Shown here: positions 1-64,000 of the stretch, piece after piece
Numbering within the stretch: position 1 is the first letter of the stretch
Layout of the letters: each line of letters starts with the position of its first letter
Source of the DNA: Blepharisma stoltei ATCC 30299
Taxonomy: Eukaryota; Protista; Ciliophora
Reading direction: 5' to 3'
Length of the DNA stretch: 64,000 nt
Assembly (NCBI GenBank): GCA_965603825.1
Contig: CBFDEM010000037.1
Span: 434,001-498,000 of the forward strand
Made by a program: the position numbers and the translations under genes
Notes under the pieces: model-generated
Told to the model about the DNA's origin: nothing
Database searches by the model: none
Seen by the model: only the letters and a program-made list of their open reading frames with translations

Positions 1-425
1 CTTTTTCCTGTAATTCTTTCAGCAAGAATATTATCAGTCGCGTTCAGCTCAATAACTTTATCAATTTTCATACCATTCTCTTCAAGGAACGCATCAAGCT
101 CTTGAGCTTCCAAAGGAGTTCGGGGAAACCCATCAATGACTGCTCCCCTGCTACATTGCGGATCTTTTAATTTTGCTTTAAGTGTGTCAATCGAATCGAT
201 TCCTTCTGATCCAGCATTTTCACGAACATTTGATAAAGGGCCTCTTACAGCTAAATGGCATCAGCAATTTTCCTCACTTAATTTAGATGCTTGAGTCCAT
301 TTCCCTGAGCCTGGTGGGCCAGTAATGATAACTCTTTTTTGGGGCTTGAATGAACACTCAAATCTGCGCTTTACTTCGGCAAAGAGATCGGAATTTGTGA
401 TATCTCTTAAATCTGGTCTAGACAT
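1..425 (-). CDS. Divergent adenylate kinase (AK2-like), 3' end runs off the window
   Basis: ATG at 425. Translation MSRPDLRDI...VIITGPPGSGKWTQASKLSEENC(TGA=W)CHL...CSRGAVIDGFPRT...LAERITGK carries the AK P-loop and DGFPRT motifs. Missed by the ORF track because of the in-frame TGA. Confidence 0.85.
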
Positions 426-616
426 TTATAATTTTATGACCATTAATTTTTGACAATAATTAAATGAGCAACCAACTTAAAGCATCGAAAAATGATCTAA
501 AAAATATCTATAAGACACTTTTGATAAGTTATAACGATTGTATCATTTTACTGCAATGCTAAGAATAAACATTATTAATCGAATTCTATGAACATTAATT
601 ACACTTTACCAATCAT

Positions 617-3600
617 TTACTCAGGATGTTTATTTTCTAAGCTACACTCTGATGCGCTCTGTGATGTTTCCAGATCTCCATCATCAATCAAAAATAATTT
701 AATATCAGCTCTAATCGAAAAAATGGAAACTTCTTTATGGAGTTTGAATTTGAAAAATCCAGGCCTATAATTTTCAATCAAATTTTTAGTGGCTTCACTT
801 ACAGCAATTTTCCCTGATATGCCATTGCTTTCCATTTTATTTGCGATTAATACATCCCTCCCGTATATATCGTATCTTACAATATTAGTCCCAGCTATCC
901 CTCCTATAATATTTCCTGTATGTATGCCAATTCTCATATTTAACTCTGTAAAATGCTGGCAATTAAATTCATTAATAATTTCTACCATTGAAATTGCGAA
1001 ATTAATGAGATTGAAGCACTCTTCTCCTGGATTTCTTCCTTCTTCACCCTTGTATCCCATAGCAACATAGCAGTCTCCAATAGTGTGTACTTTGTATATA
1101 TTAAATTCTACACATCTTCTATCGAACTGACAGAAAAGCTCATATAGCATGTCAAGAACGCTCTCAGGACTTCTGTTTGAAGACCATGCTGTAAAGCCAA
1201 CAATATCGGCATACAAGAGAGTGACATCTTTTAAAAAGTCAGTCTGAGCAATCTCTTCTTTTAAGTTTTTATATACATGTGGAGGCATCATTTGAGTTAG
1301 TAAATTTTCAGTTTTTTCTAATTCTCTATTCGCATAGTCTTTAAAGGCAAAAATAATTCGTAAGTTTTTTTCTTTATAATAATTTATATGGATGGTGATC
1401 AATGTGATGGATAACAAAACTACTATATATGGCAGTTTATTGTTCGTGTCAAGAAACGATATAAATATAATTGAGGGAATAGACTCAGCTAAAATAGAGA
1501 TGATCAAACGCTTGAAAAATAGGGTTGAGCCAAGTGCTAAAAGGAGTATGTTGAAGGTTAAATAAGAAAATTTTATGAATTCATGAGCGTTTGTATCTAG
1601 AATTCAAAAATTTATAGTTGCAAATGTAACACAAATATAAAAAATTTGTAAAATTCATGGGAATGATCAATGCAGATAAATTCATTTTAATGTTACTGCT
1701 ATTGACATAAAAAGAATTGATAAAGCAAATAGCATGACTGAAAAGTATAAACATCCAGTATCAGATTCATCAGTGCTTATAAAATGCCCTATCTTTACTA
1801 AAAACATAATAAAATTGCATAAAGAACTTACAATCAATACACAATAAATGCATATTGAATTATTTTCCATCACTTGACTTCTGAAAAGTTTCTCTTTTTC
1901 TCCTTCTTTGCACTTAAATGAAAAGCATTTAATGGGTTCAATTATATCACTTTCTCTTCTCTCAAATAGTTCAGAAGGATCCAGTAGATCAAAATTTTGG
2001 ATCATCAAAGATCTTTTCTTCGAGTCCATGCTGTATTGTTTTTCCATAAAACTACTTTTTGAGAGAGTTAAACTGATTGCATTTCTAAGAGGAGAGGAAA
2101 CATATAAGCTAGGAGATAATGGAGGAGATCGATTCAGATCTGTTATTTCTTTCTCTTTGACAGTAAAAACGTTTATTAGCCCTTTTCCTTTGGCATCAAC
2201 TTTTTTAAGGCAAAAAGAAAATTCATTTTTATCTTCTATTAAGTTGAAAGAATCTTCAGATATTTGTATTGAATTTATTTCGACGTTAGTTGTTGCCATT
2301 CTACTTGCAGTGTTTACAGTATCCCCAACTAATGAAAACTGAGGCTTATGAAATCCTACCACTCCAGCATGAACAGGCCCGCTGTGCAATCCGATTTTTA
2401 CTTTCAAATGTTCACCGTTTTTTAATTTTATATTTTTAATTGCTTTTAATATACTCATTCCCATTTCAATTCCTCTTCGAACATGACATACTGAGGCTAT
2501 ATTAACATCCAACTCAGTTTCATTATCTTTTATTCCAGCACAAGCCATATAAGTTTTCCCCACCGTCTCGACTTTAGTGACCCCAACAATTTCACATATA
2601 TGGTCAAACTGCCTATAAATATTATCTAAAAGGGCTACTAATTCATTAGCTGTATAAATCTCCACAATTTCATCAAAATTATAAATATCGCAAAACAGCA
2701 CTGAAACGATTCCTTGGTCCTCAGCTATATATCTAACCCCATTTTTTACTCTGTTTTTAACAAACCTAGGCAAAATACAGCTTAAAACTTGTTTAGATTT
2801 TTCTACCTCTGCTTCAACTTTTTTGATTAAAATAAATTTTTCCCTCCTGTTCATCTCGATTTTATATCCTACAATTGCTGAAGAAATCCAAATTGAAAAT
2901 AAAATAATTGTATATTGAGTTCCACTAAAAAATACTGCTAAAGTGCTATTTTCTGAAATCGGAGGTGAGCTAGCCTCGATAAATGATATAGCTGAAGCAG
3001 CAACGCACACTGCAAAGGATAGCATTAATGAGTTAAAATAGTCTGCACAAGCAGCAATAAATAAAATTACAGGTCAACTTATCATAACTTCAACAACATA
3101 AATCCTGCATACGAATGAGCCGATAAAAAGCAGCAAAGCTTCATAATAATTCAGAAACATCATAAATAGCTTTAAACGTGACGCGAAAAAAGGTGTTCAG
3201 GAAAATACCATAAAAATAAAATATATAGGCAAATAAATAACTGAAAAAAGTTTGAATTGTTTGCCTCCGTAATTACTGTATCATACTAAAGAAGACATAA
3301 GAGATAGTATACCAATAAAACGGCAAACAATGAACACCCTATAGCTGAATAAAACTTCATATGATTTTTCTGTTTGGTATCCTATTTCTGCACATTCGGA
3401 TTTAAACCTCAGGGTAAATCTATTGAAATTAAATGCATTAATGTCGCCTTTTTTACTGAAATCGCTACTCTCTTTGTATATTTCACCAAGTTTTCCTATG
3501 TAATTTTCAATCCATGCCTTAGATTCGAAAAATAAATTTAGGATCATTGTAAGTTTAGTAAGAAAAAAAGGGTTACAAATCCGGCATAAGTAAATAGGCA

Positions 3601-6600
3601 CAAAGCAAATTAGTGGTACAAAGAAAATCTGCAAAAATGCTACTGGAGCTGAATTCAGAATATCTAATATTCCATATCTTGGATAATGACTTGACCAAGA
3701 AGTTGCTTCTAGTGTTATAACCATAAGCAAAACAGACACTAATAAAGATAAAATAGTGTATCTCGTATATGAATTTATTTTTGGAATAAAATATAATAGC
3801 ACCGCTCCATATGCATTTAATAGCACCTGTATTGATGACAGCTCTCTATTTTCTGTAAAACCCTTATTATTGATTATTTCTAATGGATTGTTGAATACGA
3901 ATATAATAGATGCACATAATAATGACAATATAATCATAAAAATCAATCTTTTAACTGTGATTAATTTTCTATAAGAAGCCATCGAATAAATTTCTGAAAA
4001 TTTCAGAATTTCAACCCTACTAAAATCTTTATCAAATATGCCAAATATCAATAATGGAATTACAAGACAAATAAGATAGTGAAAGAGCATTAAATCCAAA
4101 TCAATCAAAGGGTCTCCTGCAGTATTTTCAATTCAAGTGTAAAAAAATAGCAAAAATGCAGAAATCAGGCTTCCGAAAAATAAAATAAATATTGCGTTGA
4201 TTATTCTAATATTAAATATTCTCCCTTCAAATAGCAATAAATCTTGAAGCTGAGAAAATTTTCTGATTGATATTTGCGCGGCATTTGATGCTGATTTTCC
4301 TTTTTTCCCATTAATTCCAACACCAATATGTGCTTGCTTTATCATTCCAATATCACTGCTCCCATCACCTATCGCCAGAAAAGTCGGTTTATAAGAAAAA
4401 TTATTTTTCAAAAATTTTGCAACCCGTGATTTATCATTTGGGCTTAGTGAATGAAAGCACACACAATTTGCTGCACATAAAAGTGCTGAAAAATATTTCC
4501 TATTTTCTTCTGTACTGAGACCATAATTAATGCCGCTTGAATCTACAGATAAAATAAAATACACTGAATTGGGGTTAAAATGCATACTCAATGGAGACTC
4601 CATATTCACATTTGCAAATTTGCTCAAAAAAGGATGGATTTTTATTTGATGCTTTAATTGTGTTGGGTTTATATAAAAATCATCGTTCAACGACACTATA
4701 GAACATTCACTTTTAATGAGAGGGGCTAAAGGCTCACTATTGCAATCTTGAGATTCAAAAGACATTACACTTGGAAGATTTGAGTGGCTGGGTTTTGAGC
4801 TTTCTCTATAATGTATGATATATCTTTTTATATGATCGTTTAGTACTGATCTTGCTTCTAGTTCATTATTGACTTCTGTAAGTCGAGCTATGCCCACGTT
4901 TATTTCAACTAATCCGGCACTAACCGCTGTCGAAAGGGTAATTTCTTCATTTTCTCCACTCATCAGTCAGAATTTTATTCCAGCTTTCTTAAATAAATCA
5001 ATAGTGTCTTTTGTGTCATCTGCAATTTTGTCTTCAATTGTTGCAGCTCCCAAATAAGTTAAATCTTTTTCTAGCTCTTCAAATAAATTTTCGATTTTTC
5101 CATCACTATTTACAGGAGAAAGCTTTGCATTTTCATATTTGAAATTAAAATTAGCAATATCATTGCTTGATAGTATTTTATACCCTGCAAAAATTAATCT
5201 TTTACCAATAAGATTATTACAGTAAAGAGTCTCTTCAATGTTTAATTTTTCTTCTTGTGAAAGGCTGAATATATCAAACATTGGCTCTTTTGATCCTTTT
5301 ACATATAATATCATTGTTAATTGAGCAATATCCGAAATAATGATTCTGAACTTATTTGATTTTGAGCCAGAATATTTATAAGCAATAACTCCATATTCGA
5401 TAAAATTTCCATACGCATTTATAACGCATGATTTTTTATTTCTGCTGATCAGACTTATCCCTAAAATCTTGCTTGTTTCAACTAGAATTTTATCGTCACC
5501 AGATATACTTATGCATTTTCCTGAAGAGTAAGGAAAGACTTGATTACAAAGAGCTAAGCACATGACAAAATGATAGGCTTTTGAGTTTTCACTTGATTTT
5601 TTTTCAAGTTTATTTTTCAAATACTTGAATGAAAAAATATTATCACAGCTTAAATCATTATTAATCTCTTGCACAGTGTCTGCTGGGCCAGCTTTTGTAA
5701 GGGGAGAGGTTTCAGATTTGGTATCAGGGGTTAAGAATTTTAAGTTTTCATCTCTTAAATAAATACGGTCCTCGATTATACAAGATGTTACAATAAACTT
5801 ATCTTTTGTTATAGTCCCTGATCTATCAGCTAATATATATTCAATTTGTCCTAAATTGTCTATAGCTTTTTTAGAATTAAATTTAATTTCTTCATTATTT
5901 TTGGTGATTTTTCAGCATTGCAGCCAACGAATTAGAGGTAAAAATATGTAAACCGATAAGGGAATATTTTCATGGAGAATTACAATTAAATATACCAGTA
6001 AATCTCCTGTAGTGTCATTAAAATCTAAGCCAAACCAAAATCTGTTAACAAAAAATGCTGAAATTATCATTAAAAATGATAAAGCAATCATCCAAAAAAT
6101 TCATCCATTCAACCGTTTTTCTAATATTGTTAAACTCCCATAATCGCAAGAAATTGCAGCTGAAGTGAATGAATCTTTTCCTGTATACAAAACAACACCA
6201 AAAATTCAAGAAGTCTCAGTTAGCTGAGATCCTCGAGGAATAAAATTTAATTTAGTTATTTCTGCCAGTTGAGGATTTGCAGCGAGTTTGACAGATCCAT
6301 AAATGTTTTTTTGCTCTGTTTCAGGTACTTTGATTTTCATATTCAGTTTATGGATTTGTGCTGCGGCTTCGTCAACGATTATGGAGTCGAAAAGCAATTG
6401 GGTGTCTTTTATAGACTTTCTTACCTTAATATCTTTACCCCCAGTCACTCCAGTGGAGTCGATACAGCATATGTGCTCCTCTTCTCCTACTGTTAGAATT
6501 AAAATATCGGCAGGACAATATTCTTTATTATTGAGCCAAATTATGTCTCCAACGTTAATATCCTGACTTGCCTTGTAGGCAAAATTATGTCCATTTCATA

Positions 6601-6922
6601 CATAATATAGCTTATTGTTGGATTTTTTATCGTTTTTGTGATTTCTGATGTCTTGATAGGCATTGAAGATAAAGGCAATCAGCAACAAAAAGGGAAAAGG
6701 GAATATCAGAGGCCAGTAAATATTTACATCTGATTGGGAAATAGCCAGAATGAGAGGGTTAATAAGAAAAATACAGTAGGCGTAGTTCCCAAACAGCTCA
6801 ATGACACTTTTAGGAAGGAATGTAAATAAGTTATAGCGAGAAGTAATAATTTCGTTTCTTGGGAACCCTTTATTCTGATTTTCTCCTTGGCCAGTCACTT
6901 GAATTAATCTCAAGTTTACCAT
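617..6922 (-). CDS. P4-ATPase-like/guanylyl cyclase fusion, copy 1 (~2101 aa)
   Basis: All seven minus-strand track fragments from 6922 to 617 are in one frame separated only by TGA; 6306 nt, ends TAA. N-half is flippase-like (ITSRYNLFTFLPK, ADRSGT, ATIEDK, AIGDGSSD). C-half has two class III cyclase domains (KVETVGKTY...QFSLVGDTVNTASRM; YADIVGFT...HTIGDCY). Confidence 0.93.
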
Positions 6923-7115
6923 TTATTCTTTTTATTGATAGCATTTTAGCATATTCCTTACTATTAGAAGCTTGCCAAATAACAAAATACAGATATTTAG
7001 AAAATCAAAGTATTTAGAACATAAGTCCAATTAATTTCAATACAAAAGGGAGATAGCAATTTATATACAAAATCTTCAACTTAATTATCAGCTCTAAATT
7101 AATCAAAATGTTTTA

Positions 7116-10100
7116 TTACTCAATGTCAATTAAAAATGTTTGTATTTTCGTTTTTATTGACGAAATATCGATTGCTTTATAAGAAGAAAACCCAAATAAG
7201 CCAGGAGAATAATTTTCTATTAAGTTCTTTGTTGCTTCACTAACTGATACTCTTCCTGCTAGTCCATTACTTTCTATTTGGTTTGCTATCAATACATCCT
7301 TTCCATAAATATCATATCTGACTATATTGGTCCCAGTAATTCCTCCTATGATATTTCCGGTGTGAATTCCAATTCTCATGTTCAGCCCACTTCCATGCTC
7401 TTGGTTCATAGCATCTATAACCTCAATCATTGAAGAAGCGAATTTAATGATATTTAAGCACTCTTCCCCTGGATTCCTGTCTAAATCTCCTTTAAAGCTC
7501 ATCGCAACATAGCAGTCTCCAATTGTGTGCACTTTATATACATGATTTTCGACACATTTTTTATCAAACTCACTAAAAAGCTCATAAAGCATGCCTACAA
7601 TGCTATCTGGGCTCCTATTAGAAGATCAGGCTGTGAAACCGACAATGTCAGCATATAAGAGTGTCACTTGAGGCAATGAGTCAGTGGTCGTTATCTCTTC
7701 TTTAAGTCGTTTATATACATGTGGAGGCATCATCTGTGTCAGCAAGTTTTCTGTTTTTTCAAGCTCTTTTTTTGCTAGGTCTTTTAATGCGAAGAACACA
7801 CGGAGATCGCTTTCAACTGTATAGCCAATACAGTTGATGACAACAATGAAGCCTCCAAAAGCTATTAAATGCAGGCAAGTGTCCATTGTATGGTCGATAA
7901 TTATAAGGGGAACTACAACTCCTAGCATCATTAAGCTTGTGATAACAAGGTATTTCATAAATAGACCAGAACAGAGAACTATCAATAAAGCATTGTAGAT
8001 TACATATGAAATTTCCACTGAGTCAAGCTCATTGTTCTCAGTAAATCCTTCTATTATTACTGCACAGATGATAAAAAAGCAAGTTTGTTTAATAAACCAA
8101 GGAAAAGCTTTTGACTTATAGCACTTTTTAGTTGAAATGATAATTCCAATGAATATGAAAGATACTATGAAGAGAAATACTGAAGAGATGATATTAGCGT
8201 CATCATTGCCCTCATTCAGTATGATATATACAATCTTAAAAGCTCCTAAAAATGCATTCGAAACAGCTCCTATTAGAAGTCCTGGATATAAAATAGAGAA
8301 TTTGTTTTCTATCATTTGTATCCTTAATAGCATTTCTTTTTTGTTTTCTTTACAGCTGCATGAAATTAGTTTAACTGGATCTATAATTTCTGTATTTTTC
8401 CTCGCAAAAAGCTGTGAAGGGTCATTTATGTCAAGCTGCAGCATGATTATAGATTTTCTATTGACTTCGCTATTTCTTCGAATTTCGCCTGAGCTAACTT
8501 TCTTCCTAGCAAATGTTCGCGAGTGTATGAGTGGCAGCTGAAGTCCTTCTTTAGCTGGAATTTCAACTCCCGTATCATGAATTTTTCTTTCTTTGACTAA
8601 AAGTGTTTCTATTCACCCTTTTCCTTTTGCTTCCACTCTTGTTTGTGTGAAAATTAAGTCTGACTTCGAATCGACCAATGCATAAGTTTCTTCAGATATC
8701 TGTATGATATTTGGCTCTTTAATTGTAGATGCCATTCTACTTGCCGTATTGACTGTATCTCCAACAAGTGAAAACTGAGGCTTATGGAACCCTACAACTC
8801 CTGCAGTTACAGGGCCACTATGAATTCCAATTTTTACTTTTAATGTTTCTCCATTCCATAGCTTTATCTTTTGTATAGACTTTAAAATGCTTATCCCCAT
8901 CTCTATAGCTCTCCTTGCATGTGACACCGACTGAAAATGAGGATCCAACTCTGCTTCGCAATCTTTTATTCCTGCACAAGCCATATATGTTTTCCCTACT
9001 GTTTCTATTTTTACAACTCCGACCATTTCACATAGATGGTCGAACTTTCTATATACATTGTCTAAAAAAGCTGTGAGCTCTTGAGGGGAATAACCTTCAA
9101 TGATGTCTTCAAAGTTATAAATGTCACAGAAAAGCACAGTCACTATTCCTTGGTCGTCAGCGATGTATCTTGCCCCATCTTTAACTCTTTTCCTAACAAA
9201 ATTGGGGAGTACACATTCCAGGACCTGCTTTGACTTTTCAACCTCGATTTCTACTTTTTTGATCAGGATGAATTTATTTCTGTTGTATTTTTCTGTGAAA
9301 TAGCCGATAAAAGCAGAAGTGAGCCATATTGAGAAATAGACTGTAACAAACTCAAAACTATGGAGAATTACTTCAGAGCTGGAAAGGTCGTCAATGAGCG
9401 ATATTTCGATGATAGCAGATGTAGAGACAAAAATGCACATTATAAATGTCAAGATAAGCGAAAATGCTCAGTCATTGCAAAGACCTATAAGGATTAATGG
9501 AGGCCAAGAATAGTATAAAGCATGAAGATAGACTTTAAAAGCAAAAGTAGTTATTAGAAATGCAACACCTTCGTATACATTTAATGCAAAAATAAGCTGC
9601 TTTAAATTTCCTTTGAAGTAAGGCAGCCATGATATAAAAATACATGCAAAGTAGACAAATTTATATATCGTGTAATAAATTTGAAACGATATGCTCCCAA
9701 TATCAGCAGCTCATATATAGAGGTTGAAAATAAAGCAAGAAATGAACTGAATCATGATGAGAATTCTATAACTTTTTATTTTTTCATCAAATTTTTCTGT
9801 TTGGTATTCAGATTCTGTAAGCTCTGAGGCAAATCTTAAAATTCACTTGTTTATTTTGAACATATCATGATGGTTTTTCTTTCTATAGTCTTTGCTTTCC
9901 TTGTAAACTTCATCTAATCTTTCATTAAAATAAGAAACTCTTGTTTGATCTTCATAATATGCTTTACCTTTAAAATTATTTCTTAAAAAGTCAACAAAGC
10001 TTGGGAAGAACAATATGCTATATGTTTTTAAGGCATAGTTAAAGATTGCAGTTATTAGAGTTACAAAAATGATGAGTAAAATTCCCATTGGGGATATATT

Positions 10101-13100
10101 AATCATTTGCAAAATCCCAAATTTTTCAAAAACTATAGTTCAAGAAGTAAGTTCTAAAATTATAATTGCAGAAATAATAAAAAAAACGTAGGCAAGAATT
10201 GTGAATTTGCTATAAGAATAAGATTCGATAATCATGTATAGTAAAAATGAAAAGCACATACATAAATATAAAATTGTTGAGTTTAAATCAAAATTTTCAG
10301 TAAACCCCGAATCATTTCATATTCCTATATTCATTATTATAAAAAAGCATATTAAAGAATATGCCAATGCTTTTGCAAATACATAAAAGAGCTTCTTTGT
10401 TGTTAATAAAAGTCTGTATAGACCTGCTCTATATACTTCTGGATACGTAAAAATGCGATTTTCATCAATATCTACATCAAAAATTCCAATAATAATCAAA
10501 GGAATTCCTGTGATCACTAAATTATACATCGACAACAACCAGGATTCAAAAATACTATTCGCAGCAGTTGACTTTATAAGTGAATAAAAAAAGGCCAAAA
10601 ATGAATAAAATGCAGATTTAAATAAAATCATCATCACTATATTGCTGGTTCTAACATAATTCCAGTGCCCTTCTATTAAAACTAAATTTTTCAGTAGAGA
10701 AAATTTCTTTATAGCATAATGTCCAGAATTTAGCGAGCAAAGGCCTTTTGATCCAGTTATTTCAACTCCAACATGTGCTGAATTTATCATCCCAGCATCA
10801 CTTGAGCTATCTCCAATCGCTAGGAATATTGGCTTATATGAAAAATTGTATCTAAGTAAGCTTGCAATTCTTGTTTTATCATTGGGCTTGAGTGAATGAA
10901 AGCAAACACTATGTGCTGCACAAAGAAGAGAGCAGAATATTTTTCTGTTTTCTTCTGAGCTAAGTGCATAATCAATTCCATTACTATCAATTGATAGCAC
11001 GAAGTAAACTGAATCAGGGTTAAAACTCATCTTTAGAGGTGATGAAATACTGAATGATGCTATTTGTGTCAAAAATGGATGGAATTTTTTAGTTTTCATG
11101 TACTCTTGAGACCTTCTCCTTCCATATTGAAAAAATGATTGAGGACTTTCATCTCCATCAAGCAAAACTGGGTCAGTTTTGGAATTAGGCATTTTCTTAA
11201 TGTCACAATTTAAAAATGTTCCAGAAACAGCGATTTGGTTGCTTATGGCTGTTTTCTCAGTGTTGCAATGGAGAATATGATTTTTCACATGATTAATCAT
11301 ATCAATAGCGCAGTCTAGCTGAGAATTATATCCTCCAATTCTTGCTATATTGGATTCAATTTCAAAAATTTCTGCAGCCACTGCTGTTGTTAAAGTGATT
11401 TCTTCATCTTCTCCACTCATCAGCCAAAACTTTATACCTCCTTCAGACAATAATGAAATTGCGTTTTTCGTGCCATTTGAGATTTGATCTTCAATAGTCA
11501 CACATCCTAGATAGCTTATTCCTTGTTCCAATTCTTCAAGAATGTGCTCAATTCTTCCATCTCGATTAATTGGGGATAATTTCGCATTATTATAAGCAAA
11601 ATTAAAAGAGTCCATTTCATCCTTTGCAAGTTTTTTATATCCCATAAAAATATGCCTTTTTCCCCATTGGTTATAATTAAACAGATTTTCTTCAACATTA
11701 AGTTTTTCTTCATCAGTCAAATTATAAATATCAAACATTTTGCTTTTGGGCCCTTTCACATAAAGAATAGCTTCCCCTGTTTTATGGCTCCCTACAATAA
11801 TTCTGTATTTTCTTGAATCACCTGTATAATGATGAAATGCTATTATAGGGAACTCTATAATATTTCCTAATATATCAACTAGGCAAGTATCATGGGCTTT
11901 AGATAGCAATGAGACCCCTAAATCTTTACTGGTATCCATTAAAATTCGGTCATCAGCACTCATATATATCATTTTTTCAGTTGATTTAGGAAAGACTTGG
12001 TTGCAAATGGCCATACACATTACAAAGTTATATACTGGGCTTTCATCGTTGATCCCTTTTATGAAGTCATTTTTTAAAGATTTGAATGATAGTTTTTCGT
12101 TTGTAGGGTTTATGCATGTAATTTCATTATTTTTATCTTGCTCTTTAGGAGTGCAGGTTTCTGGAATTTCAGTTTGTATAGTATCAGTTCACTCATAAAC
12201 TGTTTCTCCTATGCAGCAAGCAGTGATCTTCAGCTTATTTTTACTAATTGTTCCAGCTCTATCAGCTAAAATAATTTCCACTTGTCCTAAGTCTTCACTC
12301 GCTTTAGAAGAACGAACACAAATCCCTTCATATTTTTTAGAAATTTTCCAGCTTTGGAAAAATCGGATAACTGGTAGTGTTACATAAAGCATCACAGGAA
12401 TATGCTTACGGTCAAGGATAAGTAAATTAAGAAAAAGACTCATATATGTATCATCATAGTCTAATCCATAGCTATAGATACTTACAAAAAATCCAGACAA
12501 TACCATTCCAAATAGCAAGAGAGTCATTCAAAAAACTCACCTGTTGAGTTTCTTTTCTAGAGTTGATAATTTTTTAGGTTTACAAGACAGGCCTCCAATA
12601 GTTGATGCTTCAGTCCCTGTGTAAACTACAACCCCAAAAATTCATGAGGTTTCTATTAGCTGAGATCCCAATTGTATCAAATTATATATATCAATTTCAG
12701 TTTGATTTGGGCATGTGCTAAGCTTGATCGATCCATAGAACTCTCCTTGGGAAGATTCTGGGACTTTTATTTTTGCATTAAGTTTTGGAATTTGTGCTGC
12801 TATCTCTTCAATGTCGAGCTTTGTCATTCGCTTGCTTTCATCAATATCATTTGTATCGAAATTTAATTGAGTTTCTCTGACTGGCTTTTTAATTATGATA
12901 TCAGTGCCTCCAATAGCTTTTGTTGCGTCAATATAACAGATTTTATCATTTTCACTGACATAAAGCACAAGAATGTCAGCAGGTGCTATTTCATTTATTT
13001 TTAGTAAAATAATGTCGCCAACTTCAATGTCTTCGAGCTTTTTATTAGAAAATTTATATCCGTCTCATATATCATATTCTTTATTATTTGTAGCTGAGTC

Positions 13101-13427
13101 ATTCCTATGATGTTTTATATCTTGAATAGCATCAAAAATAAAAGTTGTAAACAATAGTAGGAGAAATGGTATCATAAACATCCAGCTGAAGCTTGAGTAT
13201 GGATCAAGGAATATCTGAGCTATAGGGTCAATTAAAAAAATATAATATGCGTAACTTCTGAATTGGTCTCTGATGTTTAAGGGGATAAAATTTAAAAGTG
13301 TATATCGTGATGTTACAATTTTATTCTTTGCATACCCTTTCATGGAGATTGAATTGCTTCCTTGTATGTGAATATACCTTCACCTCTCTTCTTTTTTTTC
13401 TAAGGATGATATTGGCTTAAAAGACAT
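7116..13427 (-). CDS. P4-ATPase-like/guanylyl cyclase fusion, copy 2 (~2103 aa)
   Basis: ATG at 13427 (MSFKPISSLEKKER-W-RYIHIQG). Single frame with TGA=W to TAA at 7116; 6312 nt. Motifs ADRAGT, MSGED, AIGDSSSD, KIETVGKTY, QFSLVGDTVNTASRM, YADIVGFT, HTIGDCY. Confidence 0.93.
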
Positions 13428-13919
13428 TATTTTAATCTTCAATAATTTTATATAAAACTCAAAAAAAGAAATTAGCCATTCTGCTCTAATTTTAACATTT
13501 ACTTTCAATAGAAAATGCCTTTGAATTTCGAGGTAACACATTTAAATCCAAAACTATGCTCCCTATACCATGAAAATCAACCCCTGCGAGAACAAATATG
13601 AAAAACATTTTCTTCATAATAAGATTAAGATTAAAATCAAGTTAAATAACTCAATCGATCTTATATGTAAGAATTTTCTGGAAAAGCGGTTACAGATTTT
13701 CTTCTAAAACAATTATTAAAGATGCAAACAAGTTTTAATCGAGATATTACTACAGTGCGAAAGAAGCTATTTGCAAGAATTTTAAACAAAATTTATTAAG
13801 AAATGATTTGGCCATATTCAAAAATAAGAGTGAAAATATATTTATTGCTTTAGGGGTATAAATTTACTAATAAGTATTTTTAAATGTATAATTATTTAAA
13901 ATAAGCAATTGTCATTATC

Positions 13920-16900
13920 TTAATCAAGATCCAGTCAAAATGCATTTATCTTCGATTTTATTGCTTGAATTGGTATTTCTTTATGAAAAGTAAAGTTATA
14001 TAGTTCAGGCTTATACCCTTCAATCAAGCTTTTAACAGCTTCACTTACAAGTATTTTCCCACCTGCCCCATTGCTTTCAATTTTATTTGCTATAAGTACG
14101 TCTTTTCCATATATATCATATCGAACTATATTAGTTCCAGCAATTCCTCCTATAATATTTCCTGTATGTATCCCAATCCTCATATTCAGTTTTGAATTAT
14201 TAATTGCATTCACTTTTTCAATTATTTCTACCATAGACTCTGCAAATCTTATGACCTTTAAACACTCTTCTCCTGGGTTTCTTTCTATGTCTCCATTAAA
14301 TCCCATAGCTACATAGCAATCTCCTATGGTGTGAACTTTATAGACTTTATGCTCCACACATTTCATGTCAAACTTGCTAAAAAGCTCATAAAGCATCCCA
14401 ACAATGTTATCTGGGGTTCTCTGTGATGATCATTCTGTAAAACCTACAATATCTGCATACAATAAGGTGACTTGGCTTAAAGAATCAGTGGTGGTGGTCT
14501 CTTCTTTTAAATTATTATAGACATGAGGCGGCATCATTTGCTTTAGCAAGCTCTCTGTTTTTTCAAGCTCTTTTTTAGCAAAATCTTCTAACGCATAATT
14601 AAACCTCATCGTTTTTTCAGTAAAATAAGAAATTGATAGCATAGCGAACTCAAATGATATAATGGATATCAAATATATATATTTATTAGCAGAACCACCA
14701 ATGAGCATTTGGTCAAGAGCTATAAAAATTGTAGCTAGAATTGTTGTGCTTATAATGTTTTTGAAAAATGAACAGATGCATTGAGAAGATAATAAAGTGC
14801 AATATAACAGATACGAAACTTCTACAATTTCAACTTCATCTTTTCGATTTAATCTCATTATAAGAACTAAAATTATTGGAGTCAAGTAGCCAACTTGCAT
14901 AATTCATGAAATGTACTTTGATTTGTAAATCCTTGCAAATATCCTTCAAAGTGAAATGTACCAAATAAGAACTGATGTAAAATAAATCGCTGAAATGATA
15001 TTATAGTTGCTATTATCTGACAGCTGGATAAGAATGAATTTCATAATTCCTAACAATAAGCTGCATATAAAGGCTGTTAAAATTCTGATTTTTAGCATTC
15101 ATCGGCTGTGCTCTATTATGTGAATCCTCAGGCATCTTTCTTTATTAGATTCGCGACATGAAAAAGGATGAAATTTTATAGGGTCAATTTTGTCAGTATT
15201 TCTTCTTTTATATAGGAGAGATTGGTCATAAACTCCAAGAGTTGTCATAATGGACTGCTTTCGGGCCTCTGAAGTAAATAATGAGTTTCTTTTTTCGACT
15301 GAATTTAAAGTTGATTGCCTTCCTGCTGATGGAATGACAATTGAATTTCTCTTTCCGTCAGCTGGAGTTAATGTTGGCATTTTTTTGGCGTCAGGAGATA
15401 ATGCAATTGATTTCCTCCTAACCCCTGTGACAGTTGCGTGCCTCCTTCTAGGCTCCTTTCCAGTTGCAACTGATGGTCTTCTTTCAGGGCTTCATGCATG
15501 CTCTACCATAGTTCTTTTTCTAACAGAATGCATTGAGTTTGTCATTACAAAATCAGGATCACCAAAGCTAAATAAAGGCAAATCATTTAATTCGCTTTCT
15601 CTTACTGTATATGCAGTAATGAAACCTTTCCCTTTTGCTTCAACCTGGCGTTTTGCAAATGCAAAATCATCTTTTTCTTCTATACTATTATAGGTTTCTT
15701 CAGAAATTTGTATTGTATTTGGATCTTGGTTAGTTGAAGACATTCTGCTTGCAGTATTAACAGTGTCTCCAACAAGCGAAAACTGAGGCTTATGAAACCC
15801 CACAACTCCTGCCGTTACAGGCCCACTGTGGATGCCAACTTTCACTTGTAAAGACCCTCCACTTTTTAATTTGATTTTTTCAGCTGCTTTAATCATCGCC
15901 AAACCCATTTCCACAGCTCTTCTTGCATGAGGGACAGATTGGATTATTCAATCCAGTTCAGCTTCGCTGTCTTTAATGCCAGCGCAGGCCATATAAGTTT
16001 TTCCTACAGTTTCCACCTTAGTAACCCCTATTATCTCACAAAGGTTATCAAATTGCCTATAAACATTGTCTAAAAATGCAGTAAGCTCATATAAAGGATA
16101 AGCATCCACTATATCTTCAAAGTTGTGGATATCGCAAAATAGCACAGTAGCTGTTCCTTGATCGTCAGCGATATATCTTGCGCCATCTTTAACCCTTTTT
16201 CTAACAAAATCAGGCAAGACGCAGTCTAAAACTTGTTTGGATTTTTCTACTTCATTTTCTACTTTTTTTAATAGGATGAATTTTTCTCTGTTATACCTTT
16301 CAACTGAATAGCCAATTATAGCTGAAGAAATTCATATTGCGGAATAAATTATTGTAAATTCTGTTCCTGATATGAAAGCTTCAGTAGATGTAAGGCCATC
16401 CAGATTAGAAGTGTGGATGTAAGCAGAAATACATATGAATACTGAGGCTGATAAGGATGAAAATATGGTTGTGGTCCAATCTGTGCAGGAACCAATAAAA
16501 ATTACAGAAGGCCAGCTTAGATATATGGTGGGAATTTGGAAGCCTAGAACAAATGAGTGAATTATAATCATAATGATATCACAAAGATTCATTAATAATG
16601 TGATTGTTTTTCTTTGATATTTAAAATGAGAAATAAAAGAAAATGCAACAAATCCTGCATAAATAAATGCAGTCACAGTAAAAAATGGACCTAGAGTTGT
16701 ATCATCAATTTCATCCGACCATACGTAGATGAAAATAGATAAAATTACAATAAACCGGTACATAATGAATGCTCGATAAATAATCAATGTTTCTTCAATT
16801 TTTTCATTTTGATAGTCTTTTTCAGTAGACTCATCCCAAAATCTCAAAATTCACTTGTTTATTGTAAATTCCTTTTTAATCTTGGTATTTCTTAATTTTT

Positions 16901-19900
16901 TGCTTTCTTTGTAGACTTTGTCAAGTCTTCCATTAAATAAATCTACTCTGGATTTTGCTTCAAAAAACAATTTTCCATTAAACTTACTTCTAATAAAATC
17001 AATGAATCCTGGGTAAAACATTATTTCATAGCATTTTGTTGCATAATTTACTATTAGACAGATCAGTGGAATAAAGAAAAACTGGCAAAAAAGCAATGGA
17101 GAAGTGTTAGTCATTTCTAAATTTCCAAACATATGAGAACTCGGTACTTCTGACATTATTTCTAGATATACTATTAGCGAGATAATAGAAATGATATATC
17201 CAATAATGCTAATAAAGCTGTAAGAGTAAGTTTCCAGTATCAAATATGCAAGAAATGAGCCGTATAGTGATATATGCATTACCAATGACATATATGCACC
17301 ATTTTCAGTGTATCCATCGTTATTTAATATTCCACAATAAAGCACCATATAAAAAATCAGCAATGATTGGATAAGAGCTTTTATAGAAATAAGAATCAGC
17401 TTTTTACTTGTAAGAATAAGCTTATGTAGTCCAACATTATGAATTTCAGGAAATTTTGCAATTTGATGGCCTTCTACATCTTCATCAAAAATTCCAATTA
17501 TAATTAAGGGAATTGCCGTTAAAAATCCGTAATAATATCATGTCATCCCAATGCTAAATATTGCGTTTCCGCCAGCCACTTTCACAAAAGTATAGAAAAA
17601 TATGATATAAGTATGCATAAAGCTTGAAAATAAATATATCAAAATAACATTCGAAATCTTTACATAATTTCAATGCCCTTCAAACAAAATCAGATCTTTT
17701 ATTTGCGAAAAGTCCTTAACCGCAATATCTCCTGCATCCGCAGCAAATCCTCATTTTTTACCTTCAATCCCTATTCCAACATGACCTTTTTTAATCATCC
17801 CCACATCGCCTGCGCCATCTCCAATTGTCAAAAAAGTAGGTTTATATGAAAAATTATTTTTCAATAACGAGGCGATTTGTCTTTTATGCCCTGGTAAAAG
17901 TGAATGGAAACAAACGCAATTGGCAGCACTTAGTAAAGCGCAAAATAATTTTCTGTTTTCTTCTGAGCCAAGTTCATGAGTGATACTTCGCGCATCAACA
18001 GATAATACAAAAAAGACAGATTCAGGGTTAAAAGTCATCTTTAGAGGTGAAGATAAATTTATAGTAGTCAGCTGAGCTAAAAATGGATGAATATTATTGA
18101 CTGCTGATTTTTCTCTTCCTATATTCTTTTTTTCTATAATCCCAGATAGCTTTGGGGTTCAATTTTGGTCAATTTCTGATAGATTCGGGACACTTAAAAG
18201 CTTTTGAGAAGAGTGCAAGGGAGCTTTTCCGAATTCTTTTGGAATTGATAAGGGGTTTATATCAGTCATATCTTCACCTACATGCAAAATAAATCTTTTT
18301 ACATGCTCAATCATATCCATATGGCATTCTAAATGCGAAGAATAAGACGCTAATCTTGCTATACTAGCATTTAGATCAAACATATTCGCAGAAATCGCAG
18401 TTGTAAGTGTGATTTCTTCATCATCACCGCTCATAAGCCAAAATTTTATTCCAGCTTGAGTTAAAAGTGATACAGCATTTTTTGTTTTTTTAGAAATTTT
18501 ATCTTCTATTGTAATGCAGCCCAGAAATTTTAACTTTTGCTCCAATGACTCAAAAATGCTTTCAATCCTTCCTTCGCTATTAACTGGTGATCTTTTAGCA
18601 TTTTTATAAGCAAAACTGAAGTACTTAATCTCTTTTTCAGTCAAAACTTTATAGCCCATAAATATCAATCTTTTTCCTAAAAGATTAAAGGTGTATAGGT
18701 TTTCTTCAATGTTAAGCTTGTCTTCATTCGATAAATCAAATAATTCATTCATAGATTCTTTTGTACCTTTTACATATAAAATAGTTTCTTTAGTGCTTTC
18801 ATCAAAAACGATAATTCGGTTTTTCTTGTTTTTTGCTGAGAATGGTCGATATGCAATTATATCTAATACTTTTATATTCCCTAGAATATTAACGAGGCAT
18901 TCTTTATGTGTTCTGCTTACTAATTGAATTCCTAATTGTCCCGCGGTTTCTACAAGAGTTCTATCATCTGCAGATATCGATATGCATTTTCTAGAAATTT
19001 TTGGGAAAAATTGATTGCAAATTGCCATGCACATAATAAAATTGTAAACATCTCCTCTCCTGTTTTGAGAGCCAATCAATTCATTTTTTAAAGTATAAAA
19101 TGATAAATTTTCATTTGATATCCTACGATTTGCGCTATCAATAAGGAAATTCCCTGTATGAAACGGCGATGTATCTGTTTTTTGATCTGGCAATTGAGTT
19201 TTTGTGTTAATGTAAACTGCGTCATTAACCATGCATGATGATATCATCAATTTATTTTTTGTAATAGTTCCAGAGCGGTCTGTTAAAATATATTCAACTT
19301 GGCCAAGCTCGTCAAGAGCTTTACTTGAGTGAAAAGTAACGCCAGGATAGGTTTTTGAGAGTCTCCAGATTTGGATAAACCGAATGATAGGCAAAATCAC
19401 ATATAAAAATATATGGACATGCCTGTTTAAAACAAAAGTCGTTGTTAGAAACAAAGATCGAGAATTATCATCGTACTTTGTGCCATATATAAGTAAATTA
19501 ACTAAAAAGGATGCGATGACAAAACAAAAATATATGGAGCCGATCCACAAAACCCATATATTCAGTTGCTTTTCTATAGTAGAAATTCTATATTTTTCTC
19601 TTAATGATACTGATACAGAAGTTTCATTCCCTGTGTATATTACAACTCCTAAAATTCATGAAGTCTCAATTATATAAGATCACTGCTGAATAAAATTCTC
19701 AGAGCTAATTTCTGTGTGATCTGGGTTTATACTCATCTTAAAAGTTCCTTTTATATCTTTGGATGAAGAATCGGGGATTTTTATTTTTCCATTTATGCGG
19801 CCTAAAATTGTTGACGCTTCATCAATATCAATAGTATCAAATAGCCTTTGTACATCTTTTATCGGCTTCTTTACTTTAATATCTGTGCCTCCAATAAACC

Positions 19901-20408
19901 CAGACTTTTCAACGTAGCACTCTTTCTCATTTTCTCCAATGCAAATAATAAGAATATCTGCTGGTGCATAATCGTTCTCATTCAGTAAAATTATATCTCC
20001 TACACAAATATTTTCACTTTTTGTCTGTCTAAATTGTAGCCCATCTCATATTTCAAATATTTTTTCATTTACTTTCTTATCATTTTTATGATTTCTTATA
20101 TCTCTATAAGCATCAAACATAAAAGTAAATATTAAAAGAAGAGCTATAGGCAGTATTGATGTTCAGTCATAAGAATTGGGATTTTCAATTAATTGTGAAA
20201 TTGGGTCTATTAGATATCAGTAATAAGCGTAATTTCGAAATTGGTCACGGATATTTTTTGGGAAGAAATTCAGGAATGTATATCGATACGTTGTTATTTG
20301 GTTTTTTTGGTAACCTTTATTTGGATTTTTGGAGTTTCCAAGGAGATGGATGTATCTTCAGTTTTCGTTTTTCTTTTTATCTGGATCTAGATTTGAACTC
20401 AATGACAT
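13920..20408 (-). CDS. P4-ATPase-like/guanylyl cyclase fusion, copy 3 (~2162 aa)
   Basis: ATG at 20408 (MSLSSNLDPDKKKNEN-W-RYIHL). Single frame with TGA=W; ends ...NAF-W-LDLD-TAA at 13920; 6489 nt. Motifs TDRSGT, MSGDD, TIGDGAGD and the same two cyclase domains. Confidence 0.92.
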
Positions 20409-20904
20409 TGATATTATAGATTAAAGCCAAATATTTATATTCGTGATTTTGAGATATGGAAACTCCCATATGCTAACTTATTTATAAAAAGGATGAAAAT
20501 AAATTCAGCATGTGATATATTTTAGAAAATATAGAAGAGTTAGGAGCTAATCATAATTTTTAACGATATTGGATGAAGAAAAATATTTTTTCTCTTTAAG
20601 TTATATAAGACATGATGCATGTTTTTATGTTTTTAAAATAAGTATTTTTGATATGGCTTTAGGCAATTTGCAATTTTTAGAGAATGATGTTTATATTCAT
20701 AATCTGCTTATGTGAGAGTAACGCATTTGGCCGAATTACGAGTATATTATTTTTCGTCATAAAAAAAAAGCATTAGGTTTACCAATAATATTACGCATTT
20801 TTATCTGATTTAGGTCATATGATAGATTCAAATTAAGCTTTAAATATATATACGAAAATCTTGTTTGAAATAATTATTTTAATTTTATTATATTGAAGAG
20901 CAGC

Positions 20905-21759
20905 CTAAATCCTCCACCTCACATCTCCTGTCCCATTCAATTGTCTCTTCAAATTCTTCGGATCAGCCCAAGCAGAATTTAAATACTCATCTTCATCTAC
21001 CGACATTAGCTTTTTCGCTTCTTCCTGCTTTTTATGATAAAATGCAATCATATTTTTCTGAGTCTCTGCACCCACAACAGGCTCCCTCGCGCTCCCTGCC
21101 CTTGCTTTTGTATTTTCGCGATGATTTTTGTATTTTCACTGGTTCGTTCACGGAGCGGGGTGAGTAAATCTTTTCCTCTCATCATTTCTTTTCCAGCAAA
21201 CCAAAGTGATGAGTTTCTGCTTCAAAAATATCTTCACCTTGTGCAAGTTCTTTAATATCAGGACTTTCGAGTACCAACATTGCAGGCTCCCATGGTAGAA
21301 GTCCATGATAAGCTGGATAGGCCATCATTACAGCGCCTTTCATTAAGTCTAAAGCTTCTAGTAGCTGATTCCTTGTCAGTGGAATTCTCCTTTCAGCGTT
21401 CATTTTGTGAATTAGTCTTTGGAGGCCTGAGCTGTTTCGAAAATTCTGATTCCAAGGTCTTCTGGAACGCACCAGCCAGTTCGATAATGGGTTTCGTCAA
21501 CACAGAATCTGTGTCCAGGCAGGTCTGGCTCTGTGGAGTTTTCGCCTTTGCTAGACCTCTAGTTTCTTCAGGTTTAAGTGGACCCGCTTTGACGAGTTCT
21601 TCAATGAAATGCGAAGCTCGATCTACTTTTACTCTTAAGTTGTTAACCTGATGGTCTCTGACTTTCTACGATATCTTGAATGAGCTGGGCAATAGGAGTA
21701 GCTCTGGTAGCTTCATGGATAAATTGGTTGAGATCAGTTTTCTTAATATGAATGACCAT
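20905..21759 (-). pseudogene. CFAP298: CFAP298 (C21orf59/FBB18) homolog with multiple frameshifts (pseudogene or assembly errors)
   Basis: Family motifs fall in different frames: MVIHIKKTDLNQF; NNLRVK...GPLKPEETRGL; HYRTG; GAVMMAYPAYHGL.PWEP; LWFAGKEM; REPVV...QKNMIAFYHKKQEE...YLNSAWADPKNLKRQLNG. Frame changes near 21650, 21545, 21420, 21213 and 21090. Confidence 0.8.
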
Positions 21760-22030
21760 TTTAATTATAAAGAGCGATTATAGCTTTTAGAGCTATCAAA
21801 ATTCACTTAAATTGAAAGATTCCAGTTTTGATCTTGAAAACCAACTATATATTGACAAGATTTGCCAAAAATATAATTCTAAACTTTTGGCGGTCTTAAA
21901 GCTTATTAAAGCATTTGAAGCTAGAAAATCGCTTTCAATTAATGGAATATAAAGAAAAATAATGTTTCCTTATCACATAGAAATTATTTTACATCTAAAA
22001 GAGAAACCCAACTATTTATCTTGAGTTACA

Positions 22031-22254
22031 CTACTGATTAAAGCTAAGCCAAGGATGCAGAAGTGCATCTCTTGAAGTAATTCGTTCTTTTGGATTTAAC
22101 CTCAAGCAAGCTTAATAAATTCTTTCAATCCAGTCCCTTCAGACTTTCGCCAATGCCTATTATGAAAAGGAATAGGTTTTCCTGGTGACCATTTCATTGC
22201 ATGAGGTGTATATCCAACTGCCAAATTATGCAGAAGTAAACCTAAACTTCATAT
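22031..22254 (-). pseudogene. Ser/Thr protein kinase C-terminal fragment (subdomains IX-XI), truncated and frameshifted
   Basis: Reads I(W=TGA)SLGLLLHNLAVGYTPH...IPF...W...GLKEFI, then after a 1-nt shift ACLRLNPKERITSRDALLHPWLSFNQ-TAG. No upstream kinase sequence is present. Not in the ORF track. Confidence 0.75.
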
Positions 22255-22316
22255 AATTTAGTTTATTCCTCTCAATTGCTAACATTGATTAATGAGCATT
22301 AAGTGTTTATGATGCC

Positions 22317-23765
22317 ATGAAATTCTTTGATAAAATGCAAGCTCTTGAAAATGAAGAATTCATAAAGAATGATAACAACCTTTCCAATTCCTTAGAAGAA
22401 CTCTCCTCGTTCAGAGAACTAATTAAATCCGATCCACAATTTATTAATCTTCGTGACAGCCGTCTCGGTTCCACTCCTCTTATTTCCTCAGTGATCTCGA
22501 ATAACTTTAAAAAAATAGAATTTCTCTTGCTTTCTGGAGCAAACCCAAATATCCCAAATGACTTGGGAGAAACCCCTCTGCATATAGCCGCTGATAATTT
22601 CGACTATCAAACTGCAAAAATTTTATTAAAATATAGTGCAGACCCTAAAATCGCAAATCTGGAAGGCGAAACACCACTACACAATGCAACATATAGAGGA
22701 GACGACAAAATTGTTAATCTTTTGCTACAAAATGATGCAGATCCGAATTCCTTGACTACTCAGCTGGGTCAGTCTCCATTACATATAGCGGCATCAAACG
22801 GCCATTTAGAGATTATTAAGCTTCTTCTTTCACATGGTGCTGATCCAGATATAAAGGACAAACAAGGAGATTCTGCGCTGAATTTAGCTAAAAATAAAAA
22901 AATCAAACAAATTTTGCAAGACTGGAGTGAAGAAGTGAAATATGACGCAAATACAGGGCTTTGAGAAATAAGAGAAGCCAGACCAAGTGAAGAAGATATA
23001 TCAAGTAGACTCTCATTACAGCTGCAGTCATCAATTTCTTCAGCTGTTATGAGTCCTACTGAAAAAGTCCAGTCAACTTCTTTATCTCCCTTTGATAAGC
23101 ATCTTAAATCATGTGGGACAGCTGATACAACATTAAGAATGAATCAAGGGTCAACATCACTACCAGGAAGTCATGAAATTTCAATTAATGCAAAAGATAA
23201 CGACAAACTTTACCAATTTTTAACAAACATTAAGCTCGATATTTATTTTCCAAACTTAGTAAATGCTGGTTTTGATGATTTTGAAAGCTTGATTTCTCAA
23301 ATGAATACTCCTTTGCCAATAACGGCAGATATGCTTGATAGAACAGGAATAACGAAGCCTGGCCACCAGAAAAGAATCCTTATTATGATTGAAAAAGTCA
23401 AAAACTCCCCTGACGATTTTTTTAATAATTGGAATGTTGATGAAAACGTTTTAACTGAATCCATTTGATGGAAATGCTGCATATTTCAGCAAACAGAAAG
23501 GGCTAATTTATCACTAAAAGATATGCTAGAGTCTTTGAACCTAAGCTTTTTACTTGAAAATTTTTATGAAGTTGGATATGAGGAATTAGAATTTTTGGTT
23601 GAGCAGATGAGCTCAGAGCTTGTGATTACTGACAAATTATTAAAAGAAGAAATAGGTATCAAAGAGCCTAAGCATAGAAAAGTTATTTTAAAAAAGCTTA
23701 AAAATATAAGTAAGCAAACAAAGAAGAGTCATCTACAAGCTTCAATCAATTGCTGTGTGTTTTAA
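22317..23765 (+). CDS. Ankyrin-repeat + tandem SAM domain protein with C-terminal CaaX (~482 aa)
   Basis: Three track ORFs join in frame through TGA at 22962 and 23466. Four to five ANK repeats (GETPLHIAA), two SAM-like domains (GITKPGHQKRIL; IGIKEPKHRKVIL), ends CCVF-TAA. Confidence 0.85.
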
Positions 23766-24155
23766 TTAATGCTAATTTTAATAGGCTGAGTTTTTTAAGT
23801 TTCTTATAAAAATGGCATTAGTTCATGTAGCAAGGCATTGAGATAGATAAACTAGCACATACATCACTGTTTACTAGCAAAGATTGACGGAAATTGATAT
23901 AGGTTCATAAAATAACTTCTAGGTGCAAAAATAATTTTTAAGCCTTGATGCAAAATTTTAGTAATAAATTGGTTGATTTATGTGAAATCAACAGGGCCAA
24001 GTCCGAAAAGGTTATTCCAAAAGTTCAAGCAGTAGCATTAAACTATTTTTTTATAAGAATTTTTAATTAATTCAGCTACATAGAGCAATCAGAAGCTTAT
24101 CTATTTTATTTAAGCACATATAGATAATTTCTGGTGTCCTTTATTGTTAATTTTA

Positions 24156-25586
24156 ATGACCACTAGAAGTGTGAATGTGATAGTTGAGGATTTTTTGAAT
24201 CAAATAGGCTGAGGAAAGTATCAAAATATCATGGCATTGCAATGCGGACTTGTAAAGATAATTTAGGCATGAACGACGACTCAAATGTGAGAAGTTTTAA
24301 TTGGCCTCCTTTTGGGCTTAGTTGCAGACGACTGAAACTTAAGCATTCAAATGGAAGGCTATTTAGCTACATCAATGCAACTAGGAATCATGATGGGTTC
24401 TTATATATGGTGTTATCTCAGCGACAGATTTGGGAGAATGTTTTCTTTCAAGAAAAGTGCAGTTTTACTAACTCTTACAAGTTTTTTATTGATATTTTCT
24501 CCTGAATATTATTCCTTTCTCGTTTTCCTCTTTTTTATGGGATTTTCTATTGGTGGTGAATTGACTGTAGGAGGGGCAGTATTTTCAGAGTTTTGCCCAC
24601 CTAAAGATATCAATAAATTAGCAAGTCTATCATTTACTTGGGGAGTTGGAGGAGTATTTGCTGCTTTAATTGGAATATTTTGCACTGAACAGAATTTTCT
24701 TCCAATTACTTCATGAAGAATTATGATAGCAATTGCATTTTTATATGAATTTTGCATAATGTGTTTTAGATTCAAAATGGACGAAACACCATTTTATTTG
24801 GGTTGCTCTGGAAATATAGACAAGGCTGAAAAAATAATAGAGAAAATTGCGAAGACTAATAACTATAATTTACAAAAGCCGCTAGTTTTACAAACTCATA
24901 TAGAGTATGGAGAAAATAACAAAAAGAGTATTTTGGGTTTATTAAAATTATTATTTTCTGAAAAATACACAAAAAATAGCATCTTTTTTGCCTTTATTTA
25001 CTTTTTTCTTGCTAGTGGATATACAAATATGCTATACTTTATGCCTTTATTCTTAGATGGGTATTCTTTAACCGAAAGATATTTAATTATCATGCTTCAA
25101 CAAATGTGCGCAATACCTGGGACTATTGTTTCATCTTATTTATGCAAATCAAGCTTAGGAAGTAAGCATACCCTATCAATTGGGATCTTATTTTCGGCTA
25201 TATTTTGCATTTTATTTTATATGGCTAATGAATTTGCTACAGTAAAATTTATTTAGATTTTAACTTTTACTTCTCTGTTGATTTTGGTAATTATGCTTGC
25301 ATATGGCACTCTTTATATGATTACTCCCGAGTCTTATCCAATAGAAATAAAAAGCACAGGCTGCGGATGGTCTAATGCATGTGGAAGAACGGGAGGATTG
25401 TTAACTCCTATTGCTACTGGGTGGCTCTTGAGCATGAATAATGGCAAACCAATAGTTTTGGCTTTATGTTCCCTGTATTTTTTGATTTCTGGCATTAGTT
25501 CATTTTTTATTCAAGAATCAAAAATGCTAAATAAAGGAAGTCTATTTATTTATGAAAAAATTGATATTTCAATGCAGCCAAATTAA
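24156..25586 (+). CDS. MFS transporter, SV2/SVOP-like (2 introns)
   Basis: ATG 24156. IG(W)GKYQ N-terminus, LSDRFGR motif A, GFSIGG, FSEFCP, DETP, ITPESYPIEIKSTGCG...GRTGG. Needs the 15-nt introns at 24252-24266 and 25242-25256 and TGA=W. Confidence 0.88.
24252..24266 (+). other. 15-nt spliceosomal intron
   Basis: gtaaagataatttag. Contains an in-frame TAG; removal restores the MFS ORF; A at -6. Confidence 0.9.
25242..25256 (+). other. 15-nt spliceosomal intron
   Basis: gtaaaatttatttag. In-frame TAG; removal joins the last MFS exon; A at -6. Confidence 0.9.
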
Positions 25587-25851
25587 ATAGTAAAATATTC
25601 TAAAATTATTTTCATATAAATTTTATAAAGAGTAATTTTTGTTGCTATAAAAATTAATTTTGTTCCAAGATTTTTTTTGAAGTCTTTATGTTTCCCAGTA
25701 TTTTTCGGCAATAACTATAATAAAAATTCTAAATATTTAGAATAAGTCTCAAAATCATCATCAAATGCAATTTTTATATAATTATGCGTGCACTTTTATG
25801 AAATTTATAATTATAAAGCTAAATAACGTCTTAAATTTTAATAAATAAACC

Positions 25852-28800
25852 ATGATCAAAGCTGACAAAAGGCCACACGAAAGAAAATCAGATCCAAACT
25901 TAGAAGAAGCTTTATGAGATGCCTCACAGTCAAAAACTCCAAACAATAGACCAAGCATTACTGAGACTATGAACTCTCTCAGATCTCAAAATGCAGAATT
26001 AGCCCACAAAATTGAAATACTTGAAAGCGAGCTGACTGAAGTTCGAAGAGAGAAGGCAGAACTCGCCCAAAACTCCAGATTTTCTTCTTCAAGAGGCCTT
26101 ATGAGCTCTTCTCAGCTTGAATTAAAGCTTAATTCACTTCGGTCATTAGAGCAAGAAAAAGACAGCTTAATTCAAACAATCCGAGCTCTCGAAATCAACC
26201 AAGAAAAAATCGTTCAGGAAAACCAAGAACTGGCTCGAGCTCTTTCTCAGAGATCTGAACATTCCTCATTACTAGAAGGCGACAAAGTTTCATTAACTGA
26301 AAAAATCAGGCAGCTTCAAATGCAGCTGATGGAATTTGAAGTGGCTCATTCTTCTCTGCTTCAAGAAAAAGCCAATTTAAAGTCTTCTCTTGCTAAGCTT
26401 GAAGGAGAAAAGGCTGAAGCTGAAATAAGATTCAGTGACTTTCGGAGCTCTCATGAACAATTTATGATTGCAAGTAATAACGAAATTGACCATTTGAAAT
26501 GAAATTATGTGAAGCACAGCAAATTATTGGCTGGAAATGGCCTAGCAATGGTAATTGAGAAAATTATTATAAAGATAGAAAGCTTTGGATTCAAAAAAAT
26601 CAGAGATTTGAAGGTTATTAGTTTGAATAAAAATAGTGCAGCAAGAATTTTGATAGATAAAGCAAAAATTTTTTGGAGAAATAAACTGCAAAAGGCACAC
26701 AATGTGTGACGGAAAGCATTAAATTGGAATCATTTGAAAAAAATGAGAGATAACTTGGTTGTTGATATAAGTGCAGTTAAAATTAGGAGAAAAGCGTTTT
26801 CTAATTGGAGGAATTTGTTCTTAAAAAGAATGAAGTATAAAAAAGTGGCTAAAGAGTCGATTGATAAGCTGTTTTATATTTATTCACCGAAAATTAGCTC
26901 AAAAATTGCGAAACGTTTTACTCAATGAAAAACAAAACCTCGAGTTGAGCCCGTAATAAAAAAACTGCTAAAAAGAATCATAAATCGAAAATATCGCAGT
27001 TCCTTAAATGTTTATTTCAATTCATGATCAAAAGCTTGTACAAAAGTAAGACTATTACAAGGAAAAGCTGATCTTTCCATTGATTTCGCAGCCTTTGCTC
27101 TAAAGCAATCTGTCTTTTTAGAATTCAAAAGAGTTTGCCAATTATCTTTAATGAAGCGTCAATACCACTATTGGGTCCGAAAGCAGTATGAAAGGAAAGA
27201 ACAGTTCAAAATAATTAATGAACTTCAAAAAATATCAAGCTATAATAAACAAAAGGTTGCAAGAATAAATCATGTGGTTAGTGTTTGGATAAATAAAGCT
27301 GAAGCAAATGCATTCACAACTTGGAAAAAAGAAACAAAAGAATCCAAATCATTTAACAGGATTGAGAACATTTTACTCAATAAAGATCTTGAATATAATG
27401 GGAAATGCCTTGATATCACTTTGACTGCTTGGAAACTCTTTACTAGTCAATCTAAATCTGCAAAAATGCTAAAAGAGTTCACAGTTGAAAAAGAAAAACA
27501 TCAAGAAGTTAAAAAAATGCTATCTATTGAAAAGTACCAAAGTTCTTATAAAGGCTTAGTAAAAACTTATAAAGCAATACTAAGATCTTCAAAACGATTA
27601 GTTGCAAGCTATTTTAAGGTCTGGAAATTAAAAATTCCAATCCTTAAAGCTGGAGCTCACAGCGTAGGAAAATTCATGTATCTTGAGAAATTTTTTGAAA
27701 ACCATTGGAAGCAAAATAACGAAAATAAAATAAAAATATTTGCTCAAAATGCTATGAAAGCATCAGATGTTAAGCTTGGTTCCAATAAAATGGAATATCA
27801 AATTATGAAGTGCTACATAAGAATTGGGTTTAATGAAATATCTAATTTTTCAGAAAAAGTTAAAGAATATGAAAACAGAAGACTTTTTTTATTAGAGCTT
27901 GACACAAAAAGACAAATAAAATTAGCAAAAGTCTGAAGAGCATGGAAAAATCAGCACTTGCGAAAAGCTTGTAGAACTTGGATACATAACATGAAAGAAA
28001 ATCTTAAAAAAGCATCTGAAGAAACTATATCAACTCATATTTCAGATAAAAAAGCTATTAGAAGAGAAATGCAAGCTATTAAAACGAAATTCGAAACCAT
28101 AATAGAGGAGAAAAATAAAGAAATTATTTTGAATGTCAATGAACAAAAAAAACTGAAAAAAATAATAAATTTCTTTTTGCAGAAACGAGCAAATGATTTT
28201 TCATATGAATATTCCATCAATAAAGCATCTTATGCATTCAAAGAGTGGAAGATTAGATATAGCCACTCCAGAAGAGCTTGCAATGTATTGAGTAAGCATG
28301 CCAAAAAAGTTAGATACATTTTAGGATTATCTTCAATTAAAGAATATGCTAAAAATATCTTGAAAAATCAAAGGGTTCAAGAGCAGCTATACAAATTTTT
28401 TTATAGTTATGGAGCGCATACCTGCAAACAAGCAGTCGCACTATGGAGGAGAAATTATCATTTAGGGGAAAGAGAAAATGGCAATGCTGAGGTAAACAAA
28501 AGAGCAAACCAAATAAGTGAATTTAAAAAGCAGCTTTATCAAATTAAAAAGAGGAATATGAAAAAATCATTTGCCTTTTTAGTTTCTAAAACAAAAAACC
28601 AAGTTTTTAATGCATGGTTTAGCATTGCCAGCGAATTACGAAACATAAAAATTGCAACTGCTAAATTCCGAAACAAGAAAATTTCAATGAGAACAGAATT
28701 AGGCTTTAACTACTTGCTGAGTTATAAAATAGAAAAGAAGATTAAAAATCACAAAATTAAGATCGTGAGGAGAAAAGTATTTTTGGACTTATTAAGAACT

Positions 28801-29787
28801 GTATTTGAAGAATGGAAAAATTATCACATAGAGTACCGAAAATTCATTAAATATGTGGAGTCAACCACAATTTCTCCAGTAATTAAAAACCCAGAAACAG
28901 AAATTGACATCCAAACAGAAAACGAAGGATTGAAACGAACATTAATCCAATATAACAACTTTATTAAAAAAGAAGGCCATGATCCTAAAGAACTTGATAA
29001 TTATTTAATTGAAAATTTAAGCTGTGAAGATATATTTTATAGATGAAAATTGGTAGGGAGCTATAAAACGGATAAGGACTTATTAGAAAATACTTTTACC
29101 TTGTGGAAAATTTGGATCATTAAAAGAAGCAAATATAAGAGATCTGCTGAAAGAATGATGATTTATAAGAGAAGGGGTGAAGAATTGTGGGCTTTGAGGA
29201 CCTGGAAGCGCAGTTTTTCACTTTTTACAAAGGAAGTAAAGCAAATGAATAGAAATCAACTTCTAGACTTGCTAGTCAAAATGGATAGGGATATTGCCAC
29301 GCTTAAAGATGCAGCCATTGAAAAGCATAAAAAGCTTAAATATATAGAATCATATTGCATAGAACTAGAAGAGCATGTAAGAAGAGGACAAAATCAAGCT
29401 TTAATTGTGTGTGGATTCAACATTCACAATACATTAAAGCGAGTTTTACACAATTGGCACGTAAAGGTTTCTTACCTTAAATTTAGAGATCTTTATCAGA
29501 AGTTAACAGTTCTACAAGAGGAATATTCGCATATAAAAAATCAGTTCAAGCAGCTTGATTTGAAAAATAAAGCTCTTTTGAATGAAAATTGGGATCTGAG
29601 ACATACAGCAATGAATGGGCTATCGATGACAGATACGATTGAACGAATTAAAATTGAGAAGGATAAGTTATCAGTAGATTTGAATGAAAGAAATTCAATG
29701 ATTGAGAAACTAATAGAAGATAAAAAAGACTTAGAATTCAAGCTGAGGTATTCAGAATCTAAAGGATTTAGAAAATCAAACTATTAA
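25852..29787 (+). CDS. Sfi1-like (putative centrin-binding) repeat protein with terminal coiled coils (~1311 aa)
   Basis: Six track ORFs join in one frame via TGA from ATG 25852. Many basic helical repeats ending F/L-x-x-W-K/R (AFSNWR, RFTQWK, AFTTWK, YFKVWK, AFKEWK, VFNAWF, VFEEWK, TFTLWK). Confidence 0.7.
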
Positions 29788-29841
29788 TTACGATACTAAT
29801 TAAAACAGATTAAGATAAATGAGTCATAATTACATTATTTA

Positions 29842-32040
29842 TTAGAGATCAGCCAAAAAATCAGGGATGGGCTTAGCTTTTGAGCTGAGTGTGCTTGTAG
29901 ATACATTTGATTGTAAATCGCTTAGTCATATTGCCTTTGGCGGATCCATTTTATGAGAATTGCTATACTCATCTACAAATGGTTGAGGTCTTTGTCTTTT
30001 AGCAAATGAATTATTAGACTCCAAATTGATTTCTTTATTTTCCGGGATTCTAATATCAACATTTTGATCATTTTTTTTGTTTTCAAATAGATGTGAGCGG
30101 TCTCTTCCAGTTTTGGATGCAATCCCTATCAATGGGCCATTATTTTTAGTTTCTTCAATTTTAATTAAATTTTTTTCTTCCTGAAATTCACCATCATGAG
30201 GCCTTAATAGCTTTCCCTGATTCACTGGGCTAAGTATAGGATTTTCTTTTGGTTTTAAAAAATCAGGTAAATCATTATTGTTCCGCAAAGCATCTTCTTT
30301 TTTATTTGTGTTATAATTATCAAATTTAAATTCTTTTTCTATAAAACTGCTTTTTTTCGGAGGAATCAATTCAACTGGCTTCAGAAAGTCTGGAATATTT
30401 GATGATTTTTCGGTTACTTGTGTATTTGGAGTCTCAAAAAGTGAAGATGGCTCGGAACCTTTCAAAAAATCTGGCTCTTTAATATGCAAATTTGATTTCA
30501 AAGAAGGCTCAGTTTTGATTTCTAATGGAGGACTATTAGCAAAGTCTTTTGAGTCTGGGCTTATACGAAAATTGAAATCAGGCTTAGTTTTTATATCGAA
30601 AATTGGTTTTGAATTAATTGCTGATTTTTTTTCTTGAGGAGCAGGGCTTGCATATGAAAATTCTGGAATTGCATTTTTTTCAACAGTTTTGGAAATTTGA
30701 GGAATACTTTGTTCCATATTTGACGGATTTTTAAAATGCTTTTTCACGGATTCTTGGCTATTTTGTTGCTGCAAAAAGGATTCTAATTTAGTTTCTTCAT
30801 ATATTTCCACATTAGAAAAAATTGATTCCAAATCTGTCCCCTTACATGAATTCAATAGCTCTTTAGCTTCATTATTCAATTGTTTTAATTTAATCAAACA
30901 ATTTTCTAAATCCAAACTCATTTCCCTTTGGCTGGCTCCTAACGTTTTCAGCTCTATTTGTAGCCCGGTTTCTCTTTGTGCCAAAATTTTAATTTCATTG
31001 TCATAACATTTTGTTTTTACATTTAAAGTTAATTGCAATTTTTCATAATGCTTTTGCAGCTTCTCATTTTTTTCTTTTTGTGATTTTTTCAAGTCTATTT
31101 CATAATATTCACTAATTTCTTGCAGTTTTTTATATTTTTCGCTCAGTACCGACTCTGTATAATTTGTTTCTTCAAGCAATTTTTGGTTTTTTGCGGATTC
31201 GCTTTCTAATGCAGATATTTCATCCGCTAATTCATTTCTTTTATTAGTATAATGGGCATAGTCTTCCACAGCATTTTTCAGCACATCAGGCTCATGAACT
31301 TTTACATTTTCGATATGCAGTTTTCGATTTAGTGATATTTTCTGTTCCTCCAGCTGTTTCAATCTTTCTTTTTTTCTCTCTACAATTTGCCTGAGTTCTG
31401 GCAAATAGTCAGTCTTCATTAATTTATTTAATTTAGCTTCCATTCTACTGTACTCCTTTTTATAGCTTGCTAGCATTTTTTGTGCATTTTTTAATTCATC
31501 GTAGGCAGTCCTATTGCTATCATAAATTTTCGAATAATTTTTTTTGCGTGATAGAGCGTCCAGCACACTATTTAGTTTTCCATTAAGAATTTGTAGTTCA
31601 AGCTTTAAATTTGCGTTTTGCCTCTCAAGATCAACAAAAGTTTCTTTTCTTGGCGATGTTCTGTTTGGAACCTGTGGCAAACTCTTATGAGAAGCTACGT
31701 TTTCTTCTTTTTTTACTGTGTCTTTATTAAATTTCGACTTGCTCTCAAAAAGATATTCCTCATTTGTTTCAGTTAAGAAAAATGTAGCTTTTGCTTCTTT
31801 GTTATCTTTTGGAGAAATTAAAATTTGGATCGGCCTATTTATTTCTTGTTTTTGAGTTTCTATGCCAGCTTTAAAGGTAGAAATTGGTTTTGGAAGATCA
31901 TGAACAGTCGAGCTCGCTTCAAAATCGCTTTCATATACATCAGCATCTTCTTCCGGCTTATCTTTATTTAACTCAATTGACACTTCTTCAATACTAGATC
32001 CTGAGTCTGATACAAAATCACTTTCATATTCTTCTTCCAT
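29842..32040 (-). CDS. Coiled-coil protein with acidic N-terminus and repeated PDFL motifs (~732 aa)
   Basis: Track ORF extended through TGA at 29926 to TAA at 29842. The extension adds another IPDFL copy, which supports the Trp reading. Confidence 0.8.
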
Positions 32041-32269
32041 TATATAAGTTTCATTATTACGATCATCTCTACTTTTTATGTTTCTGCTAACAAATAAAAA
32101 AAGGAATTAAATTTTGTTTTAAATGAAATATAGGCATAAATTATAATTTTCTGAGATTCAATAAGCTTAAATTGCTAATTAATACCACTTATGTTGTCCT
32201 ATCTAATTTTGTATTCAAATATAAGCTTAATTATTTTTTTAGGCCATTGCATTAAATTACCAATCACAT

Positions 32270-34795
32270 ATGAGCAATATTGGATTTTTCAGACCTGAAA
32301 TATTATTTCCTCAAGCAGAAAATACAGCCCGAGGATACCTCCAAAAAGAAAGAGAAGCCAGACTTAAAAAAGAAGAAGAAAATTTGATGCTCGAATTTGA
32401 AAAATCATTAAAATCAAGCACATATGAGCATAAAACTGAAGAAAAAGAACTCACAAATCTGACAAAGCAATACAACCTTCTTCATTATTCTAACCAAAAA
32501 AAAATAGAATTTCTGCAGCATCTCAAAATAACTGCCAAACTTATGCAAACCAAATCAATTGACCTGTCCCCACAACATACATTTTCATCTGGATCTCTTA
32601 AAGACATGCAGAACACCTTAAACTCCAAAAATAACGTCAATTTATTTGAACTTCAAGAACTAATAGACCGACTTAACGAAGAAATCAGAAATATCGAGCT
32701 GAAAATAACCCACGAAAGGTATACAACCGAACAATTAGAAAACATGTACAAGAAGGAAAAAGAAGATTTTATTTATCATCGAGAGAAATTTCTTGACTGT
32801 AAAGCAATAAATAAAGGAATTGATAAATATAGTGGACAGATTGAAGACACAAAGGCGAGGGCAAAAAATGAATTAATTAAGGCAAATGACACAGTTTCCA
32901 AGCTCAAAACGGAAATAAAAAAACAGTCAACGGTAAGAGCGAAAAAAATGGAAGGAATTAAACATAAAGAAAAACACATAAAGAAAGAAGTAGAAATTCT
33001 GACCCACAGAGTAGCAGAAACAGCTGTAGAAATGGAAGAAAATGGACTGAAAAATGAAATGCTCAAAACAGAATATGGGCAATTATTAGCAGAATTCGAA
33101 AATGATAAAAAATTCAAAGAAAATTACACAAAACAGCTGGAGTATTATTCAGATATTTTTGAAAAAATTAAAAAAATTATTAAGGAATCAAAATGCTTGT
33201 CAATCGAGCCTGAAAAAGTAGATACATTTTCCCCAAAAGATATTTTGAAAGCTTTCCAGCAAATGCTTTCAATAGAGTCAAGGCTTCAAATTAGATTTTT
33301 AGGACTCGCAGCAGAACAATATGAATTGAGGCAAATTTGCGATGATATTACTATAGAGCTGTCTGAATTAAAAGAAGACCCAGGATTGAGCAGTGGAAAT
33401 ATTCAGGAGCTTCGGTCTCGGACAAGAAGACTTACCAGAAATGAAACCTTTGAAATAGGAACATATACAGGCTTATTAGTATCTTTGGACACTATGAATT
33501 CTGTTTCAAAAGAAGAGCTAATTGCTAAATATGAGCATGTGATTGTTTTTTCCTTGAAATTTTTCTATCAATTAGCTTTTCGGGTTAAGAAACAATTGGA
33601 TTTAATTAAAGAACAATGCTATGGGCATCCTGAGGCTTTGCAAGACTATATTGGTGGAACCTCAATTTTTAAAGATACCCAGGTTGAAGTGAATTCAAGG
33701 CCGAATAAAAATGAAAAGAAAAATGTTGTAATTCTTCCCACAAATTTAACAAGAAGAAAAACAAGTTCTGCAGCTAATTCACCTCTGCCAAGGGATTTTG
33801 CTTTGAAGCCTGAAGAAAGCGCATCTTCAATTAAATTCCAAAACATCAATAAATTCGATTTGCAAGAAATGTATCTTGGAATATTCCCAGGACTCCCCAC
33901 AATTGCTCAAAGCTTTGCACTAGGTGTTCTAGAAAACACAATTATGAGGTATTTTTTGGATAATGAAACTGTATATAAGTATCTAAAAGATTGCAAGGAT
34001 CAGAATTCAGGCCAGCTTTCAGCCATTGTAAACCTTAGCCAGCTTTCTATTTTAGCGAACAGGAACCTAAAAAAGCAGTTGGCGAGCACTTTAGAGTCTT
34101 TGTCAGGGTTACTACTCAATACAATTGCTTCAGATAAAGAAATAAGCCACATAATTGATTCAAAAGGTATGACAACAGAAATGCAAATTCTTTTAATTGC
34201 AAAATTAAGAGAAACTGAAAAAGGCATTGGAGTTGTGCCAAATATTGCTGATATTAAAAATTTCTCTGACTTAGTGAAAACAATGATGCTTTGCAAATTC
34301 CAAAACAACCCAAAGCCAAGACTAGGACTTAAAGAAGAATATGATGCCTTCGTACAAAGGTTCCAAATCAATGAAATCAAATTTAACAGTCCCGAGAACA
34401 TTGAAGATTTACCTGCAAATGCAGATGAAGATGGCTCTTTCGAAAAAACTGCATCAGAAGTTAGCACTGCTAGAAACCAGATAGACGAAGAAAGCGCGAT
34501 TAAAACGAAAACTCCTCGGGCATTTATCAAATCTAAACAGCATCGTCCTAAAATGCTGAATTTCGGATCAGTTCCAGCCCTTCCGAAAATCGAAGGTAAA
34601 AGAGATCTACTTAAGGAAATGAAAAGAATCGAAAATAGCTTGATAAGTGTAAAGAAAAGCGCTTTAGGCATCAGTAAGGCTGAAGAAGAAACCTGCATAA
34701 GCGATGATAGCTTTTCTCCAGGGAATGAAGAACAAAAGCTTCCGTTAATTTCGCCTAAAAGTGAAGGTCGAAGCTTTTTTCTATTAAAAAGATAG
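32270..34795 (+). CDS. Large coiled-coil hypothetical protein (841 aa)
   Basis: Long open frame from ATG to TAG; E/K/L-rich heptad pattern in the N-half; no family recognised with confidence. Confidence 0.8.
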   Translation: MSNIGFFRPEILFPQAENTARGYLQKEREARLKKEEENLMLEFEKSLKSSTYEHKTEEKELTNLTKQYNLLHYSNQKKIEFLQHLKITAKLMQTKSIDLSPQHTFSSGSLKDMQNTLNSKNNVNLFELQELIDRLNEEIRNIELKITHERYTTEQLENMYKKEKEDFIYHREKFLDCKAINKGIDKYSGQIEDTKARAKNELIKANDTVSKLKTEIKKQSTVRAKKMEGIKHKEKHIKKEVEILTHRVAETAVEMEENGLKNEMLKTEYGQLLAEFENDKKFKENYTKQLEYYSDIFEKIKKIIKESKCLSIEPEKVDTFSPKDILKAFQQMLSIESRLQIRFLGLAAEQYELRQICDDITIELSELKEDPGLSSGNIQELRSRTRRLTRNETFEIGTYTGLLVSLDTMNSVSKEELIAKYEHVIVFSLKFFYQLAFRVKKQLDLIKEQCYGHPEALQDYIGGTSIFKDTQVEVNSRPNKNEKKNVVILPTNLTRRKTSSAANSPLPRDFALKPEESASSIKFQNINKFDLQEMYLGIFPGLPTIAQSFALGVLENTIMRYFLDNETVYKYLKDCKDQNSGQLSAIVNLSQLSILANRNLKKQLASTLESLSGLLLNTIASDKEISHIIDSKGMTTEMQILLIAKLRETEKGIGVVPNIADIKNFSDLVKTMMLCKFQNNPKPRLGLKEEYDAFVQRFQINEIKFNSPENIEDLPANADEDGSFEKTASEVSTARNQIDEESAIKTKTPRAFIKSKQHRPKMLNFGSVPALPKIEGKRDLLKEMKRIENSLISVKKSALGISKAEEETCISDDSFSPGNEEQKLPLISPKSEGRSFFLLKR

Positions 34796-34818
34796 GAAAT
34801 ATATAATAATCTTCTTAA

Positions 34819-37542
34819 TTATTTTTTTGCTGACAAAATTTCATTTAAAGTCCTTTGAGTTTGTGGGAGGACTCCATAAGGTCTTAGAGGCACTTTTAGT
34901 GACATTTGAAGTTTCCATTGGTCTGTTGTGAATTGATATGGATTTTCTCTGATAACTCGAACAAGAGTTTTTTCATTTAATTGAAGCAGCTCTAAAAACT
35001 GGCTGACTTTGGTTAGCTGCTCTGTTGTAGAAACTCCAGGCTAAGTTATAATTACGATTTCTATTTGATTCAGCTCGCTTTGCAGAACTTTAATATTTTT
35101 TATGTAAATCGCTAACCCCTGCTTTGATAGCTGCTGATCTTTAATTTTGCTTAATCCAAAAATTAACATTTCTGCTAATATGTTAAAAACATTTTCCCAA
35201 ATGAATTTCAGCTGCTGCGCATTTAAAATAGGTCTAACAGCTAAGTGCACTAATAGCAATTCTCTGCTTAGCTGCCCAATAAACCATTCCGCATCAGGTA
35301 TTTCTTCATCTCTCCAATAATTTGCATCTTTCAAATGGAATAAAAAATAAAAGATCCTCATTTTAATTTCCCCTCTCAAAATAAAAAGTGACATGTCATG
35401 CTGCTCATGAAGTTTCAACAATTGATGTCGCAATTTCAGCTTGGTGTCTTCCATAGTTTTATCTAGCTCTGCAATCCTAAAAACTGCTTCAGTTGTTGGG
35501 CCTTTTTCTTTTTTCTTTTTTTTAATTCCAAGTCCATCTCTTAATTTTGATGTAAAAGTTGAGAATTTTCCTTTTTTCTTTTCTGAGGAGTCTTGTAGTG
35601 AAATATCAGATCTGATTGAGCTTCTCCGCGGGGTCATATTTTCATCAGTGTTTATTTCAAAAATATGCTCCAATAAGCTTGACAAACATACAAGTAAATT
35701 ATCATAAGTGGTCTTTATATTGATTGCTAATGCAGCAAAGAAGCTTAATTTCGCGCTTTCGCCAATAAAAGGATGGTCTACCATGGTTTCAAATCTTATA
35801 AAATGACCTTCTTTTTCAGAAATTTGGCCTGCAGGAGGACTGCCTGACCTCCCAATAATATTTATAAAAGCTTCATTTGCATAAGCTGGGATATCTAATC
35901 TTGCATTAAAAAAAGCTGGATCTGACCTTAATTCTTGAAATAGGTCTGAGTCTTCTATGAATAACGAATAATAAGCTGAGCCTTTAGTTTGGTTTTCAAA
36001 TAATGAGCCAAGTCTAAATATAATTTACTCTTTAAACAGCAAAGTAAACTGAATTGCAATGACTTCCAAAAAGCTTAAATGTTGCGAGCTTAAAAAGCAA
36101 TTTTTAAATTCCAGAATTATTTTCAAATTGGAATTCAGCACTAAAAATGAATTAAAATCAGCAGAATTCGTTTTATTGAACCTAAATGCTTCTGATGAGG
36201 TCACACAAGCAGAGAATTGTGCATAAATGTCTTGTTTTAAAATATCAAGAAATTGGAAAAAGGTTTCATCGTTTAAGCCTTCGTCTTTTATCATGTCAGT
36301 CCCAAATACATTTACTGTAAATTGTCTTATATATAAACTAATTGGTTTATAAAGATAAGGGTAATGATAAGTATTGAGCTTGATAATTGAAGAAAGCAAT
36401 GAAGAGTACGTAGATTCTTTTTCCTCGTTTTCTCCTAGCATTTCTACAATATTTGCAGCATCCCCTAAACGGTTTGGAAGCTTGATGAGAGCTCTGAATA
36501 TATCTTTTATTTCTTTTTCTATTTTTTCCCATACACTGATTACAGAAAAATCAGCATTATATTGCTTCAGCCACTTTTTTAAAGCAAAATGGTTTCTCAT
36601 GACAATAGCTGCTGCAGCAATAATTCCATTAATAATTTTAAGGGCTTGCTCTCTGGCCTGCTCATTTGGTAACAAAGATATCAAAAAGTTGCTTTTGATT
36701 TCAGATTCATCTTCTGGGATATATGATGGGAACTGAGAAAAACATACTTTAAATAAATGCTGCAGATCAGGCTGGATATCTCTGATTGACAAAGTTTCTA
36801 TTAGATTTAATTGGTTTACTGAAGAAAGGGATTCAAGAAGCCCTGGAATAGGGTTAGTTGTTTCTCATAAATCTTTTTCTTCTTGCTCTGCGAGCAAGAA
36901 ATCAATCCTTAAAGTCCTTACCACCGCATATCTTTTGATTTCAAGCTCGAATGACCCTTGCTTCATAAATAACAAAGACCTCAGCTCTGCTATAATGTTA
37001 TCTGTCAAATCTTTGATTTTATTTTGAAAGGCTTCTTTTATTCTTTGACAGACAGGTAAGTACCCATATTCTTTTCCATCAATTTTTGAAGTGTTTTCTT
37101 GGATTAATGCCGCTGCTTTTGCAAATAACTTTTCTTTGAGTAGTGAATTTACAGAGTTTAAATTTGATAGAATGTCTGAGAGCTCTTCGAGGCCATTTGT
37201 GATTTTTTTGTAGTAAATACTTTTAAGCCAAATAGCGTTCATATCGACTTGCTTGCCTTGGAGTGTTTCTTTGCATTGCTTAAGCTCATCTCTAAGTTCT
37301 TTTATATAAGCTAAATAATCAATAATGATTTCTTCTGCTTCTTTAAGGTTTGTCAAGTAAGTAGAAATTTCATCATGATTTTGCTCAATATTTTGTGATG
37401 CAATTCTATCTAATCCTACTCCTATATGTTGTAAAGCTTCAAACTTGCTTTGGGATTGCGAAAAATCACTGAGAATATCTAGTGCTTCTAAATAAGGGTC
37501 AAAATTTTCGGTCTGGTACTTTTGAGGAATTACTCTTTCCAT
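34819..37542 (-). CDS. Exocyst subunit Sec8/EXOC4-like (~897 aa, 2 introns)
   Basis: N-terminal IPQKYQTENFDPYLEAL plus a coiled coil resembling the Sec8 N-domain; C-terminal EIKMRIFYFL. Joined via TGA at 36865 and introns at 36014-36028 and 35041-35055; ends TAA at 34819. The gene structure is firmer than the family call. Confidence 0.65.
35041..35055 (-). other. 15-nt spliceosomal intron
   Basis: gtaattataacttag. In-frame TAG; the ORF continues about 73 codons after removal. Confidence 0.88.
36014..36028 (-). other. 15-nt spliceosomal intron
   Basis: gtaaattatatttag. Contains the in-frame TAA at 36025; A at -6. Confidence 0.9.
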
Positions 37543-37685
37543 TATCTTATTATAATCAATTAAAAATTTTATTTCTAGATAGTTAAACTTCTAATTATTT
37601 ATGAAATTTGTCTTATTTAAACTAACATATTTTATTGGCATTTATGTGTATTGTAAATAAAATTCACAGTGCATTATAATTACTT

Positions 37686-38423
37686 ATGAAGACTACGAAA
37701 TCAGGGTCATACCCACCTTCCATTATTCCTGAACTTCAATCTTATTCCCACTTCTGGATACGCAACCATCTAGAAGAAATTAAAAATAAGCCACCCTCGA
37801 TCATCTATCGCCCAATTAATAAATCAGAGCTGAAAGAAATTAAAGCTCTCCACAAAGAATGATTTCCAATTAACTACTCAGATGCCCTTTTTGATATGAT
37901 AGGAAGCTCATTGTATTCAATAGCCGCAGTTTTTGACACAAAAGAATACGGAGAGTCTGAAATAATTTTTGCTGGCTTAATTTTGTTTCGAGTCTCTCAT
38001 AACGAATCCAATGGTTTTTTGCGGTGCACTTATTTTATGCAGAACACTTATTCATGCTATATCATAACTATAGGGGTTATTGAAGAATTACGATGCCTTG
38101 GGATTGGAAGTGAATTGATATTAAGGATGCAAAGACAAGCTGAGAGTTTAATTGAAATGCCGCTTTATATTTATTTACATGTGGTAGTATATAATAATGA
38201 AGCGATTGCTTTTTATGAGAGAAAAGGATTTATTAGGGCTGAGCATATTTCTGATCATTATTATATTGACGGGAAATTTTATGATGCATATTTATACATT
38301 TTTTATATTAATAATGCAAAAACTCCGATTGTGACTTGGGAAAACGTTGGAAAGATGTTTAAATCGATAATGCATTTTCCAGCAAGAGTGAAAAGTTTAT
38401 TTGTTAATCAAAAAATCAATTAA
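37686..38423 (+). CDS. NAA60: N-alpha-acetyltransferase 60 (NatF), GNAT family (~245 aa)
   Basis: ATG 37686. LHKE(W=TGA)FPINY, YIITIGV..R..GIGS, YLHVVVYNNEAIAFYERKGF, YYIDGKFYDAYLYIFYIN, and an amphipathic C-terminal tail. Confidence 0.85.
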
Positions 38424-38577
38424 TCATTTGAAATTTGTTCTTTATTAATTAAATTAACTGGAAATATGTAGCGTGTATACTTTATATAATTCTTAGATTT
38501 ATCACAATCTATCTGTTAAATTATTATGCCAAATGCCTTAATAAATCAGTTGAGATATTTCAATATAATTGTTAAAT

Positions 38578-40737
38578 ATGGAAGAAAAGAAGTTATTTGA
38601 GTTACGGTTAGAGCTAAAAGATGTAACCGGAGTGCCAAATGTAAAGCTAGTGCTTAAAATAGAAATAGGAGATGTCAAAGAACAAATAGAAGGAAAAGGC
38701 GTCATAACTGTAAAATTAGATGATATTGCCATAGATACCAAACTTTCATTGATGTTGCGTCAAGGTGATAAACTTCTTGGAAATTCAAACGTCTCTTTAG
38801 GAACATTATTTGGAAAAGGCTTGCTTGGCACAGTAGAAAAATGGTTTAGGCTTAAAAAAGATAATGAAACAACAAATTTAAAGCTCAAAATCGGAGCTGT
38901 GCTTGGACGTAACGATAAGAAGATCCAAAAAATGGTCACCCCAGTCAGTTCTCATTCGAGAAGATCAAGCAGAAATTATAAAGAAGCTAAATGCCCTTAT
39001 CTGGATAAGCTTTCCCTTAATAAAGATGCGAATAGAGAAATGCTAGATGAGATGTGGAAAATCAGAAAAATCGCTGGGGAAACCGACCAAAGTAACTATA
39101 TAAGAATCACTCTTGAGCCAGATTCCCCTGCCAAAATTGAAGCAGGGGAATCTGAGTTCCAAACCCCAAGATCAGACCAAATCACTATAGAAAAGCTTCA
39201 GTCTTGTAATGGCTCACAACTTAAACAAATAGTTAAAGCTTTATGTGAAGAAGCCCGACATTTGAGCATTATTGCGTCTCAACTTCCAGCCATGCGTGAG
39301 AATTTAACTCAAAATATCGAAAAAAGGCGAAATTTAGAAATTAGTTCACAGAGTGAAACAGAAGCGACAAAGGAGAATTGGACGGCAAAAGAACATGAGC
39401 TTCATAACTTGCAAAAAAAGAAAAATGAGCTTGTAAGGGCTTTGATTGAAAAACAAGAAAATTCAAGAAAGTTAGAAAATGAGCTGGATGGGCTCAAAGC
39501 ACAATTTGGAGACTTAAAGCGTGAAAATTTAAGATTGACCACTGATAAGCTATATAGAGAAGATGTTAGAAATGAGCTAGAAGAATTTGAAATCCAAGCT
39601 AAAGATACTGAAGACAGAAAAGCTGAATTAAAAATAAAAGTTGATCAAGCTCATAAAGAGCTGAATGAAGCCCATCAGCGAAACATTAGCCAAATTGAGC
39701 AGCTTAAAGGAGAAAAAAATAGCATTAAATCCAGACTCGACGAAGTTTCAGCTGACTACGAAAAAATTTCCAATAAAAATGCTCAATTAAAAAACCACTT
39801 AAATTCACTCAAATCTAAACTAGAAAGCTCTGAAGAGCTTGATCAAACCAACAAAAACGCTTTAACTTCTTTTCATTTAGAGTCAGCTAAGCGTGATGAA
39901 ATCCAAGAAAAGCTTTCAATTCTATTCAGCCAGCTTAAATCTCAATCAGAAGATATAAAAACAAAACAAGAAAGCTTACTTTCAGCAAAGCTCGAGCTTT
40001 CTCAGTCACTTTCTAGTATCGAATTAAGCATTGAGGAAAAAGAGCAAGAAATCATTGGCCTCAGACGGCAACTTTTCCAATCTTCTTGCAAAAAAATCAC
40101 CCTCGAGCAAATTTGCTGTGTGCGTGCTGATTTATCTCAAATGATTGAAGACTTATCAAGGCTGCATTCTTTACATTTGGAATCCCGTGATGCAGTTTTA
40201 CGTGACTTAGAAGCTGGAGCAAGCTATTTAGTTAAAGAAGGTGAAAAAATCCATGGGCAAGCTGAAAAATTAGATCAGCTGATTGATGCAGTTGATACAA
40301 AGGATGGCGAGCTTGACAGTCTTAAGGGACAAATGGGAGAAATAAAGAAAAGAAACCCACCATATGTGCCTGCTAACAACGATCCAATTGATGCCGCTTT
40401 AGCTGAATTTCTTAATGCTCGACAAGTCCCTGTCCCAATACAGTTCACGAGGCAGGAATTAGGAACTTATATGTTTGGTACGAGGAAGATTAGTATGAAA
40501 ATAGAAAATAATAGACTCATTGTAAGAATTGGAGGAGGATTCACTGGAATTGAAGAGTTTGTTGATATTTATACACCAATTGAGTTGGAAAGACAAGATG
40601 TAGTTGCACAGAAGAGTGCATTGATGACGCTAGGAAAAATAGGAGTTCAAAAATCCCAAGATTCGTCACCAAAACAAGCTAAAGTGATGATGGGAGTTTT
40701 TGAAAATTTAGCAAAATCGCCGACTAGGAAGAAATAG
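38578..40737 (+). CDS. C2-like + coiled-coil + GAS2/GAR microtubule-binding domain protein (~719 aa)
   Basis: N-terminal beta-rich C2-like region (LLGNSNVSL...KWFRL), long coiled coil, C-terminal YVP..NDPID...YMFGTRKI...LIVRIGGGF (GAR domain). Confidence 0.8.
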   Translation: MEEKKLFELRLELKDVTGVPNVKLVLKIEIGDVKEQIEGKGVITVKLDDIAIDTKLSLMLRQGDKLLGNSNVSLGTLFGKGLLGTVEKWFRLKKDNETTNLKLKIGAVLGRNDKKIQKMVTPVSSHSRRSSRNYKEAKCPYLDKLSLNKDANREMLDEMWKIRKIAGETDQSNYIRITLEPDSPAKIEAGESEFQTPRSDQITIEKLQSCNGSQLKQIVKALCEEARHLSIIASQLPAMRENLTQNIEKRRNLEISSQSETEATKENWTAKEHELHNLQKKKNELVRALIEKQENSRKLENELDGLKAQFGDLKRENLRLTTDKLYREDVRNELEEFEIQAKDTEDRKAELKIKVDQAHKELNEAHQRNISQIEQLKGEKNSIKSRLDEVSADYEKISNKNAQLKNHLNSLKSKLESSEELDQTNKNALTSFHLESAKRDEIQEKLSILFSQLKSQSEDIKTKQESLLSAKLELSQSLSSIELSIEEKEQEIIGLRRQLFQSSCKKITLEQICCVRADLSQMIEDLSRLHSLHLESRDAVLRDLEAGASYLVKEGEKIHGQAEKLDQLIDAVDTKDGELDSLKGQMGEIKKRNPPYVPANNDPIDAALAEFLNARQVPVPIQFTRQELGTYMFGTRKISMKIENNRLIVRIGGGFTGIEEFVDIYTPIELERQDVVAQKSALMTLGKIGVQKSQDSSPKQAKVMMGVFENLAKSPTRKK

Positions 40738-40975
40738 ATTTTTGATTATATTAAGTAAAAATATTTAACTAAAGCCTTTAATTACCTGGAACCATAGCTT
40801 ACTTCAAGAGCAAAAATTAATGAAATTTGACATTTTGATATATCTTATTTGCCATTTCTAAATAATTTATTTCGAAATAGTTGTATTTAAAATGAATGAC
40901 TCTTATGCATCCTGAATGATAATACTTCAAAAACTCTATAATTTTTATTAAATAATAATTACCAATAATAGTGAA

Positions 40976-42082
40976 ATGGGATTATGCGGATCCAAACAGA
41001 TTGCTCCTGAGTATACCTTGGATGTTATAAAATATAAACTATCCAGCTATATTCAGCAGAGTAAAACTGAAAAACTTGCCAAACTGTGGCAAGATCAATT
41101 AGGAACAAATAAGCTGAAACATTTCAATAATTTTCAAATTGACGACCCAATCATCAACTTTCATGGAAATCAATTGAATGCATTGGTTTACTCTATTTAC
41201 CTCTGCAGGTACGAAATTTGCAAATTTTTGATTGAAAGTTGCAAAGCTAATTTGAAGATTGCTGATGACGTCTTCAAAATGGAAGGAAAATCTATCATTG
41301 AACATTGCTGCGAAACAGGGGATTTAAAGATGGTAAAATATTTTTTGCCAATTTACTATAATAGGCCAAGCAGCTCATATCGAAAATCTCACGTTTTTAA
41401 TATTCCTACAGTTTCACTTAGAGGAAGTGATTTTGTAGAGATAACGAAAAAAGAAACCGCCATACGAAGAGCTTGTATAAAAGGTAACCTTGAAATTGTA
41501 AAATATATCAAGTATTACTTTAAAGAAAATGATCTTGAGCCTTCCTATGATTTTGATGTTCATGCAGAAGACGAAATGAGTGGTGAAAACTGTGCTTTAC
41601 TAGTCTGTAAAGAAGGGAATCTGGAAATTGCCAAGTTTTTGTACCATGAGTGCAAGGCCGATTTTTTTAAATTAAACACAAGATCAGAAAACGCTATACA
41701 GATTGCTGTGATTGGTGCTAAGAAAAGACCATTCAAAAAGCATTTAGAAGTCATAAAGTTTCTCATAGAAGAAATAGGAGTTGACGTAACGTACCAATAT
41801 GAAGAAACCCTCCTTTCTGCCTCAGATCCACGTATAATAAAATATTTAGAAGAAAAACTAAATAGCAAAGGTATAGTAAGTGCGAGAAAAGACGTCATAG
41901 AGCAGACTTGCAATTATTTAATTAAGCAAAGTCCGCACGACAATGAGATACAAGAACTTCTTGACAAGCCTGTTAAACAACTAGAGATTCTTAAAACTTT
42001 GAAAACTGATATATCAGTTAGTTCAATATCCAAGAATAGCTTTGATTCAGAGGACTTTAGTGAAGTTTCATTAAGCAATTAA
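40976..42082 (+). CDS. Ankyrin-repeat protein with N-terminal myristoylation/palmitoylation motif
   Basis: MGLCGSK start; degenerate ANK repeats (ACIKGNLEIVKY, CKEGNLEIAKFL). Confidence 0.8.
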   Translation: MGLCGSKQIAPEYTLDVIKYKLSSYIQQSKTEKLAKLWQDQLGTNKLKHFNNFQIDDPIINFHGNQLNALVYSIYLCRYEICKFLIESCKANLKIADDVFKMEGKSIIEHCCETGDLKMVKYFLPIYYNRPSSSYRKSHVFNIPTVSLRGSDFVEITKKETAIRRACIKGNLEIVKYIKYYFKENDLEPSYDFDVHAEDEMSGENCALLVCKEGNLEIAKFLYHECKADFFKLNTRSENAIQIAVIGAKKRPFKKHLEVIKFLIEEIGVDVTYQYEETLLSASDPRIIKYLEEKLNSKGIVSARKDVIEQTCNYLIKQSPHDNEIQELLDKPVKQLEILKTLKTDISVSSISKNSFDSEDFSEVSLSN

Positions 42083-42100
42083 TTTAAAATATTTTTTTCA

Positions 42101-42445
42101 TTATTTCTTAAGATCTATTTCCACAGATGATAGACATCCCTTCATTTTCAAGAATTCAGCAACGTGATCATGATTATTTATAATTGCTACGTCTAAAGCT
42201 GTCCAATCATCAGAATTCTTGGCATTTACGTCAATTCCTTGTCGACAAATCCACTCAACAGCTTCTTCATTCCCAACTGCAGCAGCATAATGCAAAATAG
42301 TATCATTAAACTCATTCAGGCCTTTACTTTGAGCAATGTAGCTTTTATTTACCGTCAAAATGCTTATCAATGCTTTTGTATCCCCAGCTTGCAGATAAAA
42401 AACAGGCGAATTTGATTTTATCGAGGCAGATATACAAACTCCCAT
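42101..42445 (-). CDS. Small ankyrin-repeat protein with N-terminal acylation motif (114 aa)
   Basis: MGVCISAS start; DTILHYAAAVGN, DVNAKN, WTALDVA. Confidence 0.85.
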   Translation of the reverse strand: MGVCISASIKSNSPVFYLQAGDTKALISILTVNKSYIAQSKGLNEFNDTILHYAAAVGNEEAVEWICRQGIDVNAKNSDDWTALDVAIINNHDHVAEFLKMKGCLSSVEIDLKK

Positions 42446-42471
42446 TATTTATTAAAATGGCTTCTAAATTA

Positions 42472-43806
42472 TTAAAGTTTTGGCCTTGCAATCTTTCTTG
42501 CATAGAATCTACGCCACTTGTTATCTGTTTTTACAAGGTAAAATGCCCCTTCTGGGATTTCATCTAAAGGATCTCTAGGTGTATAATTAGTTTTGACATA
42601 GTCACTTTCTCGTTTATCCATTCTTCTTGTATACTCATCAGGGGTTAATTTTATACGATTTTGCAAGAGGTCTCTAATAGGGTTATTAGCGCGTAGCTGG
42701 TTGATGAAGTTTTGAGCGTCTGGCCTCATATAAAGAGTGAACATAGAAGACGCAAGTCCTGAGCCATATGCGAATAACAGTACACGTTTTCCTTTTAAAT
42801 CAATCGTAGGGTCACAAATCAAGCTGATTAAAGAAGCTGGTAAAGACCCACAATAAAGATTCCCTAGCTGCTTTCCTAGAAATGTTGCTGGTTCACATTT
42901 TCGATTCCAAGCTTCTTGGGAAAGCCTATTCACAATTTCATAGACTTTTGGGTCTTTAATATTTGGGTTCTGAGTAAAGCTGAAATCAGCCTTATACACC
43001 TTGGGGTGGTTAAGCATATCAGTAAGGAACATTTTATTGAACGCTCTTCTGGTCATCTTATAAAAAGGTGCATGGAAACACAAATACTCAGCTAATTCTT
43101 CGATTTTTGTAGTGCCTGTTTTCTGCTTTAATGATTCATAACAATTATGAATTGCGTCTATATAGCAGTCAATAGAATGATGCCCGTCTACAACTGGGTA
43201 CTCACTTTGAGGGATTGGCTTGTAGAAATCATATGCGTGGACCATATATGTACTCCTTATAGGAGCCAATACAAGGGGTGCATTTGGGCCTATTAAGAAC
43301 GCCACAGCTCCAGCCCCACCAGTGGCTCTAGCTGGGCCTCTTTCATATACAGCAATATCTGCTGCGACCACAATGCCAAGTCTTCCGTCCCAAGCTCTGC
43401 TTTCAATCCATGCAACTGTATTGAAAAAGGCTTGGATACCACCGTAGCAAGCATTAATCGTAGTGATTCCTTCAATTCCTTCATTTCCTTTGAAAAGATT
43501 CATTAAAAAGGTCTTTGTTGATTTTGCTTTGTCTTGGATTGTTTCAGTACCGATTTCAAGGCGGCCTATATCCCGAGGGGAAACGTGATTTTTTTCGAGA
43601 AGATTGACGACAACTGTTGAGGAAATGGAGTTGATGTCTTCACGATCACCTATACAGCTCATTCTAAGCTGGCCTAGTCCAAGTGTATATTTTCCTTTGC
43701 CAACATTGTCGAAGGACTCGAGCTCTGACTGCTCAACATAAGTCTTAGGGAAGTAAATTTCGGCTGCGAGGATACCGATATCAGCAGGACGAGCCATGCC
43801 AGACAT
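42472..43806 (-). CDS. HMGS: Hydroxymethylglutaryl-CoA synthase
   Basis: GKYTLGLGQ, RLEIGTET (catalytic Glu), NACYGG (catalytic Cys), ARATGGAGAVA, YDFYKP, FHAPF (catalytic His), GNLYCGS, YGSGLASS. Confidence 0.97.
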   Translation of the reverse strand: MSGMARPADIGILAAEIYFPKTYVEQSELESFDNVGKGKYTLGLGQLRMSCIGDREDINSISSTVVVNLLEKNHVSPRDIGRLEIGTETIQDKAKSTKTFLMNLFKGNEGIEGITTINACYGGIQAFFNTVAWIESRAWDGRLGIVVAADIAVYERGPARATGGAGAVAFLIGPNAPLVLAPIRSTYMVHAYDFYKPIPQSEYPVVDGHHSIDCYIDAIHNCYESLKQKTGTTKIEELAEYLCFHAPFYKMTRRAFNKMFLTDMLNHPKVYKADFSFTQNPNIKDPKVYEIVNRLSQEAWNRKCEPATFLGKQLGNLYCGSLPASLISLICDPTIDLKGKRVLLFAYGSGLASSMFTLYMRPDAQNFINQLRANNPIRDLLQNRIKLTPDEYTRRMDKRESDYVKTNYTPRDPLDEIPEGAFYLVKTDNKWRRFYARKIARPKL

Positions 43807-43911
43807 TTTATAAATAATTTAATTGAAAATCATGTTATTTATAATCTTAGCATTTTATATAAATCTTTTTATGAATATTTTTGAAGCATTTAATATTAAT
43901 ATAATTCATTT

Positions 43912-46900
43912 TTAAGGTTCTCCTCGTCTTACTTTTCGATTAAATCTTGTTTGCTCATTGTACTGTTCATACTTCACCAAGTCAATTAAATACGCTTTTA
44001 CATTTAAACCCTGCACTAAAACTTTCTTTTCTCCATTGCTATAAGCTGCTTCTATTTGTCTGCTCGCTTCCTTCGTATATGGCTTCCAACCTCTTCTATT
44101 ATCATCTTGCCAATACCATATGACTTCATTTTCACTTAATTGTTTATTGACTATTTCCTCTTCACTTCCATCATTCCTCCTTACAGTTCTACTTATATTG
44201 GAATTTGGCAGGACTTGCCTATGAGGGTTGCCAAAAATGATTTTATATTTTCTTCTGTCAATATCAATTACTACATCTTTTGCTCCCCTAGCATATGCAT
44301 TTTCTATAACAGTACAGATAATATCAGAATAAGGCTCAAATTTTCCATCGTCTTTCATAAAAGTCCATTTAATATTTCTTGAAGAGGATAATTGTTCAAG
44401 TCTTTGAGAAATGCAGGCTGCTGCGAGTTCTACATTTTGAGGCAGGCCTACAATCCGAATATTGGAGCCACCATAAAATAATTCAACAGAATATTCTTGC
44501 TTAAGTCGAGTTTTTAGGGAACTCCCTGGATTGATTTTGGAAAAAGTCTCAATGGGGCAAGGAATATCTTTTGAAACAGCCTGAATTTGTTCAGAAGGAG
44601 CTTGATTTTGTGGGATGCTGGGGTTGGAGGGGATTGAAAAGCCAGGGTTGCCCATAGGAGCATTTTTTTGAGACTGAAAGCCCATTGGGTTATTATTTGC
44701 TGATTGGAAACCCATTGGATTGCTACCTGGCTGTTGGATGCTCATTGAATTGCTACTTGCTGGTTGGAAGTTCATTCGATTACTAATTGGTTGCTGGAAA
44801 CCAGGATTGCTGCTTGGTTGTTGGAAACCAGGATTGCTGCCTGATTGCTGGAAACCAGGATTGCTGCCTGATTGCTGGAAACCAGGATTGCTGCTTGGCT
44901 GTTGGAAACCAGGATTGCTAATTTTATAATTATTTGGTTGTTGAAAGCCAGGATTTCCCATAGGACCTGATGTTTGGAAACCAGGGTTGATCGCAGAGCC
45001 ATTATTTGGTGGTAGGAATCCTTGATTGCTCATTGGATTGCCACTTGGAGGCTTATTTATAAGAGGATTATTTGGTAAAAAGTGTGGGACCTGATTTGGA
45101 TTGCTTGGTGCTGGAGGCAAGAATAAAGGCGCTTGAGGCTGCTTGATTTGATTACTATTTGCAATTTCATGGCTGCTTTGTAATTGATAGGGAGAAGGTG
45201 AGCTATATGGATTGTTTGATAGCGAAGATTGTTCATATGGACTATTTTGGGCTGGCACATAGCTAGGAGGCTTTGGCAATGATGTAATTGGATTATTCAT
45301 ACCTGACTGGGTATTTTGTGCTGAGGATTGCTGATTGAGATTAATTGAAGAGGAAAATGGCGGATTGATAGAACTCATTTGAGGATTTTGACCAGAAAAT
45401 GAAGGATTTATTTTTATTGGCTGAGAATTTGGAGTGGAAAATGGCTGATTGATTTGAGAGCCAAAATTCTGAATATTTGAGGGGGAAATTACCTGAGTAG
45501 TTGAAACAGAAAAGGGCTGATTAATTGGAGGAGAAAGGGGCTGATTAGATGGAGTGGAGAAGGGCTGATTAATTGGAGGAGAAAGGGGCTGATTAGATGG
45601 AGTGGAGAAGGGCTGATTATTTTGGAAGTATGGAGGCGGGCTGCGTGGAGGCAAAAAAGCCTGACCAATCTGAGAGGATGGTGGCTGATCAATTTGAGAA
45701 GTAATAGGCTGATTGATAGGTGAGGATATTGGCTGATTGATTTGAGAGGCAAATGGTTGATTGATAGGGGATGATGTTGGCTGATTAATTTGAGATGGAA
45801 ATGGCTGATTGATAGGGGAGGATGATTGCTGATTCATTGGAGTTGGCAAGGGCTTGTTAATTGAATTTGGCTCTATAAATTTAGGCATAGATTCCCTACT
45901 TACCACAACTTGTTTTATACTTCCTTGCAATCTTGGTTTATTGTTTTCACCATTAGCTCTATTTGGTATTATATATTGCACATTATTTCCACTTGGCTGG
46001 GCATTCATAACTGAAAATTGTTGTTTAGGAACAATCTGTTGGGCTTTTGGCTGAGAAATTGAAGGATTAAGCTCAGATGATTGTCCATTCAGCACAGAAA
46101 CTGGCCCATTGCTTTCTTTCTGCTGAAAATTTGGCCTATATAATTGTTGAACGCCACCTGGCTGTAAATTTGGATTAAATACCTTCTCAGCCTTACTTTG
46201 AACAGGTATGCTTATATCTGGTTCAGGTATTGGATTAGCTGCACTAGAATCATTATATGATTCTATAAAATGCTGATTTGCTGAAATTGGCTGTGGGCTG
46301 ACCATTGGCTGAATCCCTTGCGGTGTAATTTGTTGGTTTGAAGTCCCTGGCATTGGGTTTTTAGTGAAAGGCAGAAAATTTGAAGGAATACCCTTTTCTC
46401 TCATTAATGCGCCTTGGCTCTTGATATTCATATAAGAGCTTGGATTTTGTGCAGCTGGCTGCTGATTATCAACTTCTTTTGAGCTAAAATTTCCCATTTC
46501 TTCATTTCCTAATTTCTCTCTGCTCGAGTTTGCCTGAGTTCATGGCCTAGAAGATTGTTCTTTAAAGTTGTCTTGGCTTGGCATGTTTTTATTTTCAAAT
46601 AGATTAGGTTCTAAAAGTGGGGATGCTTTTGGTATTGATAGCGGTATCTGATGTGGATTATGCAATGGGAAGGGCTTATTACCTGCTAGTCTTGAGGCCA
46701 GGTGTTTTACCTCGTCATACTCCTGAGTAAATTGTGAGCCTTGGTTGTCAGGATGATAGACTTCACGCTGTGAACTTGGTCTCAAAGATTGCATTTGATA
46801 AGATGGTAAAGCAGTTTGATAAGGGTTCGCAGTATTGGCTGGTCTGTTGTTTTGTGCCCCAATATCACTTTTTCTTTGATTTGCTGCACTTGGGATAGAG

Positions 46901-47025
46901 TATTCTGTCTCTTTATTGTATGAAGTTGGCTGACTAGCTCTTGGAAATTGAGTTGAGGGCGGATTTTGACCTGCTCTAGAAGAAGGATTCCGAAGGCTGG
47001 CTGTCTGATATGACCGATTTGCCAT
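43912..47025 (-). CDS. Q/N/P/S low-complexity protein with C-terminal KH-like and tandem WWE domains (~1037 aa)
   Basis: The 161-aa and 861-aa track ORFs join in frame via TGA at 46540. WWE1 WTFMKDDGKFEPYS...IENAY...RTVRR; WWE2 WYWQDDNRRGWKPY...IEAAY...YLIDL...QYN...RKVRR. Confidence 0.85.
44790..44925 (-). repeat. 27-bp coding tandem repeat, ~5 copies (SNPGFQQ[PS/SG])
   Basis: Repeated ttgctggaaaccaggattgct(g) unit on the + strand. Confidence 0.9.
45505..45835 (-). repeat. 24-bp (8-aa) degenerate coding repeats, INQP[F/I/L/T]Sxx, including a near-exact 48-bp duplication
   Basis: Recurrent ggctgatt(g/a)at unit; NQPFSTPSNQPLSPPI occurs twice. Confidence 0.85.
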
Positions 47026-47670
47026 TTTCTCGATTTTATGTTGATGAACTTGTATTTCAAAACTGATTGTTTTTAATTTTAGGCTATATAGATATTTGTT
47101 AACATAAAAGAAAGATATATATCTTTATATATAATAAATGTTATAATAATAAATAAGCTATCAAAGAAGTTTAAATAAATTATTAGAATCCAAAGCAATT
47201 AGAAATATTAGATTATTCTTTGAAGAAATTTGGAGGATTGTGAAGTATAAATTTAAAAATGTATTTTTGGAAAGTCGCCTGAAAATTTTGTAGATTTGAA
47301 AATAAAATGATTTAATTGAAATTTTGCCAGCTTTTTTAAGATATAGAAAAACAATAAAAAAGACAGATTAAGCTTCATGAAGTCTTAATGATCCAAATAG
47401 CGTCATCATAATGTTAAAAAACTTGATGTTCTAGAGTAATGATAAGATTTCCTCGAATAAATCTTGAATCGAGCAGATAAAATATCTACCAAAGTATTAA
47501 CAAATCGAAAATACGTTATATAAAATTCCTCAAATTCTCTAAAATATAAGTCCAAGCATAGCCTCATCAAACCTAAAAGTTTTATTCCTCATTAAGAGCT
47601 TTTAAATGGCTTGAGTGTTATTTATTATTTAATATTTTGATTAATTAATGATTCTTAAATGTAAATTATG

Positions 47671-48426
47671 TTAAAAATGCATAGAGATAATTGCAGTCGT
47701 AAGATTAATCCTAAGCGCAATACAAATCACTCCTAAAGGAATCAATCCCAAAATAGGTGCTAAATAAATTTCTGTGTTTTTAAGAAAAGGTAATGTCCCG
47801 AATCCTTGACACGTCAAATAATGATAATAGCAAAAGGACCCAATAACCAAAAAATTAGCCAAACATACACTAAAAAAGTTCTCCATCACTAAAAGAGGCA
47901 GGAAAAAATACTGTAAAACATAAACTATCAAAAAGACAGGCAAAAACGAGTTGCAATGTATATCAAAGCAATAAAGTCACTCAAGCTTCCCAGCAGCCCC
48001 TGAATATCTACTATTTTTCTCTTTCAAATGATTTTCTGCAATTCGTCTAATATTATTCCTTACAAATTTACATATGATATCACAGCCCCTAATCCCAAAA
48101 AATACACACAAACGCAATAAAAAATCGTCCTAAAAATCCCAAAAAACCCATCTCTACATAACAAAATACTTATTAAACGTCAAAGCATAACAAAACGAAG
48201 CAACAGTCAGTCCTAGCATCAGCATAACTACAAAGGCTGGGTCGTCCCTTGCCCATTGATTTTTCGCAGCTAAATATTCTTTACTTTTTCTCATAGCAGT
48301 CAGTCTGGCAAGTTTTTGAGGCGCAAAACAGATATAAAGCATTTGGCAGACTGTAGAATTGACGTCCATCTGCTTGATATTAGTAGCCCGTTTTATATAA
48401 TCCTTGACTGAGTTTTGGTATTCCAT
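47671..48426 (-). CDS. UNC50: UNC-50/Gmh1 family Golgi membrane protein (~235 aa, 3 introns)
   Basis: QMD...QMLY, KNQWARDDPAF, LE(W=TGA)LYCFDIHCNSF. Introns of 15 nt (48270-48284), 16 nt (48154-48169) and 17 nt (48047-48063) give an exact frame of 708 nt. Confidence 0.9.
48047..48063 (-). other. Probable 17-nt intron
   Basis: gtaaggaataatattag. The only GT-AG excision found that restores the UNC-50 frame. Confidence 0.6.
48154..48169 (-). other. 16-nt intron
   Basis: gtattttgttatgtag. A at -6; removal gives FNKDGFFGIFRTIF..., a hydrophobic UNC-50 segment. Confidence 0.85.
48270..48284 (-). other. 15-nt in-frame, stop-free intron
   Basis: gtaaagaatatttag. Removal converts RKSKEYLAAKNQW to the family-like RKTAKNQW. 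Confidence 0.85.
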
Positions 48427-48451
48427 TTTATGAGGTCAGACAATAATATTT

Positions 48452-48652
48452 ATGAGTGAAAAATTACAAGAAAGGACTGTAATTGATATGAAAACGAAAG
48501 TTGGCAAGGCTGGCTGCGCAGGGACTCATGCTGCTTTGGATTTGTGCTTAAAAAACAACGGAAATGACTGGCGTCAGTGCCAAAATGAACTAGTTGTGCT
48601 CGGAAAATGTATGAGACTTTCTATTAAAGCCGAAGAAAAGAAAATTAATTAA
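48452..48652 (+). CDS. COA4: Twin CX9C mitochondrial IMS protein, COA4/CMC3-like (66 aa)
   Basis: GC-x9-C...DWRQC-x9-C pattern. Confidence 0.75.
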   Translation: MSEKLQERTVIDMKTKVGKAGCAGTHAALDLCLKNNGNDWRQCQNELVVLGKCMRLSIKAEEKKIN

Positions 48653-48713
48653 AATTATGATTATGGCGCTTAAAACATATAAAATGATGTAAAATGGCGG
48701 CTATATTATTTAA

Positions 48714-49106
48714 ATGGAAACCCTTGATATTTCTAAAGAAGAACTTCCCAACTTCCTACCCTTTTCTTTAATTCAAGATGCCCTGGAAATCAATCCAACC
48801 CAAAATTTGCCTTGCCAACTTATAAAATCACCTCAAATTCCGCCTCTGGAAAGCCGGATTCACGGCTACCGTCTAAAAAACTCTAATGAAAAATGCACGC
48901 GCTGTGAACTCAGCCTCACGAATTTATTTAGCCTATATAATTTCGAGCAAGAAGTTCAAAAGGAAATTAAACAAGTTGAAAAGCAGAACATGTCAATATT
49001 CCAAGCGTTGAAACAAGATAAAATTTTTGAATTAGCTGAAGACCAAATTAAAAATTTACTGTCAAGTGATAAAGAAAATATTGATCCTCGCAAGCTTAAA
49101 TTTTAA
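48714..49106 (+). CDS. Hypothetical protein (130 aa) with CxxC and C-terminal KEN-box-like motif
   Basis: ATG after an AT-rich leader, TAA stop; CTRC; DKENIDP. Confidence 0.7.
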   Translation: METLDISKEELPNFLPFSLIQDALEINPTQNLPCQLIKSPQIPPLESRIHGYRLKNSNEKCTRCELSLTNLFSLYNFEQEVQKEIKQVEKQNMSIFQALKQDKIFELAEDQIKNLLSSDKENIDPRKLKF

Positions 49107-49226
49107 CTTATTTACTTTATATACAAATACTGATGCTAAATTAAGATATAATATTGGCAAGTAAAACAAAATTAGGAAGGTTAGGTCATTCTTTTAGCTG
49201 TTATAACTCTATGCTTATTTTAAAAA

Positions 49227-50915
49227 TTACAACCTCATAGTCTGTCTTTTAATTGAAATATTAGGCAGCTCTCTTTGACTATTTTCAAATTCATAAGATC
49301 CAGGCGTTTCTCTTAGTTTTCGCATTTCCTTATAAACCTTTTGAGTTTTTTCATATGTAAAATTTAGTGGTGACTGGCGCCGTGAAATGCGTGATGTGTT
49401 AGTTGTTTCATTTTTTGTGTGGCTTATTTCTGAGTCTTCAATTATATGCAAACTTTCATTAAACCTGTTTTTTTCTTCTTTTGGCTCTCGAATATAAGGA
49501 GAAGCTGAATATCGGCCTAATGGGATTTGTGGGGTTAAGCTTTCAGGGCGTGATGATTTTTGAGAAACAAATTTAGATTCAATAAGTCTCGATAAAGCAT
49601 TATAAATCTGCAATTTTGAATTTTCTTCTGACCTTAGCCGCGCTTCAAGGGTAAACAGCCGTGCTTCAGTTGCACTCATACCTTCAAGCTGACTCAAATT
49701 CATAGGAAGCCATGCAAGTTTATCTCTAAGCTCTTTAATATACACGCCCGTATTTGATGCTTCGCTTTTTAACCAGGTTTCCAAATTTTGAATTGAGTCA
49801 TTTAAATCTTTACTGAATTTAAGTTCTTGCTCTTTAAGGGTATTTTTTAGTTCAGCATTGATAATTTTCGAAATTTCTTCAATTTCTTTTCGAACTTCAT
49901 CCATTGACAGCCCTGGAGGTGGAGGAGGCGGCTGGTTTTCTTTGATGATTTTTAGTATGTCGATTTCGCCCAGATTTAATGATGAAATTTGAATTTCTTC
50001 TTTTGGGGCGGGTGGTTCGATTTCTGAAACAGCCACTTTGAGATCTTCTAATTCAGCTTGGTGCTTTGAGAAAAGTGCATTTAATTCGTCGATTTTTTTT
50101 TGCAAGTCAATGTGGTAGGTATTTTTAATCTGAAATTTGTTCCCAAAAGACGTTTGTGTGTACTCTAGAAGGGTTTCCATCATTTCTATGCCTTTTTGTG
50201 TTTCTTCTCTAGCTTCTTTTAGTCCTTCTTCATATTTTTGTTTTTCCTCATCTATCCTTTTATTTATAACTCCAAATATTTCTGAATTTGCTGCTTTTTC
50301 TTTATTAATGAGATTTTCTAAACTTTTTGCTTTGTCTCTTATATATCTGAATAGACTTTACGTGTTTGTTTCATCAATTCTCTTGTACATTCCTAATATT
50401 TCTGGCTCAAATTGTTTTTCAATATCCCCTTTGATTTGGGCAGGCATGTTATCTTTGATTTCTTGGATTTTTGAGTGGACTTCAAACTTTGTAGGTAATG
50501 CTTCAATTTTCTGGTTAAGGTCTTTAGATTCAGCTTTCATGTATTGAAAAAGCTGATCATTTACTTTTTTATTGCTTTCTCTATCATTTCTAATTTCCTC
50601 ATTAATTTTATCAATATTTTGCTTGTTTTCTTGTTCTCCTCGAGATATTGATAACAAAATTTCTTCTTCTTTTTTGCTTAATTGTTCATTTGTAGCCTCA
50701 ATCGCTTTAAGGAAATTAGTTTTTCGTTTATTTGCTTTGACTATAACTGTCCCCAAAGTGGATTTTATGCTTAAAATTGACTGCTGATGGTCAGCAAGAA
50801 GCTTGATAATCATGCTTAAAGCAGATTTGATAGGAATAGGGATATTAGTTCACTCTTGAGGGTCAATTTGTGTCAGTCTTTCCAGTGTTTTTGTCTCTCT
50901 AACTGTGGTATCCAT
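49227..50915 (-). CDS. Coiled-coil hypothetical protein (~557 aa, 1 intron)
   Basis: ATG 50915 MDTTVRETK...QE(W=TGA)TNIPIPI. The 15-nt intron at 50347-50361 joins the two track ORFs. Contains EARLFTLEARLRSEEN. Confidence 0.8.
50347..50361 (-). other. 15-nt spliceosomal intron
   Basis: gtaaagtctattcag. Contains an in-frame TAA; A at -6. Confidence 0.88.
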
Positions 50916-50955
50916 GGGAATATTAATGAATTTGTTAAAAATAGCTAGAAATATA

Positions 50956-52665
50956 ATGAATACCAAGAAGAAGGAAGCCACAGCACTGAAAGGTCTGATG
51001 AAGAAAATGCAAAAAGGCAAAGATCACATCATGAAAAACGAAAATTTTAGCCAATATTTCCAAGATGAGCCATCAGCTGACATGTTTTTGCTTCATTATT
51101 CAGATGGCCAAGAAAGAGATTTCAGTATCATAAAATCTCATTTAAGTTCATATGGAGAAATCAAGAATTTGGTGGTAATTCCAGGTATTAATTATGGGTT
51201 CCTTACCTATAGCTCTATAGATTCAGCTATTTCTGCTTATAATTCTGTGAATATGCCTTTAAACCTGCTTCAATTTCCATCAAAGCCTCATCAAATTTCC
51301 TTAATTTACACACCAATTAACGTGAGGGAACTTAAAATAGTTCAAGGATGCTGGTGTTCTTTAAATGTCCCAGTCCCTGGACTAAATTTGGAGCAAGAAT
51401 TTATCACCCCTGAAGAAGAAGATTTTCTTGCAAATCATATTGATGAACTATCATGAAGCCCTTTAACAAACAGAAGGGTCCAGCAGTTTGGTCATGATTT
51501 TTTACAAGAAAATCAGCCTGATATAGCAATTCCGGAGTTTTTTAATTTTATTTTGGATAGGCTTGAAAATGAGCTTGGAATCCGCTTTGACCAGATTACT
51601 GCTACAGAATACATTCCTGGAGATTTTATAGCGCCACATTTAGATGCTCACTCTTCCTTTGAAGACACTATTGTTTGTTTAAGCTTAAATAGCCCATCAA
51701 GCATGAATTTCCGCCATCCAGAAGGAAGTGAGTTTAACCAATTTTTGCCACCAAGGTCAATATTGGCCTTAACAGATGAAGCGAGGTACTTATGAAAACA
51801 TTCAGTTTGGAACCGAAAATATGATATTTTTGAAGGAATTTCTATACATAGAAGACGAAGAATTTCTCTTACTTTCAGAAAAGTAAGAAATGTCCGCTGT
51901 GAGTGCAATTTTCCATCAGTTTGTGACAGAAACGAAGAAAAGCTTATCATAGAAGAAACAAAAGACCTCAACCCAACCAGTCTAGAAAAGGATTTTGTGT
52001 TTGATACTTATGATAAAATCGCATCACATTTTTCACATACAAGATATAAACCTTGGCCAAAAGTCGACGAATTTCTAAAAGATCAAGAACCATTTTCTCT
52101 TATTTTAGACATAGGGTGCGGAAACGGCAAATATTTATATGATGATCCATTATGTAGGATTGGTACAGATAGGAGCTTCAAAATGCTTGAAATTTGTGCA
52201 GAGAGAGGATTTTCAGTTTTTAATGCAGACTGCTTAAATGTTCCTATCAGATCAAATTCAGTCGATGTTGCTATAGAAATTGCTGTAATTCACCACTTAT
52301 CGACTTCTTCTAAAAGAATTCAAGCAATGAAAGAAATTTTAAGAGTTCTTGTACCTAACGGGCAAGCTTTAATTTATGTATGGGCACGAGAACAAACTGA
52401 AAGGGCTTTCACAGACCAAGACTGCTTCGTTCCTTGGCATCTAAACAAAGTATATGAAAATGAAGAAGAAGACACAAAAGGAGAACAAAGCAACGACCCA
52501 GACAAAGTCGTCTACAAGCGATTTTACCATGTTTTTAAACAAGGTGAACTAGAAAGCTTAGCAAAAGAAGCCAAAATTGACGGCTGGAAATTCGAAATTA
52601 TGAAGCATTATTATGATAGGTCAAATTGGTGTGTCAGGCTAAAAAAGGTTAAGGATGAAGAATAA
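50956..52665 (+). CDS. ALKBH8: ALKBH8/TRM9 tRNA wobble-uridine modifying enzyme (RRM + AlkB + Zn + methyltransferase, ~569 aa)
   Basis: Three track ORFs join via TGA at 51454 and 51793. RRM; RRVQQFG; HLD...WKH...RRISLTFRK; CECNFPSVCD; YDKIASHFSHTRYKPWP; LDIGCGNG; IAVIHHL; NWCV. In-frame ATGs at 50914 and 50926 are alternative starts. Confidence 0.93.
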
Positions 52666-52667
52666 TT

Positions 52668-55235
52668 TTACAATAAATAATTTCCTTCTGATAAATCAAA
52701 GGAAGAATTTTGGTTTGACGAGAGTTTCGGTTTCTTACTTGTAGCATGATGCCTTTGATGCTTTAAAATATCGTTGGAAAATGATTTTACCTGATTCAAA
52801 TCATATGAAATTGATGGGAAATCGCCTGTGACTTCACAGTTGTGAACATTCGAAAAGTGGGATTTGTTGATTTTTTCTATTAATTCTTCTCGAGACTCAA
52901 TATAGTCTTTTTGGATCGGAGCTTTTTTGTTGAGTGAAATAGCTTTTTGCTGAGAAAAGGCTGGGGTTTTATCGTGGTTAAATGTGACTTCGAAATTTGG
53001 GTTCTCTTTGTTAATTGGAGGAATCATTTCGTGGCCAAATGTGATTTCTTTGTAAACTAGCTCATTCATATTATCTCATTTTTCTTTAGGAAAGTTTGAC
53101 TCTTTATAATAATCTGTCTTTTTCTCTACTTTTTTAGGCTTATTTAAGCCTAAAGGTTTACCTGCTCTGTCAGGAGATTTTTCTTTTATTCTAACTGGCT
53201 CTAAATCAACGTCTTTTGCTTGCCAGATACTTTTAAATCCAGATTTACATATATAATCTGCATCTATTGGCTGGTCTTTTTCTAAAATTTGCTTTTCATT
53301 TATAGATTTTTCACTTTTCTTTTTTCTAAATGATTTTTCTGTAGCTTCTTCATTTTCCAATATTTTTTGCACAAAATGCGGCGATATTTTACCTCCAAAA
53401 TTTTCAGGAATATCCTTAACATTTAAATATTGCTTTTCTTGAGAAAATTCAGCTGATCCATTACTTTCTTTTCTCTCATGCGAATTTTTGTTATTCTTGA
53501 TAAACTTATCCCCTATTTCTTTTTCATGTGGAGATCTTAAATTAAACAGCGGCTTCTGAAAAGGCTTCTTTGCGTCTCCTGATCTTGAGTTTTTTCTTGA
53601 TTTTTTAGCGATATCTAAGTCTTTATCATTTTCATGTTCTTTGTCATCAGTTTTTTGAAGAGATTGCATTTCTTTCGAAATAATTTCTTCTAGAGCTTTA
53701 AACTCTTTTGTAGACTCTGAATAATCTCTTTCAGTGGTTTTCTTTTCATTTATATGAAAAACCTCTTCATTCCTTTCACTATTTGTATCTAATTTTAATG
53801 TAGGGATACTTTCTGTATCATTTTCAGTCAATTGAAGCGTGGCTTCATCTCTAAACGTTGCTTCTAATTTATTTTCAATCAAAATTTCTTCATTGTTTTT
53901 CCAGCTGTCTCACAAGTCTTCATTTTCTTCATAAATTTCTTTAACTTTTTCCAATAATGGGTCAATTTTATCTAGCTCTTCGGCAATCTTATCTCTATAG
54001 CTTTTAATTTCTTCCTCATCAGCAATCTCTTCTATTGGCTCAACTTCACTGCTTATTCGGCTTATATCATTTGATTTATTTTTAAAAGGATCTTCATTTA
54101 TTTCTTCAATCTCCTCTGCAAGACTTGAAGTATTAGTTAGTGCGTCAACTAGACAGCCTAAACTATGATTTGTGGCGTATTTCATTATGTCATATAATTC
54201 CTTATTGATATTTTCAAGCAATTCTGTTTTATTTTTAAGCTTAGTTTCCATTTCATCAATTTTTTCTTTATTTGTCTGGAGCTTTTTTTCGATATTTTTC
54301 TCTTTACATGATAACTGGCCTATAGATAAAAATAATTTTCTTTCGATTATTGATAATTGCTTTTGAAGTTTTAAATGTGTATCAATCATTATTTTTTCTT
54401 GTTGTGATAAAGGATTAAATAAATTTTTTGCGATTTTTTCAAGAACTTCAAGCTCATTAGTTAGGTCAGCCTCTTTATTGTACAAATGTTCATAGTAGTC
54501 GTTGTCTTTTTCCATTTTTTCTTCTAAATTTTCAAATTGTAATTTCAGCTTTTTTTCTTCAATTAACAATTCATTATATTCTGTGACTTCTTTTGGTTCA
54601 ATTTCTTGCTCTTTTTTTATTAAAACTGCACCTCTTTCCTTCTGTTCTTCATATTTTACTTTCAATTGTTTTTCATAATTTTTTAAAATCCTTTCCTTTT
54701 CCTTTATCTCTTCTTTTAAGTTTTCTTTATAATCCACATTTCGCAATTTTCTAATTCTTTTTTGTAGCTTATTGCTTTCAGCTTCATAGTAATTTAGTTG
54801 CTTTTCTATTATGCTCATCTGTTCAGCCTTGCTTCTATGCCTGATTATACTTGAAGACCTAACAACTATTTTCTTTTTCAGCTTTTCCAAGGCATCATCC
54901 AAATTTGCGTTAATAGCTTTCAATTGGTTTTTTAGCATTAAATTCTCTTTTTCAAGTAAAAGTAAAGAGTTTCGGTTTTTTAAAGGTGAAATTCTACGGG
55001 AGATTATGCCTGATCTCGCTCTCTGCAAGCTTGCTGTGCTTGATGAGGATCTTGAGCGAAAAGAAGCTGTATGTGTTATATGCTTTGCTGGGGATTTTTC
55101 AATTTCTTTATCTGTTGAGATATTTTGAAATTCCTTTTCTATTTCATTTTCAGCTTCAAAATCGCTTTCATAATCTGCAGAGTCTTTATTCTCGGAATCA
55201 TTGTAGATGTTTGTTAACGAATCAATTTTAATCAT
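52668..55235 (-). CDS. Coiled-coil protein (~855 aa), likely paralog of 29842-32040
   Basis: Three track ORFs in one frame via TGA at 53910 and 53076; DYESDFEA and coiled-coil similarity to the 32040 gene. Confidence 0.8.
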
Positions 55236-55470
55236 AATAAGCAGGATAATAAAACATTAATTCAAAATATTAAGTTAACACAATTATGCTGAGAATAGTG
55301 TCATATTTCTTATATGATTGATTATTTTCATTTGCGTTTTCAGTTAAGACTTATAATCTGATATATATTTCATTGTTAATTACTATTCAATATTTCTTCC
55401 ACAAATTTAGTTGCTATCGCAAATTTATTTTTTGCATTAAATTAAGCATCATATTAATTGCTTCACTCTA

Positions 55471-56259
55471 ATGTCTATAGCATTTATATCCAATGTAATT
55501 TTTAACAGCTGTATCATAATACATTCAATGAAAAAAACCTATCACTCTGCTCATTATAAAAGAATTGACTTATCAAAAAGTGTGAAGCCAGGCAACGTTA
55601 TCGTTAACACTGATTTTTCATCAGCAAAACTGTTTCTAAAAATTGGAAACCCCAAATATAAAAAGCTAATAATTCCAGGATACTTGCATTCCCCAAGAAA
55701 ATCATTGCCGCTTGAATCAAAGATTGAAACTGAGGAGCCTCCTCAAGAACCATCTCCTATCCCAAACCAATACTCAGATATTGAGCAAATTAAAAATGCA
55801 ATCTTTTCTCCTCCAAATCCATCACCTACAATTCGGTCATTTTCACAGAGATCGAACTATGTCCCTACTTTAAATCTTGGAAACCCAAATCATGAAGGAC
55901 GTCTCAGCTTAGGCTCAATTAAAAGTGGCCATAATGAATCAGAAATGGGAAGCATTGAGCAGATACATGCATCAAGCATTGATAGATATGAAAGAATTTA
56001 TGAAAGAAGCCACACACGGTTGGAAAACGATAGAGATAAATATATAAATATCAAACAGAAATATGAAGAGCTTCTTGAGCATTATACTCAAAGCAAATTT
56101 TACTATGAAGAAGAGATAAGGAGGCTTAATCTTGAAATAAAAAAACTAAAATTGGAAAGTTTTCATAAATACAGAAAGTCAGATTCAGATGAAAATAAAA
56201 TTCTGAAAGAGCTTCAAGAAATAAAATCAAAGTTGTGTTTAAAATCAAAAATAATTTAA
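55471..56259 (+). CDS. Hypothetical protein with C-terminal coiled coil (start may be 55528)
   Basis: 262-codon ORF ending TAA; S/P-rich middle and coiled-coil end. Confidence 0.75.
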   Translation: MSIAFISNVIFNSCIIIHSMKKTYHSAHYKRIDLSKSVKPGNVIVNTDFSSAKLFLKIGNPKYKKLIIPGYLHSPRKSLPLESKIETEEPPQEPSPIPNQYSDIEQIKNAIFSPPNPSPTIRSFSQRSNYVPTLNLGNPNHEGRLSLGSIKSGHNESEMGSIEQIHASSIDRYERIYERSHTRLENDRDKYINIKQKYEELLEHYTQSKFYYEEEIRRLNLEIKKLKLESFHKYRKSDSDENKILKELQEIKSKLCLKSKII

Positions 56260-56933
56260 ATATGACAATTATGCTTCGAATTTTAAGTTAGTGTTAGTTA
56301 AATTATCTTTCATATATAAAAGATTAATAAATGATGGTTTAGAATCAAAAGCTTTAATGCTTTCTGAACTACAATTTTAAATTCATATGTGCTAGAAACT
56401 TGAGAAGTTATCATAAGCTAGATAGAAATCAAAATGATTTATATTTATCAGAAATCTTTAATAAATAATTTAACCTCAAATAAGAGATCTTTAATGTTAA
56501 TTTCGTCAGAAATCTACATATTTGAATATAAAATTTTTAGAACAGTGCAAAAATAAATTATCAATTGCAATTTTATAAAGGGCTTAAGTTTTAAATTTTC
56601 TCATTCTGATATTTCATCTGCAACCTATTAATTACTTTCTGATATTTAATACGCTAGTGTGCTCGAAAATTACTTAATTAGCAACCTCTTGATTTACCAT
56701 TAAATAAATCTTTCAGATCATAATTGTTTGCTTGAACTATTAGTGGAAAATAAGTCATTCCATCGACTTTTGTTTAAGGAAAGATAAATAAGACTATTAA
56801 TAATAATTATCATAATTATTTCTCAAGCCTTTTCTCTATTAAATTAATCGTAATTTAAAATAAATTCCGGCTATTATTCAGTAATCCAAAATGACCACTT
56901 CTTATACTGATTTAAATTGAAGGTATAATAAAT

Positions 56934-58274
56934 ATGTCTCATTTACAAAATTATACAATACTTAAATCACTCGGTAAAGGCACATTTGGTAAAGTAAAAC
57001 GTAAAAATTATCCAGTTGCTTCCCACAAATTGACGGGCATAAAAGTTGCCTTTAAAATATTACATCAAAAGGACACTAAACCTGAAAAGTCTAGATTGAT
57101 GAGAGAATTGACGATCCATCAAAAACTAAGGCATTTTAATATAATCAGGCTGTAATAAATATATAGATACGAAGTTATTGAGACAGTTGACAAAATTTAT
57201 ATGGTCATGGAATATGTACCTAATGGTGATTTTCAAATGTTTTTGAATAAGAATGGGAAACTAGATGAAGAAAAAGCTAGGTTTTATTTCCAGCAGCTTA
57301 TTTCAGCTGTCAAATTTTGTCATAAAAAAAAAGTTGCTCATAGAGATTTAAAATTAGAAAATTTAATGCTGGATGAAAATATGAATATTAAGATAAGTGA
57401 CTTTGGATTATCGAATTTTATGGAAGATGGGAAATTTTTACAAACTTATTGTGGCTCATTAAATTATTCGGCACCTGAAATATTATTAGGCACTCCATAT
57501 AATGGAGCTAGTGTAGATATTTGAAGCTGTGGAGTTATTCTCTATACTTTTTTGACTGGGATGCTACCTTTTTCAGGAAGCGATGTAAGATCTTTATTCA
57601 AAAAAATTGTAAATGGAAGATTTGACATTAAACCAGTCAAATATTCAAAGCCTGCTTTAGATCTGATATACAAAATGCTTGACCCAGACCCTATTTCTCG
57701 TATTAACATAGAACAGATTGAAGAGCATCCTTGGATTAAGCAAAATTTACCTATGAGTTTAAATGTATTAAAACCAAAAAATTCTTATTTCGACAGCCAT
57801 AATAAAATTTCATCATATGAAGATATAGACTCTGAGATATTTGAAACCCTTATGAAATTCCCAGAATTTTCAAACCTAAAAATTCCATTCGAGCTCGTAA
57901 AAAACAGGATTTTAAATCATGAAAAATCAACTTTTACCATTGCTTATGAATTACTATTAGAAGCAAAAATCAAAAAAGGCAGCAAATCATTGATACAAGA
58001 TAAGGTACTTAGGAACAATATGAATTTGAATAAGAATGTAAATAATAGAGATAAATCAAAAGCCAATGAAAATAACAAAGAAAACGTTTTCATTGCAAAT
58101 AGGAAAAATCTATTGCACAATAGAGAGAAAAGAATCATTTGTAAAAAATTGTCATACTTTTTTAGGAACTTGCAGCGAATATTTATTTATATCGCTTCGT
58201 CTATATGGAAACTTTGCACTGAAACCTGTGAAGAGCAAGTATGCTCGCTACACAAGAAGGTAGATACACTGTAA
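56934..58274 (+). CDS. SNF1/AMPK-alpha-like (CAMKL) Ser/Thr kinase with UBA-like domain (2 introns)
   Basis: LGKGTFGKVK, VAFK, HRDLKLEN, DFGLSN, TYCGSLNYSAPE, DI(W=TGA)SCG. Introns at 57001-57015 and 57152-57166. The exact C-terminus is uncertain. Confidence 0.9.
57001..57015 (+). other. 15-nt in-frame, stop-free intron
   Basis: gtaaaaattatccag. Removal restores canonical GKVKLASH. Confidence 0.88.
57152..57166 (+). other. 15-nt spliceosomal intron
   Basis: gtaataaatatatag. Removal restores NIIRLYEVIET. Confidence 0.92.
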
Positions 58275-58369
58275 GGTCTATCCAAAGCTTTCATAATTTT
58301 TTATAAAAATAAATTATTAATGAGATTTTACTCTTCAAAATCACGTAATTAGCTTAAGTACTTGTCTCA

Positions 58370-61147
58370 TTATTCTTTTTTGGCTTTCTTTTTGTATTCA
58401 TTATGTAAAAACTCTTCTTGCTCTTCAGGCAGCATCTTTTCCCATTCTCCTTGATAAATCTCTATAAACGGTATATCAGCAGCTTTCAATATGTTTTTCT
58501 TCATAATCCAGTATTTAAACATATCTTTTTCTCCAGTCCTGCTCTCATACCCATTGCTTTTATATAAGTAATGATCTTTGTCATATAAAAGTATTTCCTT
58601 TTGCCCGAGCTTCAAATCAAGCTTCATACCTAAAAAGTGTCTTTCCCTGTCATCAATATCAAAATGCAAATTCTTAGCTACCTCTTTTACACTTTCAAGG
58701 AACCCAGGTCTAATATCTGCGCGGAATCCCATTTTTTTGATAAAATTTTCTGATTTCCCCTTGACTAAATTTTTCAATTTGTTCAAAAATACTTTATGCT
58801 TTGCACCCTGGGGAGGATTTAAAGCTAGTGCCTGCATTAATAGTCCATAATCAAAAGGATCAAGGCAGCGTGTTTGCTCCTTATCACTATAGTCTCTAGC
58901 CCTGCTTCACTTATTTAGCCTTAAGTCTATATCAACTCCTGGAAGTTCTAACAAAATTTGATAAAGTTTTTCATTCCAAATCTCTCGATCTTTAATTTCA
59001 AAAGCAGCCAGCCCCCATACCATTTCTGCTAGAGCAAACGCAGGGAAATTCTCGTCAAACCTAAAAAATGCGCTCATCACTCCTCTGAACCTAAAAACCA
59101 CTCCAAAATTGGTCTGAACTCTTACCATCTCATTGCTTGTTATAAACTTCCTGATTTTCTGTAGCATTTGCATGAAAAATTCTTCTTTTCCGATCATTCC
59201 AAATGCAAGAGTAGCTCTGGCAGTAGGCATTGGTGCGAAATTTTGCATGGACAAGTTCAAAACTTCTATGCATCTATTATAAAATGCGATAGATGCACAA
59301 TTTAGCCTTAAAAATGCAAAAATTGGCCGAAACATATTAAACTCATTCAGCATCACAATTTTATCTATCATCTCTCCTTCAAATTTTTCAATTATTTCAG
59401 GTTTCTGCAAATACTTGTTTTCATACACAGTCGTTATTAAATCTAATAAATATGCTAAACTATATATCCTTTCTTCTGTAATAGATTCTTCAATTATTTT
59501 TATTAGCTCCTGCCTGCTGTTGAATCCATAAAAATTGTCTTTCTTATTCTTCTCCATAATTTTTTTAAGTTCTTTCATTCTGGCAGTTTCTTCATCTTGA
59601 CTGAGGTTTTTTGCATATCCGTAAATCTGGTGTTCAAGGTCTTCTTCCTCAATTTCAATATTAGTAACTTCATTGCGTTTCATTTCTTCGTATTCGTCTC
59701 TAATTTCTTCTTGTCTTTCATCAACTAGTGTCTCATAATTTATGTTAGCCAACCTCTCTGCAGCTTTTTCATGAAATTTGGGGTTATTTGTCATTTGTGG
59801 TGGAAAGCATGAGATTATCTTCAGAATGTCTTCTGGATTGGTTTCTGGGTCCTCTAGCATTCCAAACGCAATGTCTTCAAGCATTTTCATCAGTTTTGGG
59901 TATACAATCCTTGAGTTATTGAGCTCGATCATAATAGCTTCTAAATACTCTGGAGCTGTCCAATTTCTTTTACGTACTTTATTTTCTATCGTAATAATAA
60001 GCATTTTTATATGATGGACATTGTCATTCAGTTTTGGTGAAAGAAGCCAAACCATGTGTGCGAGCTCAATTTCAGTCGCGTCTTTCCAAAACTCGAAAAT
60101 TAGATCTTTTAGTTTTTGTTCAAGCTCTGGGAGCTGAAATGTATGTCTCGCAAATATGTTGAGCCATGCAAGCAAGATATCTAAATTTTTTGGCTGATTT
60201 CGGTCGTTAATCAAATTAAGAAAATGCTGCTCAACCTTGAGCTTAAATTCTTTTGAAACATGCTCAGCACCAATGATATCTCGTGCAAGCTTGGTGGAGG
60301 ATTTTAAAGAATTGAATTTTCCTTTATCGATGCATTTGGTCAGGACTTTTTCTGTACATTTTATCAATACTTGAATGTGCTCCTCGTGCTTTTCTTCTTC
60401 TAAAAAGATTAGGAAATGGGACACTATTCGTGGATTCATGCCCCAGAAATACTTATTTCTTACAACCAGCACACATAAAGTATTAATAAACAATGTGTCG
60501 CCCCATCCTTTGTGACGGAGAGCACGTGCTGTCCCAAATAGAGCTACAGGTGGAAGTTTTTCATATTCCTGAGGTGGGATCCATTTTAAGGACTCTATTA
60601 TATTGTCAATCAGCTCTTTGATTTTTGCGTCATAATAGGGGATCATTGAATAATGCGAGATAATAAATATTTTTTCTGGGAGTTTTAGCTTAGAGTATTT
60701 TTTCAATAAAAATTGAGTCACTACTCGCCAGTAAGGCACAATATACGGTTCAATGTTGAGGGTGTCATTCATAGCTATATTAGATGAGAGTTCTATTACC
60801 CCATGCAAAGAGAAATCATCAGCTCTATTAGCCAAATCTCCAACTAAAAATTTCACAGCGTCAGCTGACTCTGGATCTAGCCTTTGTACGTCAAGATAAG
60901 GTATTTCTTTGGAAAGTTTCAAATATTCTTCTTCAGTTAAAGACTTCTTTTTCGCATCATTCAGAACTTCAATCCCTTTTTCCCATTTCTCTCAGTACTT
61001 GCCGTCTTGTTCTCCATCTTGATCAGATGTTTCAAGATCTGGGACTGTGGTGGAAAACTTAAAATTGATTGGCTTTGTGAGCAAATTTCGTGAAATCAAG
61101 CTTTGAGATGGGATACGAGCGGCACGCGTGAATATCCACCTGAACAT
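58370..61147 (-). CDS. Mitochondrial helical-repeat protein with C-terminal RAP domain (FASTK-like, ~925 aa)
   Basis: ATG 61147 with an Arg/Ser-rich, acid-free presequence (MFRWIFTRAARIPSQSLISRN). Joined via TGA at ~60992 and 58907. C-terminal DLKL...HY...MKKNILKAADIPFIEIYQGEW is RAP-like. Confidence 0.75.
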
Positions 61148-61198
61148 TTTAATAATAAATGGAAATCGATTAAATGTTATATTATTGGATAATGCATT

Positions 61199-63205
61199 TT
61201 ATCCTTTAGTTAAAGGCTGAAGAATAATTGATTTATTTTGCTGATCTTCCGATGGCTTAGCTCTAATTGAAGAAAATGCTAGCTTTTCTATAGCCAAAGC
61301 AGGCATTTCAATCATTAGCACAAATGGAATCGCAATTATATAAGAAATGACAAAGAAAAATATCGCATCACGGATTCAAGTAAATTCACTTAAGATTGTA
61401 GCCACTTTTTGGCTCCTATAAATGATATCAAGGATGTTATAGTGGATTAAATAAACACAGTAGGTCATTCTTGCGAGTGGAGTTCATATGTCCCAGGAAA
61501 GTACTCAAGTAATCCAATTAAAGTGTCCAAGAAGTGCTGGCAGCAGGACTAAAGTAATCCCCAAGCCAAAAGTTACTTTATTGAAGGCAATAAAAGCAAC
61601 ATTCTCTGAATCAGTTCAATGCGGGTATGTAAGACCTTTCCCGGGGTGCTTAAAAGTGTCATACAATACAAAAATATTGATATTAATCAATGCTAGTCCT
61701 ATAAAGCCAGCAATATACCTGAAATAAATATTTTCAAATTTTTTAGCAACCCAGATCGCTGTTGAATCATAGGTAATTTGCTTATCTTGGAATTTTCTGT
61801 ATGAATATAAGATTAAGCCTGATATTATTCCAAGACCGTAAGGCCCGATTCTGCAATAAGGTTTTACATAGTAGTACCAATATCCATTTTGTCCACTTTC
61901 AGCTGCAATTGGTACAGCATTGAGATTGAAATGATTAGCTATAAGGCCTGAGCTTAAAATTGACAGAATGTTCATTAAAATCACTGAAACCCACCCAAAT
62001 GATCTATGGTATTTGTGGTAAAGCCAAAGGATTGGGGGAGTAATTATGAAAAATTGCATATCATTAGCTAAATATCATGCTTGGCCTAAACAAGTGCTGG
62101 ATTTTCAGTTGGGAACAAAATTATTTACGTATAAGATATCAGTTCACCAATACTTTTTGCAAGGATCGTTTATGGAATTTCCTCTATATCACAGTGGGCC
62201 ATTCCCGATGTGCTTTTGGAGAGACCAATAGAATAAAATCACAAATAAGTATAAAGGAGTTAGACGGAGGTATCTATGAACATAAATCATGATCCAATTC
62301 GCTTTCTTAGGAGAATTAATTTCAGCTATCAACAAATATGCAACTAATAGCCCAGCAAGCCAAAAAAAAGTATCAACTGATACTTCTCCACTCGCAGGAA
62401 TAATCATATCAGAGCTCTTCAAAATATCAATAAAATGGTCACCATTCGAAATCACTGCCTCTGTTCAAAGCAATAAACACGTATGGCCAAGAATAACCCA
62501 TCCAATTGAAAGGACCCTGACACTGTTTAATAACTCTAACGTATCTTTTTTCCCTAATCTTTCTTGGCTTCTGCTTATAAATAGTTTTTTTAAATTGGTA
62601 ATCATTGAAAAACAAAGCAAGTATTTAATAGCCAAAGATCTCTCTTGTGGCTCAGAGCCAAGCTTATCTATACTTTGGGGTTTTGATATCTCGTAATACT
62701 CTAAAATAGTGGCGGATAAGCATATAAAAGCAATAATTGCAATAAAAATTATCATTAATATTGCACCGGCTGAATAATCGCTGAAATTGTCATCAATGTA
62801 TTCTTTGGGGAAAACTATTGGAGTATTTGGATACTGAGTAAGAATTTTCTGGGAATTTTGGGATTTTAGGGCAGATGGTAATTGGTGAAAAAAACTTGAA
62901 TTTGTCAATATTTGGATATAATCCTCCTCTGTACAAACTTTTGGCCCACAAAGAGTAATAACCATAAACGGAAACACTATCTCAATTACAGTGTATTTTG
63001 CAATCGAAATATCCGTGCAGGGATCATATTCACCTAAGTTATTAATCATAAACCCTGAGTATCTAAACATCTTTGTATAGTCAGATGGGTTGGGATCAAG
63101 AATTCCTTCAGCTCCTTTCAAAACTTTTGCTCACTCCATCTCGCATTCCTTTAAGCTTGATTGAGAAAAAGCTAATGAGAAGATTAACATGAGAACCTGC
63201 CACAT
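61199..63205 (-). CDS. NRF-6-like acyltransferase-3 family membrane protein (~668 aa)
   Basis: ATG 63205 with signal peptide; NNLGEYD.C; LNSVRVLSIGWVILGH; SVDTFFWLAG; HRYLRLTP; (W=TGA)YLANDMQFF; YVKPYCRIGPY; LARMTYCVYLIH; IEMP. Single frame to TAA at 61199. Confidence 0.9.
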
Positions 63206-63698
63206 TTTTATTCTTGTAAGCAAAAATCAGAATATGGAGAGAAATTATTTTTAGAAATAGGTGAAGAATTATTTGCAAAAAATTTTATCATTTTTGTTTA
63301 CAGTATTTTAAGTTAAATTTTCAAAATTAGAATAATATATCCCGTTTTTTATATTTGATCTTAAAAAATAATAATAATTTAGCCAAAAATTGCAATCTCT
63401 TTTTGAGTATCCAAAAAATGTTTGCATCTATAAGCCATTATGAAAGTTTATCAATTTTATAAAAAAATAATTATAATAGCTGTTTTAACTATAGCAGTTT
63501 GAACCAAAAGCAATTAAAATTTTAGGTTTATTTAAAATGGTCTTCAAGTGGCAAACTATATCAATCGCTGCCAATGCTATAAATATTGTTTGAAAGGCTA
63601 AATTATAAGAATTTTGAATCTCTGATTGAAAATTGATATAATAAGCTAGCAGGTTTCATTATATTGAATAAGCGATATTTTAATTTTAATCATCCATT

Positions 63699-63917
63699 AT
63701 GAACTCAAAAAGGACTTTATCAAGTATGCCAAGCGACAACATGAGCATTGTTTCCTGTTACAATATAGAATCTTGTAACACAACTCAAAAAACTCCAACT
63801 GTCCTTGAATATTCCTTCGAGTCCCAGCTCATATCAAGATCAACTGCTCGAAAAAGCAATTTTTCATTAACAAGCTACTCCAAAGCTGAGACAAGCTGCA
63901 AGTGCTCAGTTTTCTAA
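63699..63917 (+). CDS. Small Ser-rich protein with C-terminal CxCxxF/CaaX motif (72 aa)
   Basis: ATG after an AT-rich leader; GC content higher than the flanks; ends SCKCSVF-TAA. Confidence 0.6.
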   Translation: MNSKRTLSSMPSDNMSIVSCYNIESCNTTQKTPTVLEYSFESQLISRSTARKSNFSLTSYSKAETSCKCSVF

Positions 63918-64000
63918 AAATTTAAAGCTGCTAATTTATCTAAATCTTTAATCTATTTTATTTTCGAAACTCTATAAGTTAAGTTATAATATGGATCCTG

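What the first reader, a model, noticed from the sequence alone, without database searches (positions are those of the whole stretch)
617..20408. Tandem array of three giant flippase-like/guanylyl cyclase fusion genes
Seen: three head-to-tail, apparently intronless 6.3-6.5 kb genes separated by only ~190 and ~490 bp. Each has a P4-ATPase-like half, TM block, cyclase 1, TM block and cyclase 2. Cyclase cores are nearly identical while TM and linker regions are strongly diverged, consistent with old duplicates kept under selection. Established: this architecture is the alveolate-type GC known from Paramecium, Tetrahymena, Plasmodium and Toxoplasma. Inference: a locally expanded cGMP sensor cluster with a shared output and diversified input domains, possibly feeding ciliary or photophobic signalling. 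It is invisible under standard-code annotation.
Basis: partly seen in the sequence, partly recalled or inferred. Interest (0 to 1): 0.8.

Follow-up and report, generated by a model that had tools for sequence, protein, structure and literature searches.

The report
Three ciliate flippase-cyclase genes in tandem
These are three intact, very old neighbouring copies of a known ciliate cGMP-making membrane enzyme whose attached lipid-pump half has lost its pumping motifs; they are 3 of about 39 such genes in Blepharisma, so the cluster is ordinary, but the count corrects a 2026 review that says this species has one.

Summary
Confirmed: three head-to-tail minus-strand ORFs (2101, ~2103, 2162 aa; TGA=Trp), each a P4-ATPase-like half plus 6TM-C1-6TM-C2. 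The genome is Blepharisma stoltei; all three proteins are already in public collections. They are alveolate P4-ATPase/guanylyl cyclase fusions (P4GC): all six cyclase residues I scored are intact, with the GTP-type Glu. The pump half is degenerate (10-12 of 22 key residues; DKTGT is DR[S/A]GT, the DGET glutamate is lost) though the fold is kept. And the array is one of 7 in a 39-gene family (Stentor has 38). Copies are 44-50% identical, cyclase domains 67-73% (not 'nearly identical'), with saturated dS. Strain SNPs in G2's cyclase half show strong purifying selection (29 synonymous: 4 nonsynonymous). Best reading: active cyclases with a non-pumping pseudo-flippase scaffold or regulator, as proposed for Plasmodium GC-beta. 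Nothing supports a photophobic role. A transcript across the ATPase-cyclase junction was not shown. Modest news: 39 genes against the published 'one', about three quarters pump-degenerate. The scan noted sister genes elsewhere in this genome.

The parts
617..6922 (-). G1, P4GC gene, 2101 aa, 13 TGA-Trp codons
   Evidence: identical to P0011
3548..6871 (-). G1 pseudo-P4-ATPase half (DRSGT at 5827; TGGK in place of DGET; SGE; GDGSSD; PLSV)
2156..2719 (-). G1 cyclase C1 (Glu of KVETV, Ser of QFSL, Asn/Arg of NTASR)
698..1231 (-). G1 cyclase C2 (two metal-binding Asp: ADIVG, GDCY)
6923..7115 (.). 193-bp AT-rich spacer between G2 and G1
7116..13427 (-). G2, P4GC gene, 2103 aa from the homologous Met (public model starts at 13541, 2141 aa); DRAGT at 12263, SGE, GDSSSD, PVML
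   Evidence: folds
8592..9149 (-). G2 cyclase C1; every listed strain SNP in 8600-9500 (23) is synonymous
7128..7679 (-). G2 cyclase C2
13428..13919 (.). 492-bp spacer between G3 and G2; no depth in the two bins lying inside it in RNA-like runs; second-strain DNA contigs enter it from both genes
13920..20408 (-). G3, P4GC gene, 2162 aa, 19 TGA-Trp; DRSGT at 19280; TM4 proline lost (HIFL); long C1b linker; 70% paralogue (P0009) that I place on contig C39
15603..16160 (-). G3 cyclase C1
13932..14483 (-). G3 cyclase C2

Best explanation
Three functional P4GC genes of Blepharisma stoltei, made by ancient tandem duplication inside a large ciliate clade whose flippase half has become a pseudo-enzyme. 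Shown: one 22-helix membrane protein per gene; C1 supplies the base-selecting Glu/Ser and the transition-state Asn/Arg, C2 the two metal-binding Asp (the inverted alveolate arrangement); the pump half keeps its fold and the phosphoacceptor Asp but lacks the DGET Glu, the DKTG Lys/Thr, the TGD Thr, the GDGxND Asn and the PISL motif. Inferred: C1 and C2 pair into one active site that makes cGMP for PKG or cyclic-nucleotide-gated channels; the pump half no longer runs a phosphorylation-dephosphorylation cycle or flips lipid, and serves as a CDC50-binding targeting scaffold and probably a conformational regulator of the cyclase. The three copies are kept as separately regulated or localised isoforms.
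For: Architecture and folds. Cyclase residues 6/6 in all three; pump residues 10, 10 and 12 of 22 against 21-22 in the canonical paralogues, Stentor SteCoe_25265, Vitrella and Polarella (motif roles from PMC6592433). G1-G3 plus one dispersed paralogue form a clade with support 1.0 in whole-protein, ATPase-half and cyclase-half trees. ATPase-half root-to-tip length 2.3 against 0.9-1.1 for canonical copies. dS saturated, dN 0.19-0.23 in cyclases and 0.27-0.72 in pump domains, longest shared exact DNA 23-26 nt: old, no recent conversion. Second-strain SNPs in 8600-9947: 29 syn, 4 nonsyn, pN/pS about 0.04-0.05, p=3e-16. RNA-like contigs cover parts of both halves of G2 and G3's C2 but not the spacer. 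About 10 CDC50 genes exist. A scaffold or regulator role is already proposed for degenerate P4GCs (PMC13466520).
Against: No activity was measured. The phosphoacceptor Asp is kept in all four clade members and most degenerate paralogues, so residual phosphorylation is possible; in Plasmodium GC-alpha and Toxoplasma that Asp is essential (PMC7858053; PMC13466520). RNA contigs leave 9514-10570, the junction, uncovered; their depth is low (2-15) and the runs are only guessed to be RNA. G1 expression was not tested. Strain-level selection on the pump half was not measured (few of its SNPs were listed).
Confidence: 0.72

Rival explanations
1. The pump half is still a slow or one-way ATPase switch: the kept Asp is phosphorylated or binds Mg-ATP, and without the DGET Glu it dwells in an E2P-like state that gates the cyclase.
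For: Asp of DR[S/A]GT, the P-domain Lys and the first GD Asp are kept in G1-G3 and P0009 at about 50% overall divergence, with a shared Lys-to-Arg change. The G2 model matches E2P structures (TM 0.76-0.80) better than E1 ones (0.5-0.7).
Against: TGD is SGE in G1, G2 and P0009; the GDGxND Asn and the CCR Arg are lost. Related Stentor genes replace the Asp itself with Asn or Gly. A preference of AlphaFold models for E2P-like states would give the same match (my knowledge; not controlled here).
Confidence: 0.15
2. The copies are functionally redundant dosage duplicates; membrane and pump divergence is relaxed constraint, not input diversification.
For: The same gradient (cyclases most conserved, membrane blocks least) appears in every paralogue pair tested, tandem or not.
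Against: All three have kept intact 6.3-6.5 kb frames through synonymous saturation; G2 is under strong purifying selection between strains; G3 differs by a long C1b insert and loss of the TM4 proline, the insert shared with its 70% paralogue.
Confidence: 0.25
3. The array is a dedicated photophobic or ciliary-reversal cGMP module.
For: A Ca2+/calmodulin-sensitive GC is in Paramecium ciliary membrane (PMC9608856); cGMP has been implicated in Blepharisma and Stentor photoresponses (own knowledge; only a citing reference was found).
Against: No light-sensing domain; 36 other P4GCs are equal candidates; neighbours (adenylate kinase-like, ankyrin, MFS-like transporter, HMG-CoA synthase) are unrelated.
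Confidence: 0.05
4. Misassembly or pseudogenes.
For: No single contig spans the stretch tested; the middle of the spacer was not bridged in the listed pieces.
Against: Copies are only 44-50% identical, so they cannot be collapsed or duplicated reads; frames are intact; second-strain contigs run from G3 into the spacer (13635-14166) and from the spacer into G2 (12532-13495); SNPs are mostly synonymous.
Confidence: 0.01

Closest known systems
Alveolate P4-ATPase/guanylyl cyclase fusion (P4GC): Paramecium and Tetrahymena GCs, Plasmodium GC-alpha/beta, Toxoplasma TgATPaseP-GC (PMC13466520, PMC6592433, PMC7858053)
   Same: Pump-like N-terminal half with 10 helices, two 6-helix blocks, inverted C1/C2, Glu-type base selection; C1 Ser as in Tetrahymena homologues.
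   Different: Shorter (about 2100 aa against 2700-3500 in Vitrella, Perkinsus, Tetrahymena, Eimeria hits); pump motifs degenerate, unlike GC-alpha and TgGC; 39 paralogues rather than 1-2.
Degenerate-pump P4GCs: Plasmodium GC-beta, Tetrahymena, Cryptosporidium (PMC13466520 Table 2)
   Same: Loss of the DGET Glu and other pump motifs with fold retained and cyclase intact.
   Different: Those also lose the phosphoacceptor Asp; G1-G3 keep it, in a DR[S/A]GT form not seen in any other row of my 105-sequence alignment.
Stentor coeruleus P4GC expansion, 38 genes (bioRxiv 10.1101/168187)
   Same: Same family size; Stentor genes fall in both the canonical and the degenerate clade.
   Different: No Stentor orthologue of the G1-G3 clade among the 9 Stentor proteins retrieved; that paper did not score pump motifs or tandem arrays in the passages I read.
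P4-ATPase flippases (Drs2, Dnf1, ATP8B1) and membrane adenylyl cyclases (AC5, AC8, AC9)
   Same: Folds of the two halves.
   Different: Pump motifs lost; cyclase halves inverted and GTP-type.

Membership tests
P4GC (alveolate flippase-guanylyl cyclase fusion) | N-terminal P4-ATPase-like module with A, N, P domains and 10 helices | tested here: met
   Pfam PF16212/PF16209; G2 model TM 0.76-0.80 to P4-ATPases
P4GC (alveolate flippase-guanylyl cyclase fusion) | 6TM-C1-6TM-C2 cyclase module in the same reading frame | tested here: met
   Single ORFs; model matches AC9/AC5/AC8
P4GC (alveolate flippase-guanylyl cyclase fusion) | Inverted catalytic halves: C1 carries base and transition-state residues, C2 the two metal Asp | tested here: met
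   KxETV, QFSL, NTASR in C1; ADIVG, GDCY in C2; definition in PMC6592433
P4GC (alveolate flippase-guanylyl cyclase fusion) | GTP-selecting Glu (not Lys) with a small partner residue (not Asp) | tested here: met
   Glu/Ser in all three; Ser also in Tetrahymena and Stentor, Ala in Vitrella and Eimeria
P4GC (alveolate flippase-guanylyl cyclase fusion) | One transcript and protein across the pump-cyclase junction | tested here: inconclusive
   RNA-like contigs lie on both sides in G2 but none covers 9514-10570
P4GC (alveolate flippase-guanylyl cyclase fusion) | Measured guanylyl cyclase activity | not testable with these tools
   Inferred from residues only
Catalytically active P4-ATPase | DKTGT phosphorylation motif | tested here: not met
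   DRSGT, DRAGT, DRSGT; Asp kept
Catalytically active P4-ATPase | A-domain DGET glutamate | tested here: not met
   TGGK, IGGT, IGGT
Catalytically active P4-ATPase | TGD and GDGxND magnesium/hinge motifs | tested here: not met
   SGE/SGE/SGD; GDGSSD/GDSSSD/GDGAGD
Catalytically active P4-ATPase | TM4 PISL lipid gate and N-domain KGA | tested here: not met
   PLSV/PVML/HIFL; KGS/KGP/KGT
Catalytically active P4-ATPase | CDC50 partner | tested here: inconclusive
   About 10 CDC50 genes in the genome; binding not testable

The most novel reading that the evidence does not exclude
The roughly 29 pump-degenerate P4GCs of heterotrich ciliates are a receptor-cyclase repertoire: the dead flippase has been turned into a ligand- or lipid-sensing input module whose membrane groove differs between paralogues, so that each copy (G1-G3 among them, with their DR[S/A]GT site) couples a different membrane cue to cGMP. 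One pump-intact, cyclase-dead paralogue (L019) shows the reciprocal loss.
Probability: 0.2. Interest if true: 0.7.

Novelty: new member of a known kind. Interest (0 to 1): 0.3.

Why it matters
The array itself is ordinary. The census around it is useful. The 2026 family review states that B. stoltei has a single, well-conserved P4GC and left ciliate paralogues out; this genome has 39, about 10 with a near-canonical pump and about 29 without. What the flippase half does in P4GCs is an open question in malaria and Toxoplasma biology, since no ATPase or flippase activity has been shown. One free-living cell that carries pump-intact, pump-degenerate and cyclase-dead versions of a compact 2100-aa protein is a natural series for testing it.

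Tried and rejected
Other genetic codes: only TGA=Trp with TAA/TAG stops gives the three full frames. Recent gene conversion between copies: rejected (dS saturated in C1 and C2, longest exact match 23-26 nt, congruent half-trees). Synteny between this array and the 70% paralogue on C39: not found; the neighbours' best paralogues lie on C44, C55, C18 and C14. Simple hydropathy undercounted helices (13-18), so the models were used. Linder 1999 (PMC1171498) is not held; the Ser partner residue is therefore judged by alignment to Tetrahymena homologues. No paper tying Blepharisma P4GCs to photophobia was found. Four further B. stoltei paralogues came as proteins from the homologue search; the remaining 12 are classified only by domain hits and motif patterns. 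The large representative search was not needed.
Full report
Observation. Six-frame scans under six stop-codon sets show that with TGA read as Trp three minus-strand frames fill 617-20420. G1 is 617-6922 (2101 aa) and G3 13920-20408 (2162 aa). G2's frame opens at 13541, but the Met at 13427 aligns with G3's start and gives 2103 aa. Spacers are 193 and 492 bp. TGA-free pieces hit Guanylate_cyc and PhoLip_ATPase_C, and the genome scan places both cyclase domains and one ATPase C-terminal domain in each gene.

Organism. The assembly is 41.46 Mb in 64 contigs. A paralogue is 100% identical to an NCBI Blepharisma stoltei protein, and the window's three proteins are themselves in the collection (P0008, P0010, P0011). 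This fits the published 41-Mb, UGA=Trp macronuclear genome with 15-16-nt introns (PMC9942806). The genes are therefore already annotated.

Anatomy. AlphaFold models of G2 gave pLDDT 81.5 for the N-terminal half and 84.8 for the C-terminal half. The first matches Drs2, ATP8B1 and Dnf1 at TM 0.76-0.80, the second membrane adenylyl cyclases. I count 10+6+6 membrane helices. The cyclase residues are complete in all three genes: Glu and Ser for base selection and Asn and Arg for the transition state in C1, two Asp in C2. This is the inverted arrangement described for Toxoplasma (PMC6592433). A GTP substrate is inferred from Glu in place of Lys.

The pump half is degenerate. Of 22 key P4-ATPase residues G1, G2 and G3 keep 10, 10 and 12, against 21-22 in canonical paralogues and in Stentor, Vitrella and Polarella controls. 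DKTGT is DR[S/A]GT, the DGET glutamate is gone, TGD is SGE or SGD, GDGxND has lost its Asn, PISL is PLSV, PVML or HIFL. The phosphoacceptor Asp survives. By established P-type ATPase chemistry a normal pumping cycle is unlikely. That the module is a scaffold or regulator is inference, and the same idea is in the literature for other degenerate P4GCs (PMC13466520).

Family context. The genome has 78 strong cyclase domains in 39 pairs, each next to an ATPase C-terminal hit; 16 genes lie in 7 tandem arrays. All 20 other loci I read are single intact frames of 2060-2140 codons. Exact GDGAND occurs in 9 of the 39 and exact DGETN in 2. With one GDGSND gene, about 10 have a near-canonical pump and about 29 do not; I read 19 of those 29 in full and they score 9-18 of 22. 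About 10 CDC50 genes are present. Stentor has 38 P4GCs (bioRxiv 10.1101/168187), so the expansion is a known heterotrich trait. The 2026 review says B. stoltei has one P4GC, scores its pump at 0.97, and skips ciliate paralogues. That statement does not fit this genome; the gene it used is probably one of the two fully canonical copies (inference).

Evolution. G1-G3 are 44-50% identical; C1 and C2 67-73%, pump catalytic domains 45-64%, membrane blocks 19-45% outside TM1-2; synonymous sites are saturated. They form one clade with a fourth, dispersed gene (P0009, 70% to G3, which I place at C39 about 204-212 kb) in whole-protein, pump-half and cyclase-half trees. So the tandem duplications predate the G3/P0009 split. 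The clade sits in a larger degenerate-pump group that also holds Stentor and environmental genes. No recent conversion is seen.

Reads. One call on 8600-14500. Run X12 is a strain about 3% divergent. Its listed SNPs in 8600-9947 are 29 synonymous and 4 nonsynonymous, all 23 in the C1 region synonymous; pN/pS is 0.04-0.05. Only 40 of 186 differences were listed, so the pump half could not be scored. The only indel is in the spacer, and contigs enter the spacer from both genes, which argues against misassembly. Two RNA-like runs cover C1 and much of the pump half of G2 and G3's C2 at low depth, and not the spacer. Neither covers 9514-10570, so a junction-spanning transcript is not shown. Both show a 71-nt skip in G3's C2 without GT-AG ends, bounded by an ATAT direct repeat. 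Its length and ends resemble the 72-bp, TA-type eliminated sequences and the low-level cryptic excision reported for this species (PMC9942856); a reverse-transcription artefact is also possible.

Mechanism and rivals. Most likely: each gene makes a membrane guanylyl cyclase with one active site at the C1/C2 interface, placed and probably tuned by a non-pumping flippase-fold module bound to CDC50 (0.72). Alternatives for the pump half or the reason for three copies: a slow phospho-switch (0.15), redundant dosage copies (0.25, not exclusive of the main reading), a photophobic module (0.05), artefact (0.01).

Verdict. New members of a known family; the array is one of several and not surprising. 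The useful result is the census and the graded loss of pump motifs, with one reciprocal cyclase-dead copy. Interest 0.3. Limits: 12 of 39 genes were not read in full; no activity, localisation or quantitative expression data. Earlier scan notes on sister genes agree with this reading; I checked three of them in my own alignment.

Noticed in passing
L019:797-7123 (G000:C20, about 422.9-429.2 kb, minus): P4GC with a near-canonical pump (21/22) but a broken cyclase site: NTASRM is KIASGM, QFSL is QFTL, C2 tail also altered. The reciprocal of G1-G3.
   Followed up: partly
window:14111-14181: 71-nt skip in two RNA-like runs, ATAT direct repeat at the ends, no GT-AG; it would frameshift G3's C2. Looks like a cryptic IES-type excision or a template switch. 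A second 111-nt skip (14190-14300) has no such repeat and may come from a paralogue.
   Followed up: partly
window:10354-13585, run X7: Several DNA contigs match G2 and then continue into unlike sequence (near 10360, 12045, 13344, 13403, 13585), as expected if this run holds germline DNA with eliminated sequences inside G2 and the spacer.
   Followed up: no
L015 (C58) and L020 (C53), upstream flanks: This 76%-identical P4GC pair shares its upstream neighbours (78-88% identical pieces), so it is a segmental duplicate. Several other pairs cluster at 68-86% (C39a/C4a, C57/C55, C25 genes with P0002/P0005, G3/P0009), as do an ankyrin gene (69%) and an adenylate kinase-like gene (62%) of this window: a hint of an old large-scale duplication. 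Other pairs showed no shared neighbours within about 3 kb.
   Followed up: partly
L012:843-7046 (C25): One member of the C25 triplet has no TGA codon in 2067 codons, while most paralogues have several.
   Followed up: no
L007 (C9): Most degenerate pump among the B. stoltei copies read (9/22): the phosphoacceptor Asp is Asn; cyclase intact.
   Followed up: partly
G000 C53, C46, C5, C21, C58: Seven weak single cyclase hits (42-56 bits) without an ATPase partner; probably the ion-channel-type cyclases of ciliates.
   Followed up: no
window:3-425 (-), 22293-23765 (+), 24267-25583 (+), 38569-40737 (+), 42472-43818 (-), 43912-47124 (-), 50119-52665 (+): Neighbours: adenylate kinase-like gene (its P-loop region reads GSGKW with a TGA codon and seems to skip the lid, perhaps through tiny introns), ankyrin protein, MFS-like transporter, GAS2-domain protein, HMG-CoA synthase, WWE protein, methyltransferase. 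None is an obvious cGMP gene.
   Followed up: no
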